From contig OZ287712.1 of assembly GCA_965649825.1 (NCBI GenBank), positions 62,001-126,000 on the forward strand: DNA of 64,000 nt. The letters run 5' to 3'. The position numbers and the translations under genes were made by a program. The number at the start of each line of letters is the position of its first letter. Within the stretch, counting starts at the first letter, position 1. Positions 1 through 64,000 of this stretch are shown here, one piece after another. The notes under the pieces were generated by a model that was given only the letters and a program-made list of their open reading frames with translations, was not told the origin of the DNA and made no database searches. The DNA is from Penicillus capitatus (Eukaryota > Plantae > Chlorophyta).

Positions 1-5
1 AGGAG

Positions 6-3000
6 ATGCAGCAACAACTGTTTGAGGAGAAAGAGAGGTTGGCGAGTGCCCAAGTGGATTTTCGTTCCGAGATACAAATGTATCAGATTCAAAAGGAGTC
101 CTTCGATCGACAGTGTGAAGATCTCGACAAGAAAAAAGACGATCTCGACCAACGAGAGCAAACGCTGGCACAGAAGATGGATGATATGCGAGAGAAGAAT
201 CATTCCCTCTGTATAAGAGAGGCAGAGGTGGAAGCACAACACTCCGAAAATGAAAGAGAGAGGATGAGGACTGAGAAGGAGGCCAGTCGAGTCGAACAAC
301 GATTGGCGATGGCGGATCAGCTCAAACGCGAAGAAGAGAAGCTGTGCAAGGACAAGGCTTCTTTTCAGAAACAGAAGGAAGATCTCGAAGGCCGGTGGCG
401 TGAATTGAAGACGAAGGAGGTCGAACTGCAGAACCAGTGCAACGATCTCATCAGAACAAAGAAGGAAATTGAGGAAGGGCAGAAGACCCTCAAGAATCTC
501 CCAAAGAGTCTGAAGGACTTGGAGAAACGCAAGGCGGAGATCAAGGACCTCGTGAGTCCCATCACTCATCTGTTCGCCTGCCTGAACACCATCTCCCTCC
601 ACAGGAGAAGAAGTTATCGGAATCCAGATATGCGACAGATAAATCACGAAGCGCTTTGCGTGAAGAAGAAGAAAAAATGCAAAAGATCAAAGAAACGTTC
701 ATGCAAGAGAGGAGTGCTTTCGAAGAACGTGTTAGATCGCATCACGAAAGGATCGAGATCAGCGTCAAGGAAGTCGACGCCAAAAACGAGCAGTTGAATG
801 AAGAGAAAAGCGTTCTCGTCCGAGATAAAAATCAGTTCGAGTGCGTCTGTCGTGTTTCGCCTGTATGTCCATATGCATTCCCCTCTTCTTCTTTGACAGG
901 CTAGAAAAGCAAAAGTCCATCGGCGAGCTTCGTCATCTTGAGTACGTCTTGCAGAAAGGCGTCGAGAATTTGGATGGCCGCGAAGCACAGATCGCAAAGC
1001 AAGAATGTGAACTTGAAAGGCAAAGAACGGAGTTGGAGCAGATGAGAGTTGATGCAAGAGCCTCTGAAGAGTCTGCAGCGTCATTGAGATTAGATCTCCA
1101 AGAGAAGAAGAAAGTGGGTGGCCGCGTTCAGAAGGCAATGCATTCATTTATCTTCATCTTGGCTTTGTAGGCGTTAGAACTCGAACAGCTCCAAATAAAC
1201 GAAGAGCGGAGAATGGCAGATGAGCGCATCGACGAAGAAATCAACAAGATTCGACAGAATGCCGAGTTTGAGATCTCAAAGATCGAACAGCAGAAACGCG
1301 AACTGGAGATACTGACAGTCGAAGCCAAAAAGGTGTTTGTCCTTTGCCTGAAGCGCACGATCAAGTCATTGTAGGCAAAAGAAGAGGCGAATGAACATAT
1401 CAAGGAGGCAGATATGCGATGCAGAGAGGAGAGACAAAACATCAAGATGCAAGAAGAACTTCTCAAACAAAAAGAAGCACATCTCGTAAGTCATCTTCTG
1501 TCTGCATATATACTCAACCGTGATCACACACTGCATTGGATGCTATTTTATAATGCTATTGAATCTGCAATCTGCGATGGACTCCAGTTCCATCGGTGCT
1601 TCTTTTCAGGAAATGATGAGACACCGACAGAAGACGCATCCCTCTCAACAACATACAAGATGTCCCCTACGTTGATTTGGTTGACGTTTCCTAGAGGAAC
1701 TTGTCTAACGAACCGCAAATGAATGCAGCTAATAAACATGACATGGAAAAGTCAAATCGTATCTTTCGGGATAGTCTTTTGTTAGGCACAGTAATCTAAA
1801 CAGCCTGAGTTCTGTTTTCATTTGCCAAGTCTCATATTCAAGCGTGCTAAGCTCTCTTTCTGTTTTGGATTAGGAAGAGGATCGTTTAGATGTCGATAGA
1901 GTTCATACAGAGGTGGAATCCTCCAAAAGGGAAATAGCAAATAAGCTCCGGCACATCGAAGAACTAGAGAAGACAGCTTCCGACACTGCTTCGACTGCCA
2001 GAAAGAAAGAATTAGTTTTGCAAGAGCAACTTGAAGAAATGCGTTCAAAGGAACAACAGCTTTCACAACTTCAGATCGAAATAGAACACAAAAAGAAGTC
2101 CGCCGATGAAGAAATGAGATCCATGAGGTCACAAGCGGAACAGGACATTCGTTCTGAACGGTATTTTGCTAGAAATGGGAAGGCCATCAGTATGGAGATG
2201 GTTGTCCATTAGATCGAGAATGGAGACTCAAATGGAAACAAAAGAGATTCAGCTGCGTTCAATCCACGAGTCGAGGACCAGAGAACTGAACGAACGAGAA
2301 TCGAATGTCCAATCAAGAGAGGCGAAGCTCACAGAATGGAAAAGGGAAATGGACAATGTGGAAAGTGATCTAAAGAATCACTGGCAACAGTCGGAGGCTC
2401 AGATGGACGTCACCTCGCAACGACTACACGATTGGGAAACGAAACTGAATGAAGATCAAAAACGGATTGAGCAAGTTCAGCTCATCACCTTTAGACATAA
2501 GACTGTGGCCAATCATAGATGGTGATGCAGATGGAGCATGAAGCGAAGATGAGAGATGAGGAGCGTGCTCGGGAATGGAGTGATCTGAAACAAGCACAGT
2601 GTGAGGTGCTACGCCAAGAAAAGGATATCAAGCAGAAAACAGAAATGGCGCACCGAGATATAGCAGACCTCGAACGCCAGAGACAAAAAGTAGACGAAGT
2701 TCATGATAATGATAACCGAGAACTCGAGTCTTGCATCATGTTACAGATCGCTGATGAGATCGAAGACGGAAATCAAAGACTGAAAGTGATCCATCACCAA
2801 TGCACCACTCTCGAGGGGAATGTGGAACGAGAGCTTCGACGTGCCAATGAAGTACAGAGAGATATTCAAGGGCAGGAAGAGGCGATCAGACTTCAGAAGA
2901 AGGACCTGGAGAAACAGTCAAACGAGATCAAGGAACGAGAAGTGAATCCACTTCCGTCTTGCTCAAATGGTTTACTGAGTCTTGCAGTTATCATTGAAAG

Positions 3001-5327
3001 CACAAGAGAAGCTCATAGAAGGAATCAAAACAGAGCTTGAAAACAAACAACGTACATTGCACCAGAAGGAAGGCGTTCTGGATGAGAATTTGAAGAAGCT
3101 GAATACAGAGATGAAGAAAACCACCAAGGAGAAGAAAGAGGTGGAAGACAGATCTGCCCAGCTCCAACGCGAAATTGAAGAAGTCCGAAAAACAGCCCAA
3201 CAAAACAATGTCAGGAGTCGATCATGACGCGTCTGACAAGATTCGACTTTTTGGTTTTGTGCTCTGGTAGATCGGCAGAACGGAACTGGAAGAACGATCT
3301 CAATCGTTGGCGATGAAGGAGCGAGAGCTCAGTCAACAGACCGATCGTCTGAACAAGACGCAGACAGAACTCAACAAACAGTCCCGGGACCTCGAGGTTC
3401 CGTGAGTTAAAGCAAGAGACGTTGGCAACACATGTAGATATAGGATGCGCAGAAAGAAAGGGAGAGACTGCATGCTTTAACCGTCGGCGCTGCGGAAAAG
3501 GCATCCATGCGTGAAGTCGACATCAAACTCAAGGAGAAGGACCTGGAAGATGAAAAGAGGAGATTGAAGGAGGCTCAGGAGCTACTAGAGAAAAGTCGAA
3601 AGAAAGAAGAGGAGATGAAAGTGAGAACGAAAGATCTGATTGTGCAATGGACAAACAATGTCGCGAAGGCGCATCTGGAAAGAACAGAAAAGGAGCTTAA
3701 AGCAACAGAGCACGACATGCATGATCAGAAGAAGGCGCTTGAGGAACAGCAAAGGCTTTTGTCATCTTCTTGGCAAACGCATCAGGTCATTTGGTTCGCA
3801 TTTTGGAAAGATGCCACATTTTGTAGTTTTCAGGTCGAGAAAAAAACTCTGGAGCGTCAGAAGTCTGATCTTTCTCTTGCCTTGTCTGCTTTGGAGTCTG
3901 AGAAATGCACTTTGAAAGAGCAGCAATTCGAATTGCAGACGGCAAATGCACAGATCCAGTCGCGAGAGACAGAGCTGGAATCCAAAAGGATAAACGTGCA
4001 GAAACTCGCTCGACGCAAGGAAGATGAATTGAAACAGAACGAAAGAGCCTTCAAGGTTAAAGAGATGTCTTTGATGAACAGTATCGAAGAAGAGAAAGTA
4101 GACTCGTGCCATTCGAATTCTGCTGCCAGCGGATTGCCATTGTCTTCAGAAAGCGTTGGAGAAGCAGAGACAGCAAACTGAACTGGAATACAGGAAGATC
4201 AAACTGCAACAAGATAACTTGACAACAGAGAAGTCGAGTCTGAGGGAAACGGCATCTCTTCTGGAGGAACGCACTCGACGTCTGGAGAGAGCAGAAGAGG
4301 ATCTAGAGTGCTTGAAAGAAACACTGAAGCAAAAAGGCGCTGATCTGACAAACGAAGCTGCAAAACTATGCGATCTCCAGAACAATGTGCACGTATGGTT
4401 CTGCACTGATTGTTCGCCCTGAGTGTGCCGCCTGCCCGTTTAGAGAAAGGAAGCTCTCTTGCGTGATTCTGAGACGCAAGCGAGGAACATCATCAATTCG
4501 GCAACCGAACAGGCTCGGCAGATCGTATCGAACGCCCAGCCGATGGCTCCCTCCGCTCGAAACGATGCTGCTGCTTCTTTGGCTCTGGAGAGGGCCTCGA
4601 GGCAGAGAAAGGAGCAAGGTTCTCCACTGCAACTTCCAAACCCGACTGTGTCCACAGATCTCGGGGGAGGATCTGCGCGTGAGCGCTCCCCCTCTTCATG
4701 CTCGCGCTCTTCTCGATTCTCCGGCACTCTGCGTTCTCAACGAGCCTCTCAGTCCTCCGCACACACATCCAAACATAAACGTCAAGTCCAAACCATGGCA
4801 CAGAGTCTGATGGAAAACATCACCAGTGGAGAAGGAACGCTTCAGCGTCTTACGCACATCGTCGAAGACATGAGGATGCAATCTAACGCGAATGGAGAGG
4901 TAGATTCCCACACCGTATGCCTGTTCTGACTACAAACCCCCTCTATGTCCACAGCTGCAGCGACGCCAGCGGACAGCACTCTCAAAACTGGAGACAGACC
5001 TGCAGGACATGAGAGAGAAAACAGATTCAATATCGACCGCTGCCAGAACCGCCCAAGACAGGAACGATCTTCTGCCATCCAGAGATGCGCTCGAACGGCA
5101 GCAACAGCGACTTGCAGCATGGGAAGAGAAGGCGAGCTCCCGAGAGCACAGATGATCAGTTGGAGTGGCACTGCCTCTAGGTTCAGGGATGGATGCGTGA
5201 AGTCACCAGCATACAACACGAGTTGAGCCGCAATCTCCAAAAGCCACCTGGGGAGGCGTGAGTTTCAGACGGACGAAGCCGCGTTCTCAAACTCATAGGT
5301 GTCGTTAAAGCGTCTCCTCTTCTGTAA
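6..5327 (+). CDS. Large coiled-coil protein (about 17 introns), function unknown; the 5' end probably lies upstream of the window
   Basis: Successive E/K/Q/R-rich ORF pieces (6-797, 841-1170, 1913-2212, 2166-2525, 2519-3040, 3507-4181, 4156-4422, 4459-4929) join in frame across short introns (e.g. 552-604, 1114-1170, 4900-4954, GC-AG 5132-5180, 5257-5298). It ends ...RRVVKASPLL* with TAA inside a TGTAA motif. Confidence 0.8.
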
Positions 5328-5524
5328 GACCAATGACCGCCTTGTAACGTCCAAGAGGAGTTTTTCTCGAATTGCGCGAGATGCCACATCACATATTCTC
5401 TTGTGAGATGGATCGACAGCTCATCGAGGAGAACGGAAAGACAAAAAACGGCCAAAAAATCACCCACATCCACTTTCAGGTACTCCGACAAAAATTTGCG
5501 AGACAAAGAATGTGTATTGGCTCC

Positions 5525-6613
5525 TCAGCCAAAAGATGCGTCGAGCGCGGAAGAAAACTGGCTGCATGCATCATCGAGGTATGTAAAGAATTTCTGGTAA
5601 TAGCGCGTTCCGAACTGATGGTGGTGGTCGTGTCTTCGACTGCCTGCCCACAAACCGAACGGAACGACATTCTGCAGCATCCATGGAAAGTCATACCCTA
5701 CACACCGAGACTATCAGCATCTCTCACTGAATCGCCCACAGATCGCGACCAGAGTGTAGTTCTGTGATCAAGTATACGATGCATGCGTTGTACAGGGCAC
5801 GTGACATCGGATGGCAATGCAGCAGGTTGATGGCAGTAATCGAACAGCCCACGTCCACCACCTGCACGGCAGACAGCGATTATTCGCACGTAGATCGCGT
5901 CACGGCGCCATTCACTTCTTCGACAAGACTCAATCGCATGGCCTCACAAGCACGAACGACTTTCTTCGTGTGGTGCTTGGCATGAAATCTGCTGTACAGG
6001 AATGGCACCTGTCGCCATACCTCGCATGCATAGCCGTCACGTCGGCAGCAACGGTCGCTACCTTATGGAAGGCGAGGTGAAAGCAGAAGAAGAAAGCGTC
6101 GTAGACGATCAGCGATGCCACGATTTCCAAGATGAGTTGCCAGAAAGATGGCGCCGCCAGTGGCAGTGTGCGACGAGGATAGACGAAATCAAAAAGGGCG
6201 ATGGGCACCCAGTACCACACAATTTCGTTCTTGAACCTAAAACGGCATCGGGACGTCAGACAGACCTGGCACTGACCGCCGAGCTGTCGGTGTCAGAATG
6301 TTGTCATCGACCTGCTGCCACGTTCGAGTTTCCAGGCCTTCATGTCCGTGTGGCTCTTTTGAATTCTCCATTTCTTTGCAGAAGGGACCCACATGTCCAG
6401 AACGTAGTAGAATCCCATGGAAAAGAGAAAGCTGATACTGACGACGAGAGGTTCAAAAGAGTCGTGACGAAAAAGCGAGTTTTCGCGCAGGACGGCCCAC
6501 AGATCTCGGAGAGCCGCGTCCAGAGAAGACTGGCTGCGCCATGCCGCACAGAATAACACGAGCAACATCGTTCGACACAGCTGGGTATGGAAAGGGCATT
6601 TCGTTTTCTGCAT
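5525..6613 (-). CDS. Fatty-acid hydroxylase/sterol desaturase superfamily protein (cholesterol 25-hydroxylase-like), spliced
   Basis: The spliced translation has three His boxes (FHLAFHK, FHAKHH, RRHDHHHQ) plus ITELHSGYDFPW and hydrophobic segments. Stop TGA at 5527-5525. Confidence 0.85.
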
Positions 6614-7632
6614 TTCGCCTATTGCATCAAAGACCGATTATGCGCTCTTGATGCTAAATCCAGTGGCATCTTTGCGTGAGGCATCGTTCAGGGTGGTCAG
6701 GGATCTGATGTGACTGACGCTGCACCATTAAGCAGGACGCGCAGGGACACGGCGTTGAACGCTGTGACATGGGGCGGCGGCGATGCACAGACGTTCTGCA
6801 GGATAAGGCATTTACTTGACGCGCGCGAAAGCAACTTTCGTCTTGTCAGATGCTGTCAAAGATAGACGGTTATGTCGTCTCCACAGCGGATATTGCCATC
6901 TTCTGCAAGTCGGAAAAACAATCAACTCAAAATATGTGAAGAATAGGTTTGCAAGTGTGTTCCTGAGGCCATTCGAAATCTTTTCCTGGATTACTGAATC
7001 TAAAACGTAAACTCGGCTCATTATGGACAGAGAAAGAAGCTCTTGCGCGACGCTGTCGTGGATTCGGGGCACTTTCCTTCTATATCTACAGTCGCGAACG
7101 CATGCGCATCTGTCGTTGGACGCGGTCGACTCGAAAAGACTCAACGCAACAGCGGAAGGCAGAACTGGTTGAATTAGACTCCTGCTGCATTCATTTGTCC
7201 TTCTGTTGTAGCAAGAGACTCGGACTTATCCGTCGCCACCGACAGCTAATCTTCGGCATTGCCGATCGAGATGGCACATCGCCGTAATAGAACGCATTGA
7301 TTCATCTCGCGCATTACAGGCGTTATCTCGACTCACCGTGCTGAACACGGAACTTTCTAATCTGAGCGATTGTTATTTGTCCATTCGCACTTGCGTCAGA
7401 GAGATTCTATTACCACAGCGACCAGAAGTTCAACGCCGACTTTCAAAGTATAGAGTTAGCACGAACGACTCCCGTGTTTTACGCTCTTTGCGGCATCTAC
7501 TTGCTTCATCGAAAATGCAAGACCGATGTTGCCATGACACGCAACCACTCTTCGCGCACTCTCTTGAATGAACGAACGCGAAACTGTCTCCGAGAATTGT
7601 TCCCGTGACGTGTTGTTGGTGTCCAGGCGCAA

Positions 7633-10600
7633 ATGGAGCCGAAGTCAAAGTGGTTCGACCTTGCAGTATTTCAGGAAGCACTTAAGCTTTCATTGGACAA
7701 AACAGCTGCTTGGATGTCCAAAGAAATATTGCAAACTGCGGAGACGATTATGCGTCGCTCTGCGATAGAGTCGACCGAGAGTAACTTAACAAAAAACGGA
7801 GCGGCGGCCTTCTTTGCATGCATCGTGCAAGCGTACGCCGTCAGAATCTTCAAAGCGAAAACAAGCGCCTGCGGTCCACTGGCTCAAGTGTTGGACTGGT
7901 TCATTACGAACGTGTCTCCTGCACAGAGACGCGCCATTTACGACGTTCTCTTGAGAGAAAGAGAATACGACGTTTCAAATCTCTCGGTTGTTGTCAAGAC
8001 AAAGGGCGGAGGAACAAGGCCAAAGTTAGTGAAGGAAGCCGAGCATCCTAGAGCAGCGATCATTCTTGAACTGCTCTCGCTGAGTGACGCCACAGGAAGT
8101 GCCATCGATGCTGTCATCCGTCTCTTGCAAAGAGTAGTTTGCGAAGAATCAGATGGACTTAGCGATAGCTCACTGCCATCAACATCCACGTGGAAGGACG
8201 ATGCTTTCATGCCTCAACTTGTGGGAGAAATCCTGTCTTCCCCAGAACTCCTTCTGTTGTTCTTTGATCCTATGACAGTGACTAGCCTCTCTCCTGGTGT
8301 CCTCGATGCGGCAGACATGAAGGAAATTCAGGTGAATGAAAAAAGCATTGTGGTCTGGAGCGATGGTCGATGTGATGAAATCCGAAGCGGCAAACTAGGA
8401 CCTCGCACGCGTGTCGATCAACTGCTTCTCAAAGCTTTGAGCGCTTGCAGATCGGAAGATGCCTTCGCTGCAATCGCTGCCAATCTTACCAGACTGTATA
8501 AAGAGCCAAAGATCTTCAAAAGAACACAATTCCACAAAATCCTGGAAACATGGATCTCTTCAGAAGACAACCCAGCGTTGTCAGTCTTTCTTGATCAGCT
8601 AACCAGTAGACCACGCAAGAACGAGACCCTTCTGTTGGACACCGTCGAGTTTTTCTTCGAGTTGCCTGTGCTGTATGGCACGAGCACTCATCTCTCCTTT
8701 GATGACATCTGTGGTTTGGCTGCTTCTTGCGCCGAAACCGTTAGCTCAGACAAATCGTCTGATTTTCTTACAACGTGTTGTGCATCCCTCACAGATTCTG
8801 AAATCAACGTCGAAATGCAGAGAGACTGGTTTTATGAACGTCTCCATCTGTTGTCTCTTTTCTTTTCAGAAGAAACCGATTTTGTGACAAAATCTGCCAT
8901 CAGTGATGGATTTGTCACAGCGCTGTTTAAGATGTTTTTATCCATATACGGCAACTTAAAATCAAAGAAAGAAGATTTGCCTTCTGCAGTCTTCTCCGAT
9001 TTCAAAGCCATTTCTGATGGCTGTTGCAGAAAAGCGCCCTTTTCTGTTTTTTCTTGCCTGCTAAAGGCTTCTGCTTCTAATTACGACACATTTGTGCAAC
9101 TGTCTGAAGCCTTCTGCTCGATCGGGATGTTGGACAGATGGGCAAGACGCGTCAATTCCGAAGATGCACTTGTGCTTCTAAAATTCTGTCAGACGACAAA
9201 GAGCACAAACACCGAATACTTATCAACAGCCTTTTGCGTTCTCCTTCAATCGGATGCTGGTCGGGCGGCAGTGTGCAATGCCTCGAGCGAAGATGTCGAT
9301 TGGACAGAAGTGTGCAAGACACTACTGCGCACAACATCCGAGAGTGCTCTATCAAATGACATTGCATTGTCTGTCATTCGCCTGGCCTGCGTTATCGGAC
9401 AAGATCATCGCCAGTATCTGGTGCTTGCCATGATATCTGAAATAGACAAGATACTCTGCGCGGACATCCCAGAAGAAGATTTTGCCGCCTTCATCAACGC
9501 GCTTGCGGATGGTTTGAACATCCTTGATGATATGATCACTGCTATCTGCAATGCAGCAGTCCAGCGAGCATCGTTGACGAACGTTCGCTTCTTTGATCAC
9601 CTGACGAGGTATTTCGCGAATACATCCGAGACTGGAAGAAAAGCTTTGAGAGACGCACTGTTTTCAATGATCACCGAGCTCCTTGATCTGCTACAAGAGA
9701 ACGATGAGAGGGAAGGGACCGAAAATCTGGTGCATCTTGTTCGTTTCCTCATTGACGGCACATCTGCAACACATAGCACACATGAAGACCAGTCATCTAG
9801 TGAAACGCATCCTGTCATCCCGGCATTCATGTCTGCCACCCTTCCAGAGGGCAGAAGCATCATCCAGTCAGAAAGCGCATCATCGACGGACCTTAAAAGG
9901 ATTGTTCAGATACTCAAGCAGCCAAAGCTTTCCCTGGATAGTGGACATGTGCGCAAAGCCATTCTCCAAAGGGCGGAGGCCGTCTGCACAGGTGAACAAA
10001 AGAACGAGAACATCTCGTCATCGTCATCCCTGATACTGACGGACACAACCGAAGAAAACATGACGATGATCCAAGAGGCGGTTGCAGATGGAAGCCCTGT
10101 CTTGCTGATCGGATCTACAGGGGTAGGGAAAACGGCAACGCTTACGGAACTGTGTTCTCGTATGGACGTCGAATTCGTGAGAATCAACATGTCATCCAAC
10201 CTGACCACCGAAGATTTTCTAGCAAAAGCCTCTGTAAACTGTCAAGGGGAAATCGTCCAGCAACTTCAACCCTTTGCAAAAAGCTATCGGAATGGAGCCT
10301 GGGTGCTGCTCGACGAAATGAACTTGGCTGAAGAAGCATCGCTCAAAGTCATTGTCGATGCTTTGGAATCGGAAGAGATTTCCATCTCTGATCAGAGTTC
10401 TGCTATGTCTTCGACTGTCACCATCAAAAAGCATCCGGAGTTTCGCTTGTTCGCAACCCAGAATCCATGGCAAGCCGGAAAGCGTGAGCGCATGAGTGAC
10501 GCCTTCTTGTCTCAGTTTTCCATCATGCATTTCAAAGAACTGCCGGAGCATGAATGGAGACAGATCGTCGAGGAAAAGATATCAAGAGGCAGTGCTGGCG

Positions 10601-13600
10601 GTGACCCAATGCTCATCCAGAAGCTGGCTAAGCAGATGACAGAGTTTCACTCCGATCTCCGATCAGAACTCAGTACCAAGTGCTCTGAGAAAGGCAGCTA
10701 TGCCACCATCACTAACCGAGAGCTGTTGATGTGGACGGATATGATCCTGGCAGAAAAGGCGCTTGTCCGAGCAGACGAGAAGATGGGCGACTACGCATGG
10801 TCCATCTATGGGAATCGATTCCGTGACGATGGGCGCCAATTGGTTCGGGATAGCATCGACCGTCATCACCTACCCCTCAACGCGATTGGATCTCAATCGG
10901 AGAGTGTGATGGAGATGTTTTCGATGATAGAGGGGCCATGTCACAGGAATGATGCTATCCTCATGGATGACTTCTGGAAAACGCACTTTGCTTGCGTGCC
11001 ATCTCTGAGTGAAGATGAGATGTTTGCGTTCGACATCTGCGCCGAAGCTCACAGAACAGTGTTGCGGACCATCCTGAGTCCTCAGTTCATGAAAGCCTTC
11101 GGCATCTACACGACATTCTCAGAGTCATGGATGGCCAACTGGGTAACAGATGCCTTGGAAGGGAATGTCTTGGGAAGAAGGACGCTGACAGAACTGGGTC
11201 AGCTTGGAGCTTCTGGGTACTGTTCACGATTCAGACACGAGGATGCACGAGATGTCATCCTGGATGCCTTTGTCCAGACATTTGGCATTTCTCCGGCCGA
11301 TGTGCAGACAAATGGCAAGGCTACCGTGCCTGAAATGCCCATCGCTCTCAGCAATCGAACGTGTGAATCTCTTCACTCCATGATCGAAGCGATTCGCAGT
11401 GAACTTTCTGTTCTGATCGAAGGCAACGCTGGATGCGGTAAGACCTGTCTCGGAAAGGTCATCGCCTTTCTTCTGGGCAACCAGTATGAACACGTCACAC
11501 TTACGCAAGACTCGGAACCTGCTGCAATGCTCGGAGAGTATCTTCCAGGCCAAAGCACTAGTGCTCAATACCACGTTGAATGGACTGATGGTCCATTGAC
11601 CAGAGCGTTCATCGACGGTCGTGTGTGCATCGTCGATAACATTGGGCATGCGGAACCGGTACTCCAGGAAAGAATCAATCCTGTGCTGGAATCGCCAAAG
11701 GTGTTGTGTCTGACGGAAAGGGGAGATACCCAGCCACTCTGTTGTCGCGTCCTTGCTGATGGGACACTATCGGATGCGCCTGGACCAGCGAGGGGCTTCC
11801 AGTTCATTGCCACCTACACTCCCAAAGGTGCAGCGACAAGAGGACACGACAGCTCGTCCAAGGATCTCACCGCTGCCCTTTTCAATCGCTTTTTCATCAT
11901 CCACATCGATGATCCGGCAGAGATGCCAGACGAAGGATTCTGTCACACTCTGGAGTCGATGCTGGGATGCTGCCTGGCCAGTCATCGTTATCAAACATCC
12001 GTCGATATGATCTGCACCTACTGCTTGAGGATACGAGAGTTCTTGTCAGAGGAATGTCAGACATCGACATCTTTCAGAGACTTTGTCGCAATGGTAGACA
12101 TTGCAACGATCCTGATGGATCAGTTTCCTGAGCTGGATGTGCAAGATGCACTTCACTCGGCACTGATGGCGACATTTGTCTCTCGCATGAATGATCCACA
12201 GGCAAGAGACGCGCTGTGCTCTCAGATGGGATGTCCGGGTGACATACTGGATGAGCTTGGATTGCTCGGTGGTTTTGCCATCGATTCACATCTGGTTCTG
12301 ACCACTTCGAGAAAACGACATGCACAGGCAGTCCTGTTGGGCGTCCTCACCAACAAACCAGTGCTGCTGGAAGGAAAGCCAGCTGTTGGAAAGACGTCGC
12401 TTGTGATGGGACTGAAGGGGTTTGGTGGTCCTCCTGCTAACAGAGTGCGGATTCTGAGCAACAGTGACACGACGACCGTCCAGGACTATTTTGGAGCCTG
12501 GCTGCCTGCAAGTGATGGGTTCACTTTTCAGAAAGGGATTCTCATTCAGGCCATGGAGAATGGTGAATGGTTTATTGCGGATGAGTTCAATCTAGCTCCT
12601 GTCGCAGTGACAGCTGCACTGATGCCCTTCCTAGAAGGCAATCGCATCGTCCAAGTTCCTGGGAGCAACATTTGTGTAAACATCCATCCAGCATTCAGAT
12701 TCTGTGCCACTCAGAATCCATCACACGGAGGAAGAGATGGTCGAAAACTCCTACCCATCACCATACGGAATCGATTTCTGCTGGTCGAGGTCGAAGACTT
12801 CCCACAAGACGAATTCTCAGAAATCATCTACAAGCGATTTCAGAGTAACGAGAGCGACGACCTCGTCAAGGAAGAAGATGCTGATGCACTGGCAGAGTTC
12901 TACTTTCTCGCAGGCGAGAGCCTTCACCTGACCATGAGAGACATCATTAAGATCGTACGGAGATATAAGCTTCTAGAAAATGAAGGGCAGCAAAGTGTGA
13001 CCTGGGCTGAAGTTACAATGTCTCTTTTGGGTCCACAGATGGCGACAGAGGATGATATGGCCAAGCTTCTACAGTTTATCGAATCGAGCTTTGGCGCTGT
13101 TGGATCGCTCAAGGCAGCAGCTTGTGAAGCCAAGAGCATAAAGCAAGAGGGCGATGGCGTTCGTTTCTCTCAAGGACACCTCTGTGTCCACTTCCCTGGA
13201 TTGCAACTCGACAACAGTCCGTTGTGGCGAAAGAGCGTCACGGGGAAAGGACCACCAGCAGTTTTCCAACACAAATTGATCGATCTGGCTTTTGCACTGA
13301 AGGCAAACGAACCTGTATTGCTGTACGGAGAAACGGCATTCAAGACGGAACTCATCAAGACCTGGATGGAACTGTCAGGAATGCCAGACAGTGTACAGAG
13401 GATTCATCTGACCTCACAGACAGAAGCCACTGACCTAATTGGCCAGGTACAACTCGTGTCCTTTGTCGAAGTCATCCAGAGACTGGCGACCACAAGCCAA
13501 AGCCTCCTCTTGCAGTTAACACGAAGCATACCCAGACATTCACGGTCCGCTCAGATGTCACTGAAGATGACATACTTGCAGCATCTCCAACAACGTCTGC

Positions 13601-16600
13601 GGAAAAGTGTTACCCTGTTGATCGAGGAATCTCAAGGAAAGGATCGTGCTGAGAAGGGTCAAAGTGGACGTGTGCATGCCGCGTTCGCAAACTCTGCTGA
13701 AGCGGTCTCTCAAGGTGAAGAAATCAGTAGCGAAAGTGATCCCGAAGACGATTACGATGCGTTCGAGTTCGGAGCCTCGTCCGATACCGATGAGATGCGA
13801 TCTCAAAACGAAGCAGCCAATTGCGAGGGCGAATCTGATCACGGTGAAGATTACGATGCGTTTGAATTCCACGCCTCAGAAGAAGAAGACAGCGATTACG
13901 ATGAAAGGACTGCCGATACTCCTTATCGGGATGGCGCTGGACAGTCTGCTAGACTTGATGAAGATAGCAATGGGTGTGCTGCCTCCGATGGCCTGTCTGG
14001 AGATGATGATGTGCTCTTCATGACAAAGAACAAACAACTGATAGACATCTATGATGTCACCGGAGAGATTCTGGACTTGTTGTTGGACGTCACTCGTGAC
14101 AGCATCTCTGCTGCACAGAAGAGGATGGTGGAGCACTTGAAGCAACTCCGAACGCTCATGCGCACATCAGATGCACGAAACAGTCACCCATGCTTTGTGT
14201 TCAAGGACGGTGCGTTCGTGAGGGCAATCACCTTGAAGCACGCGTTTGTTATGGAAGACTACGATCTTTGTCCCCAATCTGTGACAGAGAGGTTGAACAG
14301 CGCTTTGGAAGTTGATCCGACATTCTGTATCCCGGAAGACATTTCCTTCTCAGACAGCGCCGTCGCTGACATCGGCATTCCTCGAGAGGGTTACTGCTTC
14401 ATCGCCACCGTCCATCTGGATTCAGCATCGCTGAAGAGGCCACCGCTAAGTGCCCCGACCCTCAGCAGACTGACCCAAATCCGATGCCCTGTTTACCAAA
14501 CGTCCGACATCATGGTCATCGCAGAGGAGAAACTCCATCATGAACTTGCCAACGAAGAGAAAGAAACGCTCCCTTATCTGCTGGAACAGATCAATGCAGT
14601 ACGAGCTGCAGTCATTGGCGCAGATCCTGGACACCCGTGTGAAGATTTCAGAAGAATTCTGAGGTGGATCAGCTTCATCACGAATCATCCGAGAACCCTG
14701 AGTCTGGAGAAGAGGTGTATGTTGGGAGCCAAGTTTTTGTACTTGGCTGCATATCCAACGGACATCCAGGATTCAGTACTGCAGAACTGCTTTCCTGATG
14801 CCTTCAGAGCTTTGAAAACCAATCTTGCCATCCTTGTACCGGAGAACCCATTCACATTCCAGGAAGCCGAGAAATCAGGGTGCAGGACGATATTGCTCAA
14901 GTGGTTTGGGCTTTCATTGGAGGTGCCAACCAAAACAACGGAATCACCTCGAGGACTCGCTACACCAGAGCTGTTTCTGTGCCCGACAGCCTCGGTGTGC
15001 GAAAACATAGCCCGAATATTCGCATCCATCTGCACAAACGCACCTCTGTTGCTCGAAGGAGCCCCTGGAATAGGTAAGCAATCATCATCTGCAGATTCCT
15101 TCCAGCCTTGATTCTTGTCTATCAGGGAAAACGGCAATCATTACGCAAGTTGCTCAGGTACTTGGAACAGATCTGGAGCGCATTAACTGCTCCAGTGACT
15201 CCACAGTCGAGCAGCTGTACGGATCCGTGATGCCAATGTATATCGACAATCGCAGAGTCTTCGAATGGAGAGATGGCAAGCTGCTTAAGGCTCTGAAAGA
15301 GAAGACATGGATTCTATTGGACGAAATCAATCTGTTGCCTGCTCAGGTGTTGGAATCCCTCGTTCCTCTGCTCAATGGCTCTGCAGAGGCAGAGGGATTC
15401 GCAGTACCTGGCAAGCTGGATCAGGAACGCCTTCGTGTGCAAGGAGCTCGCATCTTTGCTACAATGAATCCGTCCGTGGAGGGAGGAGGAAGGACTCGAC
15501 TGTCACGGTCGATCAAGAATGCCTTCGTTACCGTTCAAATGGATAGCTACAGGGACGACGACCTCTATGAGATCTTAAAGAAGCAGTTCCAGGAGCTCAT
15601 TGAACAAGATCTTATCGAGGAAGACCATCTGCAGAACGTTTTCGATGTCTATAAGAGAGTTGAGCGACTGGTAGAGACCGGCCAGATTCAAGGAATGAGT
15701 CGAAAGCAGACGTTTAATCTGAGAGATCTGGCCGCCGTGCGTGACATTGTGGCCAAAACAATCAAAACTCAGATGTCGCATCATAGACTCATCACATGTG
15801 ACGAGAGCCAGGACAGTGCACCGGTGTTTGACAGCAAAGCAGTTACCCTAAGTGTGATACGCAAAGCGTTGCAGTTGGTATTCAAGCATCGTTTTCACGA
15901 CCGAGCGGCACAGGATGAAGTACAACACGTCATTGACGAAACTGTGAGATCGTCGCAGACAGAACTGTCCCACGGCAGTGCTTCAACAATAGACGTGTCT
16001 GTGAGCGAGCTCATTCGGATTGGAAGTGTTTACATGGAAAAGGATGAAAGCCAGTCATCTCGTGGATCGCTCGTTCCCACAGTCGACACTGTCTGCCAGT
16101 TGGAGCTGCTGGCAACGGCCTGTCAATCGCAAAGGGCAGTGCTTCTGGAGGGACCGACTTGTTCAAAGAAGACGTCACTTGTGAAAGAGTTGGCCGCACT
16201 GACAGGGACGCCTCTGTTTATTCTGTCACTTCATCGAGACTTCGAAGCGTCGGATCTGATTGGCCAGTGGCTCCCTGTCCTCGCCAGAGATGTCGAGATC
16301 GATTTACTGGAATGCGTGCGCAGACTGAGAAACGACGTTGCTAGTCTGGGACTGAAGGGCATCGAGAGGACACCGCACGACAAGAGAGTTCTGGTTTACA
16401 AGACGCTGAAGAAGTTATACACAAAAAGCAGCTCAACCGTCACTCTTGAAGAAGCAAAACATACGATCGAGAGCATCAAAATTGCGATCGAAGCACTGAA
16501 GGGCTGCCGCAGCACGTCGACGGGCTGGAATGCGCTGACGAAGATGGCATCAGATTTGGAAGACAGAGTGTTCGCGTGTGCAGATGCGTCGGCGTCGACT

Positions 16601-19600
16601 GTCTTCAAGTTCGTCGAATCGAATCTCGTCAAAGCCCTCAAGGCTGGGTCATTTGTTCTATTTGATAACATAAATGCCGCATCTCCAGACGTGATTGACA
16701 GGCTCCTGTCGCTGTTCGAGGAAGTTCCGTTTCTTAACCTCCACGAGCACTCAGATGGAGAGAGACTCACCGTTGGTTCGGGCATCCATCCAACGACGCG
16801 CATCTTTGCCACGGCAGACAGAAAGAAGATGAACACTTTCGGCCTCTCCAGTCCATTGCTGAATAGAATGATCAAGATTTGGCTGCCGCAGATTGACGCA
16901 GAGGTGTGTGATCTGGAACTCGATGAGCTCGAGCGCCATGAGATCGTCGACATTGTTTCGAACAAGTTTGAAACATATGCCGGACACAGGGCAGCTGCTC
17001 TGCTTGTCTCTTCCTTCCACGGAAGGGTGACAAGACTGGCGAAGACTTCTGAGATCTCCATTACGAAAGACGCCAAGATCAGCTTCAGGATGCTGGAGCA
17101 AGCCTCTTCTGTCATCCGCTCTTGGTTAAGCAAGAATGAGAGTCTCTTTTCTGCTGTGGCGTGGGGACTGTGGAGAACGTATGCATCTGTGCTCGAGAAT
17201 GAAAGAGATCTGAAGCTGTTGCAGACAACAATGTGGCAGTTGTGTGATCAGATCACCGATCTTCCTCTGGATAGATTCTACACTGTTAATGGCAGGTCAG
17301 ATATGCTCACATCATTCCAACAGGAAAGCAGCGACATCCAGTCTGTCTTCGCGCATTTTGTTCAAGCGTGTATGAAACGCATACTCAGACGGATCCTGGA
17401 CATCGAAGGTCATCCCAGTTTCCTCAAGGCAATAACGCTCTTTCTCAGAAAGCTCTTTTTGAAGCTTCACCCACAAGAAATCTCAAATGCAAATGACATC
17501 CTCAAGAACGCCAGGACTGCATCCGAATTCGCTCACCTGTGTGCTCAGAGAGGAAGCTCCGTCGCAAGATACCTTGAAGAGACGAGCGAAACAGAGAGCA
17601 GAGGATTTCAGTACTTTAGTCAAGACCCAGAAAGGTTGACAAGGATGGCCAAGCGATTTGTGCGCAACTCGACCTTCGTTGACTGGAGGCAAAGGAAGGC
17701 CTTCGTCCAAGATGTGGGTCTGGTGCTCAAGAATCTGCATTCTGTTCTGGACGATGATGCGATGGACGATGTCGAGGAACTGGTGAACGACAAGAGACTT
17801 GTGAAGACGCTGTCGTCTGTCAGGCGTGTGATACAATACTTCCATCCACTGGAGAGAGAATCGTTTGTCAAACATGCCGAGCACTTAAGCGCACTCCAGC
17901 AGCAGTGCAGCGACAAGGCCTTGAGATTCAACATTCGGAAGATGCTTGGCTGCACTCTCGTGGAAGCGGACACAAAGCTTCTGCTCTCCATTCGGAGCTT
18001 GGCAACGGAAGCCGACGTGTCTACGACGGATATCAACAAAACTGCCATCTCTTTCTCCTTCGCTGCGTTGGACTTCAAAGCGTCTCTCCTTTTGGATGAT
18101 AGGCTGTTGCTTTTCCATCAGGAAAGCATTGCAGCAGAAGAGGTCATTGAGATTCAAAGAATGTTCAGTCGCTTGAAGGTCATGGCAGAGGTGCATCCGT
18201 TGATGGACAGAGCCCTCCGAGCAGGAGAGCCTCGGCAGAATACTGAAGGAGTCATCACTAGCTGCTCAGATTTGGCGCCCAGCTTCTCTCAGTCTGTCGA
18301 GCAAAACTTCTACCTGGGTAATCCTGACGGAGCTGGTCCATCGACATCGAGCGGCCATCGTCCGGATGAAGACATCGATGCGAATGCTTCCGTTCAAGGA
18401 ATCATTCAACAGTTTGACTGTCTCATGGGATCTACCGATTGTGTGCTTGCCACACAGCATGAGTTAGACAGTGCTGTTGATCTTCATAGCAGCATCTTGG
18501 CCTATCTCCAAGAAGAGGCACGAGCCGACCATTGCGTCTTAGACAAGATTGATGTCACAATTCGACGTCGGCTGCAAAGGCGACTGGAGGAGTTCAACGA
18601 AAGCTCATGCACGAGCGACTTCCACATGGTCTGGGCGGTTCTCTTCAATCCCACCGTCAAGACCTGCATTCCCTACAGAATGATGAGATGCTGTGAAGAG
18701 CATCTGTATACAGATCTATCTGGAGATGCGCCCATAGCTGCTACGATTTTGGTGGGTCAGCTCGGCTCATGCACCCCTCTCTCCGATCTGATTTCTCTCG
18801 TTGTCATCGAACAGCAACAGATGTTGCCAGATACCAAGGACAGCAAGAAGTCTATCAAACTGCAACATTATGTATGGAGCCAAGAGGGCTTGTCGACTCG
18901 CAAGTGGCTTCGGCAATGGATGAAGGCGCATGAGAACCAGTATATCGTTACCTTAGAGGAGTGCCAGTTAACAAGAGAAGGCTGTTTCGATGATCAGCAG
19001 TCGAGATTGAGCTGCACTCTGCTAACATGTCTTTACACACTGACGCGTCTGCCGGAGCACGAGATAGACATCGACCCGTCAGACGACCGTAGAGCCCGTC
19101 TGTTTATTTCCGAGTTAGAATCCCAGATGAAGACATTTAAGGGCTTCGTGGATGCGCACTTCGATGAGAAAGACAACTGCCTTTCGCGTCATCTACTCTA
19201 CGTCGATGCCACACTGAGAAGAGCCGAATTTCAGGGTGTCTTAGACATGGCAACCAAAAAGCAGATGATTGAAGCAGTTGCTCCTTTCGAAAGCACAGAA
19301 CTTGAAGTCGTGAAGAACAGCATCAATGCGAAGCTGAAGGAGATCGAAGAGAAGCTGACATCGTCTGAATGCGAATCAGCGTCTTACGCCTTTAGTCTTA
19401 AGTTACTCCTGGAAAAGTTAAAGGACTGTCCTGTTCAAGAGCTGACAGTTTGCCTCAAGAGCCTTCTTCAAAAAACAGAGCATCGTTTTGGCGATTTCTT
19501 TGCTGCTCTGGATTTCATCTCGCCGGTCCTGAAACTAAAAGACTTCTTGATAGGATACTTGACAGAAGCCGTCAATGTCAAGAGCTGGAAGACATGCCAA

Positions 19601-22600
19601 ATGACTCGGCTGTTTATATCGGACGTCGTTGCAAGTTTTGTCGCCCTCTTGGTCATTGATGACGACGGTGTGAGGTTGGACACGACACATCCGTTGAAGG
19701 ATTTTGATGATTGGCAAGAGAGGTTTGATCGCCTGACCGCCAAACTGTCAGTCCCTCCAAGTCTGCTAACAGAAAATGATCTCCACGACGTTTTTCGTAA
19801 TCTGAAGAGACGATTCGAGGATTTGAAGTCGAAAGGCATTGCTAAGGATAGCGCCTGTGCGGTCGACAGTCACATCGATGAAGGGGGCGCGTCAAAAGAA
19901 CAGAATGGGTATGCGACGACGCAAGAATGCATGGCCATGAGGAGGTTATATGACCTGAAACGGGATTTCCAAGAGTTGTGGAAGAAAGCAAAGAGCCATG
20001 AGCTGCCATTAACGTCTGTCATGTTTGAAGCCATGAAGAGCGTTCAGGCGCTCGACTGCCTTACCCAGGCTGATGTCAATGAGATCTCTCTGGCGAGATA
20101 CCAGGTCAAATTGGACAATCTCAAAACGAAGATGGCTGAACCACATCTGCAAGAAAGCAGCCACACAGAAGATGTCCTCTCTGAAGCACTGCAGGATCTT
20201 CTGACAACGCGAGCAGGGTGTGTTGCTGCCGCCGATTTCTCCTTTACAGCATACGAAGCGGACCTCGCCAGCTCAGCGGATGTTCAGAGAGTCGTCCAAT
20301 CCATGCAACAGCTGTATTCCATCGTCTATGAGCCGCACGACACCAAAGATGTCATGGACTACTTGATCGGCATAACACGTAGCTGTCAGAGACAGTCCGT
20401 GTGGGAGATGGCCATTGAAGCTGCTCGTCGCTGTAAAGCTGAAAGGAAGCTCAAGGAGCGATGGTCTATTCTTCAAGAAATGTCAAATATGCATATCTTT
20501 TCAGATGATCTCTCTATCAAGATGGCGTTTCAGGAGGATGGAGCAACGAACAGTGCATTACTGGAAGCTGCAGTCGATGAACTCATTCGAGGACGAGGCA
20601 GCTCTCTGATGGAAGACTACTTGGACATCTTATCTGGATGGACGACAGGAGAAGTGCAGAAAGCAGTCGACGCTGTTTTGGACCTCTGCTGCGAAGAAAA
20701 GCTTTCAGTGATCAGGTCCTTTTCGCTATTGGAAGAACTGAGAGGACGTCGAAGACAGTTACAAGAATACCTAAATGCACACGCCTCTACCAGCGACAAG
20801 GAATTGTCCTTTGCCTGTCCGAAGCTTCATCATTGTGACGTTGCAGTTGTTTTTAGCTTCGACGCTGGCAGACTGCACAGTCTATTGCTGAACGCACCAA
20901 CACTAAGGACTGGAGCAGAATCTCTTCATAGAGATCCACATAGCCACCACGCTCATCAGCATGGGGGATTGCTTTCCCTGTGCCACTATCGTCAAGAGAA
21001 TGCCTCACCACTCGGAGTGTTCCAGAAATGTGCTCATCAGATCAATGCACTGATCGCGGCGTTCAATCAGTTCAAACTGGAGAGAGAACTGAAAAGAAAA
21101 GTGCAGGAAGATGTCGATCGTCGCTGTGCAATACTGGAAGAGGTCTACAGCGCCATGCAGTTTGTCATGATACCATGGATGCTCTCCATTCAGGATTACA
21201 GTTTTCTTTGGTCGATGGTCCAGCTGTCCTCGACAGATGCATCTCAGAAACGTGTTGAAACTCTGGACCAGAACATCAAGAACGATGAGAAGTATCTCGC
21301 AGATCTCCAACGTCAATTGGAAGACAGACGGGCACTCATCGATCTCGAGAAGCTAACACAGTCTGCTCTTCAACAAGAGAAGGATCTCAAATCCCGTATC
21401 TCTGCTGAAAAGGAAAGGATTGAGTTCCGGAGGCGAGATCTGGAAGAAGCCAATGTGCAAATGGTGGCCCGCAGAGTGGAAATCTGTGATGAACTAGCGA
21501 ACTCACTGAAACAGCTTCTGGAAGAGGGAGCTCTCTGTTTTGGCAAGACGATCGACTCCACTGGTTTCGAAGCATTCTTGCCAAGTCGGCGCTGGGAAGA
21601 CAAGGGAGAACTGTTTTCTTTGTCTCAGCTCGTATTCAGTGAAGCTGGCAATGTGCTGAACAGCAAAAAGGGAGTGAGCGCTGAAGCGCAGCACGCATTG
21701 GACAAGTGGTTGGAATCGAACAAACAGTTTTGCGACGAAGATTTGACTCGGTTAGCAGAAAACGATCCTTTCAGACAAGCACTGCAGATCATATGCAAAG
21801 CTGCAAGACTTGGAAATCTGAAGGCGGCTCAACTGTTATCGACAGTCTCGGATGCAAAGTCTTCAGAGAAGAAGGAGCTGGAAGAGATCAGCAACACAGC
21901 CATGACGATGTCCATACAGCTTAAAGAGATATGCGCTGACAGCTATTGCGATCAATCCGAGATACAGCGAATGGCCAAAGATCTTCTGTGCCTGGAAGAG
22001 CGATGCAGAAACCTGCAGGGAGAAAACTCAAGCCACACACAGAAGAGCTCTCTTGCCTACATCAAGAATCTCATCCTGCAGTCAGTTCATGTATGCTGTG
22101 CCTATGCACATGCCATGCATCCGATGCCCTGGTACAGAGATGATTTGCACCAATTACTGACGGCAAGTGGAATGGATATGCCTCTGGAAACAGCAAGTGA
22201 GGATCGAATGCTGGAAGACATGAGAATTCTTCCGTGTGTTTGGAGAACTTGCCGTTTCTCGATTCTCTCCGGTGCCAGTGAGCATTGTCTTGTGAATCCA
22301 TTCCAGCTCTCGTGGATCATGGATCGCTTTATTCATCGACATGCTCCACTGTACAAACCTGTCTCGTACGCTGGGCGTCTCTTTGGCCAAGAACTCATGT
22401 ACACGTTTGACGTGACTTTCAAGAGAGAAGACTCAGAAGGCCGTCAGCATGTGCTTTTCGATCTTGAGCTTCAGCCTCTGTATTCTCTCTCGACTCAGCT
22501 TCTGGATCTGAATGAAACGTCTCTTCTGCTTTGGACAGTTGAACAGATCCACCATTGTTTCTCTTCTTTGTCTGCAGCACTGGATCAGCTGATTCATAAC

Positions 22601-25600
22601 ATGATGAAGACCAGGAAAGACGCAGTGGCTTATCTGAGTGGCTTCTTGGCTAAGCTTTGTGAGCTGTGGTGGTACGAAGCGTCTTCTAGTTGCATTCAAA
22701 AGATGCAAGAGTCAAGAAGAGCCAACGCAATCGATTCTCTAGAGTCAAGACTGTTGGAGTGTGGCTGCGAAGAAACTGGTTTGACCACCGTGTTGATGCT
22801 CGAAGACTTCAAAGATCTCTCCAAACTCAAGAAGCATCTAATAGACAGAGGGCTGGATTTGTCGCTGATACGACCGGCAACCCATGAGATGGAGTATTTG
22901 CACGTTTTTGCAGAGTTGCTCGATGGCCTCCCATCGAAAGGAGGCAAAATGCTCCTCGACAACTGGAAAACACATCAAGCGTTCGAAACTGGCAAAGAGC
23001 ATGTCAAAGAGTGCAGCAGATTCATGGATATGCATGATGCTCTCATGAAGACAAGCTCACAAGAGATACTTCGTCGCGCTTCTGATCAAAAGGAGTCTTC
23101 ATTGGACGATGCCTGTCACAAGTTCTATCGATTGTGTCATGGAATCCACGAGGAATTAACGGCTTTGATGAACAGTGCAGTGTCCGATCTCCAGGAATTT
23201 ACTCTGAAGGCGTCCGCAATGTCGGAAAGTTGTCATTTGATTCAAGAGAGGTACCACAAGAGTGTTGATGTCTTCATCGAAGACCACCAAAGGAATGAAC
23301 AACGCACTTTTGAAGACCGACAAACAAGATTTGATGAACTCAGCACGGAACTCCAAAAGACAGCAAAGGGGCTCTGCTTGACCTATCGCCAGTTTTGGAC
23401 AGAAACGCATGATGCATTCGAGAGCGACAGCAATCCGGATTGGTATAAGAAGAAAGAGACCGGAATTCCAGATCTTTCCGAGAAGCTGTTCACAGTGTCC
23501 ACTGAACTTAAGAAGCTCTACGAGAATGGCGTGCTGCCTGAACGCTTTAGTTTTGCTGATCACGGCCTGAGATGGAAAACAACTCATGTGACCATCCGAA
23601 ACCTCGAAGTCGCTTCTTTCTTAAATTTCAGCGGCGGCAGAGTAGAGATTGGATGTTCGGGAGGTACTGGGCCAGATGTCACGATTCGTTGGCCATGGGA
23701 AGTCTACGATCAGCTTCCTCTTTCGTACAGAGTTCAGGACGAAGACAACTTTGAGCTCAGGCTTACACTTAAGTGGTCGATTGACAAGTCATTCGAAAAA
23801 GCATTCAGACTGAGAGATCTGTTTGCCTTCAACAAGTTTCCTTTGAATTGTTCGAGCTCATGTTCGCTTCGTCGAGAAAGAGAGGTAGTTGTTGGCTTCA
23901 AAGCTGTGAAGCATATCGTCTGTTTCGGAGAATACTTGCCATCAGACGATGAGGAAGATATCAGTGTCGGAGAACATGTTCAATCTCCTCGTCACAACTT
24001 GGCATCGGAATTGCACTCCCAGTTAGCCCAGTGGGAGCAATGTGTAGAAGAGTTGAAAAGGACTGTCGATGAAGAGGATGACATGCGGGAAAGAGAACGT
24101 CAAGCTGCTCTGGACTTGGAAATGGACGCAGAAGGTTATCAGATGCCCCATTGTCCACACTTTCAGGCCTCTTTGGCATGGGGTTCGACCATCGATGAGA
24201 TTTTCAGCACGGTACAAAATGCTTCCCTCCATTGTGGTTTTGACAGAAAGCGGAAAGTCCAGCTCAGCCAGGCAACGGCCACAGAACTCATTCCGCTCCT
24301 GAATCAGGCACTGGAGGATGCCAAGGGACCGTTCTTCGACGAAACGCTGCTGAGAATCGTCGATCCTTCTTCTACGGATGAAGACCTTTCACGTGTATGG
24401 ACGGCCGAGATGCAAGAGTACTCAAGACAGTTAAAGCAACTCCTGACAGAAGCCATCGATCTGGGAACGTCCGCCATGCACTCCATATTCATCATATGGA
24501 TGCAGTCGACATGTCTGGCATTGTTATCCGTTTCCTCCAACAAGGAATTGAACAGGCTTGACGAGGACTGTGGACAATGGGCACGTTCACTCGACCAGAG
24601 TCTGCTGTCATCTAGTGATAAGGTACTTGATAAACTCCGATGCGACCGAGTGCGCCAAGCAGCTGTATCCCTTGCGAACACCAGATTGGAATGGATCACG
24701 TTTTGCAAAGGTCTTGCAGAGAGTCGAAGGAAGATCGAGCATCTGGAACACCAGCCAGCCATCCTACTACCAGGAACCAGTCTTCGGCACTCGGCTAAGC
24801 TGACGATCATCCAATCGAATCCTGGGGTGTGTGAATTGAGTGGCGAAAACAGAGGGATTGATTTTGGTACTGTACTTTATGCGGCAGACAACCGAAGAGC
24901 GAAGATGGATACGCAGCTCCATCATGTTGAGATCATGAACCAGACTGCTTCGACCATGCTCATCCATGTGCTTCCGTCAAGCACCTCATCGAACATTTTT
25001 TCGGTGATGGCTCCGAGTAGAGCGCGTCTCTACGGAAGATCGTCGCATCGTTTTGCATTCCACATAAACGAGAAGGCAGTTGGCAGAGTTTGTGAGATCT
25101 GGCGGCTTGAATGCACGGAGTACAGACTGTCTGCTGAATTTGAGCTTCATGCCAACATTCAGAGACTTGCAGTGCAGCTCAGTTCAGATGAGGTGGATTT
25201 TGAAAATCTTTTGCCAGATTCGAGTGAACAGAAACGTGTCGTTTACATCAGAAATCTGACAGATCTGCCAATCCTCATCAGGAGTCAGATGCAACAGAGT
25301 GAAGTCCGTTCCGCTGTCTCCATCTATCCAGACAGGGTTCTATTGCCTCCGAGAAAAACCGAAACGATTGCAGTCCTCTTAAGACCCAGTATCTACGAAG
25401 AAACGATTGACAGTCTCGCAGTTATTGGCGCCGTACAGAACTTCAAAGAACTGAAGTTGAAGGGGAGAATCGTCCGACCGAGATTCGTCTTACTGGACAA
25501 TGAAGCCGATAGGAAGATCGACTTTGCCTACGAGATGCCGCCTGTCAGAAAGGGCCACAAAACTACTGGATACATCACACTGAAGAACATTGGCAACGTG

Positions 25601-28600
25601 CCTGTCATCTTCGATGTATCGACAGACTCTTCTCTGCTGAAGGTGCGTCCACAGTCTGGAGTTGTTCCAGTTGGCTGCGTAAGCATCTGGAAAATGTCCT
25701 TAAAGAATCCGAGAGGAGATGGAGTATTCAGATGCCAAGCACAGATCTCTGTCAAGGGCCATAGAGCGAAACATCTGACCGTAGCTGGAAAATGGCTAAA
25801 CCCTATTCCAAGATTCGAAGCAGCATCTGTGCGATTCGACATCATGCCATCTGATATCGTTGAGATGATGGAGAGGGGTGAAAGAGCCTTGACGGTCACG
25901 GCACGGAACACAATGAGAAACATGGAAGACACACCTGTCACTGTCTATCCGCCCAAAAGCGATTGCTTGCTGTTTGACAAGAGAAGCTACACATTGGAGG
26001 GAAAGGAAGAACAGGACGTCGAGATGAAGTGGATCGTAACACGGTTGACGGATAAGAAGCACAAAGTCGTCTTCCTTACAGACAACGGAACCGAATGCCG
26101 CCACTTTGATGTCAGACTCGTCTGGAGCAATAACAGTTTCCAAATCGAGCCGATCAGCAGATTGTTTCTGCGTTCTGTGGAACCGGGAAAGGAGAACAGA
26201 TTCGATCTCAAGATTATCACCGATGCACCATTTGCCATCAAGGACCAGAGTCCGCAGTCTGACATGCTCGAGACCTTGGTTTTGCAAGATGGCAATAGAA
26301 GAGGAAGAGATCGAGAGTCATGGCAGTTTGGCACTGGAGACATGCCGCCGATGTTCAATGTCCATGGTCAACAGCGATCCTTTCAAATCCGCCTTGAGAC
26401 AGGAAAGGCATCTGGATGGATCGTTGAGGACATCTGTATCGAACCGCAAGAGTTCATCCTCATACACGAAGATCTCAGCCGCTGCTCCCGGTTGCCTTAC
26501 AAGTTCACACTCGTGGCGTTTGTATCGGAGAGACCAAATCTGTTCGCACAAATGATACAATCACTGGAACGTCAAAGCAGCACGAGCCGCACAGCAAACG
26601 GTGCTGAGGTTTCCATTCCCGATTTGGACATATTGCCAGCCTTGGCGGATGGATCCAGTGTCCAGTCATTCCTCCTTCTGATGCTATGCGAGATGGAAGT
26701 CCTGCGGTCAGAGTGGAACCTGTATGAAGACGAAGCGAGAGAAATCCTTGAAAGCTCTCCAAGAGAAGCAACGCAACTCTGTGCCCGACGCGTGATGCGT
26801 TTGAGCGGACGGGTGCAACAATACAGATCTTCCAGGTCATACAGGGACGACGTGCGTGACTATTTTGAGAATCTGATAGATCTCTTCGAATCCAAAGGCG
26901 ATGAAGCTATGTTTGACGTGTATCTTCCAAAAGAGGTGCTCAGGAATTGTGATAGAGATGTCCGAACCGTCGCTCAGGCTCTTTACGTGCTGCTCCATAC
27001 TGACTGTCCAGAAGGGCAAAAGTGGAGGGCAGCAACTGCCTGTTTGAAAACCCGAATGAAGGACACTGCTAGCGCAGCGTTATTCGACGAGGCCTCGGAG
27101 AGAATTGCAGAATCACTCCGACAAGAGAAGAGCCGTTCAGTTGTCGAGAGCATCCAATTCCTCAGAAGTGTTTTGCTGGCCAGTGATGAAGACATTGCTG
27201 GCTATCAACTGATGGATCAGATCACAGAGACGGTCAAGAACACAGAGAGCGACGGCGATTTGAATCGTGTCCTTCTGAATCTCTTTCCTGCTGATCTCCG
27301 GAACCAGAAACTCTTCGTCCCGGTCTTGTCATCCACTGAGTACAATTCGCATGAGATGTTGAATACGCTCATCAGAGAGGACATAAAGACAGCCATATCC
27401 GATTTGTGCTCTGGAGACACCGGCAAGATGTTGTCTGGGTTTTGTCGCCTGGCAAAAGAGATGGGATCTCAGTGTCAGAACTGTGATTTTCTGGATGGCC
27501 TCATGGCGATGCTTTCCGAAATGCCGTCGTTGATGCGTGACAGGACATCTGAAAGTGCTTGGACAGAAGCAAGAAACATGATCCAGATTCTTCTTACGCA
27601 GGAAAGGCTAGCTTCTGTACACAATCCGCTCTGCACCTTACGTCTTTGTGTCAGTGAGGCTGTTAGACACGACAACATCCGAAAACTGACAGTTGAAGCT
27701 GTCTTCTCTCTTCTTCCGAGATTTGGCGTGTTCCGTGGCCGAATTGCTGACTCTATCCAGCGTGCTGTCATCGAGATTTCTAATGGCGCATGTTCTGCAG
27801 CTCACATAGAGAATGATCGCGTCATAAAAAGATCGCTGGGGTGGATAAGAGGTTATAAAACATGGGTTGCAGTGAAGGACTTGGTGGCAGAGTGGGTAGA
27901 GAAGAGCGTGGAAGCGGACGCCGATTCTCTTGTGCGTCCCTTGACTGAATTCATAAAGTTAATGTTGGAACGCGATTCCTTTGGCCGATATCGAAGATCT
28001 GTTGACTTTGGCCTCCGTCGGCTCCGGGGGAGTCTGTGCAAAGCATTAAGAGAACTGGACTTGCCATCCATCACACAGGATATCCATCCTCTAAATCTGG
28101 TCTCGAGAGTGATCGCGTTTGCCTCACTGCTTAACATCGAAGCAGAGAAATATCTCGAAATTGCATCGGGACTCTCTTCACTGGCAGAAGGTTTTACAAA
28201 AGAAAACGCTGTATCCTTCTGTCGTGTCATTGCTCAGAATGTTTGCTGTGATTCTCTGTCAGAAGTTGTTGAACTTCTCGACCAGAATGTGGAATCAAAT
28301 GAAGACTTGAAGCAGCTTGTGTTGCAAGCATTGCTGCCCGAGAATACCTTGGAAAGCTTTCATGCATTTGTTCAATCGTGGACAGATGACGTCTCGTGTG
28401 TCGACACAAGCTTTCTGGAGGCAATGGAGAGCGTCTGTGAGAGGAAGGACTTGGACATGCTATCACATCTTGGGGACCTCGTTGCGGCAAAGAGGGCTGT
28501 GATGACCATGGATGAAGACGACATGGAATCCATTGAGGGTCTTTTAAAAATACGGACTCTTGTTCAAGTACTGGACATATGGAAATGCTGGGAAGGCCAG

Positions 28601-31600
28601 AAAAAGAGTCAAGGTGCATTGAACATTCTGTTTGGATATGCAGCCATGACGCACACAGACAGTCAGACTTTCGAACAGCGCTGCATCAGCAAAATGGTTC
28701 TGCTGCTCTCTCTGGCCGATTTCTACAGGAATGGTCATTGGAAGAAGTATGAATCTTCACCCGAAGATAAAGACGGCGATCTGGTATTCAAAACAGAAGA
28801 GATTCCTGGATGGATGCCGCCAGATCAAGAAAGCGATGAAGAGGCGCAGTACAATGAAGATCTAGCAGAGGACAAGGGCAATGCAATGGTATCTCCGCAG
28901 GATGAAGAGCCCATTGCTGAAGACAGTCGTCATGATTGGCCTTGGCTTCTGGACAACTTCGAGGTGCCGAATGAGCAGCTGTCTCCCTGTGAAGCGGACA
29001 CTCTCTCCGAATCACAAGACTCTGCAAAAGACACGGCCTCTTTAGATGATTTGAGTGATAGCGAAATCGGCAACTGGAAGAGATGCAGGAACAATCTTCG
29101 AAAAACAGAGAATGCTCTCAGAGACATCTTTTCGTATATGGACAACATCGGAAGCTTGGCAGAAGTGGAAGAAGCACACCATTTCCAGAATCTCACATTC
29201 CACTTCATTGTTTGGTCGCTGACGAGACTGAAGGGCGCCGCAGGACTGTGGTTGGATGTCTTTGATGAATCTGTCCGCCGTTGTCACACCCAGAAGCGCG
29301 AAGAAGACAGGACCCTTGAGAGCCGGGTGGTCTGCTCAGGCGTATCCATCATCTCTTTGCTGAGGTTCTTTGATCGACACTTGCAGCGCGACAGTCTGTT
29401 TGAAATGCCATCCTTTCTCAGAGCAATGCACGATGACGTTCTACAGAGTCTCGGTGCTATCCCCAGAAATAACTTGTCTGCTGACTTCAAGAAGATACTC
29501 AGCAACTATGAGACAGCGAAGAGTGAACAGAGAAGCACGACTGAAGATTTTCCGATGCCGTCGTCAAAGCTCCATCTACCGGATCCGCAGAGAGATGTCT
29601 TTTGGAAAACCAGTGGTGTTTCGGATCCAAGGGCTGCATATCGTTCAGCACTGGAAAGCGTACCGATGGATTCAGCAGTCTTGACGGGTGCAACGACCGA
29701 AAAACAAGTCAAGCGATGGACAGATGCAACTGCGTCGTACACAAGTGATCTGGCGTCTGCACAAAGGCAACATGGAATTCTCAAGCAGAAGGTCATATTG
29801 CATGCCAGTGGTGGTGAACTGAAACTGTGGAGACCTGACAATCGATTGCAAGAAGACCAGGAGACAGGCACCGAAGACGAAGACGAGATTGCGGACTACG
29901 TTGTTAATGCATCTCGTCATAACGCGATCAGTGGCCACCTTGATGAATGTCGAGACCAATATCGCAGCGAACACGGAATGAAGGCCAAAGATTTGAGCCA
30001 GGAGTGTGATGTCTTTGCAGCTGAGATCGACGATGGGCGTACGATTGCAGTGGAGGACAATTTCGATGTCAGACTGAAAATGACGCAACAGCAGCTTGCC
30101 AATCAAGACTTGGTGCGTATTTACAAAGACACCGCGATTACAAGAGCCGATATCGACAAGCGAGATCTGCGAGATCCAGTTGTCGTTGATCCATCTCGGC
30201 ACGAGAAATGGACGTATTCTTTACTCGTCGACAGCAAGCCATTTGCACTGTTCTTGATCGAAGTCATGCGCGGATGGGAAGCACACTTTGAGAAATTCTA
30301 TCGATCCACTGCTGAGAAGCATCTCCTCGAATGGTGCATCCTGGTTGACAATTCCGGATCGATGATCACGAAAGAGACACAGATGATAGAAGCCCTCGTT
30401 CTTGTCATGGAGACGCTGAGACGATTGGAGCAGCCGTTTGCTGTTGCTCGATTCGGTGATCGCAACTCGCAACAGATGTTGAAGATGATGAACGAGCCAT
30501 TCACGCAACTGGTCGGGCAGAGAATTCTGGAATCCTTCTCTTTTGATCAAGGCACGTATCCAGCTTCAGCCGTGAGACATGTAGCCGAGAAAGTCTGGCC
30601 GGCGAATCTCTCTGAACAGCAAACACTGCAGACGCACCGCGTGATACTCATGATCGTCGATGGACTGACTCAAGAGAGACATGCAGAAGACTATATTTCC
30701 GTCTGCAGGGAGAAAGGCATCGATCTGGTCGTCTTGAATTTGAAGGATGAGGTCCAAGCCGAACTCATGAGTCAAATTGAAGCGTTGTGGAGCAAAGCGG
30801 CTGCGTGTTACGACGTCTTGGATGTCCGTTCTGTTGATCTGTTGTCGAAGTTGGTCGGTGGCCTCATGATTCAGCACATGGAGACCACACTCTCCAAGAT
30901 CGAGAAAAACAGAGATCGGCTGCGAAGTATTCGACAACCTGCTATTCAAGCACAGACTCTCTTGGATTTCGCACTGGACGTGGATGAAGAGGCAGCAATG
31001 GCAGATCTCGAGAAACAAAGTCTCCCTTGTTTGCCAGGAAATCTAGGGAAGGATTGTTTCTTTGGATGTGGTTATTCACCTGAAGAAATCCCTTTTGCAA
31101 TGGAAACGGATACTTTGGTGCATGGAGAGCTGAAGATGGATGATATGTCGGAGGAAGATATATTCGACAAGATTCAAGCATTGCAGTACAGTCTACAGAC
31201 ACGCACAGAAAATAAAGATCAGCTGAAAAGAGCAGAAACGGCATGGACAGAAGCAGAAGATCAGTTCAGTGCAGAGATCAGTCACATGACAGAGGCCATG
31301 GAAAGATTGCTCCTACAGAATCGCTTCACCAGGAATAGGGCCGACATCAAAGGCTCATCTATCCACCTTCCTGGCTTCATCAAGCATATCGTGACACGTG
31401 GAAATGAAAAGAAGATCTTTGCCAGGAAGAAAGCAGGTGGCAAATTCGAGTATGCAGTGACGATCCTTATGGATATCTCAGCATCTATGAGACACGGCGA
31501 GAAAAGAGGATGTGCAGTGCAGACAGTCCTGCTGCTGATCGGCGCTCTGAAGCAGATGAACATCGAAGATTTTTCTCTCATTCTCTTTGGTCAATCCGTG

Positions 31601-33586
31601 TACCCCGTTAAACTGCCTGACACAACATGGGAAGATGTCTCGATTGCGATGCTCCTGTCAATACTTCGCAGGAGTGACGAGCCATCGAGCATGGACGCAG
31701 ATGCCTTGCTCTTTGCAGGCAGCTTGATGGAACAGTGCTGTGTAAGGGGGCCCAAGAAGATATTTGTTGTGACAGATGGGTATGGAAGCTCCGGTGTACG
31801 ACTGGCTGTGACATTGAGGAAGCTTCAAGAGTCAGGGATTGACGTCATAGCAATGGGTATTGGGCCAGAAGAGTTCTTTCTCAAGAAATGCTATCCCAAA
31901 TGGATCACTGCTGCATTGCCTCAGTTGGTGCCGAATGCCTTGGAGAGCCTGACAGAGCGACTGGAAGGCGTGACAGAGATTCAGATCGCCAGTCAGAAAG
32001 ATACCATTGACTGGTCGACCGTTGCCTTGCTTCCGCGGGGAACAGCAGAGACAGTCGAAGAAATTCTGACCAACAGAGAAGCCGTCTTTCCTGATCTACT
32101 GAAACTGATGCAGACAGAGAGAGAAGCCAAACTGATAAAAGGAAACAATCCATCAGTCCTGACCGTTGATATTTGTTTTGCACTCGATTGCTCGGGATCG
32201 ATGTCATTCTGGATAAATGCTGCAAAACAGCAAATCAGAGTAAGTAATAACTGCCTGACGACATCCAAATTGCATGTTGTTCTGTAGAACATCTCTACCG
32301 GCATTTCAAAGAAGATCAAAGAGGAGCATGTGGGTTTGGAGCTGGAGTTCCGTTTTGCAATGGTGACGTACAGAGACTACGGAGATTCTGAACCGCACAT
32401 TATCGTCCATCCGTTCTCTTCCAACACGACAGAGTTTTTCCGTTTTCTCGCATTGCTAGTAGCAAGCGGGGGATCAGATACACCGGAGGACGTTTTGGGA
32501 GCCCTGAATACAGTCGCTAGCATGGAGGGATGGCAGAGCAAAGTCCGGTTTTGTGTACTGATTGGTGACGCTCCTGGACATGGAACAGAACTCAATAAAT
32601 GTCCTCATGACAGGTGCGTCACACGCAGACAAATCAACGATCTAAAGAGCGTGCATATAGATATCCTGGAGGGGATCCCAGCGGTCTCACAGCGAAAGGC
32701 GTCATGACCGAACTGAAATCGAAGAACATCCATCTTCTTTTCTGCAAGATTGTTAACAGCACAGACAGAATGATCAGCAACCTTGCTAATGATTACAACG
32801 ACAAAGGCAAATTTGAGTTGCTGACACGGAATGTGTTCGGCAATGTACTGGTAGGTTAAAAGAACGTATCTTCTCGAAGGTGTTCAATGAAGTGTTCTTT
32901 CTTTAGGACAATGCTCGTCTTGGCTATCACTTTGTGTTCTGCCTCGACAAATCGAGATCAATGCTGGGACAGCCCTGGCAAGATTTGAAGAATGCTTTCC
33001 GTGTATTTTTAAAGCAGAGAATTAAAGATCAGTCAGAACGCGATGTGGTGACACTTATTGAGTTTGATGATACGGCGCACATAACATATGAGAAAAAGCC
33101 GCTGAATAAAGACATGTGCCCCCAATCGCATCCCAGATTTGGAACAAGATTTCACCCGGCGTTGGATGCAGCAGAAGCTGTGTTAGCAAAGCGCCGTACA
33201 CACGAGATTCCAGCCTTCATCTTTATGTCGGATGGAGGAGCAGGGGATAATGAAAAGACAGTTCCAGCTCGAATGAGTGAGCTCGTTCGTCGCTTTGGAC
33301 CGATGTGTGTCCATACGATTGGATTTGGATCCCTCGCTCGCCATTCTCTTCTTCAGGTGACTGTTATCACACAAGCTTCATTCTCTCTGAGACAGAAGCG
33401 CGTGTTCTCTAGGATATGGCGTCCAGTGCTAATGGAACGTATCACAGGGCTATGACTGCTCTGGACTTGTCCACCGCTTTCCGGCGTATCGCAACCAGTT
33501 CGTCTGCATCCGAAGCTTTGTTTTCAAGATTCGAACAAGTGATTGGAGAGATGGTGATGTCGGAGATCATTCTTGGACATCTCTGA
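7633..33586 (+). CDS. Giant midasin-like AAA+ ATPase (about 8,564 aa): six AAA modules, helical linker, Ig-like repeats and four C-terminal vWA domains
   Basis: Exons 7633-15073, 15126-32239, 32288-32613, 32661-32850, 32907-33356 and 33413-33586 sum to 25,695 nt (8,565 codons, in frame). Walker A motifs: GSTGVGKT (10111), GNAGCGKT (11422), GKPAVGKT (12373), GETAFKT (13327), GAPGIGKT (split by intron 15074-15125), GPTCSKKT (16151). DxSxS motifs at 30347, 31472, 32186 and 32946. Confidence 0.9.
24830..26510 (+). other. Tandem Ig-like beta-sandwich (ASH/PapD-like) domains within the giant protein
   Basis: Repeated DF-G/DF-x ... I-x-N-x-(T/G)-x-x-P signatures: IDFGTV...VEIMNQT, VDFENL...VYIRNLTDLPI, IDFAY...ITLKNIGNVPV, VRFDI...MRNMEDTPV. 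Alternating hydrophobic beta-strand patterns contrast with the helical linker. Confidence 0.6.
30320..33586 (+). other. Array of four vWA/MIDAS domains at the C-terminus of the giant protein
   Basis: LEWCILVDNSGSM, YAVTILMDISASM, VDICFALDCSGSM and YHFVFCLDKSRSM, each followed by vWA-type strands and a downstream acidic motif (MIVDG, VVTDG, LIGDAP, FMSDGG). Confidence 0.85.
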
Positions 33587-34394
33587 GAAACGTATGAGCT
33601 TGAAGGAAATGCACCAGACTGCGATGTCGATTAGCCCGTTCGTCTGAATGCTTTTGGTTCACTTCAGAAGTATTAACCAGGAGGTGCATGAAATAGATCA
33701 ACTCGTACGTGATCTGTCGTTATCTTCTCTGGTATTGCCATTGATCATTCTTATGAGTTTATGTATCTTCACAGTAAACGGTACCTGAAAATGAAGGGCA
33801 ACAGTGTCGATTTTCTCACTCTTCTATCTTTTAACGAAAAGAGTTTCTGTGGCATTGCTTTCGCGTTTGTCCATGTCTAGCGGAAAAAACATGAAACATT
33901 TGTCACTGCTAATTGGCTGCGTCTAAAACACACAACAGAAGATTTTCATAATCCATTCGATGCAGAGATTCGCCACACATGTAGGAGAATCTCCTGGTTG
34001 ACCGATCGTTCCTCAACTCTCTGCTGCGTCTAACCCGTCGCTCTGTGAAAGCGCTGAGCTGACTCCGCTGCAAATAAATTATGTGACGATCCGATCGAAG
34101 CAGCGCTGAACGAATGGACGACATTACTTGTGCGCATACCGTACCTCGCTCAGGACACTTTGTCAGCGGCTTTGCAAAGAGTGTATTCTTTTTGGACTGA
34201 ACGTCGAGACCATTGGAACGAGCCCACGACGCGATAATACACCCTCGCGTCAGGCAACGGTGCATTCTTATACTATCTATCGGCCTGTACCGCTTTCGTC
34301 CATTCTCGCTTGAGTGGAGTCATGGTAACAGATGTTTGCGTTGGAAACGCAGATAAGGACGCATCGTGAGGAGACCGACATCTCGAGGACCTCG

Positions 34395-35120
34395 GTGGGC
34401 GCAAGAAATGTGGCTAGGGCTCGCTTGAAGCGGCGACTCGAGCAGCTAACCGCGTTCCGAGACAAAGCTCACGCTGCTGAACAAAAACGCACGACTGAAC
34501 TGTCGCGCGTTTCTGGGAGACAGACTCTAATGGAAGACGGCCGCTTTTTGAGAAGCCATGAACGATTTTTTCTGAACGCAAACAAAGTCAAGCCTTCTGC
34601 CGTCGAACATGTAAGAACTACGAAGAACCGAACAAAGACTCGTTCGGATGATTCGGCAGGAGACGAAGTTCGTCAACCAGCTGAAGTGATTAATTCACGA
34701 AGCGAAATGGCAGCGAGTGCTATGTTGCCGACTATCGCAAGCTCACGGCCCGGTACACATCGCCCCGAGCGTCTTGGAAACGACAAAACGGTATCTACTG
34801 TCGCTGTAATAAAAAACTATAACGCACGCGAGTATCACGTTCTTGTTTCTATCACTGGTTATGTCGAAACATTGGGCCCTTCGAATGATGCACAAGGATG
34901 AACTCCTTTCTTTTCTTTTCATGCACCTGTGCTTGGAGTTTACGCATAAGGAAGCGTTGTCAGGCTCGTGTATAGAGGGACAGCTGTTAGCTTCGCTGTC
35001 GTACTCTTTGGACATTTGTCCCCTTCTGGGTCATATCAACATCTGGATACTTAAACACGCCACGTGTAGTAATTCTGCCTAGTTTGATCTCTATCAGTGT
35101 TTGTCGCCTTACCTCGACGT
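34395..35120 (+). pseudogene. Copy 1 of a duplicated, decayed coiled-coil gene fragment with conserved 3' flank
   Basis: Encodes RARLKRRLEQLTAFRDKAHAAEQKRTTEL..., then frameshifts and stops. Aligns with 35890-36610. Confidence 0.5.
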
Positions 35121-35889
35121 GGTTTCGGAGCGTTGAAGATCCTTGATTTGTGGACTCCGCCTAAGTGGCGTCGTGCGGAAGACTCCGTGTCGCACCTTCT
35201 CCGTGACGTTGAGCCCCACGCAACTGTTGTGCCTCTCAGCCAACGAAGCAAGGGGAACCTGCAAGGAACACCGAGAGAGTAGCATGCAACCCCGCAGAGG
35301 ACGAGGACAGGGTCGCGGACGCACCGCCAGCCGCGCAACCTGTTGGCACAGTGTACGAGCATATTCTTTGGGCACCGCGTACCTTGACCGATAGCTACGC
35401 GCAAATCTTCGTAGACAACTTCGAGGGGATGGAAGTCAGTCATTTGAGCGACGGGCGAAGATTCTCTCTTTTGCCGTCGAAGCTATGGCGGTCGTTCACG
35501 AGGGTCTTAGCCCAAGTACAAAGCCAAGGGGAACAGATATTTGAATTGGGAACGAAGATAGCAACACAGCGTGAGAAAAATGACATCTTGATGTAAACGT
35601 CGACAGGGCGGCCGAGTCCGAGCCGGATGGCGAGTCGTGCAGGGAACTTCGTAGGCAATGTATAGTAAAATTAGCTAGACGGATACAACAGGGCAATTCT
35701 CGCTTAAATACCCCAGCGATGGAAGGGTCACATCATTAGGTAAGCCCATCGTCACACCTCTCGTCATGCGTGTTCCAGTGATGTTCTGCTGGCGTGGCGC
35801 CACAGGGACGGTTGGCGCGCCAGGAGCGACTCTTCGCCAGAAGACTCGAGGCGGAACCAAGGACCCTTCACACTTGCGAGCCATGCGGA

Positions 35890-36610
35890 CGCAAGAGACG
35901 TGGACAAGGCTCACCTGAGACGACGAATCGAGCAGCTAACCGCGTTCCGAGACAAAGCTCACGCGGCCGAAAAAGAACGCAAGACTGAATTGTTGCGCGT
36001 TTCTAGGAAACTGCAACTGAAGACGGCCACTTTTCGAGAAGCTAAGAAAAGTTTTTTCCCGGGCCCACACAAACTCAAGCTTGCAGAGCCGCTGTAATCG
36101 GATATGCAAGCACTACGACGCAGCCAACAACAACTCGACCAAAAGATCCAGCAGGAGACGTAGCTGGTGAACCACGTAAAGCGCTTACTTCACGATGTGA
36201 AACTTCAGACCTCCGCGTCGCCTACCATCGCAAGCCCACGCGGTTTTAGCGTCGACCGCGCCATCTGCTTTCCAGATGACATGACGGCTCTGCTATCGTT
36301 GCAGATGACAACGTCACCTCGAGCGCGATTGTCACGTCCCTGCTTTCGCCACTGCCTATTTTGAGAACCTTGGGCCATCGAACGCATATGGCTAATTTTT
36401 TCCTTATCAAGCATTCGGGTTCCGAGTTTACGCAGATGGAAGCGTGGTAGGGGCCATGTCAAGGGACAGCTGTTAGCTTCGCTGTCGTACTCTTTGGACA
36501 TTTGTCCCCTTCTGGGTCATATCAACATCTGGATACTTAAACACGCCCCGTGTAGTAACTCTGCCTCGTTTGTAATCAATCAGTGGTTTGTCGCCTTACC
36601 TCGACGCATT
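35890..36610 (+). pseudogene. Copy 2 of the same decayed coiled-coil gene fragment
   Basis: Encodes KAHLRRRIEQLTAFRDKAHAAEKERKTEL...EPL*SDMQALRRSQQQLDQKIQQET*LVNHVK with in-frame stops. Shares an identical 86-bp block with copy 1. Confidence 0.5.
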
Positions 36611-36646
36611 CCCCATCTATATATGTCTCCTCACAGTCAGTTCACA

Positions 36647-39200
36647 GCGGTTGTGCGCTCCATGCGTTGCCAAACACACGACGTTCGCGCCTACCTTGAA
36701 AAATCGGCACCGTACATGACGTGCGGCTTTTCGCTCCTCGTCGCTGAACGATTAGACAACCGTTGCATGAAGTGTGAACTTCACAACGCAGAAAAGACAC
36801 GGATCAACATCTTCGTCGTCCATTCGACGGTCAGCATCCGTCGAGACACCGAGCTTGAACCGCATCGAATAGACCTCCGACCTCTCACCGCATCATAAGA
36901 AGAACGCACGTGCACTCTTCAGCGCTCAGATCCCGAACACAACAGCAGCGAACGGCCTCGAGACGCACGGTCGCGAACATACACGCTCTCGTCCGTGACA
37001 GGTCTTTTCATTTGAACGTTTTTCACGACGATATGCCGGACGAAGAGAAGGAAGACGATTGCGTCCTGCATACGCTGACGAAGCTGGCCGAGTCCTGCAG
37101 AGCGGCACCGAGGTTTGGGAAGAACGGGAGGGAACTGGTATTGGCCGCTCTCAGCTGTATCGACGACGACTACGAGTTCGAGCCACCCCCTCCCGCCCCT
37201 TCGCCTTCTCGAACCGTCACTGCGCCACACGTCGAGGTCAAGCAGACGCCTTCCGTTTCGAAGCCCCCACTCAGCGGTGCTGCACACCGCCGGTCTCCCT
37301 GGCGATTCGATTTCTGTCGCCGCAGACAAGGAGCTGTTCGAGTCCATTCCGCCGGTCGAGCGTCCTTACATACGGTACAGGATTGGCCAAAAGGTTCCGA
37401 AGATCGCAAGGCAGACGGAGGTGAATCAGCTCTCGGCGAAGTACCTCTGTCTGCTGCTTCAGAGGAGGCAACTCGAAGGAAAGAACGAGTGGATCCAGGC
37501 AAACAGACACGCATAAGGCGCTCCTTGAATGCGGGTGCGTGATTCAGGAGATTGAAAAGAACGAGGCGCTGAGGAGTGCAGCGGTGGAAGCAGCGAGCCG
37601 TCACGAAGCCAGCATCTACGCCAAGACCTACAACGAAACAGTAGTCGCACCGAATCGCACGTCGCTGGGTGACTGTTCTGACAAGATGTGATGGTGTGGC
37701 AGAACTACGTGAGGACCATGCGGGCCGAGCAGGCCTGCCCCGGATTTGTGGATGACTGCTACTGGAAGGATCAGGCGATCAACCGGATGGAATCGGTCAA
37801 TTCCAGTCTCGACGTCGCGATCACTCACGCCTCGGACAGCAGAGACCAGAAGGTGGCACCGGAGACCGACAGGGGTCCCTCTCCTCGTCCCTGTGTCGTT
37901 GCGTCAAGGCACGTGTCTGCAGATGTGGAGATGCGATCCATCAGCGACGACGTCCCAACGAGGGCGCGGAGGCATGGTCCAAATCACTCGTTGAGCGGCG
38001 AGAGCACGACGAGTCCGACGCGCATGTCGGACGCATCTTTGAGATCGGGTCGCGACTTGACGTCCGTCGAGCGACCGGCGAAGCAGCGCAGAACGGAACC
38101 GACGAGTGAACCTGGTCGGGATCCCCGTGCATCCGGTCGGCACGGACAGCCTCCGCGGTCTCAATCGAAGCAGGACCGCCTCGATCCTCGTGCCAAGAAG
38201 CGGCAGCAATTGCTGCTGTTCATCAAGCGCATCTTGGACCCTTACTTTGCGGCGGGGCTGATCGAGCGGGAAACCTACAAGAGGATCGCCGGGAGAGCCC
38301 TCGACAAGGTTCTGGCCACCCACAGAAGGGAAGAGACGGCGGATTTTATACTCTCCGACGGCATGCGCATCCGGAGCCTGATCGAAGAGTACGTCCTTTA
38401 CTACAGAAAGGAGAGCAAGTGACGCAAGAAGTAAGTGACGGCGGCCTTTCGGAATCTGTTCGAGACACGCGAAGATGGACAGTGGTCGTGTGGCATCACA
38501 GTCTTTTCGAGTACACCAGTCGCGCATAGTGACTATCCATTGCTATCAGTTCGTCATGTGTCCCTTTCTCAACGACGGACCCATTTTTGAGTACGGCTAT
38601 GACGTCTGCACTCTTGATCGTCGACAGGCGGTGGGCAATCACCATTACCGTCCGGCCGACCATTAACCGATCTAACGCTTCTTGAACCTAGAAACACGCA
38701 TTGCACATTTTAGCACGATTTTTATCTGCTGCTGCAGTTTCTCTTGCCTTCGCCTCGCTCCGCAGATCCAGCGAAGACGTCGCCTCGTCCAGCAGCACGA
38801 TGGGAGCATCCTTCAGCAACGCCCGCGCGATGGCAATGCGTTGTCGTTCTCCCCCGGACAGCAGCACTCCTTTCTCCCCCACCTTGGTGTTGTAGCCCTC
38901 CGGGAGTTCTTGGATGAATTCGTGAGCGTTGGCGGAGACGGCGACTTCGACGACGGCCTTCATCGTTGCGCCCTCTTGTCTGCCGTAGCAGATGTTATCG
39001 TAGATGCTTCCTCTGAACAGCACAGCCTCCTGGCTGACGAGCGCGACGGCCGAGTTCCAGTCTTTCCTGTCGAACTGGTCAGCCGGGATACCGTTCAGAA
39101 GAACCTTTCCGGAATCCGGCTCGTAAAACCGACAAATTAGCGAGGACACCGTGGATTTGCCGGAGCCGCTTTCGCCAACGAGTGCTGTCCGCGTTCCGTG
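36647..39200 (+). repeat. Arm A of a roughly 2.55 kb inverted segmental duplication (partner 56098-58640)
   Basis: Reverse-complement match to 56098-58640. The ORF track shows mirrored near-identical ORFs (37688-38422 + versus 56872-57606 -; 38682-39140 + versus 56158-56616 -). Confidence 0.95.
37033..38422 (+). CDS. Protein with C-terminal SRI (Set2-Rpb1-interacting)-like domain, resembling the C-terminal half of plant At4g10930/PHRF1-type proteins; copy A, 5' end uncertain
   Basis: C-terminus QLLLFIKRILDPYFAAGLIERETYKRIAGRALDKVL...RIRSLIEEYVLYYRK fits the SRI-type helical pattern. Upstream spliced exons give QKVPKIARQ...EAASRHEASIYAKTYNETNY via introns 37499-37547 (GC-AG) and 37641-37702. 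Family assignment is from memory. Confidence 0.55.
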
Positions 39201-40587
39201 AAGGAGTTCCAGATCCAACTTCTTCAGAACGGTGACGCTTGGCCTCAGTGGATAAGCAAAGCACACGTTCCGCAAGAGCAGGTCTCCTCTCGCCGCCGCA
39301 ATGCGCGTCTTGGGCTTTCCATTCTCCACGTTCTCTTCCATCATGGGCTTCTTCACAAGGAGTGTCTTTCTGGGACCAGGAACGGGATGCATGGAAGAGA
39401 GGAGCTTCCGGACGCGGGACAAAGCGCTCTCCGCCTTTCGGAAATCCATCAGTGTGTTGATGACCCCCTGACAAGCGTAGACCAGCGAGAAGACGTATCC
39501 AATCGCAGCAACCAGCACGCGGTAGGGCAAGACTCCCTGTCGGACGAGGTGGCCGCCATACCAGAACAGCACGAGCAGGGAGATATGGACGGCACCTCGA
39601 TTGAGGCCCTCCACCAGGGCCTTAGCTCGTCCAAAGAGCAGACCATGTCGCAAAGATTCCTTTACGGATGTATCGAATCGACCCATCTCCATGTTCTCTC
39701 CGCCAAACGAACGCACCGTTCGGATGTGACTGACAGCCTGATCAGCAACCGACACCAGTTCGGCTAGTGCCTGGAACTGAGCGTCCTCTACGCATTTGGT
39801 GGAGCGTTTGTACAGAGATGCCGAAGCCGCCGTCGCCAAGATCACACCTACACAACCAATTGTCTCGTCCATCGTCGAGGATCGATGGCGGCCTACCGCA
39901 CAGAACGGGAGCCAATCTCCATGACATCCAGAACAGGACAGTGATGACCCCAGCAACCTCCAAGATGGACCGAAGCCCGCGATCACGTGTGACGTTGGCA
40001 AAGACAAAGTGTCGCAGCGTATCCAGTTCCACGGCGAGAAAATTGGTGAACTCTGCCGTCCTGTGACGATCAAAAAAAGAGACCTCTTCGTGCAGCAGTC
40101 GATCAAAGACTTCTCTCCTTAGCTCTGCCAAAACCGTCTCTCCTGCAGCGATGACGCTTCGCATGTAGAATGAACTCAGTATTGGCTCGACGATGTAAGC
40201 CAGACAGAAGACGGCCAGAACAGACATGTATTGTCGGACAGGTGATCCGACGACGAGAAACTCAAAGAGGATGCCCATGAAGACGGGAGCCGCCACATTG
40301 CTCATGACACAGAGCACTGCTGCGATACCACTCATCACCAGCCGTTTCCATTGACGGGAAATCGCTCGGGAGAGACTGCTTGAGGAGGCGGGTGGCGTTT
40401 GGTGTTCCAATCGAACCACGTTGCCCGTTTCGAGTACTGCCTGGGAAGGCATCCTGCTTCCGGGCGGTCTTACCCGGGCGACGACGACGTTCTTCCGGCG
40501 ACGTCCCATAGGTCGAACATGAAAACGGCCGAGAGGAAAACGAGAAAACAGTGGCGAATGAACGGCCCTGGACACAGACACGTACAT
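38496..40587 (-). CDS. ABCB28: Plastid-type half-size ABC transporter, ABCB subfamily (TMD-NBD)
   Basis: Transmembrane exons ([17 protein letters not shown]...), Walker A GESGSGKS, signature LSGGERQR, Walker B LLDEATS, last exon IAHRLSTI after the GC-AG intron 38747-38688. Confidence 0.85.
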
Positions 40588-40622
40588 CTACTCACCAAAA
40601 ATCTTGTTCGATCGTTCTTTAG

Positions 40623-41671
40623 ATGACCACCATTGACACACGTTCAACCATTCTACACTGCTGTCCGGTCATCGCCATGCGAGGAGGGTCTGACGATCTC
40701 TATCGTCACGTGGCAAAAGAAGCGAGGGGCATTGTGCGGCAGGTGTTGTTCTCGAGGATCAAGTCTTGTCGGATCTCCGAAGTCTTGTGTCCGACAACGA
40801 CGATCGAGGGTCGGCTTGCAAGTCTGAAGACGTCCAAAGAGTGGCAGAGTGTCGATGGACAGATGCCTGTGGTGATTAGATAACAGCGGCTATTTCGCGA
40901 GAGAAGAAGAGAGAGATTGTCGGAGTGGTGAAGTCGAAACTCGAGACCAGTACCTTGGTCTTTGGGATGAGCATGAACGGCCTGACCGTCAGATCCTATC
41001 GCCAAACACCGAGATGTGAAATGGGATGTCTGCAGGTGAAACAGATGGAGGAGCTTCGTGGATCAATTCCACCAGATCATGCTTCGATCTACGTGTGCAA
41101 GAATTCCCTGATGAAGATCGCGGCCGACCAGGTGGATGGGTGGTCGAGTCTGCGTCCCATTGCCAAAGTGCCTATTCGAGATAAAAAGCACGAATGACCC
41201 TTCATTCTCTTCGGCTGTAATGTGACAGAAGGCAAATGCCTGGGTCTTTGTGAATGAAGATGGCATCTCGGAGGTCGTCAAGACGTGGTTGGACTTCGAA
41301 AAGACACAGACGAAGATCCTTCAGGACAATGCAGAAAAGGATGAGGTCGTGGGTCATGCGACAGCGCTCTCCGGAGGCGCATTGAATGGACGATTCTGTA
41401 CCGCAGAGGAGGTAGAGTCCGTCCTCTTAAGCACCAGACGTCAGCAACTGGTTTTCAGATCGCAAAGCTCAAGGATCTGCCGACGAAGCAAGAGTCGTTG
41501 GTGTCGCTGTTGGGTATCCTCAATGCGATGCCTGTGAATGTGCTCTCCACTCTGAACCAAGTTCCGATGCAATTGGCCTTCAGTGTGGATCGCATCGCCG
41601 AACTGGACGAAGACAAAACGCGAACGGCACGTGAATTTGTCAAACCGGCTGATGCAGCAGAGAGTGTCTGA
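40623..41671 (+). CDS. PRPL10: Plastid 50S ribosomal protein uL10c, nucleus-encoded with transit peptide
   Basis: The spliced product contains AISREKKREIV, VCKNSLMKIAA, GGALNGRF and LKDLPTKQE. TGTAA lies 1 nt after the stop (41673-41677). The start codon is inferred. Confidence 0.8.
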
Positions 41672-41760
41672 CTGTAAGAGCGACCTTGTATCTCAGTTTT
41701 GTTGGGGAGAGCATGGAGAGGTTAAGAATTGAATTAAATAAAAACTGCCCTCCGCAATTT

Positions 41761-42733
41761 TCAGACCTCCTCTTGAGCCGCAATCTTCGTTTGCTGTTTG
41801 TATGCCGAAAGCGCATAGCTCTCAAATCTTTGCAGATTATCTGCAAGCACAGACTCGACCACTGGCGTCAGCAACTGGAAACAGACACGCGCGTAAACAC
41901 ATTCTGCTCGTCACACAAGAGGGACGACATTGGCAAAGGGAGTGAGAAGTTCGGGAACTTGATAAGAAATGGACAGCGTGACGGAGCAGGACCCCGAGGT
42001 CACCGCAAAGAAGCGAACGTTTCCTCTAGACAACGAAACATACGTCAGTGCTCAGGGCTGTGGAAACACGAAGACTGACATGTTCTCTAAGGCCACGGCC
42101 GTTCCGCTGGTCTTGAACGTCGACGGTGGTCTCTCAGATTTCCAATGAACCTGTCATCAACCACGAAGCATCTCACTCTTTCCAACTCTACAAGATCGAT
42201 TGGAGAGAGGGGTAATGCCTTTCGATTAGGAATGGGGTCTAGATTTCGTGCGACCCATGTGAGTTCCCAGGCCTGACCGAATTGCTCCGTCTTCAGTGTC
42301 CAACAGGACAGTGCATTGTCTTCCTCCAGCACCTTCACCAGGTCTGTCTCTACAGCGTGTGCGACGACGTGACAGGACGGTGAGGGACTTTGACAGAATC
42401 GATCCATGGCATCCATGCCGGTATCAGTTCCCGATCGAGCCACAATCGATAGCAGACGTCGTCCGGGGCAGCAATCTCGCGTTTGGCGCTAAAGAGGCAC
42501 GGACTGTCGACAGCAGAAACGAAGGAGAAGCATCGTGACCTATTCTCCACCCACTCTGCTCGACATGTACCCAAGTGCCTTGCCGTTCTCCATGGCCTTT
42601 CCTTACTACCTACACCCGCCATCACACAGATCTACGCAATATCGTCCTCGGTGCGTGATTTGGCCACACTTTGGCGTGGGAGCCTTCGTGGATGCGCCGT
42701 TGGCGTCAACGGCGTTCCAATTCGACAGATCAT
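41761..42733 (-). CDS. Polyketide cyclase/dehydrase (SRPBCC/START-like) family protein, probably plastid-targeted
   Basis: Spliced EWVENSAKREIAAPDDVCYRLWLDRELIPAWMPWIDSVKVL...WVARNLDPIPNRKVHWKS...GNVRF...TLSISYQVPELLTPFANLLTPVVESVLADNLQRFESYA. Start uncertain. Confidence 0.7.
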
Positions 42734-42853
42734 TCGGCGCAGAATGACAAAGATGGGGAGTACGACGGAACAAGGCAGAGACGTTCGGCCGCGCCGTTGT
42801 CGACCGTTTTGTCTCTATCTTGCGCACAGGATTGGCCGTGCTTTTTTGCAGTC

Positions 42854-45789
42854 ATGATCTTTCTCTCCTTTTGGATCTTTGCCCTACTGATATTCTCAGC
42901 AGCAACGTCGAGTCACCGCGGCGACGACCGCACTCTAGAGATTCGAATGCCTCCTTACGAAGTGAAAGAAGAAGACACGTATCTCTGCACGGCCATCGAA
43001 CTCCCTGACACTCCGATGAAGCTCATTGCCGTGGAGCCAAAATCAGACCAGAACATTGCACACCATATGCTTCTCTTCGGTAACGTTCTGGGAAAGATTG
43101 CGACCTGTTGCAAAACGGATGCCTTAGGCTGTCAGACTCCTGCAAAAGAGGTACCCGTCTGGCACTGTCGACATGAACCGCGCTGCAAAGATGAAGACAT
43201 GTTGATGTGCGGCTTTGCCTTGTCCTGACCGAGGAATACCGTTTCTCTGCGTTCTAGATATGGATGGGGAAGAAATGCTGATCCTGTGAGGTACCCAGAC
43301 GGAGTAGCCTTCTCTGTGGGGAAAAACACCAACATCCACGTGCTCGTTCTCCAGGTGCCTCCTTCAACATGAGTCATCCGATACCCTTTACAGCGTCGTC
43401 CAGGTGCATTATCTGGACAAGCGGCCGAAGGAAGACGCATCTGGGGTCCTTCTCCAGTAGAGACTGTCGGCCAGTCATTGCCTGCAGTGAATTCTCTCTT
43501 GTGTAGTTTGTCTCAGCAGCCGTCCGAAAAGACAGCATCGATCCTTATGTATGCCTCGATGTTTGTCATCCCACCTGGCCGCGCCAAACATCCAGTCGAC
43601 AACGAATGCTGCTACTCGGGATTCGAGCCGCTGACGTCTGTCGCCTTCAGAGTGCATACCCATGATCTCGGACGGTCCGTCGCCCAGCACACATGATGGC
43701 AGTATAGTGACTAAGTGTGACCTTACATAGTAAGGTGTACATGACGAGAACCGCAGGCAATGTTTCTAACGCCTCCATCATTGCCGAGAGAAACCCACTG
43801 CTGCCGCAAGTATTCGCAACTGACTGATGTGACAGGTGCAGTAAACAGCTGTGTGTCATCGTCAGGGTTTTGTTCCTGTCAATGAAGCCACACGTATCCT
43901 TCCCGGAGATAGATTAAAAGTCACATGCGACTTTGACTCTTCGAATAAGACGGATAAAGTAGTATCTGGCTTCAAGCATAACGACGAAATGTGCAATATG
44001 TGTGATTGACTCCCTGTCCGATCTCGTCAGCCGACAGTCGTGTGTACCATAGGTATATGATTACCTATTCCGAGATCCCACACTTTGGCGATTGCAATAA
44101 TGGACATGGCTTCTTCTTTGGCCAAGGGACAGGCATCATGCAAGAGAATGCAACGATGGAGACAGAACAGAGCGTGTCGGATTACTGGAGGGGACCAAAT
44201 ATCGATCTGCACGAGTTCATCGGAGAGGTCTGCCTGTCTATGACCCTATCGACATCGGATAAAGGCGGCTGTGATTCAGTCTGTGGGTGTGGATCGTGGA
44301 CATGATGGGCGGCTGTGGTTTCTCCACAGATCGGATCGCCGAATGGATATGAAGGAGAAAAGAGGTCAGCTTTACGTCAAGGACCGATCCCTTATCTACA
44401 ACGACACAGTGATGGTCTTGAACGCAGTAACTGGACAGGTCTGTTCGTCGAAGATCTCTCCCTGGCAATACAGGAATGCTGTGTACGGAACAGACGGAGG
44501 CAAAATGGGGAGCCGAGTTCTTCAGCGTGCCTCACAAATTGACCATTGCTCCGGATGAGTCGGTCTGGATAACAGATGTCGGAAAGCATCAAGTGAGGGA
44601 TCGCTCTTTTAAATGGCGGCTGGATCGTGTCCTGTTCTGGAAGGTTTTTAAGTTCTCTCCCAGAGGGAAGCTGCTGTTGGCCTTGGGAGATGCATTTGAG
44701 CCTGGTTCCGGGTCATTTCAGTTCTGTGCACCGACGGCTGTGGCCGTCTTATCTAATGGATCTGTCCTCGTGTCCGATGGCTACTGCAACAAACGCATCT
44801 CCCATTTCAGTTCAGAAGGAGGTCCCATCACATCTCCCTTCTCCTCACGCAGGAATAACTGATGTCCCTCTCTGCAGTCTTTCTGTCAGAAATCAAGGAT
44901 TCTGATTTATCTTTGCCACATGATCTGGTGGCCGATGAGTGTGGAGATATCCTGTACGTAGCGGACAGAGAGAACGGAAAGGTGGTTTTCTATCGTCTGT
45001 CATCCATGGAGCGTCTCGGTGGAGTGCATCCCTTGCTTGTCTACTTGCAAGTGATGTGGCATTTGGTTAAACAGGCGATTTGTATCTGGGAGGATACGTT
45101 ATGGCGTTAACTCGAGGGCCGTATCAGACGTTCCTGGCGCTCTCGTGGGAGGCGGGACGTGATTCTAGGGTCTACCAGATCGAAGCCAACGCCCATGCAC
45201 TGCCAACGGTCCGAGCATCGTGGAAAGTGTGTGCCATCAGAAGAGATAAGGACACACTTGTTGACCGGCACTGTGCAGATCGCCGCATCTCCCTTTCCAC
45301 ATGACATGGTACTGTCGGCAGCTCCAATCGAGTTGACGGGACCAGGAGATCGGCTCTTTGCATTGTACATTGCAGAAGTGGAAGGCGAAAGGCTGTCCAA
45401 GTACATCCTCGTGCCGACCTCCTCAAACCATACAGCATTAAGTTGATACCCATCCATCTCCTTTCGCTGCATACGCATCGTGCATTCCTCGCAGATGGGA
45501 TCAGGAAGATGGACACCGATGAAAAGTCGCCTTCCGAAACGAGCAGCGCCAAGACATGGGTATGTCCATGGTGTTGCCCGTGTGATGCATGATGGTGTGC
45601 TAGGTCGCGCATCTGGCCACACAGCAGGCCATCTTGGCAAACCGCCTACACCGAAACTCGGTCTTCCACCCTGAGACCGTTTCCACAAGGAAACCGCAGA
45701 GTGTCCGCATGGGTCTTTTCGTTTTTCTCACCACGGCAACAGTCATCTGTTTCATTTTCTATTACATGCGAAGAGGCCGGCGCAAATGA
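42854..45789 (+). CDS. PAM: Bifunctional peptidylglycine alpha-amidating monooxygenase (PHM + PAL), type I membrane protein
   Basis: Signal peptide MIFLSFWIFALLIFSAATSS. PHM copper ligands AHHMLLF, LQVHY, RVHTH and DEMCN. PAL NHL repeats WITDVGKHQV, SDGYCNKRI, LPHDL, ADRENG and PHDM. C-terminal TM segment GLFVFLTTATVICFIFYY followed by MRRGRRK*. Confidence 0.9.
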
Positions 45790-45821
45790 GATAGATCACT
45801 GTCCGAAAGAGACGTTTGTAA
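45762..45821. promoter_or_regulatory. Candidate chlorophyte poly(A) signals (TGTAA) for the convergent PAM and CBP20 genes
   Basis: TGTAA on + at 45817-45821 after the PAM stop, and on - at 45766-45762 after the CBP20 stop. UGUAA is the established chlorophyte near-upstream element. Confidence 0.5.
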
Positions 45822-45831
45822 GAATGAGATC

Positions 45832-46392
45832 TCATGTTTGTGTCTCCGTCGTTGAGGGCATGGCCTCGTCCTCCTCTTCTTTAGGTGCCTCTGTTTTGGG
45901 TTTCTTTCGTGCATCTGCTGCATCGATGGATGCCAGTTCGGCTCGAATCCGTTTCCCCCAGCCGCCTCTGTCGGCATCGAATGTCGTCCGATGTTCATCG
46001 CGCACTTGTCCTCCATTCTTCCCGCGACCATAGCGTCGTGTCTCCAGTGCCCCACCCCAGTCCAAATCCGTTCGTATGGGCCGGCTGTCCAGCAGCAATC
46101 CATTGAGAAAGCGTACACAGGTCTCGGCATCATCCCGAGTGAAGTACACGACGAAACAGAATCCGCATGGAGTGTTGAGAAACTTGTCCAGGCCCATCAG
46201 AATCTGTTTGATGGGACCCGCTCGTGAGAACAGCGCCGCCACCTGCATCTCGGTGGTATAGAACGAGAGGTTCCCGACATAGACAGCCGTCGAACGACTC
46301 AGACATTGATCGTATTCCTTCTCGCTGCCATCGAACAGTCCATCCACGTAATCCGACAGAACGGGACGCAACTTGCGCCAGAGAGATGACAT
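45832..46392 (-). CDS. CBP20: Nuclear cap-binding protein subunit 2 (CBP20/NCBP2), single exon
   Basis: STAVYVGNLSFYTTE, MGLDKFLNTPCGFCFVVY, IRTDLDWG, RRYGRGKNGGQVRDEHR and DRGGWG. Confidence 0.95.
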   Translation of the reverse strand: MSSLWRKLRPVLSDYVDGLFDGSEKEYDQCLSRSTAVYVGNLSFYTTEMQVAALFSRAGPIKQILMGLDKFLNTPCGFCFVVYFTRDDAETCVRFLNGLLLDSRPIRTDLDWGGALETRRYGRGKNGGQVRDEHRTTFDADRGGWGKRIRAELASIDAADARKKPKTEAPKEEEDEAMPSTTETQT

Positions 46393-46425
46393 GATGAATG
46401 TCAAGATTGGACGTCCGCGTTCCAG

Positions 46426-47099
46426 ATGCACAGCCTTCTGTCTCGCATCAATAACGTCCTGACGACGGCCAGCACTGTCCTCTTTGCCATCTGCGCCGCC
46501 ACCTCGTTCACAGGTCCCCCTGTCATGTCCCCTCGATATGAGGAACGACAGGAGAGTGCAGATCTCTTTCACGATGCGAAAAAGGTCGATATTCTGTTGG
46601 AAATGCAGCAGGTCGATGCACTGAGACTCGACCGTCGCTCAAACAACGAATACGCGTCGCTTCGCTTGGTGTTAGATGCGGATTTGCGCGGAGCTTTTAG
46701 TTGGAACACCAAACAGTTGTTCGTCTATGTCCAAGCAGAGTACGAGACGCCCAACAATCAGCTCAATCAAGTCGTGCTATGGGATGTCATTCTGCAGCAG
46801 AAGGTGAGAGATGCCGACGATGCCTTGTACGACAGGCAACGGTGTGCTGATTCAGGAAAAGGCCAAACTCAAAAAGCGACTTCCAAAGAAGTATCCCTTC
46901 GAAGACGATGGCCAAAACCTAAAGAATCTCGACTTCAATCTCACCGTGGCGTGGAATGTCATGCCCAAAGTCGGTAGGTGTCAGGGGAGAGCTGTGGACA
47001 GGAGGATCGTCTGTGCATGTAGGTCGCCTGTATACCGAGTCGAGGACATTCTCACACTTTCAATTGCCTACCGAGTACATTGTGCCGACAAAATCTTAA
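46426..47099 (+). CDS. SPCS3: Signal peptidase complex subunit 3 (SPC22/23)
   Basis: MHSLLSRINNV, DLRGAFSWNTKQLFVYVQAEYET, NQVVLWDVI, KYPFEDDGQNL and LTVAWNVMPKVG, with 3 introns. Confidence 0.92.
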
Positions 47100-47208
47100 T
47101 ACTTCATTCAGAAGGCGGCCTGTTTGATATTGCTCTCTTGTGCTCGTACACTTATGCATCGATCCAAAGAAAGAGATGGATTGTTTTTCTATGGGTCGTT
47201 GTTTGTGA

Positions 47209-49356
47209 CTATTTAGCAGGAGTGGCTGCCGATTCCCACAAACTAAATCCTTTCTTCATGTCTTCACAGAGCGCCATTTCATCTCTCGCCCCGACGGAGA
47301 CATCCGATGCCGCATCTTCGATTGGGATCACATGATCATCATCCATTTCGGCAACTTCGGCAGATTCCTCATCCGTTGATTCCTGAGAGGAGATATCTTC
47401 GGTCTCGAAATACCTCTGCAGAATCCCAGACGCTACGCGCCTTATCGCTCGCTCATCGTGATCTGCCAACATGATGAGAGTATGTTTGCCGCCGGCATTG
47501 CAGATGCGTTGGGCCACTGGATTGAAACGACTGGAACTGCTGCCCTGGTGCTTCACACGCACACGTTTTTTCTCTTTCTTAGAGGACGTATCGGCACAGT
47601 AGGACTCGTCAACGGTCGAGAGGTTGTAAAACTTTTGAGCACTGGGTCTGCTGCTCGCCGTCAAGACCTAAAGACCATATGATAGGCAACATCGTTCGCC
47701 GACGGTGTTGGTTGGACCTTCTCTAGTGCTTCCAGTGCACTGATCACTGTCTTGGTGTCTTGCCATGTGAGCATCGCACAGAGAGCGCGGATCGTATCTG
47801 CTCCAATCAAGGCATCCAACCCTGCCACTGGTAGATCTGTCACGCAAAACATGTTTATCAGCACAGTGCTGGCTTCGATCTTGGTGTCAAATGCTCCATA
47901 GATGACCAGCTCCACGATCTTGGGGACGATACCAGAGGAGATGATTTTGTTCGCCTGCGATCCACAGCGTGAGGCCGTCAGCAGGGTCGAGTCAGGGAGG
48001 ATAGGGACAGACCACTCGGTATCTGTTGGCAGTGATGTTCTGCAGCGTCCAAAGAATGTTGGACATCGTTTTCTTGTTGATATGAGACCCGACCAGTTTT
48101 TTGAGCTTTGGCAGAAGGCCATCTGTCGATACAAATTCGAGCGCATAGCTCTCAGGTCCAGATAGCAGCTGAGCACAGGCTTTGGACACTGGATAGTGCA
48201 ATGTCTGTCGCTCTGTGTAACTAGACACCAAAGGCAACGTCAGTTCTTGGGCGATCCACGACAAGTCGAGTGCCGTGCGTACATGAGTGCATCTGTCAGG
48301 AGCTTCAAGACGCCACGCTGTACCAAGATCTCTTTCGTTCGGAGCAGGTTCCACTCTTCCGTCGTGAACGATGCGATGGCCCATGCAGCATCGCTGAGAA
48401 CTTGACGATCTCCGTGCTTCATCAGTGTGCAGAGCTGCATGGAGATGCGAGTGATGTAGTCCTAGATGCACAGACAACCGTCTAAACCATTCACATACAA
48501 GGAGAAGGATGACAGATGCGAGACCGATAGCTTCTGAACCGTATCTGCAGAAATTCGCAAGTGCCCATATCGAAATGCGTTCCAAACGCAGATCGCCTCT
48601 GTCCATCTCCAACACGTGCAAGACCCGATCGAGTGCTCCCTTCTCCACGAGTGCCTTTAAGAAGGACCTTTCGGCTGCTATGTTGCCGATCGCCCACAAG
48701 GCCTGGAGACAGCAGCGATGCGAAGATCGCTCTTGTACCGGATCCAAAACACAGACCTGTTCTTTCAGATCCACATTGCTTCGTGTCGTAAAGTTGATCA
48801 GCAGTGGTAGGGCGCCGTTCTCGATAACAACTCGTGTTTCCTCACAGGAACCGGCAGAGACATTTGTCAATGCCCAGGCCGCTTCCAACTGCACAGACCA
48901 CCTGTCACATCATCTCTTTCCGAAGCACAGCCCCTCACTTGTAAGCTTTCGCAGTCATCTGCCCTCAGAGCTTCCACAAAGTAAGGCACGAGTCCCATGT
49001 TAATGATCTTCTGTACATGGGGGTTATTATCTGCATGGTCGCACACCCCGCGCCTCATCTCATGTAGATACGAAACGGTCCAGACCTTCACACAGCAGCC
49101 TTCGGTAGTATCGTATTCCCATGAGCTGTGTTTTCCTGTCGGTGCTGTTCTTGGCAAAGGTCGTGAGGTCGGCCTCTTCCACCGGTTTTGTTAGTGATCC
49201 GTCTTTGACGTAGAGCTAATTCGGCCAGTGATGCCTTTTGGATGCATCCGAGATGCAACGCGGTACGTACTTGCATTCCGTCGAGTCCCTTAATGACCGC
49301 CTCGACCTGCGCCTCGAGACGTTTCTTTCCGTCTTCGAATTCGCGACACTTCGGCA
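47209..49356 (-). CDS. Divergent importin-alpha-like ARM-repeat protein apparently lacking the IBB domain
   Basis: ARM repeats LEAAWALTNVSAG, QALWAIGNIAAE, ISIWALANFC, DAAWAIA, ILWTLQNITA and KIEASTVLIN, with an acidic tail. The spliced N-terminus (MPKCREFEDGKKRLEAQ...) has no Arg-rich IBB. Confidence 0.8.
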
Positions 49357-49719
49357 TGGCGATGATGAATGTGAACGCGGAGATAACACGCGGGAGAGCG
49401 AAGGGGATGGATGCCACTCAATGTGAAAGACGTCGAGCATGCGGCACGGAATGTGTTGGTACGTGCGCGTCGTTACGGTTCAAATGGCCATCGACGATCG
49501 GTGAGGTCTGATGAATACATGACAGCGGTTATGCGATGTGACGGGCAGACCTAGTCCTGGCGAAGGCTCTCTTATGGAAGCCGCCATCTGAATGCTCTCT
49601 GATCCATTGGGCCTTTGATTTGGTGATATGACGCAGAGCTATGCGTTTTGGACGGTTCGTTGGTTGAGGTAGCCGCTTCGCTCGCTATACACACACGCAC
49701 ACTGTCCTGTCCCGTCACA

Positions 49720-50547
49720 TCAAGAGAACATGGATGTCAGAAAGCTCGATGCAGCTTGCTGCCCATAGGGAATGTAGGTTAACACATACCTGCACACACA
49801 AACAAACACACATTTTTATGGGCACACATAATGAATGCCTGTTCTGCATACCATAAAAGGGCGATGAGTTGCAGAACAAAGAAGAAGATGACGAGCAGAG
49901 CATTTCCAACCTGTGTACCAGAGGCATGGGTAAGGGGGAATGGCTGAGAAGGTCGGTCTCTTACTGAAAAAGCAGCCCAGAGAGTTAAACACATGCATAC
50001 AAGGAAGGCACAGGTGGCTGGCAGTCGATGTTTCTTCGTCATACTCTTGACCTAAGACACCACGCATGGTCAATGGCCAGATTCTGGCAGAGATGGATCC
50101 TACCTGATTCCAGGGTCCCATCAAAAAGAACGTGCTATAACACAACAGCGTGGATAGAGGTCAGACAGCAGAGAGCAGAGGAATGGACCTGCCGACGAAA
50201 CTGAGGATGCCCAATGTGTAGAAGGTCGCAAAGATGGATAGAGTGACGAGAAAGAACATGGACTGTCACACAAATACCCAAACAATCGCATGTTTCTTAA
50301 CAGCCATAGATTCTCACGATGAGGCAGAAGAGACAGCCAAAACCGAAGCAGATGGTAAATCCCTGTAGCCTCTAGACAGAGAGGGGGGCAGCTCAGTCCA
50401 TCAGGAGGCCGTGGGGGTCGTAGTGCGTACGTGCGTTCGACTGAGCGTGGTGCTCTCGTCGAGGGATTCCCAGAATCCTGGCGCCGTGGATGACTCCCCA
50501 TCGTTAATGCCGAAAGTGGATCGGAGTTTGTCCAAGGCCCGTGCCAT
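49720..50547 (-). CDS. SFT2: Got1/Sft2-family vesicle transport protein
   Basis: Spliced LSRTHRLQGFTICFGFG, FATFYTLG...STFFLMGPWNQVKSM...RLPAT, and QLIALLWYVLTYIPYGQ. Confidence 0.88.
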
Positions 50548-50624
50548 CGATTTGTCACGAGAGATGTGACGTCACCAATCCATGAGCGTTCATGGAATCG
50601 TCTGCATGTACATGAAAAGACGTC

Positions 50625-51769
50625 ATGACGACAAAGTATGGCGTATTCTCTGAGCCGCCTTACCTCAGTCCAGGCATTACGTATCGCAAAGACGGCAAGG
50701 CACAGAAGATTACAGAATTTGCGGCGCCGAATATTAAGGCCACGATTCCACGCATTGGCAAAGTGATACCCCATTCTTCTCTGCATGCATCAGACGAGGG
50801 ATTCGAGGGCAATGATGCGACGTTTGACAAATTGAAGCCACTTTTCGAGAAAGATCCGTATCAACTGAAAACCAAGTGAGATATGCCGCATCAGGTGGCC
50901 AACCCGAGAGAGCCAGTTGCTGGTTGGTTTCAGAAGAGGAGACACGAGCCACGTGGACTGTCCGTGGAAGTCGCCATCTCCGATGAAACGTTCTTCGGGA
51001 CTGGGAGGGTTCTACGGGACCTTTGGCGGTCGCATCGAATACGTGACGGTAGCAGCGTGCTTCTACTGGATCTCGCTCATGTCCATGTGGATGTCCCATC
51101 AGCGAGGGGAGAAACCTGGAAAAAATCGACCAGAGGCATCGCCTAGAGGCATCTACACATGTCCTGCAAAGAAAGGCTCTTATGGACAGACAAAGACAAC
51201 GATGAGTCAGATCAGTAATCCACTGGGTTGGGCCCAAACAGCCGTAGACAGTGTAGGCGCTCAATAGAGCGATGCGTGTTTGGTAGGCGTTGTGTCGGAG
51301 TATGCCTATAAGGCAGATCCTTATCGGTCGCGGCATGAGATCTCGATGGAAGAGGGACGGAAGGAACGCGCGCAGCGGTGGACGGACATGCCATTCAAAC
51401 CATCCAGTTGCTGCCGATCCAAGATCTATGGTCTCCTCCCCATCGCCACACAAACGCACGCGTGTCCATGATCACGATGGGATCGCAGGCAAAGGCGTCT
51501 GTGGCGAATACGCTTACCATCCAGAAGGAAGAATCGCAACAGCGTCTGCACATAAGGTCGCTTCGGAGGTTCCTTTCAAGCCAGCTGGTCGACCGAAATA
51601 CGGCATCCCCAAAACAATCGGGAAGCTGCCCGAGTTTCTCCCGGAGGGCTCGTTGGAAGATTTGAGGAAGGTAGAGTCGAATACTCCGGCGACGGTGGAA
51701 CCGTGGAGACCGTCATCGACGTACAAGACAGATTGCATTCGCTCCATAGTCCGCATGAATACACACTGA
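50625..51769 (+). CDS. CFAP96: Cilia- and flagella-associated protein, CFAP96/C4orf47 (DUF4586)-like
   Basis: GVFSEPPYLSPG, KPLFEKDPY, GGFYGTFGG, IYTCPAKKGSYG, EYAYKADPY, PFKPAG and PWRPSSTYKT...RSI match the family pattern as I recall it. Confidence 0.7.
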
Positions 51770-51824
51770 CACTCTTGTCAAACATAATCAGACAACCATC
51801 CACCCTTGCTGACAGTGAAAGAAT

Positions 51825-53105
51825 CTACATCTGCGAAATCGCCGAGGGCGAACCGTCGTCCGGCCGAACAAGATTCTCCCGACCTTTGGTGATCTCGGCA
51901 CGGACAATACGGTCGCCGGACTGCAGCCGCTTGACGGTTTCGATACCTTTCGTGACGTATCCAATCACTGAAAAGCGCCCTTCATCAAAGGCCATTCCCC
52001 CCAAGCCTGCCGTGGATCTGTCGAATTTGAAGATAAAGGCTTCGGAAGGAGAGGACATCTCCTCTCCGTCCACGGCATGCGAAAGCGAGACAGATCCAAA
52101 GATCGACATGGGCAGCACGGGAACTTCGCCTGTCTGCACATCGAGCTCCGTTCGATAGAGCGGCTCGAATTCTCCCTCTGCCAGAATCTCTAAGGGAAGC
52201 GTCTGTTGTTGGTTCCCCCCGTTGGTACGCAGAGCTACAATGTCGCGATCGACTGCCAAGGACTGTCGATCAAAAGAGTGAGAAAGAACACTGAAAGCAA
52301 ACGATCCGGCAGATAACGGCGCCGAATATCCATCCAGCACGATCTCCACGACGTCGGATCCATCCGAGGAACTCTGCGTTTCCAACTGAAACTGCACCGT
52401 TGCGCGGCCAACCAGCCGAGGCCTGCCGCTGTAGGCCTTAGGTATCAGGTACGGCAGTCCAGGCGTCTGCAGCAGTTTCAGATCAGAAAGAGACGTCAAG
52501 ACGTCGGCAACACGGATGGAGACCCTGTCGGCATTCTGTTCGCTAATTCTAAGCTCCAGACGACCGAGAGATGTCGCAATGTCGTCGATCAATCGCTCGC
52601 CCTCGTCTCTCTTCGTCTCTGGTACCCCTTCCATCAGTCGATTCCTCTCCTGCACCAGCGTCTTTGCACTCTCAACCTTCTCCTGCATCGACCCCCATGG
52701 TTTTCTCTGCGGAATGCGCAAGGACATGGAAACGCTCTCCATTAGCCTCTACCATCACACATCCTCATTTTTGTGACAAGACAGGAGGGGGCGAGCATCG
52801 ACCTGGATTTGCAGGACGTCTCCGTTGAAAGAGGGGATCGATCGCCTCAGTGCTGCGTCCGCTGTTCGAGGAAGAGACGCCGTCGGCGCATTGAGCACAG
52901 CCAGACCGGCATCCGGAAAGGCAGAGATGCAGATCCAGTGCATCCCCACAAGTGTTCCCATCATCGCCTGCTTCCATGTCTGAATCCACCCTGGCTCCTG
53001 TCCTGTGCCCCTCACACTGTCTCTCGGATCCAGCGCCCGCGAACGAACGCACATCAGCCGGTGAACAGGTCCAGAACGCAAAGTCGGTCGCTGCAACGCT
53101 GTCAT
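51825..53105 (-). CDS. CYP37: Thylakoid lumen cyclophilin-like protein (CYP37/CYP38 family, CYP37 type)
   Basis: Bipartite transit peptide, then SLPRTADAALRRSIP, PRLVGRATV, LDGYSAPLSAGSF and GLGGMAFDEGRFSVIGYV, with one intron. Confidence 0.85.
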
Positions 53106-53118
53106 GGTTCTGCTCCTG

Positions 53119-53322
53119 CTAGTTTGGTGGCTTCGTGTCGGGGCCGATGTCTCGCGAACCTGTGTTCAGATAGGCACCGCGTCGCACGGCGGCCGTGTTG
53201 AGATTTCCCTTCGCGTTTGACGTTCTGGTCGTCGCCGACAGGTAAAAGGGAAGAGCGAAGGCGGCGCTTATGAATCCGAGCAGAGAAACCACGACCGCAG
53301 CGTTTCGAGATCCGAATGTCAT
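53119..53322 (-). CDS. Small (67 aa) conserved single-pass membrane protein
   Basis: MTFGSRNAAVVVSLLGFISAAFALPFYL...RRGAYLNTGSRDIGPD. A TM helix plus the AY(I/L)NTGSRD(I/V)GPD motif I recall from small plant and protist proteins. Confidence 0.7.
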   Translation of the reverse strand: MTFGSRNAAVVVSLLGFISAAFALPFYLSATTRTSNAKGNLNTAAVRRGAYLNTGSRDIGPDTKPPN

Positions 53323-53324
53323 TT

Positions 53325-55613
53325 CTACCACGGAGAGCCTGTCCAATCGCGAGACGTCTCGCTGCCAAGGGATCCGCGGAGATAAGGACCGCCCGTGATG
53401 ATCTCTCCTCTCTGCTTCATCTTTCGAAACCTCTTGAGATCCACTTTGACGAATGGCACCGTCTCCGCCTTGAAATGGTTGGCCACATTGGCGGTGCCCT
53501 TGAAAGTGTGATACGGTGCGGTCACCCCAAAGAGCAGCTTCCTGTCGATCGTCATGGCCACGTAGAGCGTTCCGCGCAGCTTAAGTTGCCCGAGGACGGA
53601 CGGGACAAGGGACTGAATGGTGGCGTCCGGAGGAAATCTCGACCAGTAGCGATGCAGAGCGGTGGCTTTGTTGACGGCTCTGAGGTACTGAACGTGATCG
53701 TGCTGCGCATACTTCGCAGCTTGGGTCCTCTCCAGTGCCCTCTCACACCAGACACTCGCGGACGAGGGATCCACATTCCTCGCAACTGGAGCCGACGTCG
53801 AGTAGCGTCGAACGCCCGTTCCTCCGTACGGAGGGTGGCCCGTGGGGCGAAAGCGGTTGCCATCGAATCTGCGCACCCGTTCTTCGCGTCTCTGTTGCTC
53901 CTCCCTGGACATCAGTCCCCCCGTCACGAGACCGTTCGCGGGAGATGGCCGACAGCACTCACTGTCTGAGGTCCGACAAGAAATCGCCGTCCTGTGCTTC
54001 GACATCGAACTCCGAGGACATCCGTCTCCACGAGTCCTCTGCCTTCGACGGCGCAGCCGACGACATTGGATCGTGTCTGGGAACCACATGGACCCTCTCC
54101 GCCGGCTTCTCGGATCTCCTCTTCTCCCTCGGTGGACTCTCCGGTGCCGGTGGAGGGGGTCCTTTCAACGGCGTATCCCTCAGAGCATTCTCGTAGTGCT
54201 GTTTGCCGCGAGGGGGAAAGTCGTTGATCCACTCGTGCTCTCTGTTAAGCGACTTGAGCATCTTGCGCCCTCCGGATGTCGATCGCAGCTTCCTCATGTT
54301 CTCTTCGTGCTCGTCGGCGATCTCCTTCTGCCGTCTCGGATCTTCCGCGTGGGGAACCTCGACGTCGTCCGATTCGTAGAAGTCGTCTTCCTGTATCTGA
54401 CGCTGCGCCTCCTCCTCGATCAACTCCGCCGTCATCGGCATGGACTGTTTTCCGCTTCTGGGGCGATCGTAATCCCGCATCATCGCGGACACGTCCGCCA
54501 GTTCCTCCATCTCCTCTTCTCCTTCTCGGATCATGCGCTCCTCGTCCCAATCCGAATCCCGATCCTCTTCCGAACTGATCTCTTTCTCCGTCAAGAACTC
54601 GTCGGCCGAGAAGCCTCTGTCGGCCGTCGACAGCTTTTCGTCCGATCTCTTCTCGAAGCGCTTCTTGAACGTGTCGGGGTGGATGCCGATCTCGGGATCC
54701 GGTTCGCGGAAATCGACCTTCTTCGCCTCGCTCCTCCCCTGCTGCTTTCCTCTCCCCGGTCGCGTGATCTTTGCGGCCGCGTTCGGATCGACGAAGAGCG
54801 GACTCCCTTTTCGCTGCAGATTCCTGAACTTCTTGTCTTCCGTTTCCTCGTCCGTATCGTCGCCGCGGTCAAACCTCCGTCCTCTCTGGTTTCTCCCCGC
54901 GGGTTGTCTGTTTCTCCCCCTCTGACCGAAGACCTCGTTGAACTCGCGTTCGTCTTCTTCCGAATCTGTCTCGCTCTCTTCGGCAAACGACGGATCCGAA
55001 TCGGCCCGAGACGCCCTTCGGCCCCTTCCACGGGGACGCAGCTCGTTGCCTTCGTCGTCGTAGTCTCCATCCTCGTCATTCCCTCCGCCAAAGTAGATGT
55101 CCTCGTCATCCGTGTCCGTGAAGTCTGCGTAGAGTGCCGCCTCCGGATCGGTCGCGGCGGGCATCTCGTTATCCTTGTAGCTCTCCCTTGGATCTCTAGT
55201 CACACAACAGGACTCTCAAATGCACCAAGGGGTCGTCCTGTCGGGATCCACCGTCCGAATCCTCCTCTGACCGGATCGAAGAACTCGATGTCTCTTCGAC
55301 GTCCGTCGATCAGCGTCTGCTTCTGTCCATACTTGTTCCGAGCGTGATAGTACTTCAGCTCGTCGAAATGCTTCGCCGGTCTGCCTTCCAGACCAAAGGG
55401 ACTCTTCTTGTACCCAATGATCTCCTCCTTGCGACGCAACGCGTACTGCGAGCGTTTGCCCGGTCCCTTCTTCCTTCCGCCGAAACGGCGGGTTAGCAGT
55501 GCAGGGATCGACACAGTGTCGTCCCACGCGCCGAGGGGCGACGCGGCGACAACACTGCACAGAATCGAACGCCGCCTGGACTGGAGGACGTCCGTCCGCA
55601 GCAATCGAAACAT
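53325..55613 (-). CDS. Hypothetical organelle-targeted (mitochondrial-like presequence) protein of about 700 aa with a highly charged low-complexity middle
   Basis: ORFs 55200-55613, 53959-55203 and 53325-54089 join through two GT-AG introns of about 55-60 nt (CG|gtggat...ctag|A and CA|gtgagt...ccag|G). Arg-rich N-terminus MFRLLRTDVLQSRRRS. Confidence 0.65.
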
Positions 55614-55657
55614 CTATCTGAACGCGTCGTACGACAATCCCGTCCTCCCTTTCAACC

Positions 55658-56203
55658 ATGATGCTGCGTCGTACACTTCGGCTTCGGATTCCACCACGTC
55701 TTCGAGGCGTCTTCACGTTTGACGGATCTCCCAGCCCATCCGACAAGACATCCAAAGGCAAAACGCCCTCGCCCCTGGACGTCGACGCACTCATGGCAAA
55801 GATTCAGGAGACAAAAGCGCAGATGTCTCGAAATGGATACATCCGTGGTGGCACCATGACGAAAGATAGTCGCCCTCCAGGCCAAGAAGTACAGTACAGG
55901 AAGAAACTCAAAATGGGACCACGGGAGAAGTACATGTTCAAGAAGATGCGACAGCGTGAAAGAGATCGGCCGCCGCAGAATGATCCAGCTTCTGATCTCA
56001 CTCCACTCTACGAGATAACGCGACCGTGGTCTGGGTTCTCGCCACTAATGGATCGAAAACAAAAGAAGAAAATGAAAGAAGCGACGGGGTCAGAGTACAC
56101 GGAACGTGGACAGCACTCGTTGGCGAAAAAGGCTCCGGAAAATCTACGGTGTCGTCACTACTCTGTCGGTTTTACGAGCCGGATTCCGGAAAGGTTCTTC
56201 TGA
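55658..56203 (+). CDS. Hypothetical basic protein with mitochondrial-like presequence; its 3' end runs into the duplicated ABC fragment in another frame
   Basis: 181-aa ORF MMLRRTLRLRIPPRLRG.... The last 35 codons derive from arm B sequence (56098 onward). Confidence 0.5.
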   Translation: MMLRRTLRLRIPPRLRGVFTFDGSPSPSDKTSKGKTPSPLDVDALMAKIQETKAQMSRNGYIRGGTMTKDSRPPGQEVQYRKKLKMGPREKYMFKKMRQRERDRPPQNDPASDLTPLYEITRPWSGFSPLMDRKQKKKMKEATGSEYTERGQHSLAKKAPENLRCRHYSVGFTSRIPERFF

Positions 56204-56802
56204 ACGGTATCCCGGCTGACCAGTTCGACAGGAAAGACTGGAACTCCGCCGTCGCGCTCGTCAGCCAGGAGGCTGTGCTGTTCAGAGGAAGCATCTACGA
56301 TAACATCTGCTACGGCAGACAAGAGGGCGCAACGATGAAGGCCGTCGTCGAAGTCGCCGTCTCCGCCAACGCTCACGAATTCATCCAAGAACTCCCGGAG
56401 GGCTACAACACCAAGGTGGGGGAGAAAGGAGTGCTGCTGTCCGGGGGAGAACGACAACGCATTGCCATCGCGCGGGCGTTGCTGAAGGATGCTCCCATCG
56501 TGCTGCTGGACGAGGCGACGTCTTCGCTGGATCTGCGGAGCGAGGCGAAGGCAAGAGAAACTGCAGCAGCAGATAAAAATCGTGCTAAAATGTGCAATGC
56601 GTGTTTCTAGGTTCAAGAAGCGTTAGATCGGTTAATGGTCGGCCGGACGGTAATGGTGATTGCCCACCGCCTGTCGACGATCAAGAGTGCAGACGTCATA
56701 GCCGTACTCAAAAATGGGTCCGTCGTTGAGAAAGGGACACATGACGAACTGATAGCAATGGATAGTCACTATGCGCGACTGGTGTACTCGAAAAGACTGT
56801 GA
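56098..56802 (+). pseudogene. 5'-truncated copy of the ABCB28 gene (NBD only, no TMD)
   Basis: HGTWTALVGEKGSGKS...LSGGERQR...DEATS, the same GC-AG intron (56551-56610) and the same last exon. No upstream TM exons and no evident start codon. Confidence 0.75.
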
Positions 56803-56871
56803 TGCCACACGACCACTGTCCATCTTCGCGTGTCTCGAACAGATTCCGAAAGGCCGCCGTCACTTCTTGCG

Positions 56872-58261
56872 TCACTTGCTCTCCTTTCTGTAGTACAGGA
56901 CGTACTCTTCGATCAGGCTCCGGATGCGCATGCCGTCGGAGAGTATAAAATCCGCCGTCTCTTCCCTTCTGTGGGTGGCCAGAACCTTGTCGAGGGCTCT
57001 CCCGACGATCCTCTTGTAGGTTTCCCGCTCGATCAGCCCCGCCGCAAAGTAAGGGTCCAAGATGCGCTTGATGAACAGCAGCAATTGCTGCCGCTTCTTC
57101 GAACGAGGATCGAGGCGGTCCTGCTTCGATTGAGACCGCGGAGGCTGTCCGTGCCGACCGGATGCACGGGGATCCCGACCAGGTTCACTCGTCGGTTCCG
57201 TTCTGCGCTGCTTCGCCGGTCGCTCGACGGACGTCAAGTCGCGACCCGATCTCAAAGATGCGTCCGACATGTGCGTCGGACTCGTCGTGCTCTCGCCGCT
57301 CAACGAGTGATTTGGACCATGCCTCCTCGCCCTCGTCGGGACGTCGTCGCTGATGGATCGCATCTCCACATCTGCAGACACGTGCGTTGACGCAACGACA
57401 CAGGGACGAGGAGAGGGACCCCTGTCGGTCTCCGGTGCCACCTTCTGGTCTCTGCTGTCCGAGGCGTGAGTGATCGCGACGTCGAGACTGGAATTGACCG
57501 ATTCCATCCGGTTGATCGCCTGATCCTTCCAGTAGCAGTCATCCACAAATCCGGGGCAGGCATGCTCGGCCCGCATGGTCCTCACGTAGTTCTGCCACAC
57601 CATCACATCTTGTCAGAACAGTCACCCGACGACGTGCGATTCGGTGCGACTACTGTTTCGTTGTAGGTCTTGGCGTAGATGCTGGCTTCGTGACGGCTCG
57701 CTGCTTCCACCGCTGCACTCCTCAGCGCCTCGTTCTTTTCGATCTCCTGAATCACGCACCCGCATTCAAGGAGCGCCTTATGCGTGTCTGTTTGCCTGGA
57801 TCCACTCGTTCTTTCCTTCGAGTTGCCTCCTCTGAAGCAGCAGACAGAGGTACTTCGCCGAGAGCTGATTCACCTCCGTCTGCCTTGCGATCTTCGGAAC
57901 CTTTTGGCCAATCCTGTACCGTATGTAAGGACGCTCGACCGGCGGAATGGACTCGAACAGCTCCTTGTCTGCGGCGACAGAAATCGAATCGCCAGGGAGA
58001 CCGGCGATGTGCAGCACCGCTGAGTGGGGGCTTCGAAACGGAAGGCGTCTGCTTGACCTCGACGTGTGGCACCTTGACGGTTCGAGAAGGCGAAGGAACG
58101 GGAGGGGGTGGCTCGAACTCGTAGTCGTCGTCGATACAGCTGAGAGCGGCCAATACCAGTTCCCTCCCGTTCTTCCCAAACCTCGGTGCCGCTCTGCAGG
58201 ACTCGGCCAGCTTCGTCAGCGTATGCAGGACGCAATCGTCTTCCTTCTCTTCGTCCGGCAT
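56872..58261 (-). CDS. SRI-like domain protein, copy B (intact, near-identical to copy A)
   Basis: The 244-aa ORF 56872-57606 differs from 37688-38422 at only a few residues. Upstream exons are mirrored. Confidence 0.55.
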
Positions 58262-59058
58262 AACGTCGTGAAAAACGTTAAAATGAAAAGACATGTCACA
58301 GACGAGAGCGTGTATGTTCGCGACCGTGCGTCTCGAGGCCGTTCGCAGCTGTTGTGTTCGGGATCTGAGCACTGAACAGTGCACGTGCGTTCTTCTTATG
58401 ATGCGATGAGAAGTCGGCGGCCTATTCGATGCGGTTCAAGCTCGGTGTCTTGACGGATGCTGACCGTCGAATGGACGATGAAGATGTTGATCCGTGTCTG
58501 TTTCGCCCTGCGAGCCGCGAACTTCGTGCAACGGTTGTCTAACCGTTCAGCGACGAGCACCACACGTCATATACGGCTCCGATGTTTCAAGGGCAGGATT
58601 GAACGTCGTGTGTTTGACGACGCATGGATCGCACAACCGCCGTAAGAGGGTGCACTTGCCGCCGCCTAGAATCTTCAAGACACGCCGTTGAGGTTTATTG
58701 AATCGATACTGAGTGCTTAAGCGACATTCATTCGAGAGCGAAATTAATAAGATGCACGCCGTTATGGAGTGAGTGCTCTTCTTACGGCATGAACAGCAAT
58801 TGTTATGAATCCGGCGAGAGCACTTTTCTCTGTGACGCAACGATGCGCGTTTTTCGAACATTTCGTTTTCCGCGTCTCCGTAGCGACGTTGGAGAGAGGG
58901 AAGAGTCGAGAGCGTGACTGGTTTTCCAAGCGATTGGGTATTTGTCCCCTTCCTTTTTCTTCATCGTTCGACACATCTCGGGAAATACCCGATTGTATTT
59001 TCGGACCCCGCGTCCCAATAAAGCGCCCGGTAGATTGAACTGGACAGAGAAGGGCTGT

Positions 59059-61491
59059 TCAATGCTTCGGCACTTTTCGAATCTGTACAGATCGAACGGC
59101 GTTGCGAATCACTTCGTTGGGACGAATGTCGCTCACGACGATCACTAGATCATCTGGCTTCACCAGTGTTCGCACTTTCAAGAATCTAAGCGGAGGAATG
59201 AAAACACATCACCCGTTTTCGTTCGTGGCGACTCACGTGAATGTGCGTTGCACGTTTTTCTCGGGCGATGCCTCGAACTCCATCAAGAATGGACAAACGC
59301 CCCATCTCAGATTCAACCGACGCCGTGTTTCTGCACTGTCTGTTGAAAAGAGGTTTGCAAGAGTATCACACAAGAGTGCGAGAAGGAACCTGTGAATGCA
59401 AAGATCGGACAGTCTGGACGCAGTCGCGACAGAATATTGGCCATGAAGCCGCGTCTCGTAAAGACAAAGATCGCCGTTGTGTGCAGTTGATTGGCCATCA
59501 TCACAGCTCCTGCGCAGAGCTCCTCTCCGACGCGTTGTTCTTCTGTTGCTCCGATGTCTGGCAACTGAATGATCCCAAACTTCTCCTTTCTGCAACGAAG
59601 GGACCCGAGACGTGAACGAACAAACAAACAAACGGAGAACAGACCGGCACCATTCTTCGATCTGTGTCGAGATGGAAGTGAGCACATCGACAGCTTTGTC
59701 ACAGTACACACCGACAGCCGATTCGCTGCAAAGCATCAATGCATCTGCCTGTTGTCGGATGACATCTGCGACATCTGCAGCCTTTGATGGTAGACAGTAT
59801 TGGGTTGCGAGCATGTGAAACGTCTTTGTTGCATTACCTCGGCCCGTGTAGGGATCGGATTTTCAAGCATGGACTGCAGGAGATGCGAGGCGACGATGAC
59901 TGGGATGCCGAGCTCTCTGCCACGAACGACGATCGATTTTTGCAGCGACGGCACGTCTTCTAATGCCACCTGTGCCCCTGGACACACAGTCATCCATTTG
60001 ATGAATGAATGCATTGCCCCTACCCAAATCTCCTCTTGCGACCATCAGCCCGTCCGAAGCTCTGGCAATCTCATCCAGATTCTTCAATGCATCCACACTC
60101 TCAATCTTGGCAACAATCTGCCAGAAAGCGAGTGTGCGACACCATTCACTCCCTCGACGACTTTGAGTGGATCAAAGTGCGTGCCTCGATGGAGTCGCTG
60201 CCGGTCTGCCGCTGAATGTAGTCCTTCAGATTGATGATCACATCAGCCGTCTTAACAAACGAGACAGCAATGAAATCGACACGCTGTTCGATGGCAAAGT
60301 CGATGTCATGCCAATCCTGGTCAAGCGTTCTCCTCACATCCATGCATGGATATGAACGTGATGGTATACCTTGGCTGAAATGACAGAGAGATTGGCATTT
60401 TGTCCACGAATGAGTCTTCCGTTCTGATCTCGGAACGTCAAATTAGCCCGGGACAACACCAATCCTGGGTCAATGCACCGGCAGTGGACATCGGGTCCTG
60501 CAGCATCGTCGATAGACACTATGACAGTCAGCCAGCACAGGTACCTGCTTTGTCGATGACACTGAATCGGACCATTCCTCCATCCACCACGATCTGATCA
60601 CCGACCTACACCCATACAAATTCAAAGAGCCATGCGATGAATGACAGCGCACAGTAATGTCGTAGATGAAGGCGTCATAGTTTACACCAACATACCCTTC
60701 TGGATAAGGAGGCTTTCGGACAGTGAAGGTGAGTTCGTCGCCCACCTACCCCAAGCATCGTTTTTCATACAACGCATTCGGCCTCCCACTTCAGCCTTCA
60801 GTGGTTGATCGATTTGGGAAATGTGCACTTCGCTGCCTTCCGTGTCCAGCATCAATGCAATGGAGTACCTGTCAATCAGCCATCTCTTAACATCTCACGG
60901 CCAGTCACATCATTCGCGTGCCCCTTTCTTCGGTTGAGGTCACGGATCTTGCGAATCGTTGCGGCATGCCATTCCTGTGTGGAATGGCAGAGATTGAGTC
61001 GAGCAACATTCATCCCCTTCTTCGCCAGGTTCTCGAGCATTTCTTCTGATTCGCTTGCCGGTCCAATGGTACAAATCACACGTGTTCTCCTCGTGCTGCG
61101 AAATCCTATCAAGCACCACTGATGGATCCAGAAGAAGGTGATGCACCGAACCATTTTCTCGAAGTTCTTTCTGGACGACGGCATCGAGTTCGACATCTCC
61201 TTCAGAATAGTCGGCCGTTTTGACAGGGACACCTTCTAACGGAGCCTCTTCGATAACGCTTTCTGTCGGAGAAGAGGAGAGCCCGTTGGTCTCGACGGAG
61301 AAGAGGGGCGGGTCTGAGAGATGGCGGTCGTCTGTCGCACGCAGTCGACGAAAATGACGTTCCTGATGACCCGCTCGACACCGAATGCCACGAATCGTTC
61401 GGCATCGGTCGATAAACAGAGTCCTCTGTAGAGTGGAGACGCGTGGGCGCTGTGAGCAGAACGCCCTATGATGGAGACGGAGCGACAGCAT
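59059..61491 (-). CDS. PKp: Plastidial pyruvate kinase, multi-exon
   Basis: Transit peptide, then [74 protein letters not shown] and [13 protein letters not shown]. Confidence 0.93.
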
Positions 61492-61589
61492 AGCGCGTCC
61501 GTCAAGTTGTCTCTGAGCAAGCAGCTAATGATTTGACAGTTGTTGGAATATGCTAGAACACGAAACCGTTTAGAGCGTCATGTAAAGAA

Positions 61590-62150
61590 CACGACTGTGA
61601 CGCGGCCTCATGTTTCCGATTTGGCGCATTCGGGAGATTTCTGACACAAATGGTCACCGATCTCGTCATGGCCCCGGCACATTCGCACAAATCGAACGGT
61701 CTGTGCGAACGTTTCAACCAGACATTGATCGGCCGGATCCGACGGATGAGGGTCTCTGATGGGAAGAGACTTAACTGGACGACCGTGCTGTCGGAAGCCG
61801 TTGAAACAATTAACGAAACGCCACACGAGGGCACACGACACTCACTCAACGATGTATGGCAACAAGGACAAGATCTGAGCGAAGTGAAGGAGGAATCAAG
61901 AACCGTCCGCATGCAAATCCAGAAAAGTTTCGAAGAAGCAAGAAAGACGATGACAGAACAGCAGAAGAAAGAAGGATCTCTCTACCCTGTGGGATGGAAA
62001 GTGTGGGTTTGTGATCACGAGACATTCGAAGCATTAGACAAGAAATTCGTTCCGTTCTGGCAGGGTCCGTATGAAGTTACAAAGAACGTTTCAACACACA
62101 TTCGCGAGGTTTGCGCAGTGATTAGAGGAAAACAATTCGAATGCACATAG
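61590..62150 (+). mobile_element. LTR-retrotransposon (Ty3/Gypsy-like) integrase remnant: C-terminal half of the catalytic core plus GPY/F region
   Basis: DAASCF...AFGRFL...PAHSHKSNGLCERFNQTL...W...L...IN.TPH followed by KFVPFWQGPYEV. No RT, RNase H or LTRs seen. Confidence 0.8.
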
Positions 62151-62321
62151 ATTCGCTAGAGCCATTCATTTGATTGCGAAAATGTTGGAGTTTATAGCGC
62201 AGGGTAGCGTGTGAATTGACTGCGAAGAGACATACATATACAGATGGGAATGATGTCTCCGTTTGTGAACATTTTGTAACTCCCGATCTTCCTCGTACCT
62301 CGTTGACGACACCGCCCACAC

Positions 62322-63168
62322 GAATGTACCACGCGTGGCATGAGACCGGTTGTGCTCACAGACATCCCGCTACACTGGGAGTCAGAGGACCTTCTCGAGG
62401 AAATCCTGCAACAAAATGTCCCGAGCTAGAACCTCCCACAGGGATGAACAGACTCGGAGAACAGAGACCAACACATTAAGATCGGCCAAAGACTCAACCG
62501 CCGAGTGGATAACGGGGAGTGGTCGCCCTCGATAGCAGTCAAACTATGGCTGAGCGAAGAACTATGGCTTCTGTTGTGGGACGATAGTAAACGTCGATCA
62601 GCGCAAAAACAAACAGAGTCGGTTTTTCTTACAATGCGAGTTTTGCCTTCAGAACCCCCTCATCATACTCCGCAGCATGACGTTATAATGTCGTCATGCT
62701 TCTTGTAATGATGTGACCTGTTCTTCCTCCTTCCTGCTTCAGCTTCAGGTCCGCGACACTTCGAATACAGAAAGACGGAGAAGCACTTCAGTTCGAATAC
62801 AGGGTAGATGAGGTACGAGAATACTCTCGTGGACCTCGGAGCAACGCGCCTGAGTCGGGCACTAGGACATACCCGAAATGACAGAGCCAACAGCTCCTCG
62901 TGACCTCGGAACCCCTCAAGGGATGGCAAATCAATAAGCACAACAGTCAACATGTGCTAGACATGGTCTCGAAGTACTCATGACCGGGGACGCCTGCTGT
63001 GCATGCGGCGCTGGATCTGAAGATCGCGACCATCTACTTATGGAGTGTCCCCGTCTCTCTGAAGCTCGAAGACTCCTCGATAGAGAACTGGATGGACCGT
63101 TAACGATCGCATGCGCCTTCTCGTACCCAAAGGCGTTGTCGGACTTCGTAGAAACAATCGCATCCTAG
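62322..63168 (+). mobile_element. Decayed, internally deleted non-LTR (LINE) element: ORF1-like piece plus ORF2 C-terminal CCHC knuckle
   Basis: VVLTDIPLHWESEDLLEEILQQN...RLNRRVDNGEWSPSIAVKL with internal stops (ORF1-like), then CCACGAGSEDRDHLLMECPRL (62995-63057), a typical LINE C-terminal zinc knuckle. No EN or RT in between. Confidence 0.5.
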
Positions 63169-63477
63169 TGGAGAGATTTAGGTCGCAAATGGGGTCTTTG
63201 ATGTAGCCTTACAATGAATGTTGGACCCTTGTCATGTGCGGATGCTCTCCCGATCTTGTCAAAAGGGAGATGTAAAATCCAATTGAACGAAAAAACGTCA
63301 CACAGAACCATCCCGGCCGCGCCCTAAGAGGTGGGACACGGTAAGAACTCGCTCCGGTGTGAGGATTCCAAGGTCTTGAAATTTGTAGAAGGACTGCCGA
63401 GCCCACGGATAGAGAGGCGGCGAGGGGCGGCAACCCCCCTTCAGACTCCAAGACCCTGGACCGTTGCTGGTCGCTTA

Positions 63478-64000
63478 CCCATCAATTTCGCTCTCGTAAC
63501 TCACCCGAGAACTCAATGGTTGCTAGAAAGCCTCAGCGGCGTGTCTTGAAGATTCAAGGCGGCAACAGGTGTGCCCTCTCCTGCGGCTGTGCGCTCCATG
63601 CGTTGCCAAACGCACGACGTTCGCTCCTTCCTTGAAACATCGGCTACTTACATGACGTGCGGCTTTCCGTCGCGTCACTGAACACTTAGACAACCGGTTC
63701 ACAAAGTGGGCATTTCACAAGGCAGGACAAATAGGGCTCAACATCTTCATCGTCCATCCGACGATCAGGATCCGTCGATACACCGTGGAGTAAAACGTAT
63801 CGAGCCCCACGTCCGACATCTCACCACATCATAGCAACGCACGTATCCTGTTCAGTGCTCCACGACCTCCTCCAACACATTCCTTCTGAACAGCCTCTAG
63901 ACACTGGTCGTGAACAAACACGGTATCGTCCGTAAAGATCATTTCATTTGGCCGTTTTCGCAACAATATGGCGAATGAGGGAAAGAAAACGACTGCGTTC
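63478..64000 (+). repeat. Third, older copy of the upstream part of the duplicated SRI-gene locus, running off the window end
   Basis: 63583-64000 aligns with 36647-37070 (gcgctccatgcgttgccaaac..., caacatcttc.tcgtccat.cgacg.tcag.atccgtcga). 63478-63580 aligns in reverse with 58645-58750 (gaatcttcaagacacgccg, cgagagcgaaatt). Confidence 0.8.

What the first reader, a model, noticed from the sequence alone, without database searches (positions are those of the whole stretch)
10111..16870. AAA ring with alternating live and dead sites and matching loss of arginine fingers
Seen in sequence: odd modules have intact Walker A and DE Walker B (AAA1 GSTGVGKT/LLDEMN, AAA3 GKPAVGKT/IADEFN, AAA5 GAPGIGKT/LLDEIN). 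Even modules lack the catalytic Glu or have a broken P-loop (AAA2 IVDNIG; AAA4 GETAFKT/MEDYD; AAA6 GPTCSKKT/LFDNIN). The putative R-finger motif is kept in AAA2 (LFNRF), AAA3 (IRNRF), AAA4 (LSRL) and AAA6 (LNRM), but lost in AAA1 (FLSQF) and AAA5 (IKNAF). Established: in dynein-type rings the R-finger of module n+1 completes the site of module n. Inference: sites 1, 3 and 5 hydrolyse ATP, site 2 may only bind it, and the two lost fingers are exactly those that would serve the most degenerate sites (4 and 6). This coherent pattern implies selection for a pseudo-3-fold motor rather than random decay.
Basis: partly seen in the sequence, partly recalled or inferred. Interest (0 to 1): 0.7.

Follow-up and report, generated by a model that had tools for sequence, protein, structure and literature searches.

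The report
Giant midasin-like ATPase, alternating active sites
This algal gene encodes an 8,564-residue relative of the ribosome-assembly motor midasin whose six-part ATPase ring keeps working catalytic motifs only in parts 1, 3 and 5, a pattern conserved across an undescribed protein family and different from every characterised single-chain ring motor.

Summary
Every quoted motif is present, and 10111-16870 runs exactly from the AAA1 Walker A to the AAA6 finger motif. The AAA5 P-loop is split by a 52-nt intron.

The gene (7633-33586, six exons, 8,564 aa) has six dynein/midasin-type AAA modules, HYDIN-like Ig domains and four MIDAS-bearing VWA domains.

AAA1, AAA3 and AAA5 have an intact Walker A, a DE Walker B and a sensor-1 Asn. 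Each receives a conserved trans arginine from AAA2, AAA4 or AAA6. AAA2 is DN. AAA4 has a shortened P-loop and ED. AAA6 has a broken P-loop and DN.

This holds in about 40 family representatives from green and brown algae, chrysophytes, thraustochytrids, chlorarachniophytes and rotifers. Non-catalytic module cores are as conserved as catalytic ones, so this is not decay.

Canonical midasin differs: sites 2-5 are live. But it already shares the DN site 6 and the missing AAA1 finger.

Loss of the AAA5 finger with the death of site 4 is family-wide (0/41 Arg; 4/4 in midasins). Loss of the AAA1 finger is confined to the window's clade plus one other sequence, and is not coupled to the AAA6 P-loop state.

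A true pseudo-3-fold motor is not shown, because the three dead modules are unlike one another.

Verdict: a new variant of a known kind.

The parts
7633..33586 (+). Whole gene. Six exons: 7633-15073, 15126-32239, 32288-32613, 32661-32850, 32907-33356, 33413-33586 (stop included). Five GT..AG introns of 47-56 nt. Product 8,564 aa.
   Evidence: ORFs, splice sites read, and an assembled translation without internal stops. The intron inside the AAA5 P-loop is conserved in loci L001-L008.
7633..10002 (+). N-terminal domain (about 790 aa) with no recognisable family.
   Evidence: No Pfam hit. It is conserved among paralogues.
10003..11322 (+). AAA1 with its lid. Motif-competent site: GSTGVGKT (10111-10134), LLDEMN (10306-10323), sensor-1 ATQNP (10453-). 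The finger position is Gln961 (FLSQF 10504-10518).
   Evidence: Pfam AAA_5 at 5e-53 and AAA_lid_7. Motifs. In the AF2 model Q961 lies between H4 and b5.
11323..12267 (+). AAA2. P-loop intact (GNAGCGKT 11422-11445), Walker B Asp-Asn (IVDNIG 11629-11646), sensor-1 Thr, finger Arg1419 (LFNRF 11878-11892) serving site 1.
   Evidence: Asn 30/30, Arg 30/30 in the family.
12268..13242 (+). AAA3. Fully canonical: GKPAVGKT 12373-12396, IADEFN 12574-12591, ATQNP, and finger Arg1714 (IRNRF 12763-12777) facing site 2.
13243..14952 (+). AAA4. The P-loop is one residue short and lacks the second Gly (GETAF-KT 13327-13347). Walker B is inverted to Glu-Asp (MEDYD 14251-14265). Sensor-1 is His. Finger Arg2279 (TLSRL 14458-14472) serves site 3. 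A poorly conserved, roughly 230-aa acidic insert (13483-14169) carries two DYDAFEF motifs (13750-13770, 13849-13869).
14953..16054 (+). AAA5 with its lid. Motif-competent site: GAPGIG|KT 15058-15133 (split by the intron at 15074-15125), LLDEIN 15314-15331, ATMNP. The finger position is Ala2613 (IKNAF 15512-15526).
   Evidence: 0/41 Arg in the family; Arg in 4/4 midasins.
16055..17074 (+). AAA6. P-loop Gly replaced by Lys (GPTCSKKT 16151-16174), Walker B Asp-Asn (LFDNIN 16658-16675), sensor-1 Asp, finger Arg3061 (LLNRM 16856-16870) serving site 5. Helical H2 insert at 16283-16582.
24752..26464 (+). Array of Ig-like domains of the HYDIN/CFAP65/Cep192 (ASH-like) type.
   Evidence: Pfam PF22544 at 9e-8, plus Cep192_D3 and Ig_CFAP65. 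The same families appear on homologous loci.
28745..29074 (+). Acidic stretch (29-31% D/E in 80-aa windows) ahead of the VWA array.
30317..33481 (+). Four VWA domains, each with a DxSxS MIDAS motif: DNSGS 30344-, DISAS 31469-, DCSGS 32183-, DKSRS 32943-.
   Evidence: Pfam VWA, VWA_2, VWA_4 and VWA_3. Motif coordinates. Homologous arrays occur in Rotaria, Cymbomonas and Didymodactylos.

Best explanation
The region encodes the motor ring of an uncharacterised paralogue family of midasin. It is a single polypeptide with six tandem dynein/midasin-type (AAA_5) modules. A tail of about 5,400 residues follows, carrying HYDIN-like Ig domains, an acidic stretch and four MIDAS-containing VWA domains.

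Shown from sequence and conservation: only AAA1, AAA3 and AAA5 carry complete hydrolysis motifs (P-loop, Walker B Asp-Glu, sensor-1 Asn). Each of these sites faces a strictly conserved trans arginine from AAA2, AAA4 or AAA6.

Inferred: site 2 (intact P-loop, Asp-Asn, facing finger kept) binds nucleotide without hydrolysing it, like dynein or RNF213 AAA2. Site 4 (P-loop shortened by one residue, Glu-Asp, His sensor, facing finger lost family-wide) is probably nucleotide-free and acts as a structural module carrying an acidic insert. Site 6 (P-loop Gly replaced by Lys/Arg, Asp-Asn) is non-catalytic, as in midasin, and in the window's clade has also lost its facing finger.

By analogy with Rea1/Mdn1 and with MoxR-VWA systems, ATP turnover at the 1/2, 3/4 and 5/6 interfaces would reshape the ring. 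That movement would be passed to the tail, whose MIDAS domains grip acidic residues of a substrate so that it can be pulled or remodelled. The substrate and cellular site are unknown.
For: - Gene model and domains.
- The closest solved relatives of the ring are Mdn1/Rea1 by sequence (1e-78 to 1e-93). A Foldseek search with the AAA1-3 model gave Rea1 as the top hit, then dyneins.
- The motif pattern is invariant in nine copies at 43-86% identity.
- Family-wide counts over about 40 representatives. Walker B Glu: 25/26 (AAA1), 32/34 (AAA3), 40/41 (AAA5). Walker B Asn: 30/30 (AAA2), 35/38 (AAA6). Glu-Asp in AAA4: 36-39/40. Fingers R2 30/30, R4 40/40, R6 39/39, R3 32/35, R5 0/41, R1 20/27.
- Non-catalytic module cores are as conserved as catalytic ones.
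- The finger residue is equivalent to the experimentally critical Mdn1 arginine. It occupies the H4-b5 position in confident AF2 models (pLDDT 84-87, pTM 0.82-0.85).
- The n+1 finger rule and the midasin pattern come from the literature.
Against: - No biochemical or structural data exist for any family member. Motif competence does not prove hydrolysis or equal use of the three sites; in dynein, AAA1 dominates although AAA3 and AAA4 are also competent.
- AAA4 was not modelled.
- The tools returned no coordinates, so finger-to-nucleotide distances could not be measured.
- The tail has no sequence similarity to the Rea1 linker or MIDAS domain, so the midasin-like force-transmission step is analogy only.
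- One family member (Bryopsis P0200) has lost the Walker B Glu in AAA1, 3 and 5, so hydrolysis is dispensable for at least some paralogues.
Confidence: 0.72

Rival explanations
1. The ring is a coordinated pseudo-3-fold (F1-ATPase-like) motor, a trimer of catalytic/non-catalytic pairs in which sites 1, 3 and 5 fire equivalently. The lost fingers are adaptive co-losses matched to the dead sites.
For: The alternation of complete and incomplete motif sets is strict and holds family-wide. The three fingers serving live sites are 100% conserved. The R5 finger and site 4 are lost together, in contrast with midasin.
Against: Even modules are not more similar to each other (local scores 77-124) than odd-even pairs are (46-129), and there is no sign of a triplicated two-module unit. 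The dead modules differ in kind: AAA2 has an intact P-loop and no insert, AAA4 a 230-aa acidic insert, AAA6 a helical insert. R1 is kept in 20/27 family members although site 6 is equally dead, and R1 loss shows no association with the AAA6 P-loop state (L011). With three live sites out of six, alternation would arise by chance in 2 of 20 arrangements. Two lost fingers would fall on the two broken P-loops by chance in 1 of 15.
Confidence: 0.25
2. Dynein-like division of labour. One of the three competent sites is the main motor and the others are regulatory. The alternation would then be a by-product of which sites happened to be retained.
For: There is precedent in the single-chain relatives. 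In dynein, AAA1 is the main site and AAA3/4 are regulatory. Only AAA3/4 are competent in RNF213. Mdn1 sites contribute unequally. AAA3 is the most conserved module here (0.73).
Against: All three sites and their trans fingers are almost equally conserved across the family.
Confidence: 0.35
3. It is simply the canonical midasin (MDN1/Rea1) orthologue of a divergent protist, working in 60S ribosome maturation.
For: Midasin is the best PDB and database relative of the ring. Databases label some family members 'Midasin'.
Against: The site pattern differs: 1/3/5 live against 2-5 live. 42 representatives cluster with the window rather than with midasin. The protein has 8,564 aa and four VWA domains, against about 5,000 aa and one. 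There is no similarity to the Rea1 linker or MIDAS domain. The family occurs in rotifers and algae, which, from general knowledge, also have an essential MDN1. Several paralogues occur per genome.
Confidence: 0.04
4. The degenerate motifs are random decay in a dying gene or an assembly artefact.
For: None beyond the presence of broken motifs.
Against: The reading frame of 8,564 codons is intact after removing five canonical introns. The same substitutions are conserved at 43-86% identity and beyond. Dead modules are as conserved as live ones. A near-identical second copy exists in the same assembly.
Confidence: 0.02

Closest known systems
Midasin (Rea1 / Mdn1 / MDN1)
   Same: A single chain with six tandem AAA_5 modules, collinear with midasin modules in alignment. 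The fingers are of the NRF type on helix H4. AAA6 has an Asp-Asn Walker B, and in the window's clade there is no AAA1 finger. H2 inserts are present in AAA4 and AAA6. An acidic stretch precedes C-terminal MIDAS-bearing VWA domain(s).
   Different: In midasin, sites 2-5 are live and site 1 is 'ED'. Here sites 1, 3 and 5 are live, site 2 is DN and site 4 is 'ED' with a shortened P-loop. The AAA5 finger is lost. AAA2 has no long insert between Walker A and Walker B (67 residues), whereas Rea1 carries its regulatory H2-alpha insert there. The protein is 8,564 aa against about 4,900 aa. It has four VWA domains instead of one and adds a HYDIN-like Ig array. The linker and MIDAS regions have no detectable sequence similarity.
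Cytoplasmic/axonemal dynein heavy chain motor domain
   Same: A single-chain six-AAA ring. The AAA1-3 arc of the model superposes on dynein with TM-score up to 0.58. AAA1 is live and is followed by an AAA2 that binds but does not hydrolyse ATP. Dead modules are kept as structural units.
   Different: Dynein hydrolyses at AAA1, 3 and 4, and AAA5/6 lack P-loops. It has a stalk with a microtubule-binding domain and an N-terminal linker, and no VWA domains. Sequence similarity to the window is marginal (E about 3e-6).
RNF213 (mysterin)
   Same: A giant single-chain protein with a dynein-like six-AAA core in which only a subset of sites is competent. Its AAA2 is ATP-bound but inactive.
   Different: Only the adjacent sites AAA3 and AAA4 are competent. 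It has an E3 ligase module and no VWA domains. No sequence match was found here.
MoxR-VWA partner systems (NorQ/NorD, CbbQ/CbbO, RavA/ViaA, chelatase BchI/BchD, CobS/CobT)
   Same: The same AAA clade: NorQ, CbbQ and CobS are the next PDB hits. The ATPase is functionally coupled to a MIDAS/VWA substrate-binding partner.
   Different: These are homohexamers of one-module subunits with all sites equivalent, and the VWA domain is on a separate protein. They are prokaryotic or organellar.
F1/V1-ATPase alpha3beta3 heads (analogy only)
   Same: Catalytic and non-catalytic nucleotide sites alternate around a six-membered ring. The trans arginine is kept for catalytic sites, and the non-catalytic sites lack the catalytic carboxylate. 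This comparison rests on general knowledge and was not tested here.
   Different: These are RecA/ASCE-fold heterohexamers, not AAA+ proteins. They have true 3-fold subunit repetition, which this ring lacks.

Membership tests
AAA_5 (dynein-related / MoxR-midasin-dynein clade of AAA+) | Match to the family profile | tested here: met
   Pfam PF07728 at 5e-53 (exon 1 part) and 9e-29 (exon 2 part), with several stretches each. AAA_lid_7 (the midasin lid) follows AAA1 and AAA5.
AAA_5 (dynein-related / MoxR-midasin-dynein clade of AAA+) | Arginine finger at the end of helix H4, just before strand b5 | tested here: met
   AF2 secondary structure places residues 961, 1419, 1714, 2613 and 3061 between H4 and b5. 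AAA4 was not modelled.
Single-chain hexa-AAA ring proteins (dynein, midasin, RNF213) | Six tandem AAA modules in one polypeptide that form a ring | tested here: inconclusive
   Six modules are present, collinear with midasin. The three-module and two-module models are confident and match the Rea1 and dynein arcs. Ring closure itself was not modelled because of the 1,200-aa limit.
Midasin (MDN1/Rea1) orthologue | AAA2-AAA5 catalytically competent; AAA1 and AAA6 without a functional Walker B | tested here: not met
   Here AAA1 has DE, AAA2 has DN and AAA4 has ED with a shortened P-loop.
Midasin (MDN1/Rea1) orthologue | Fingers R2-R6 conserved, R1 not conserved | tested here: not met
   R5 is absent in 41/41 family members, and R1 is present in 20/27.
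Midasin (MDN1/Rea1) orthologue | Rea1-type linker followed by a D/E-rich region and a single C-terminal MIDAS domain | tested here: not met
   The 5,400-aa tail gives no PDB sequence match to Rea1/Mdn1. It has four VWA domains and only a short acidic stretch. Fold-level similarity of the linker was not tested.
Midasin (MDN1/Rea1) orthologue | Reciprocal closest relative is midasin | tested here: not met
   42 of the top 150 representatives score higher to the window than to a midasin and share its motif pattern.
Midasin (MDN1/Rea1) orthologue | Function in pre-60S maturation (binding the Ytm1/Rsa4 UBL domains) | not testable with these tools
   No experimental data.
VWA8 | About 1,900-aa mitochondrial protein with AAA_5 modules and one C-terminal VWA domain | not tested
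   No VWA8 sequence was fetched. No hit named VWA8 appeared among the named relatives. The literature found gives no site map for it. Size and architecture differ.
Dynein heavy chain | Coiled-coil stalk with a microtubule-binding domain between AAA4 and AAA5, and P-loop-less AAA5/6 | tested here: not met
   The AAA4-AAA5 spacing leaves no room for a stalk. AAA5 has a perfect P-loop. No dynein linker, stalk or MTBD family was hit. The only dynein-labelled Pfam hits are the AAA_6 and AAA_7 P-loop modules.

The most novel reading that the evidence does not exclude
This family is a separate, so far unnamed lineage of single-chain six-AAA mechanoenzymes, alongside dynein, midasin and RNF213. Its ring would run as three catalytic/non-catalytic module pairs (F1-like alternation within one polypeptide). 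It would drive a 5,400-residue tail with four MIDAS grips and a HYDIN/CFAP65-type Ig array, possibly on a ciliary or cytoskeletal substrate. The family would be ancient in eukaryotes and lost from all standard model organisms.
Probability: 0.2. Interest if true: 0.8.

Novelty: new variant of a known kind. Interest (0 to 1): 0.58.

Why it matters
Single-chain AAA+ rings let evolution specialise each site, and dynein, midasin and RNF213 each show a different outcome. This family adds a fourth, strictly alternating solution that is conserved across distant eukaryotes.

It is also a natural experiment. Relative to midasin, catalytic competence has moved from sites 2-5 to sites 1/3/5, and one trans arginine was lost exactly where the P-loop collapsed.

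This makes several questions directly testable:
- How many hydrolysing interfaces does a midasin-type ring need?
- What are non-hydrolysing modules kept for?
- How fast do fingers decay after a site dies?

The analysis also flags a large family of 4,000-8,500-residue proteins that databases currently label 'midasin', 'dynein heavy chain' or 'MoxR-like ATPase'.

Tried and rejected
1. Strict co-variation of the AAA1 finger with the AAA6 P-loop was rejected. A brown-alga-like locus, L011, keeps Arg although its AAA6 P-loop reads CSRKT. Across the family the 2x2 table is 14/6/6/1, and the six 'not Arg / not Gly' cases form one clade.

2. Origin of the ring by triplication of a live-dead module pair has no support. 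Even-even similarity scores are no higher than odd-even scores.

3. Window-to-midasin module orthology by pairwise score is clear only for AAA3 and AAA5. Elsewhere, live modules simply resemble live modules. Collinearity therefore rests on the global alignment.

4. A search for sequence relatives of the tail among solved structures found nothing except one marginal hit.

5. Rfam, tRNA and tandem-repeat scans of the window found nothing.

6. Literature searches for a described family (midasin paralogue, VWA8 site map, alternating single-chain ring) found none.

7. The contig of P0124 has no DNA on file, so its AAA1 could not be read.

8. The organism could not be named. The window is contig ctg338037 of ENA assembly ERZ25074695. 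A neighbouring CYP38/PsbQ-like gene points to a photosynthetic eukaryote. The closest named homologues are from Bryopsis (38%) and Ectocarpus (30-39%). An early guess of 'diatom' was dropped.

9. The residue-level alignment to Rea1 printed by the PDB search was cut off before the AAA5/6 modules. The MAFFT alignment to midasins was used instead.

Full report
**What is at the coordinates.** The interval 10111-16870 lies inside one very large + strand gene. Two giant ORFs (7633-15111 and 15227-32287) are joined by a 52-nt GT..AG intron at 15074-15125, which splits the AAA5 P-loop codons (GAPGIG|KT). Four more introns of 47-56 nt near the 3' end extend the reading frame to a stop at 33586. The spliced product is 8,564 aa with no internal stop.

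Pfam finds repeated AAA_5 (dynein-related) modules and the midasin AAA lid. It also finds HYDIN/CFAP65/Cep192-type Ig-like domains near residue 5,960 and four VWA domains at the C-terminus. Each VWA domain carries a DxSxS MIDAS motif. The finding's start and end are exactly the first base of the AAA1 Walker A and the last base of the AAA6 finger motif.

| Module | Walker A | Walker B | Sensor-1 | Finger position |
|---|---|---|---|---|
| AAA1 | GSTGVGKT | LLDEMN | Asn | FLSQF (Gln) |
| AAA2 | GNAGCGKT | IVDNIG | Thr | LFNRF (Arg) |
| AAA3 | GKPAVGKT | IADEFN | Asn | IRNRF (Arg) |
| AAA4 | GETAF-KT | MEDYD | His | LSRL (Arg) |
| AAA5 | GAPGIGKT | LLDEIN | Asn | IKNAF (Ala) |
| AAA6 | GPTCSKKT | LFDNIN | Asp | LLNRM (Arg) |

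In alignment with midasins, the AAA4 P-loop is one residue short and lacks the glycine before the lysine. Its Walker B has Glu-Asp where midasin has Asp-Glu.

**Are these the real arginine fingers?** Three lines of evidence say yes.
- In Rea1, helix H4 of module n+1 carries the finger for site n. For example, AAA5L H4 serves the AAA4 site (Sosnowski et al. 2018, PMC6286127).
- In S. pombe Mdn1 the finger motifs R2, R3, R4 and R6 contain two arginines and R5 one. The second arginine is the critical one, and B1, B6 and R1 are not conserved (Kawashima et al. 2016, PMC5116814). This describes the RNRF/LNRF/RNRG motifs seen in the aligned midasins. The window's Q961, R1419, R1714, R2279, A2613 and R3061 fall in the column of that second arginine.
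- AlphaFold2 models of residues 790-1790 (pLDDT 84, pTM 0.85) and 2440-3130 (pLDDT 87, pTM 0.82) place each of these residues between a short helix H4 and strand b5 in AAA1, 2, 3, 5 and 6.

A Foldseek search of the PDB with the AAA1-3 model gave Rea1 as the best hit (5jcs, E = 6e-26), followed by dynein motor domains with TM-scores up to 0.58. The tools return no coordinates, so finger-to-P-loop distances could not be measured. AAA4 was not modelled.

**More than chance?** Homologous loci were fetched for eight further copies at 43-86% identity. In all of them the pattern is the same residue for residue. This includes the unusual IVDNIG, EDYD and CS[KR]KT motifs and the intron inside the AAA5 P-loop.

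An exhaustive HMMER search with AAA5-AAA6 found 2,716 relatives. Of the 150 best representatives (clusters at 50% identity), 42 are closer to the window than to a midasin. Counts in an alignment of the window, five further copies and 35 of those representatives, about 40 in all, were:

| Feature | AAA1 | AAA2 | AAA3 | AAA4 | AAA5 | AAA6 |
|---|---|---|---|---|---|---|
| Walker B | Glu 25/26 | Asn 30/30 | Glu 32/34 | Glu-Asp 36-39/40 | Glu 40/41 | Asn 35/38 |
| Finger is Arg | 20/27 | 30/30 | 32/35 | 40/40 | 0/41 | 39/39 |

In addition, no AAA4 has the second P-loop Gly (0/33), and AAA6 keeps that Gly in only 11/41. Among five divergent copies, the large-domain cores of AAA2, AAA4 and AAA6 are 65-71% identical, against 65-73% for AAA1, AAA3 and AAA5. 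The inserts are only 18-19% identical. The non-catalytic modules are therefore under purifying selection as strong as the catalytic ones. This is not decay.

**Comparison with canonical midasin.** Four midasins aligned collinearly show the published pattern:
- AAA1: Walker A intact, but Walker B 'ED', no sensor Asn and no finger.
- AAA2-AAA5: fully canonical, including NRF fingers.
- AAA6: Walker A intact, Walker B 'DN', finger RNRG.

Four features are specific to this family:
- a live AAA1 (DE);
- a DN AAA2;
- a collapsed AAA4 site;
- loss of the AAA5 finger.

**Matching loss of fingers.** For site 4 and finger R5 the match is convincing. All 41 family sequences have a non-Arg residue (mostly Leu), and all have the degenerate AAA4 site. 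All midasins have both intact.

For site 6 and finger R1 the match holds in the window but is not a family rule. R1 is Arg in 20 of 27 sequences. The non-Arg cases are the window's clade plus one other sequence. A brown-alga-like locus keeps Arg although its AAA6 P-loop reads CSRKT. The 2x2 table of R1 against the AAA6 P-loop glycine shows no association.

Fingers facing the two 'DN' sites (R3 towards site 2; R1 towards site 6 in most lineages) are generally kept. Only the finger facing the site with a collapsed P-loop is lost everywhere. My reading is that a finger decays after nucleotide binding is lost, not merely after hydrolysis is lost, and that the window's clade has gone one step further at site 6. 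This is inference.

**Pseudo-3-fold motor?** The alternation of motif-competent and incompetent sites is real. A three-fold architecture is not supported.
- Pairwise scores between module cores show that the odd modules resemble each other (133-197), as conserved live modules do.
- The even modules are no more alike (77-124) than odd-even pairs (46-129). There is no trace of a triplicated two-module unit.
- The three dead modules differ in kind. AAA2 has a normal P-loop and no insert. AAA4 has an acidic, fast-evolving insert of about 230 aa with two DYDAFEF motifs. AAA6 has a roughly 100-aa helical H2 insert.
- With three live sites of six, alternation would arise by chance in 2 of 20 arrangements.
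- Precedent from dynein, RNF213 and Mdn1 is that competent sites contribute unequally.

**What the protein is.** It is not a midasin orthologue. The site pattern and size differ, it has four VWA domains, and no linker or MIDAS sequence similarity is detectable. It belongs to a distinct cluster of relatives.

Named members come from these organisms:
- green algae: Bryopsis sp. KO-2023 (two paralogues) and Cymbomonas tetramitiformis;
- chlorarachniophyte: Chlorarachnion reptans;
- stramenopiles: Ectocarpus, Epipyxis and the thraustochytrid Hondaea fermentalgiana;
- rotifers: Brachionus, Rotaria, Adineta and Didymodactylos.

They are labelled 'hypothetical', 'Midasin', 'Dynein heavy chain' or 'MoxR-like ATPase'. 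I found no paper describing the family.

The window is contig ctg338037 (20x coverage) of ENA assembly ERZ25074695. A near-identical copy and two more distant copies sit on contigs of similar coverage in that assembly. A second assembly has three copies at about 165x. This suggests several paralogues per genome, though it is not proven. A neighbouring CYP38/PsbQ-like gene points to a photosynthetic host.

**Most likely mechanism.**
- Shown: the motif distribution and its conservation.
- Established for relatives: site n is completed by the finger of module n+1, and midasin couples ring ATPase activity to a MIDAS domain that grips substrate.
- Inferred: ATP is hydrolysed at the 1/2, 3/4 and 5/6 interfaces. 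Site 2 holds nucleotide structurally. Site 4, and in this clade site 6, are empty spacers or hinges that carry inserts. Ring movements are transmitted to a long tail whose four MIDAS domains bind acidic ligands on an unknown substrate. The HYDIN/CFAP65-type Ig array is a weak lead towards a ciliary or cytoskeletal context.

**Limits.**
- All functional statements rest on sequence.
- No coordinates were available.
- Ring closure and AAA4 were not modelled.
- The family tree was not computed, so counts of sequences are not counts of evolutionary events.

Noticed in passing
window 13750-13770 and 13849-13869 (protein residues 2040-2046 and 2073-2079): The acidic insert of AAA4 carries two copies of an acidic-aromatic motif, [DE]DYDAFEF. 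Degenerate versions occur in the closest paralogues (for example DDYNAFEF and DDYDAFGF in P0002). The rest of the insert is only about 18% conserved. The motif looks like a short linear docking motif.
   Followed up: partly
P0200 (Bryopsis sp. KO-2023, GMH34713.1), family member: One Bryopsis paralogue has lost the Walker B glutamate in all three otherwise live modules (AAA1 'EG', AAA3 'DN', AAA5 'DG'). A second Bryopsis paralogue (P0194) keeps DE in AAA5; its AAA1-AAA3 are not in the alignment. P0200 may be an all-dead pseudo-ATPase copy.
   Followed up: partly
L006 and L007 (Logan SRR33785046/45), AAA1 P-loop: These two homologues have an extra short intron inside the AAA1 Walker A (GVGK|..|TAT), mirroring the family-wide intron inside the AAA5 Walker A. 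In these same two copies the second glycine of the AAA2 P-loop is replaced by Phe or Tyr.
   Followed up: partly
L010 1-3677 (ENA ERZ25074695 ctg340425): A copy of the gene more than 90% identical to the window's sits on a 703-kb contig of the same assembly, about 6 kb from an LTR-retrotransposon-type ORF pair (gag-aspartyl protease; RT, RNase H, integrase). The window contig (20x against 37x) may be the alternative haplotype.
   Followed up: no
window 6-4181 (+): The + strand here is strongly purine-rich (AT skew up to 0.33). It encodes, in several exons, a long Glu/Lys/Arg/Gln-rich coiled-coil-like protein with no Pfam match.
   Followed up: partly
window 38688-40587 (-): An ABC transporter gene (ABC_membrane plus ABC_tran) split over two overlapping ORFs, presumably by an intron or frame change. 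The 86%-identical locus L001 also has an ABC transporter near the giant gene, but on the other side.
   Followed up: no
window 51825-52742 (-), 45832-46572 (-), 47992-48894 (-): Neighbouring genes are a CYP38-like thylakoid-lumen PsbQ-like domain protein (which points to a photosynthetic host), an RRM protein and an Armadillo/HEAT-repeat protein.
   Followed up: no
window 52000-58000: A GC-rich block (0.57-0.58 against about 0.50 elsewhere) with long overlapping ORFs on both strands (53316-55347) and no Pfam match for the 501-aa ORF.
   Followed up: no
AAA6 P-loop, window 16151-16174 and the family alignment: The glycine before the P-loop lysine of AAA6 is replaced by Arg (17), Lys (8) or Ala (5) in 30 of 41 family representatives. 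A basic side chain inside the phosphate-binding loop is a recurrent, apparently favoured way of closing this site.
   Followed up: partly
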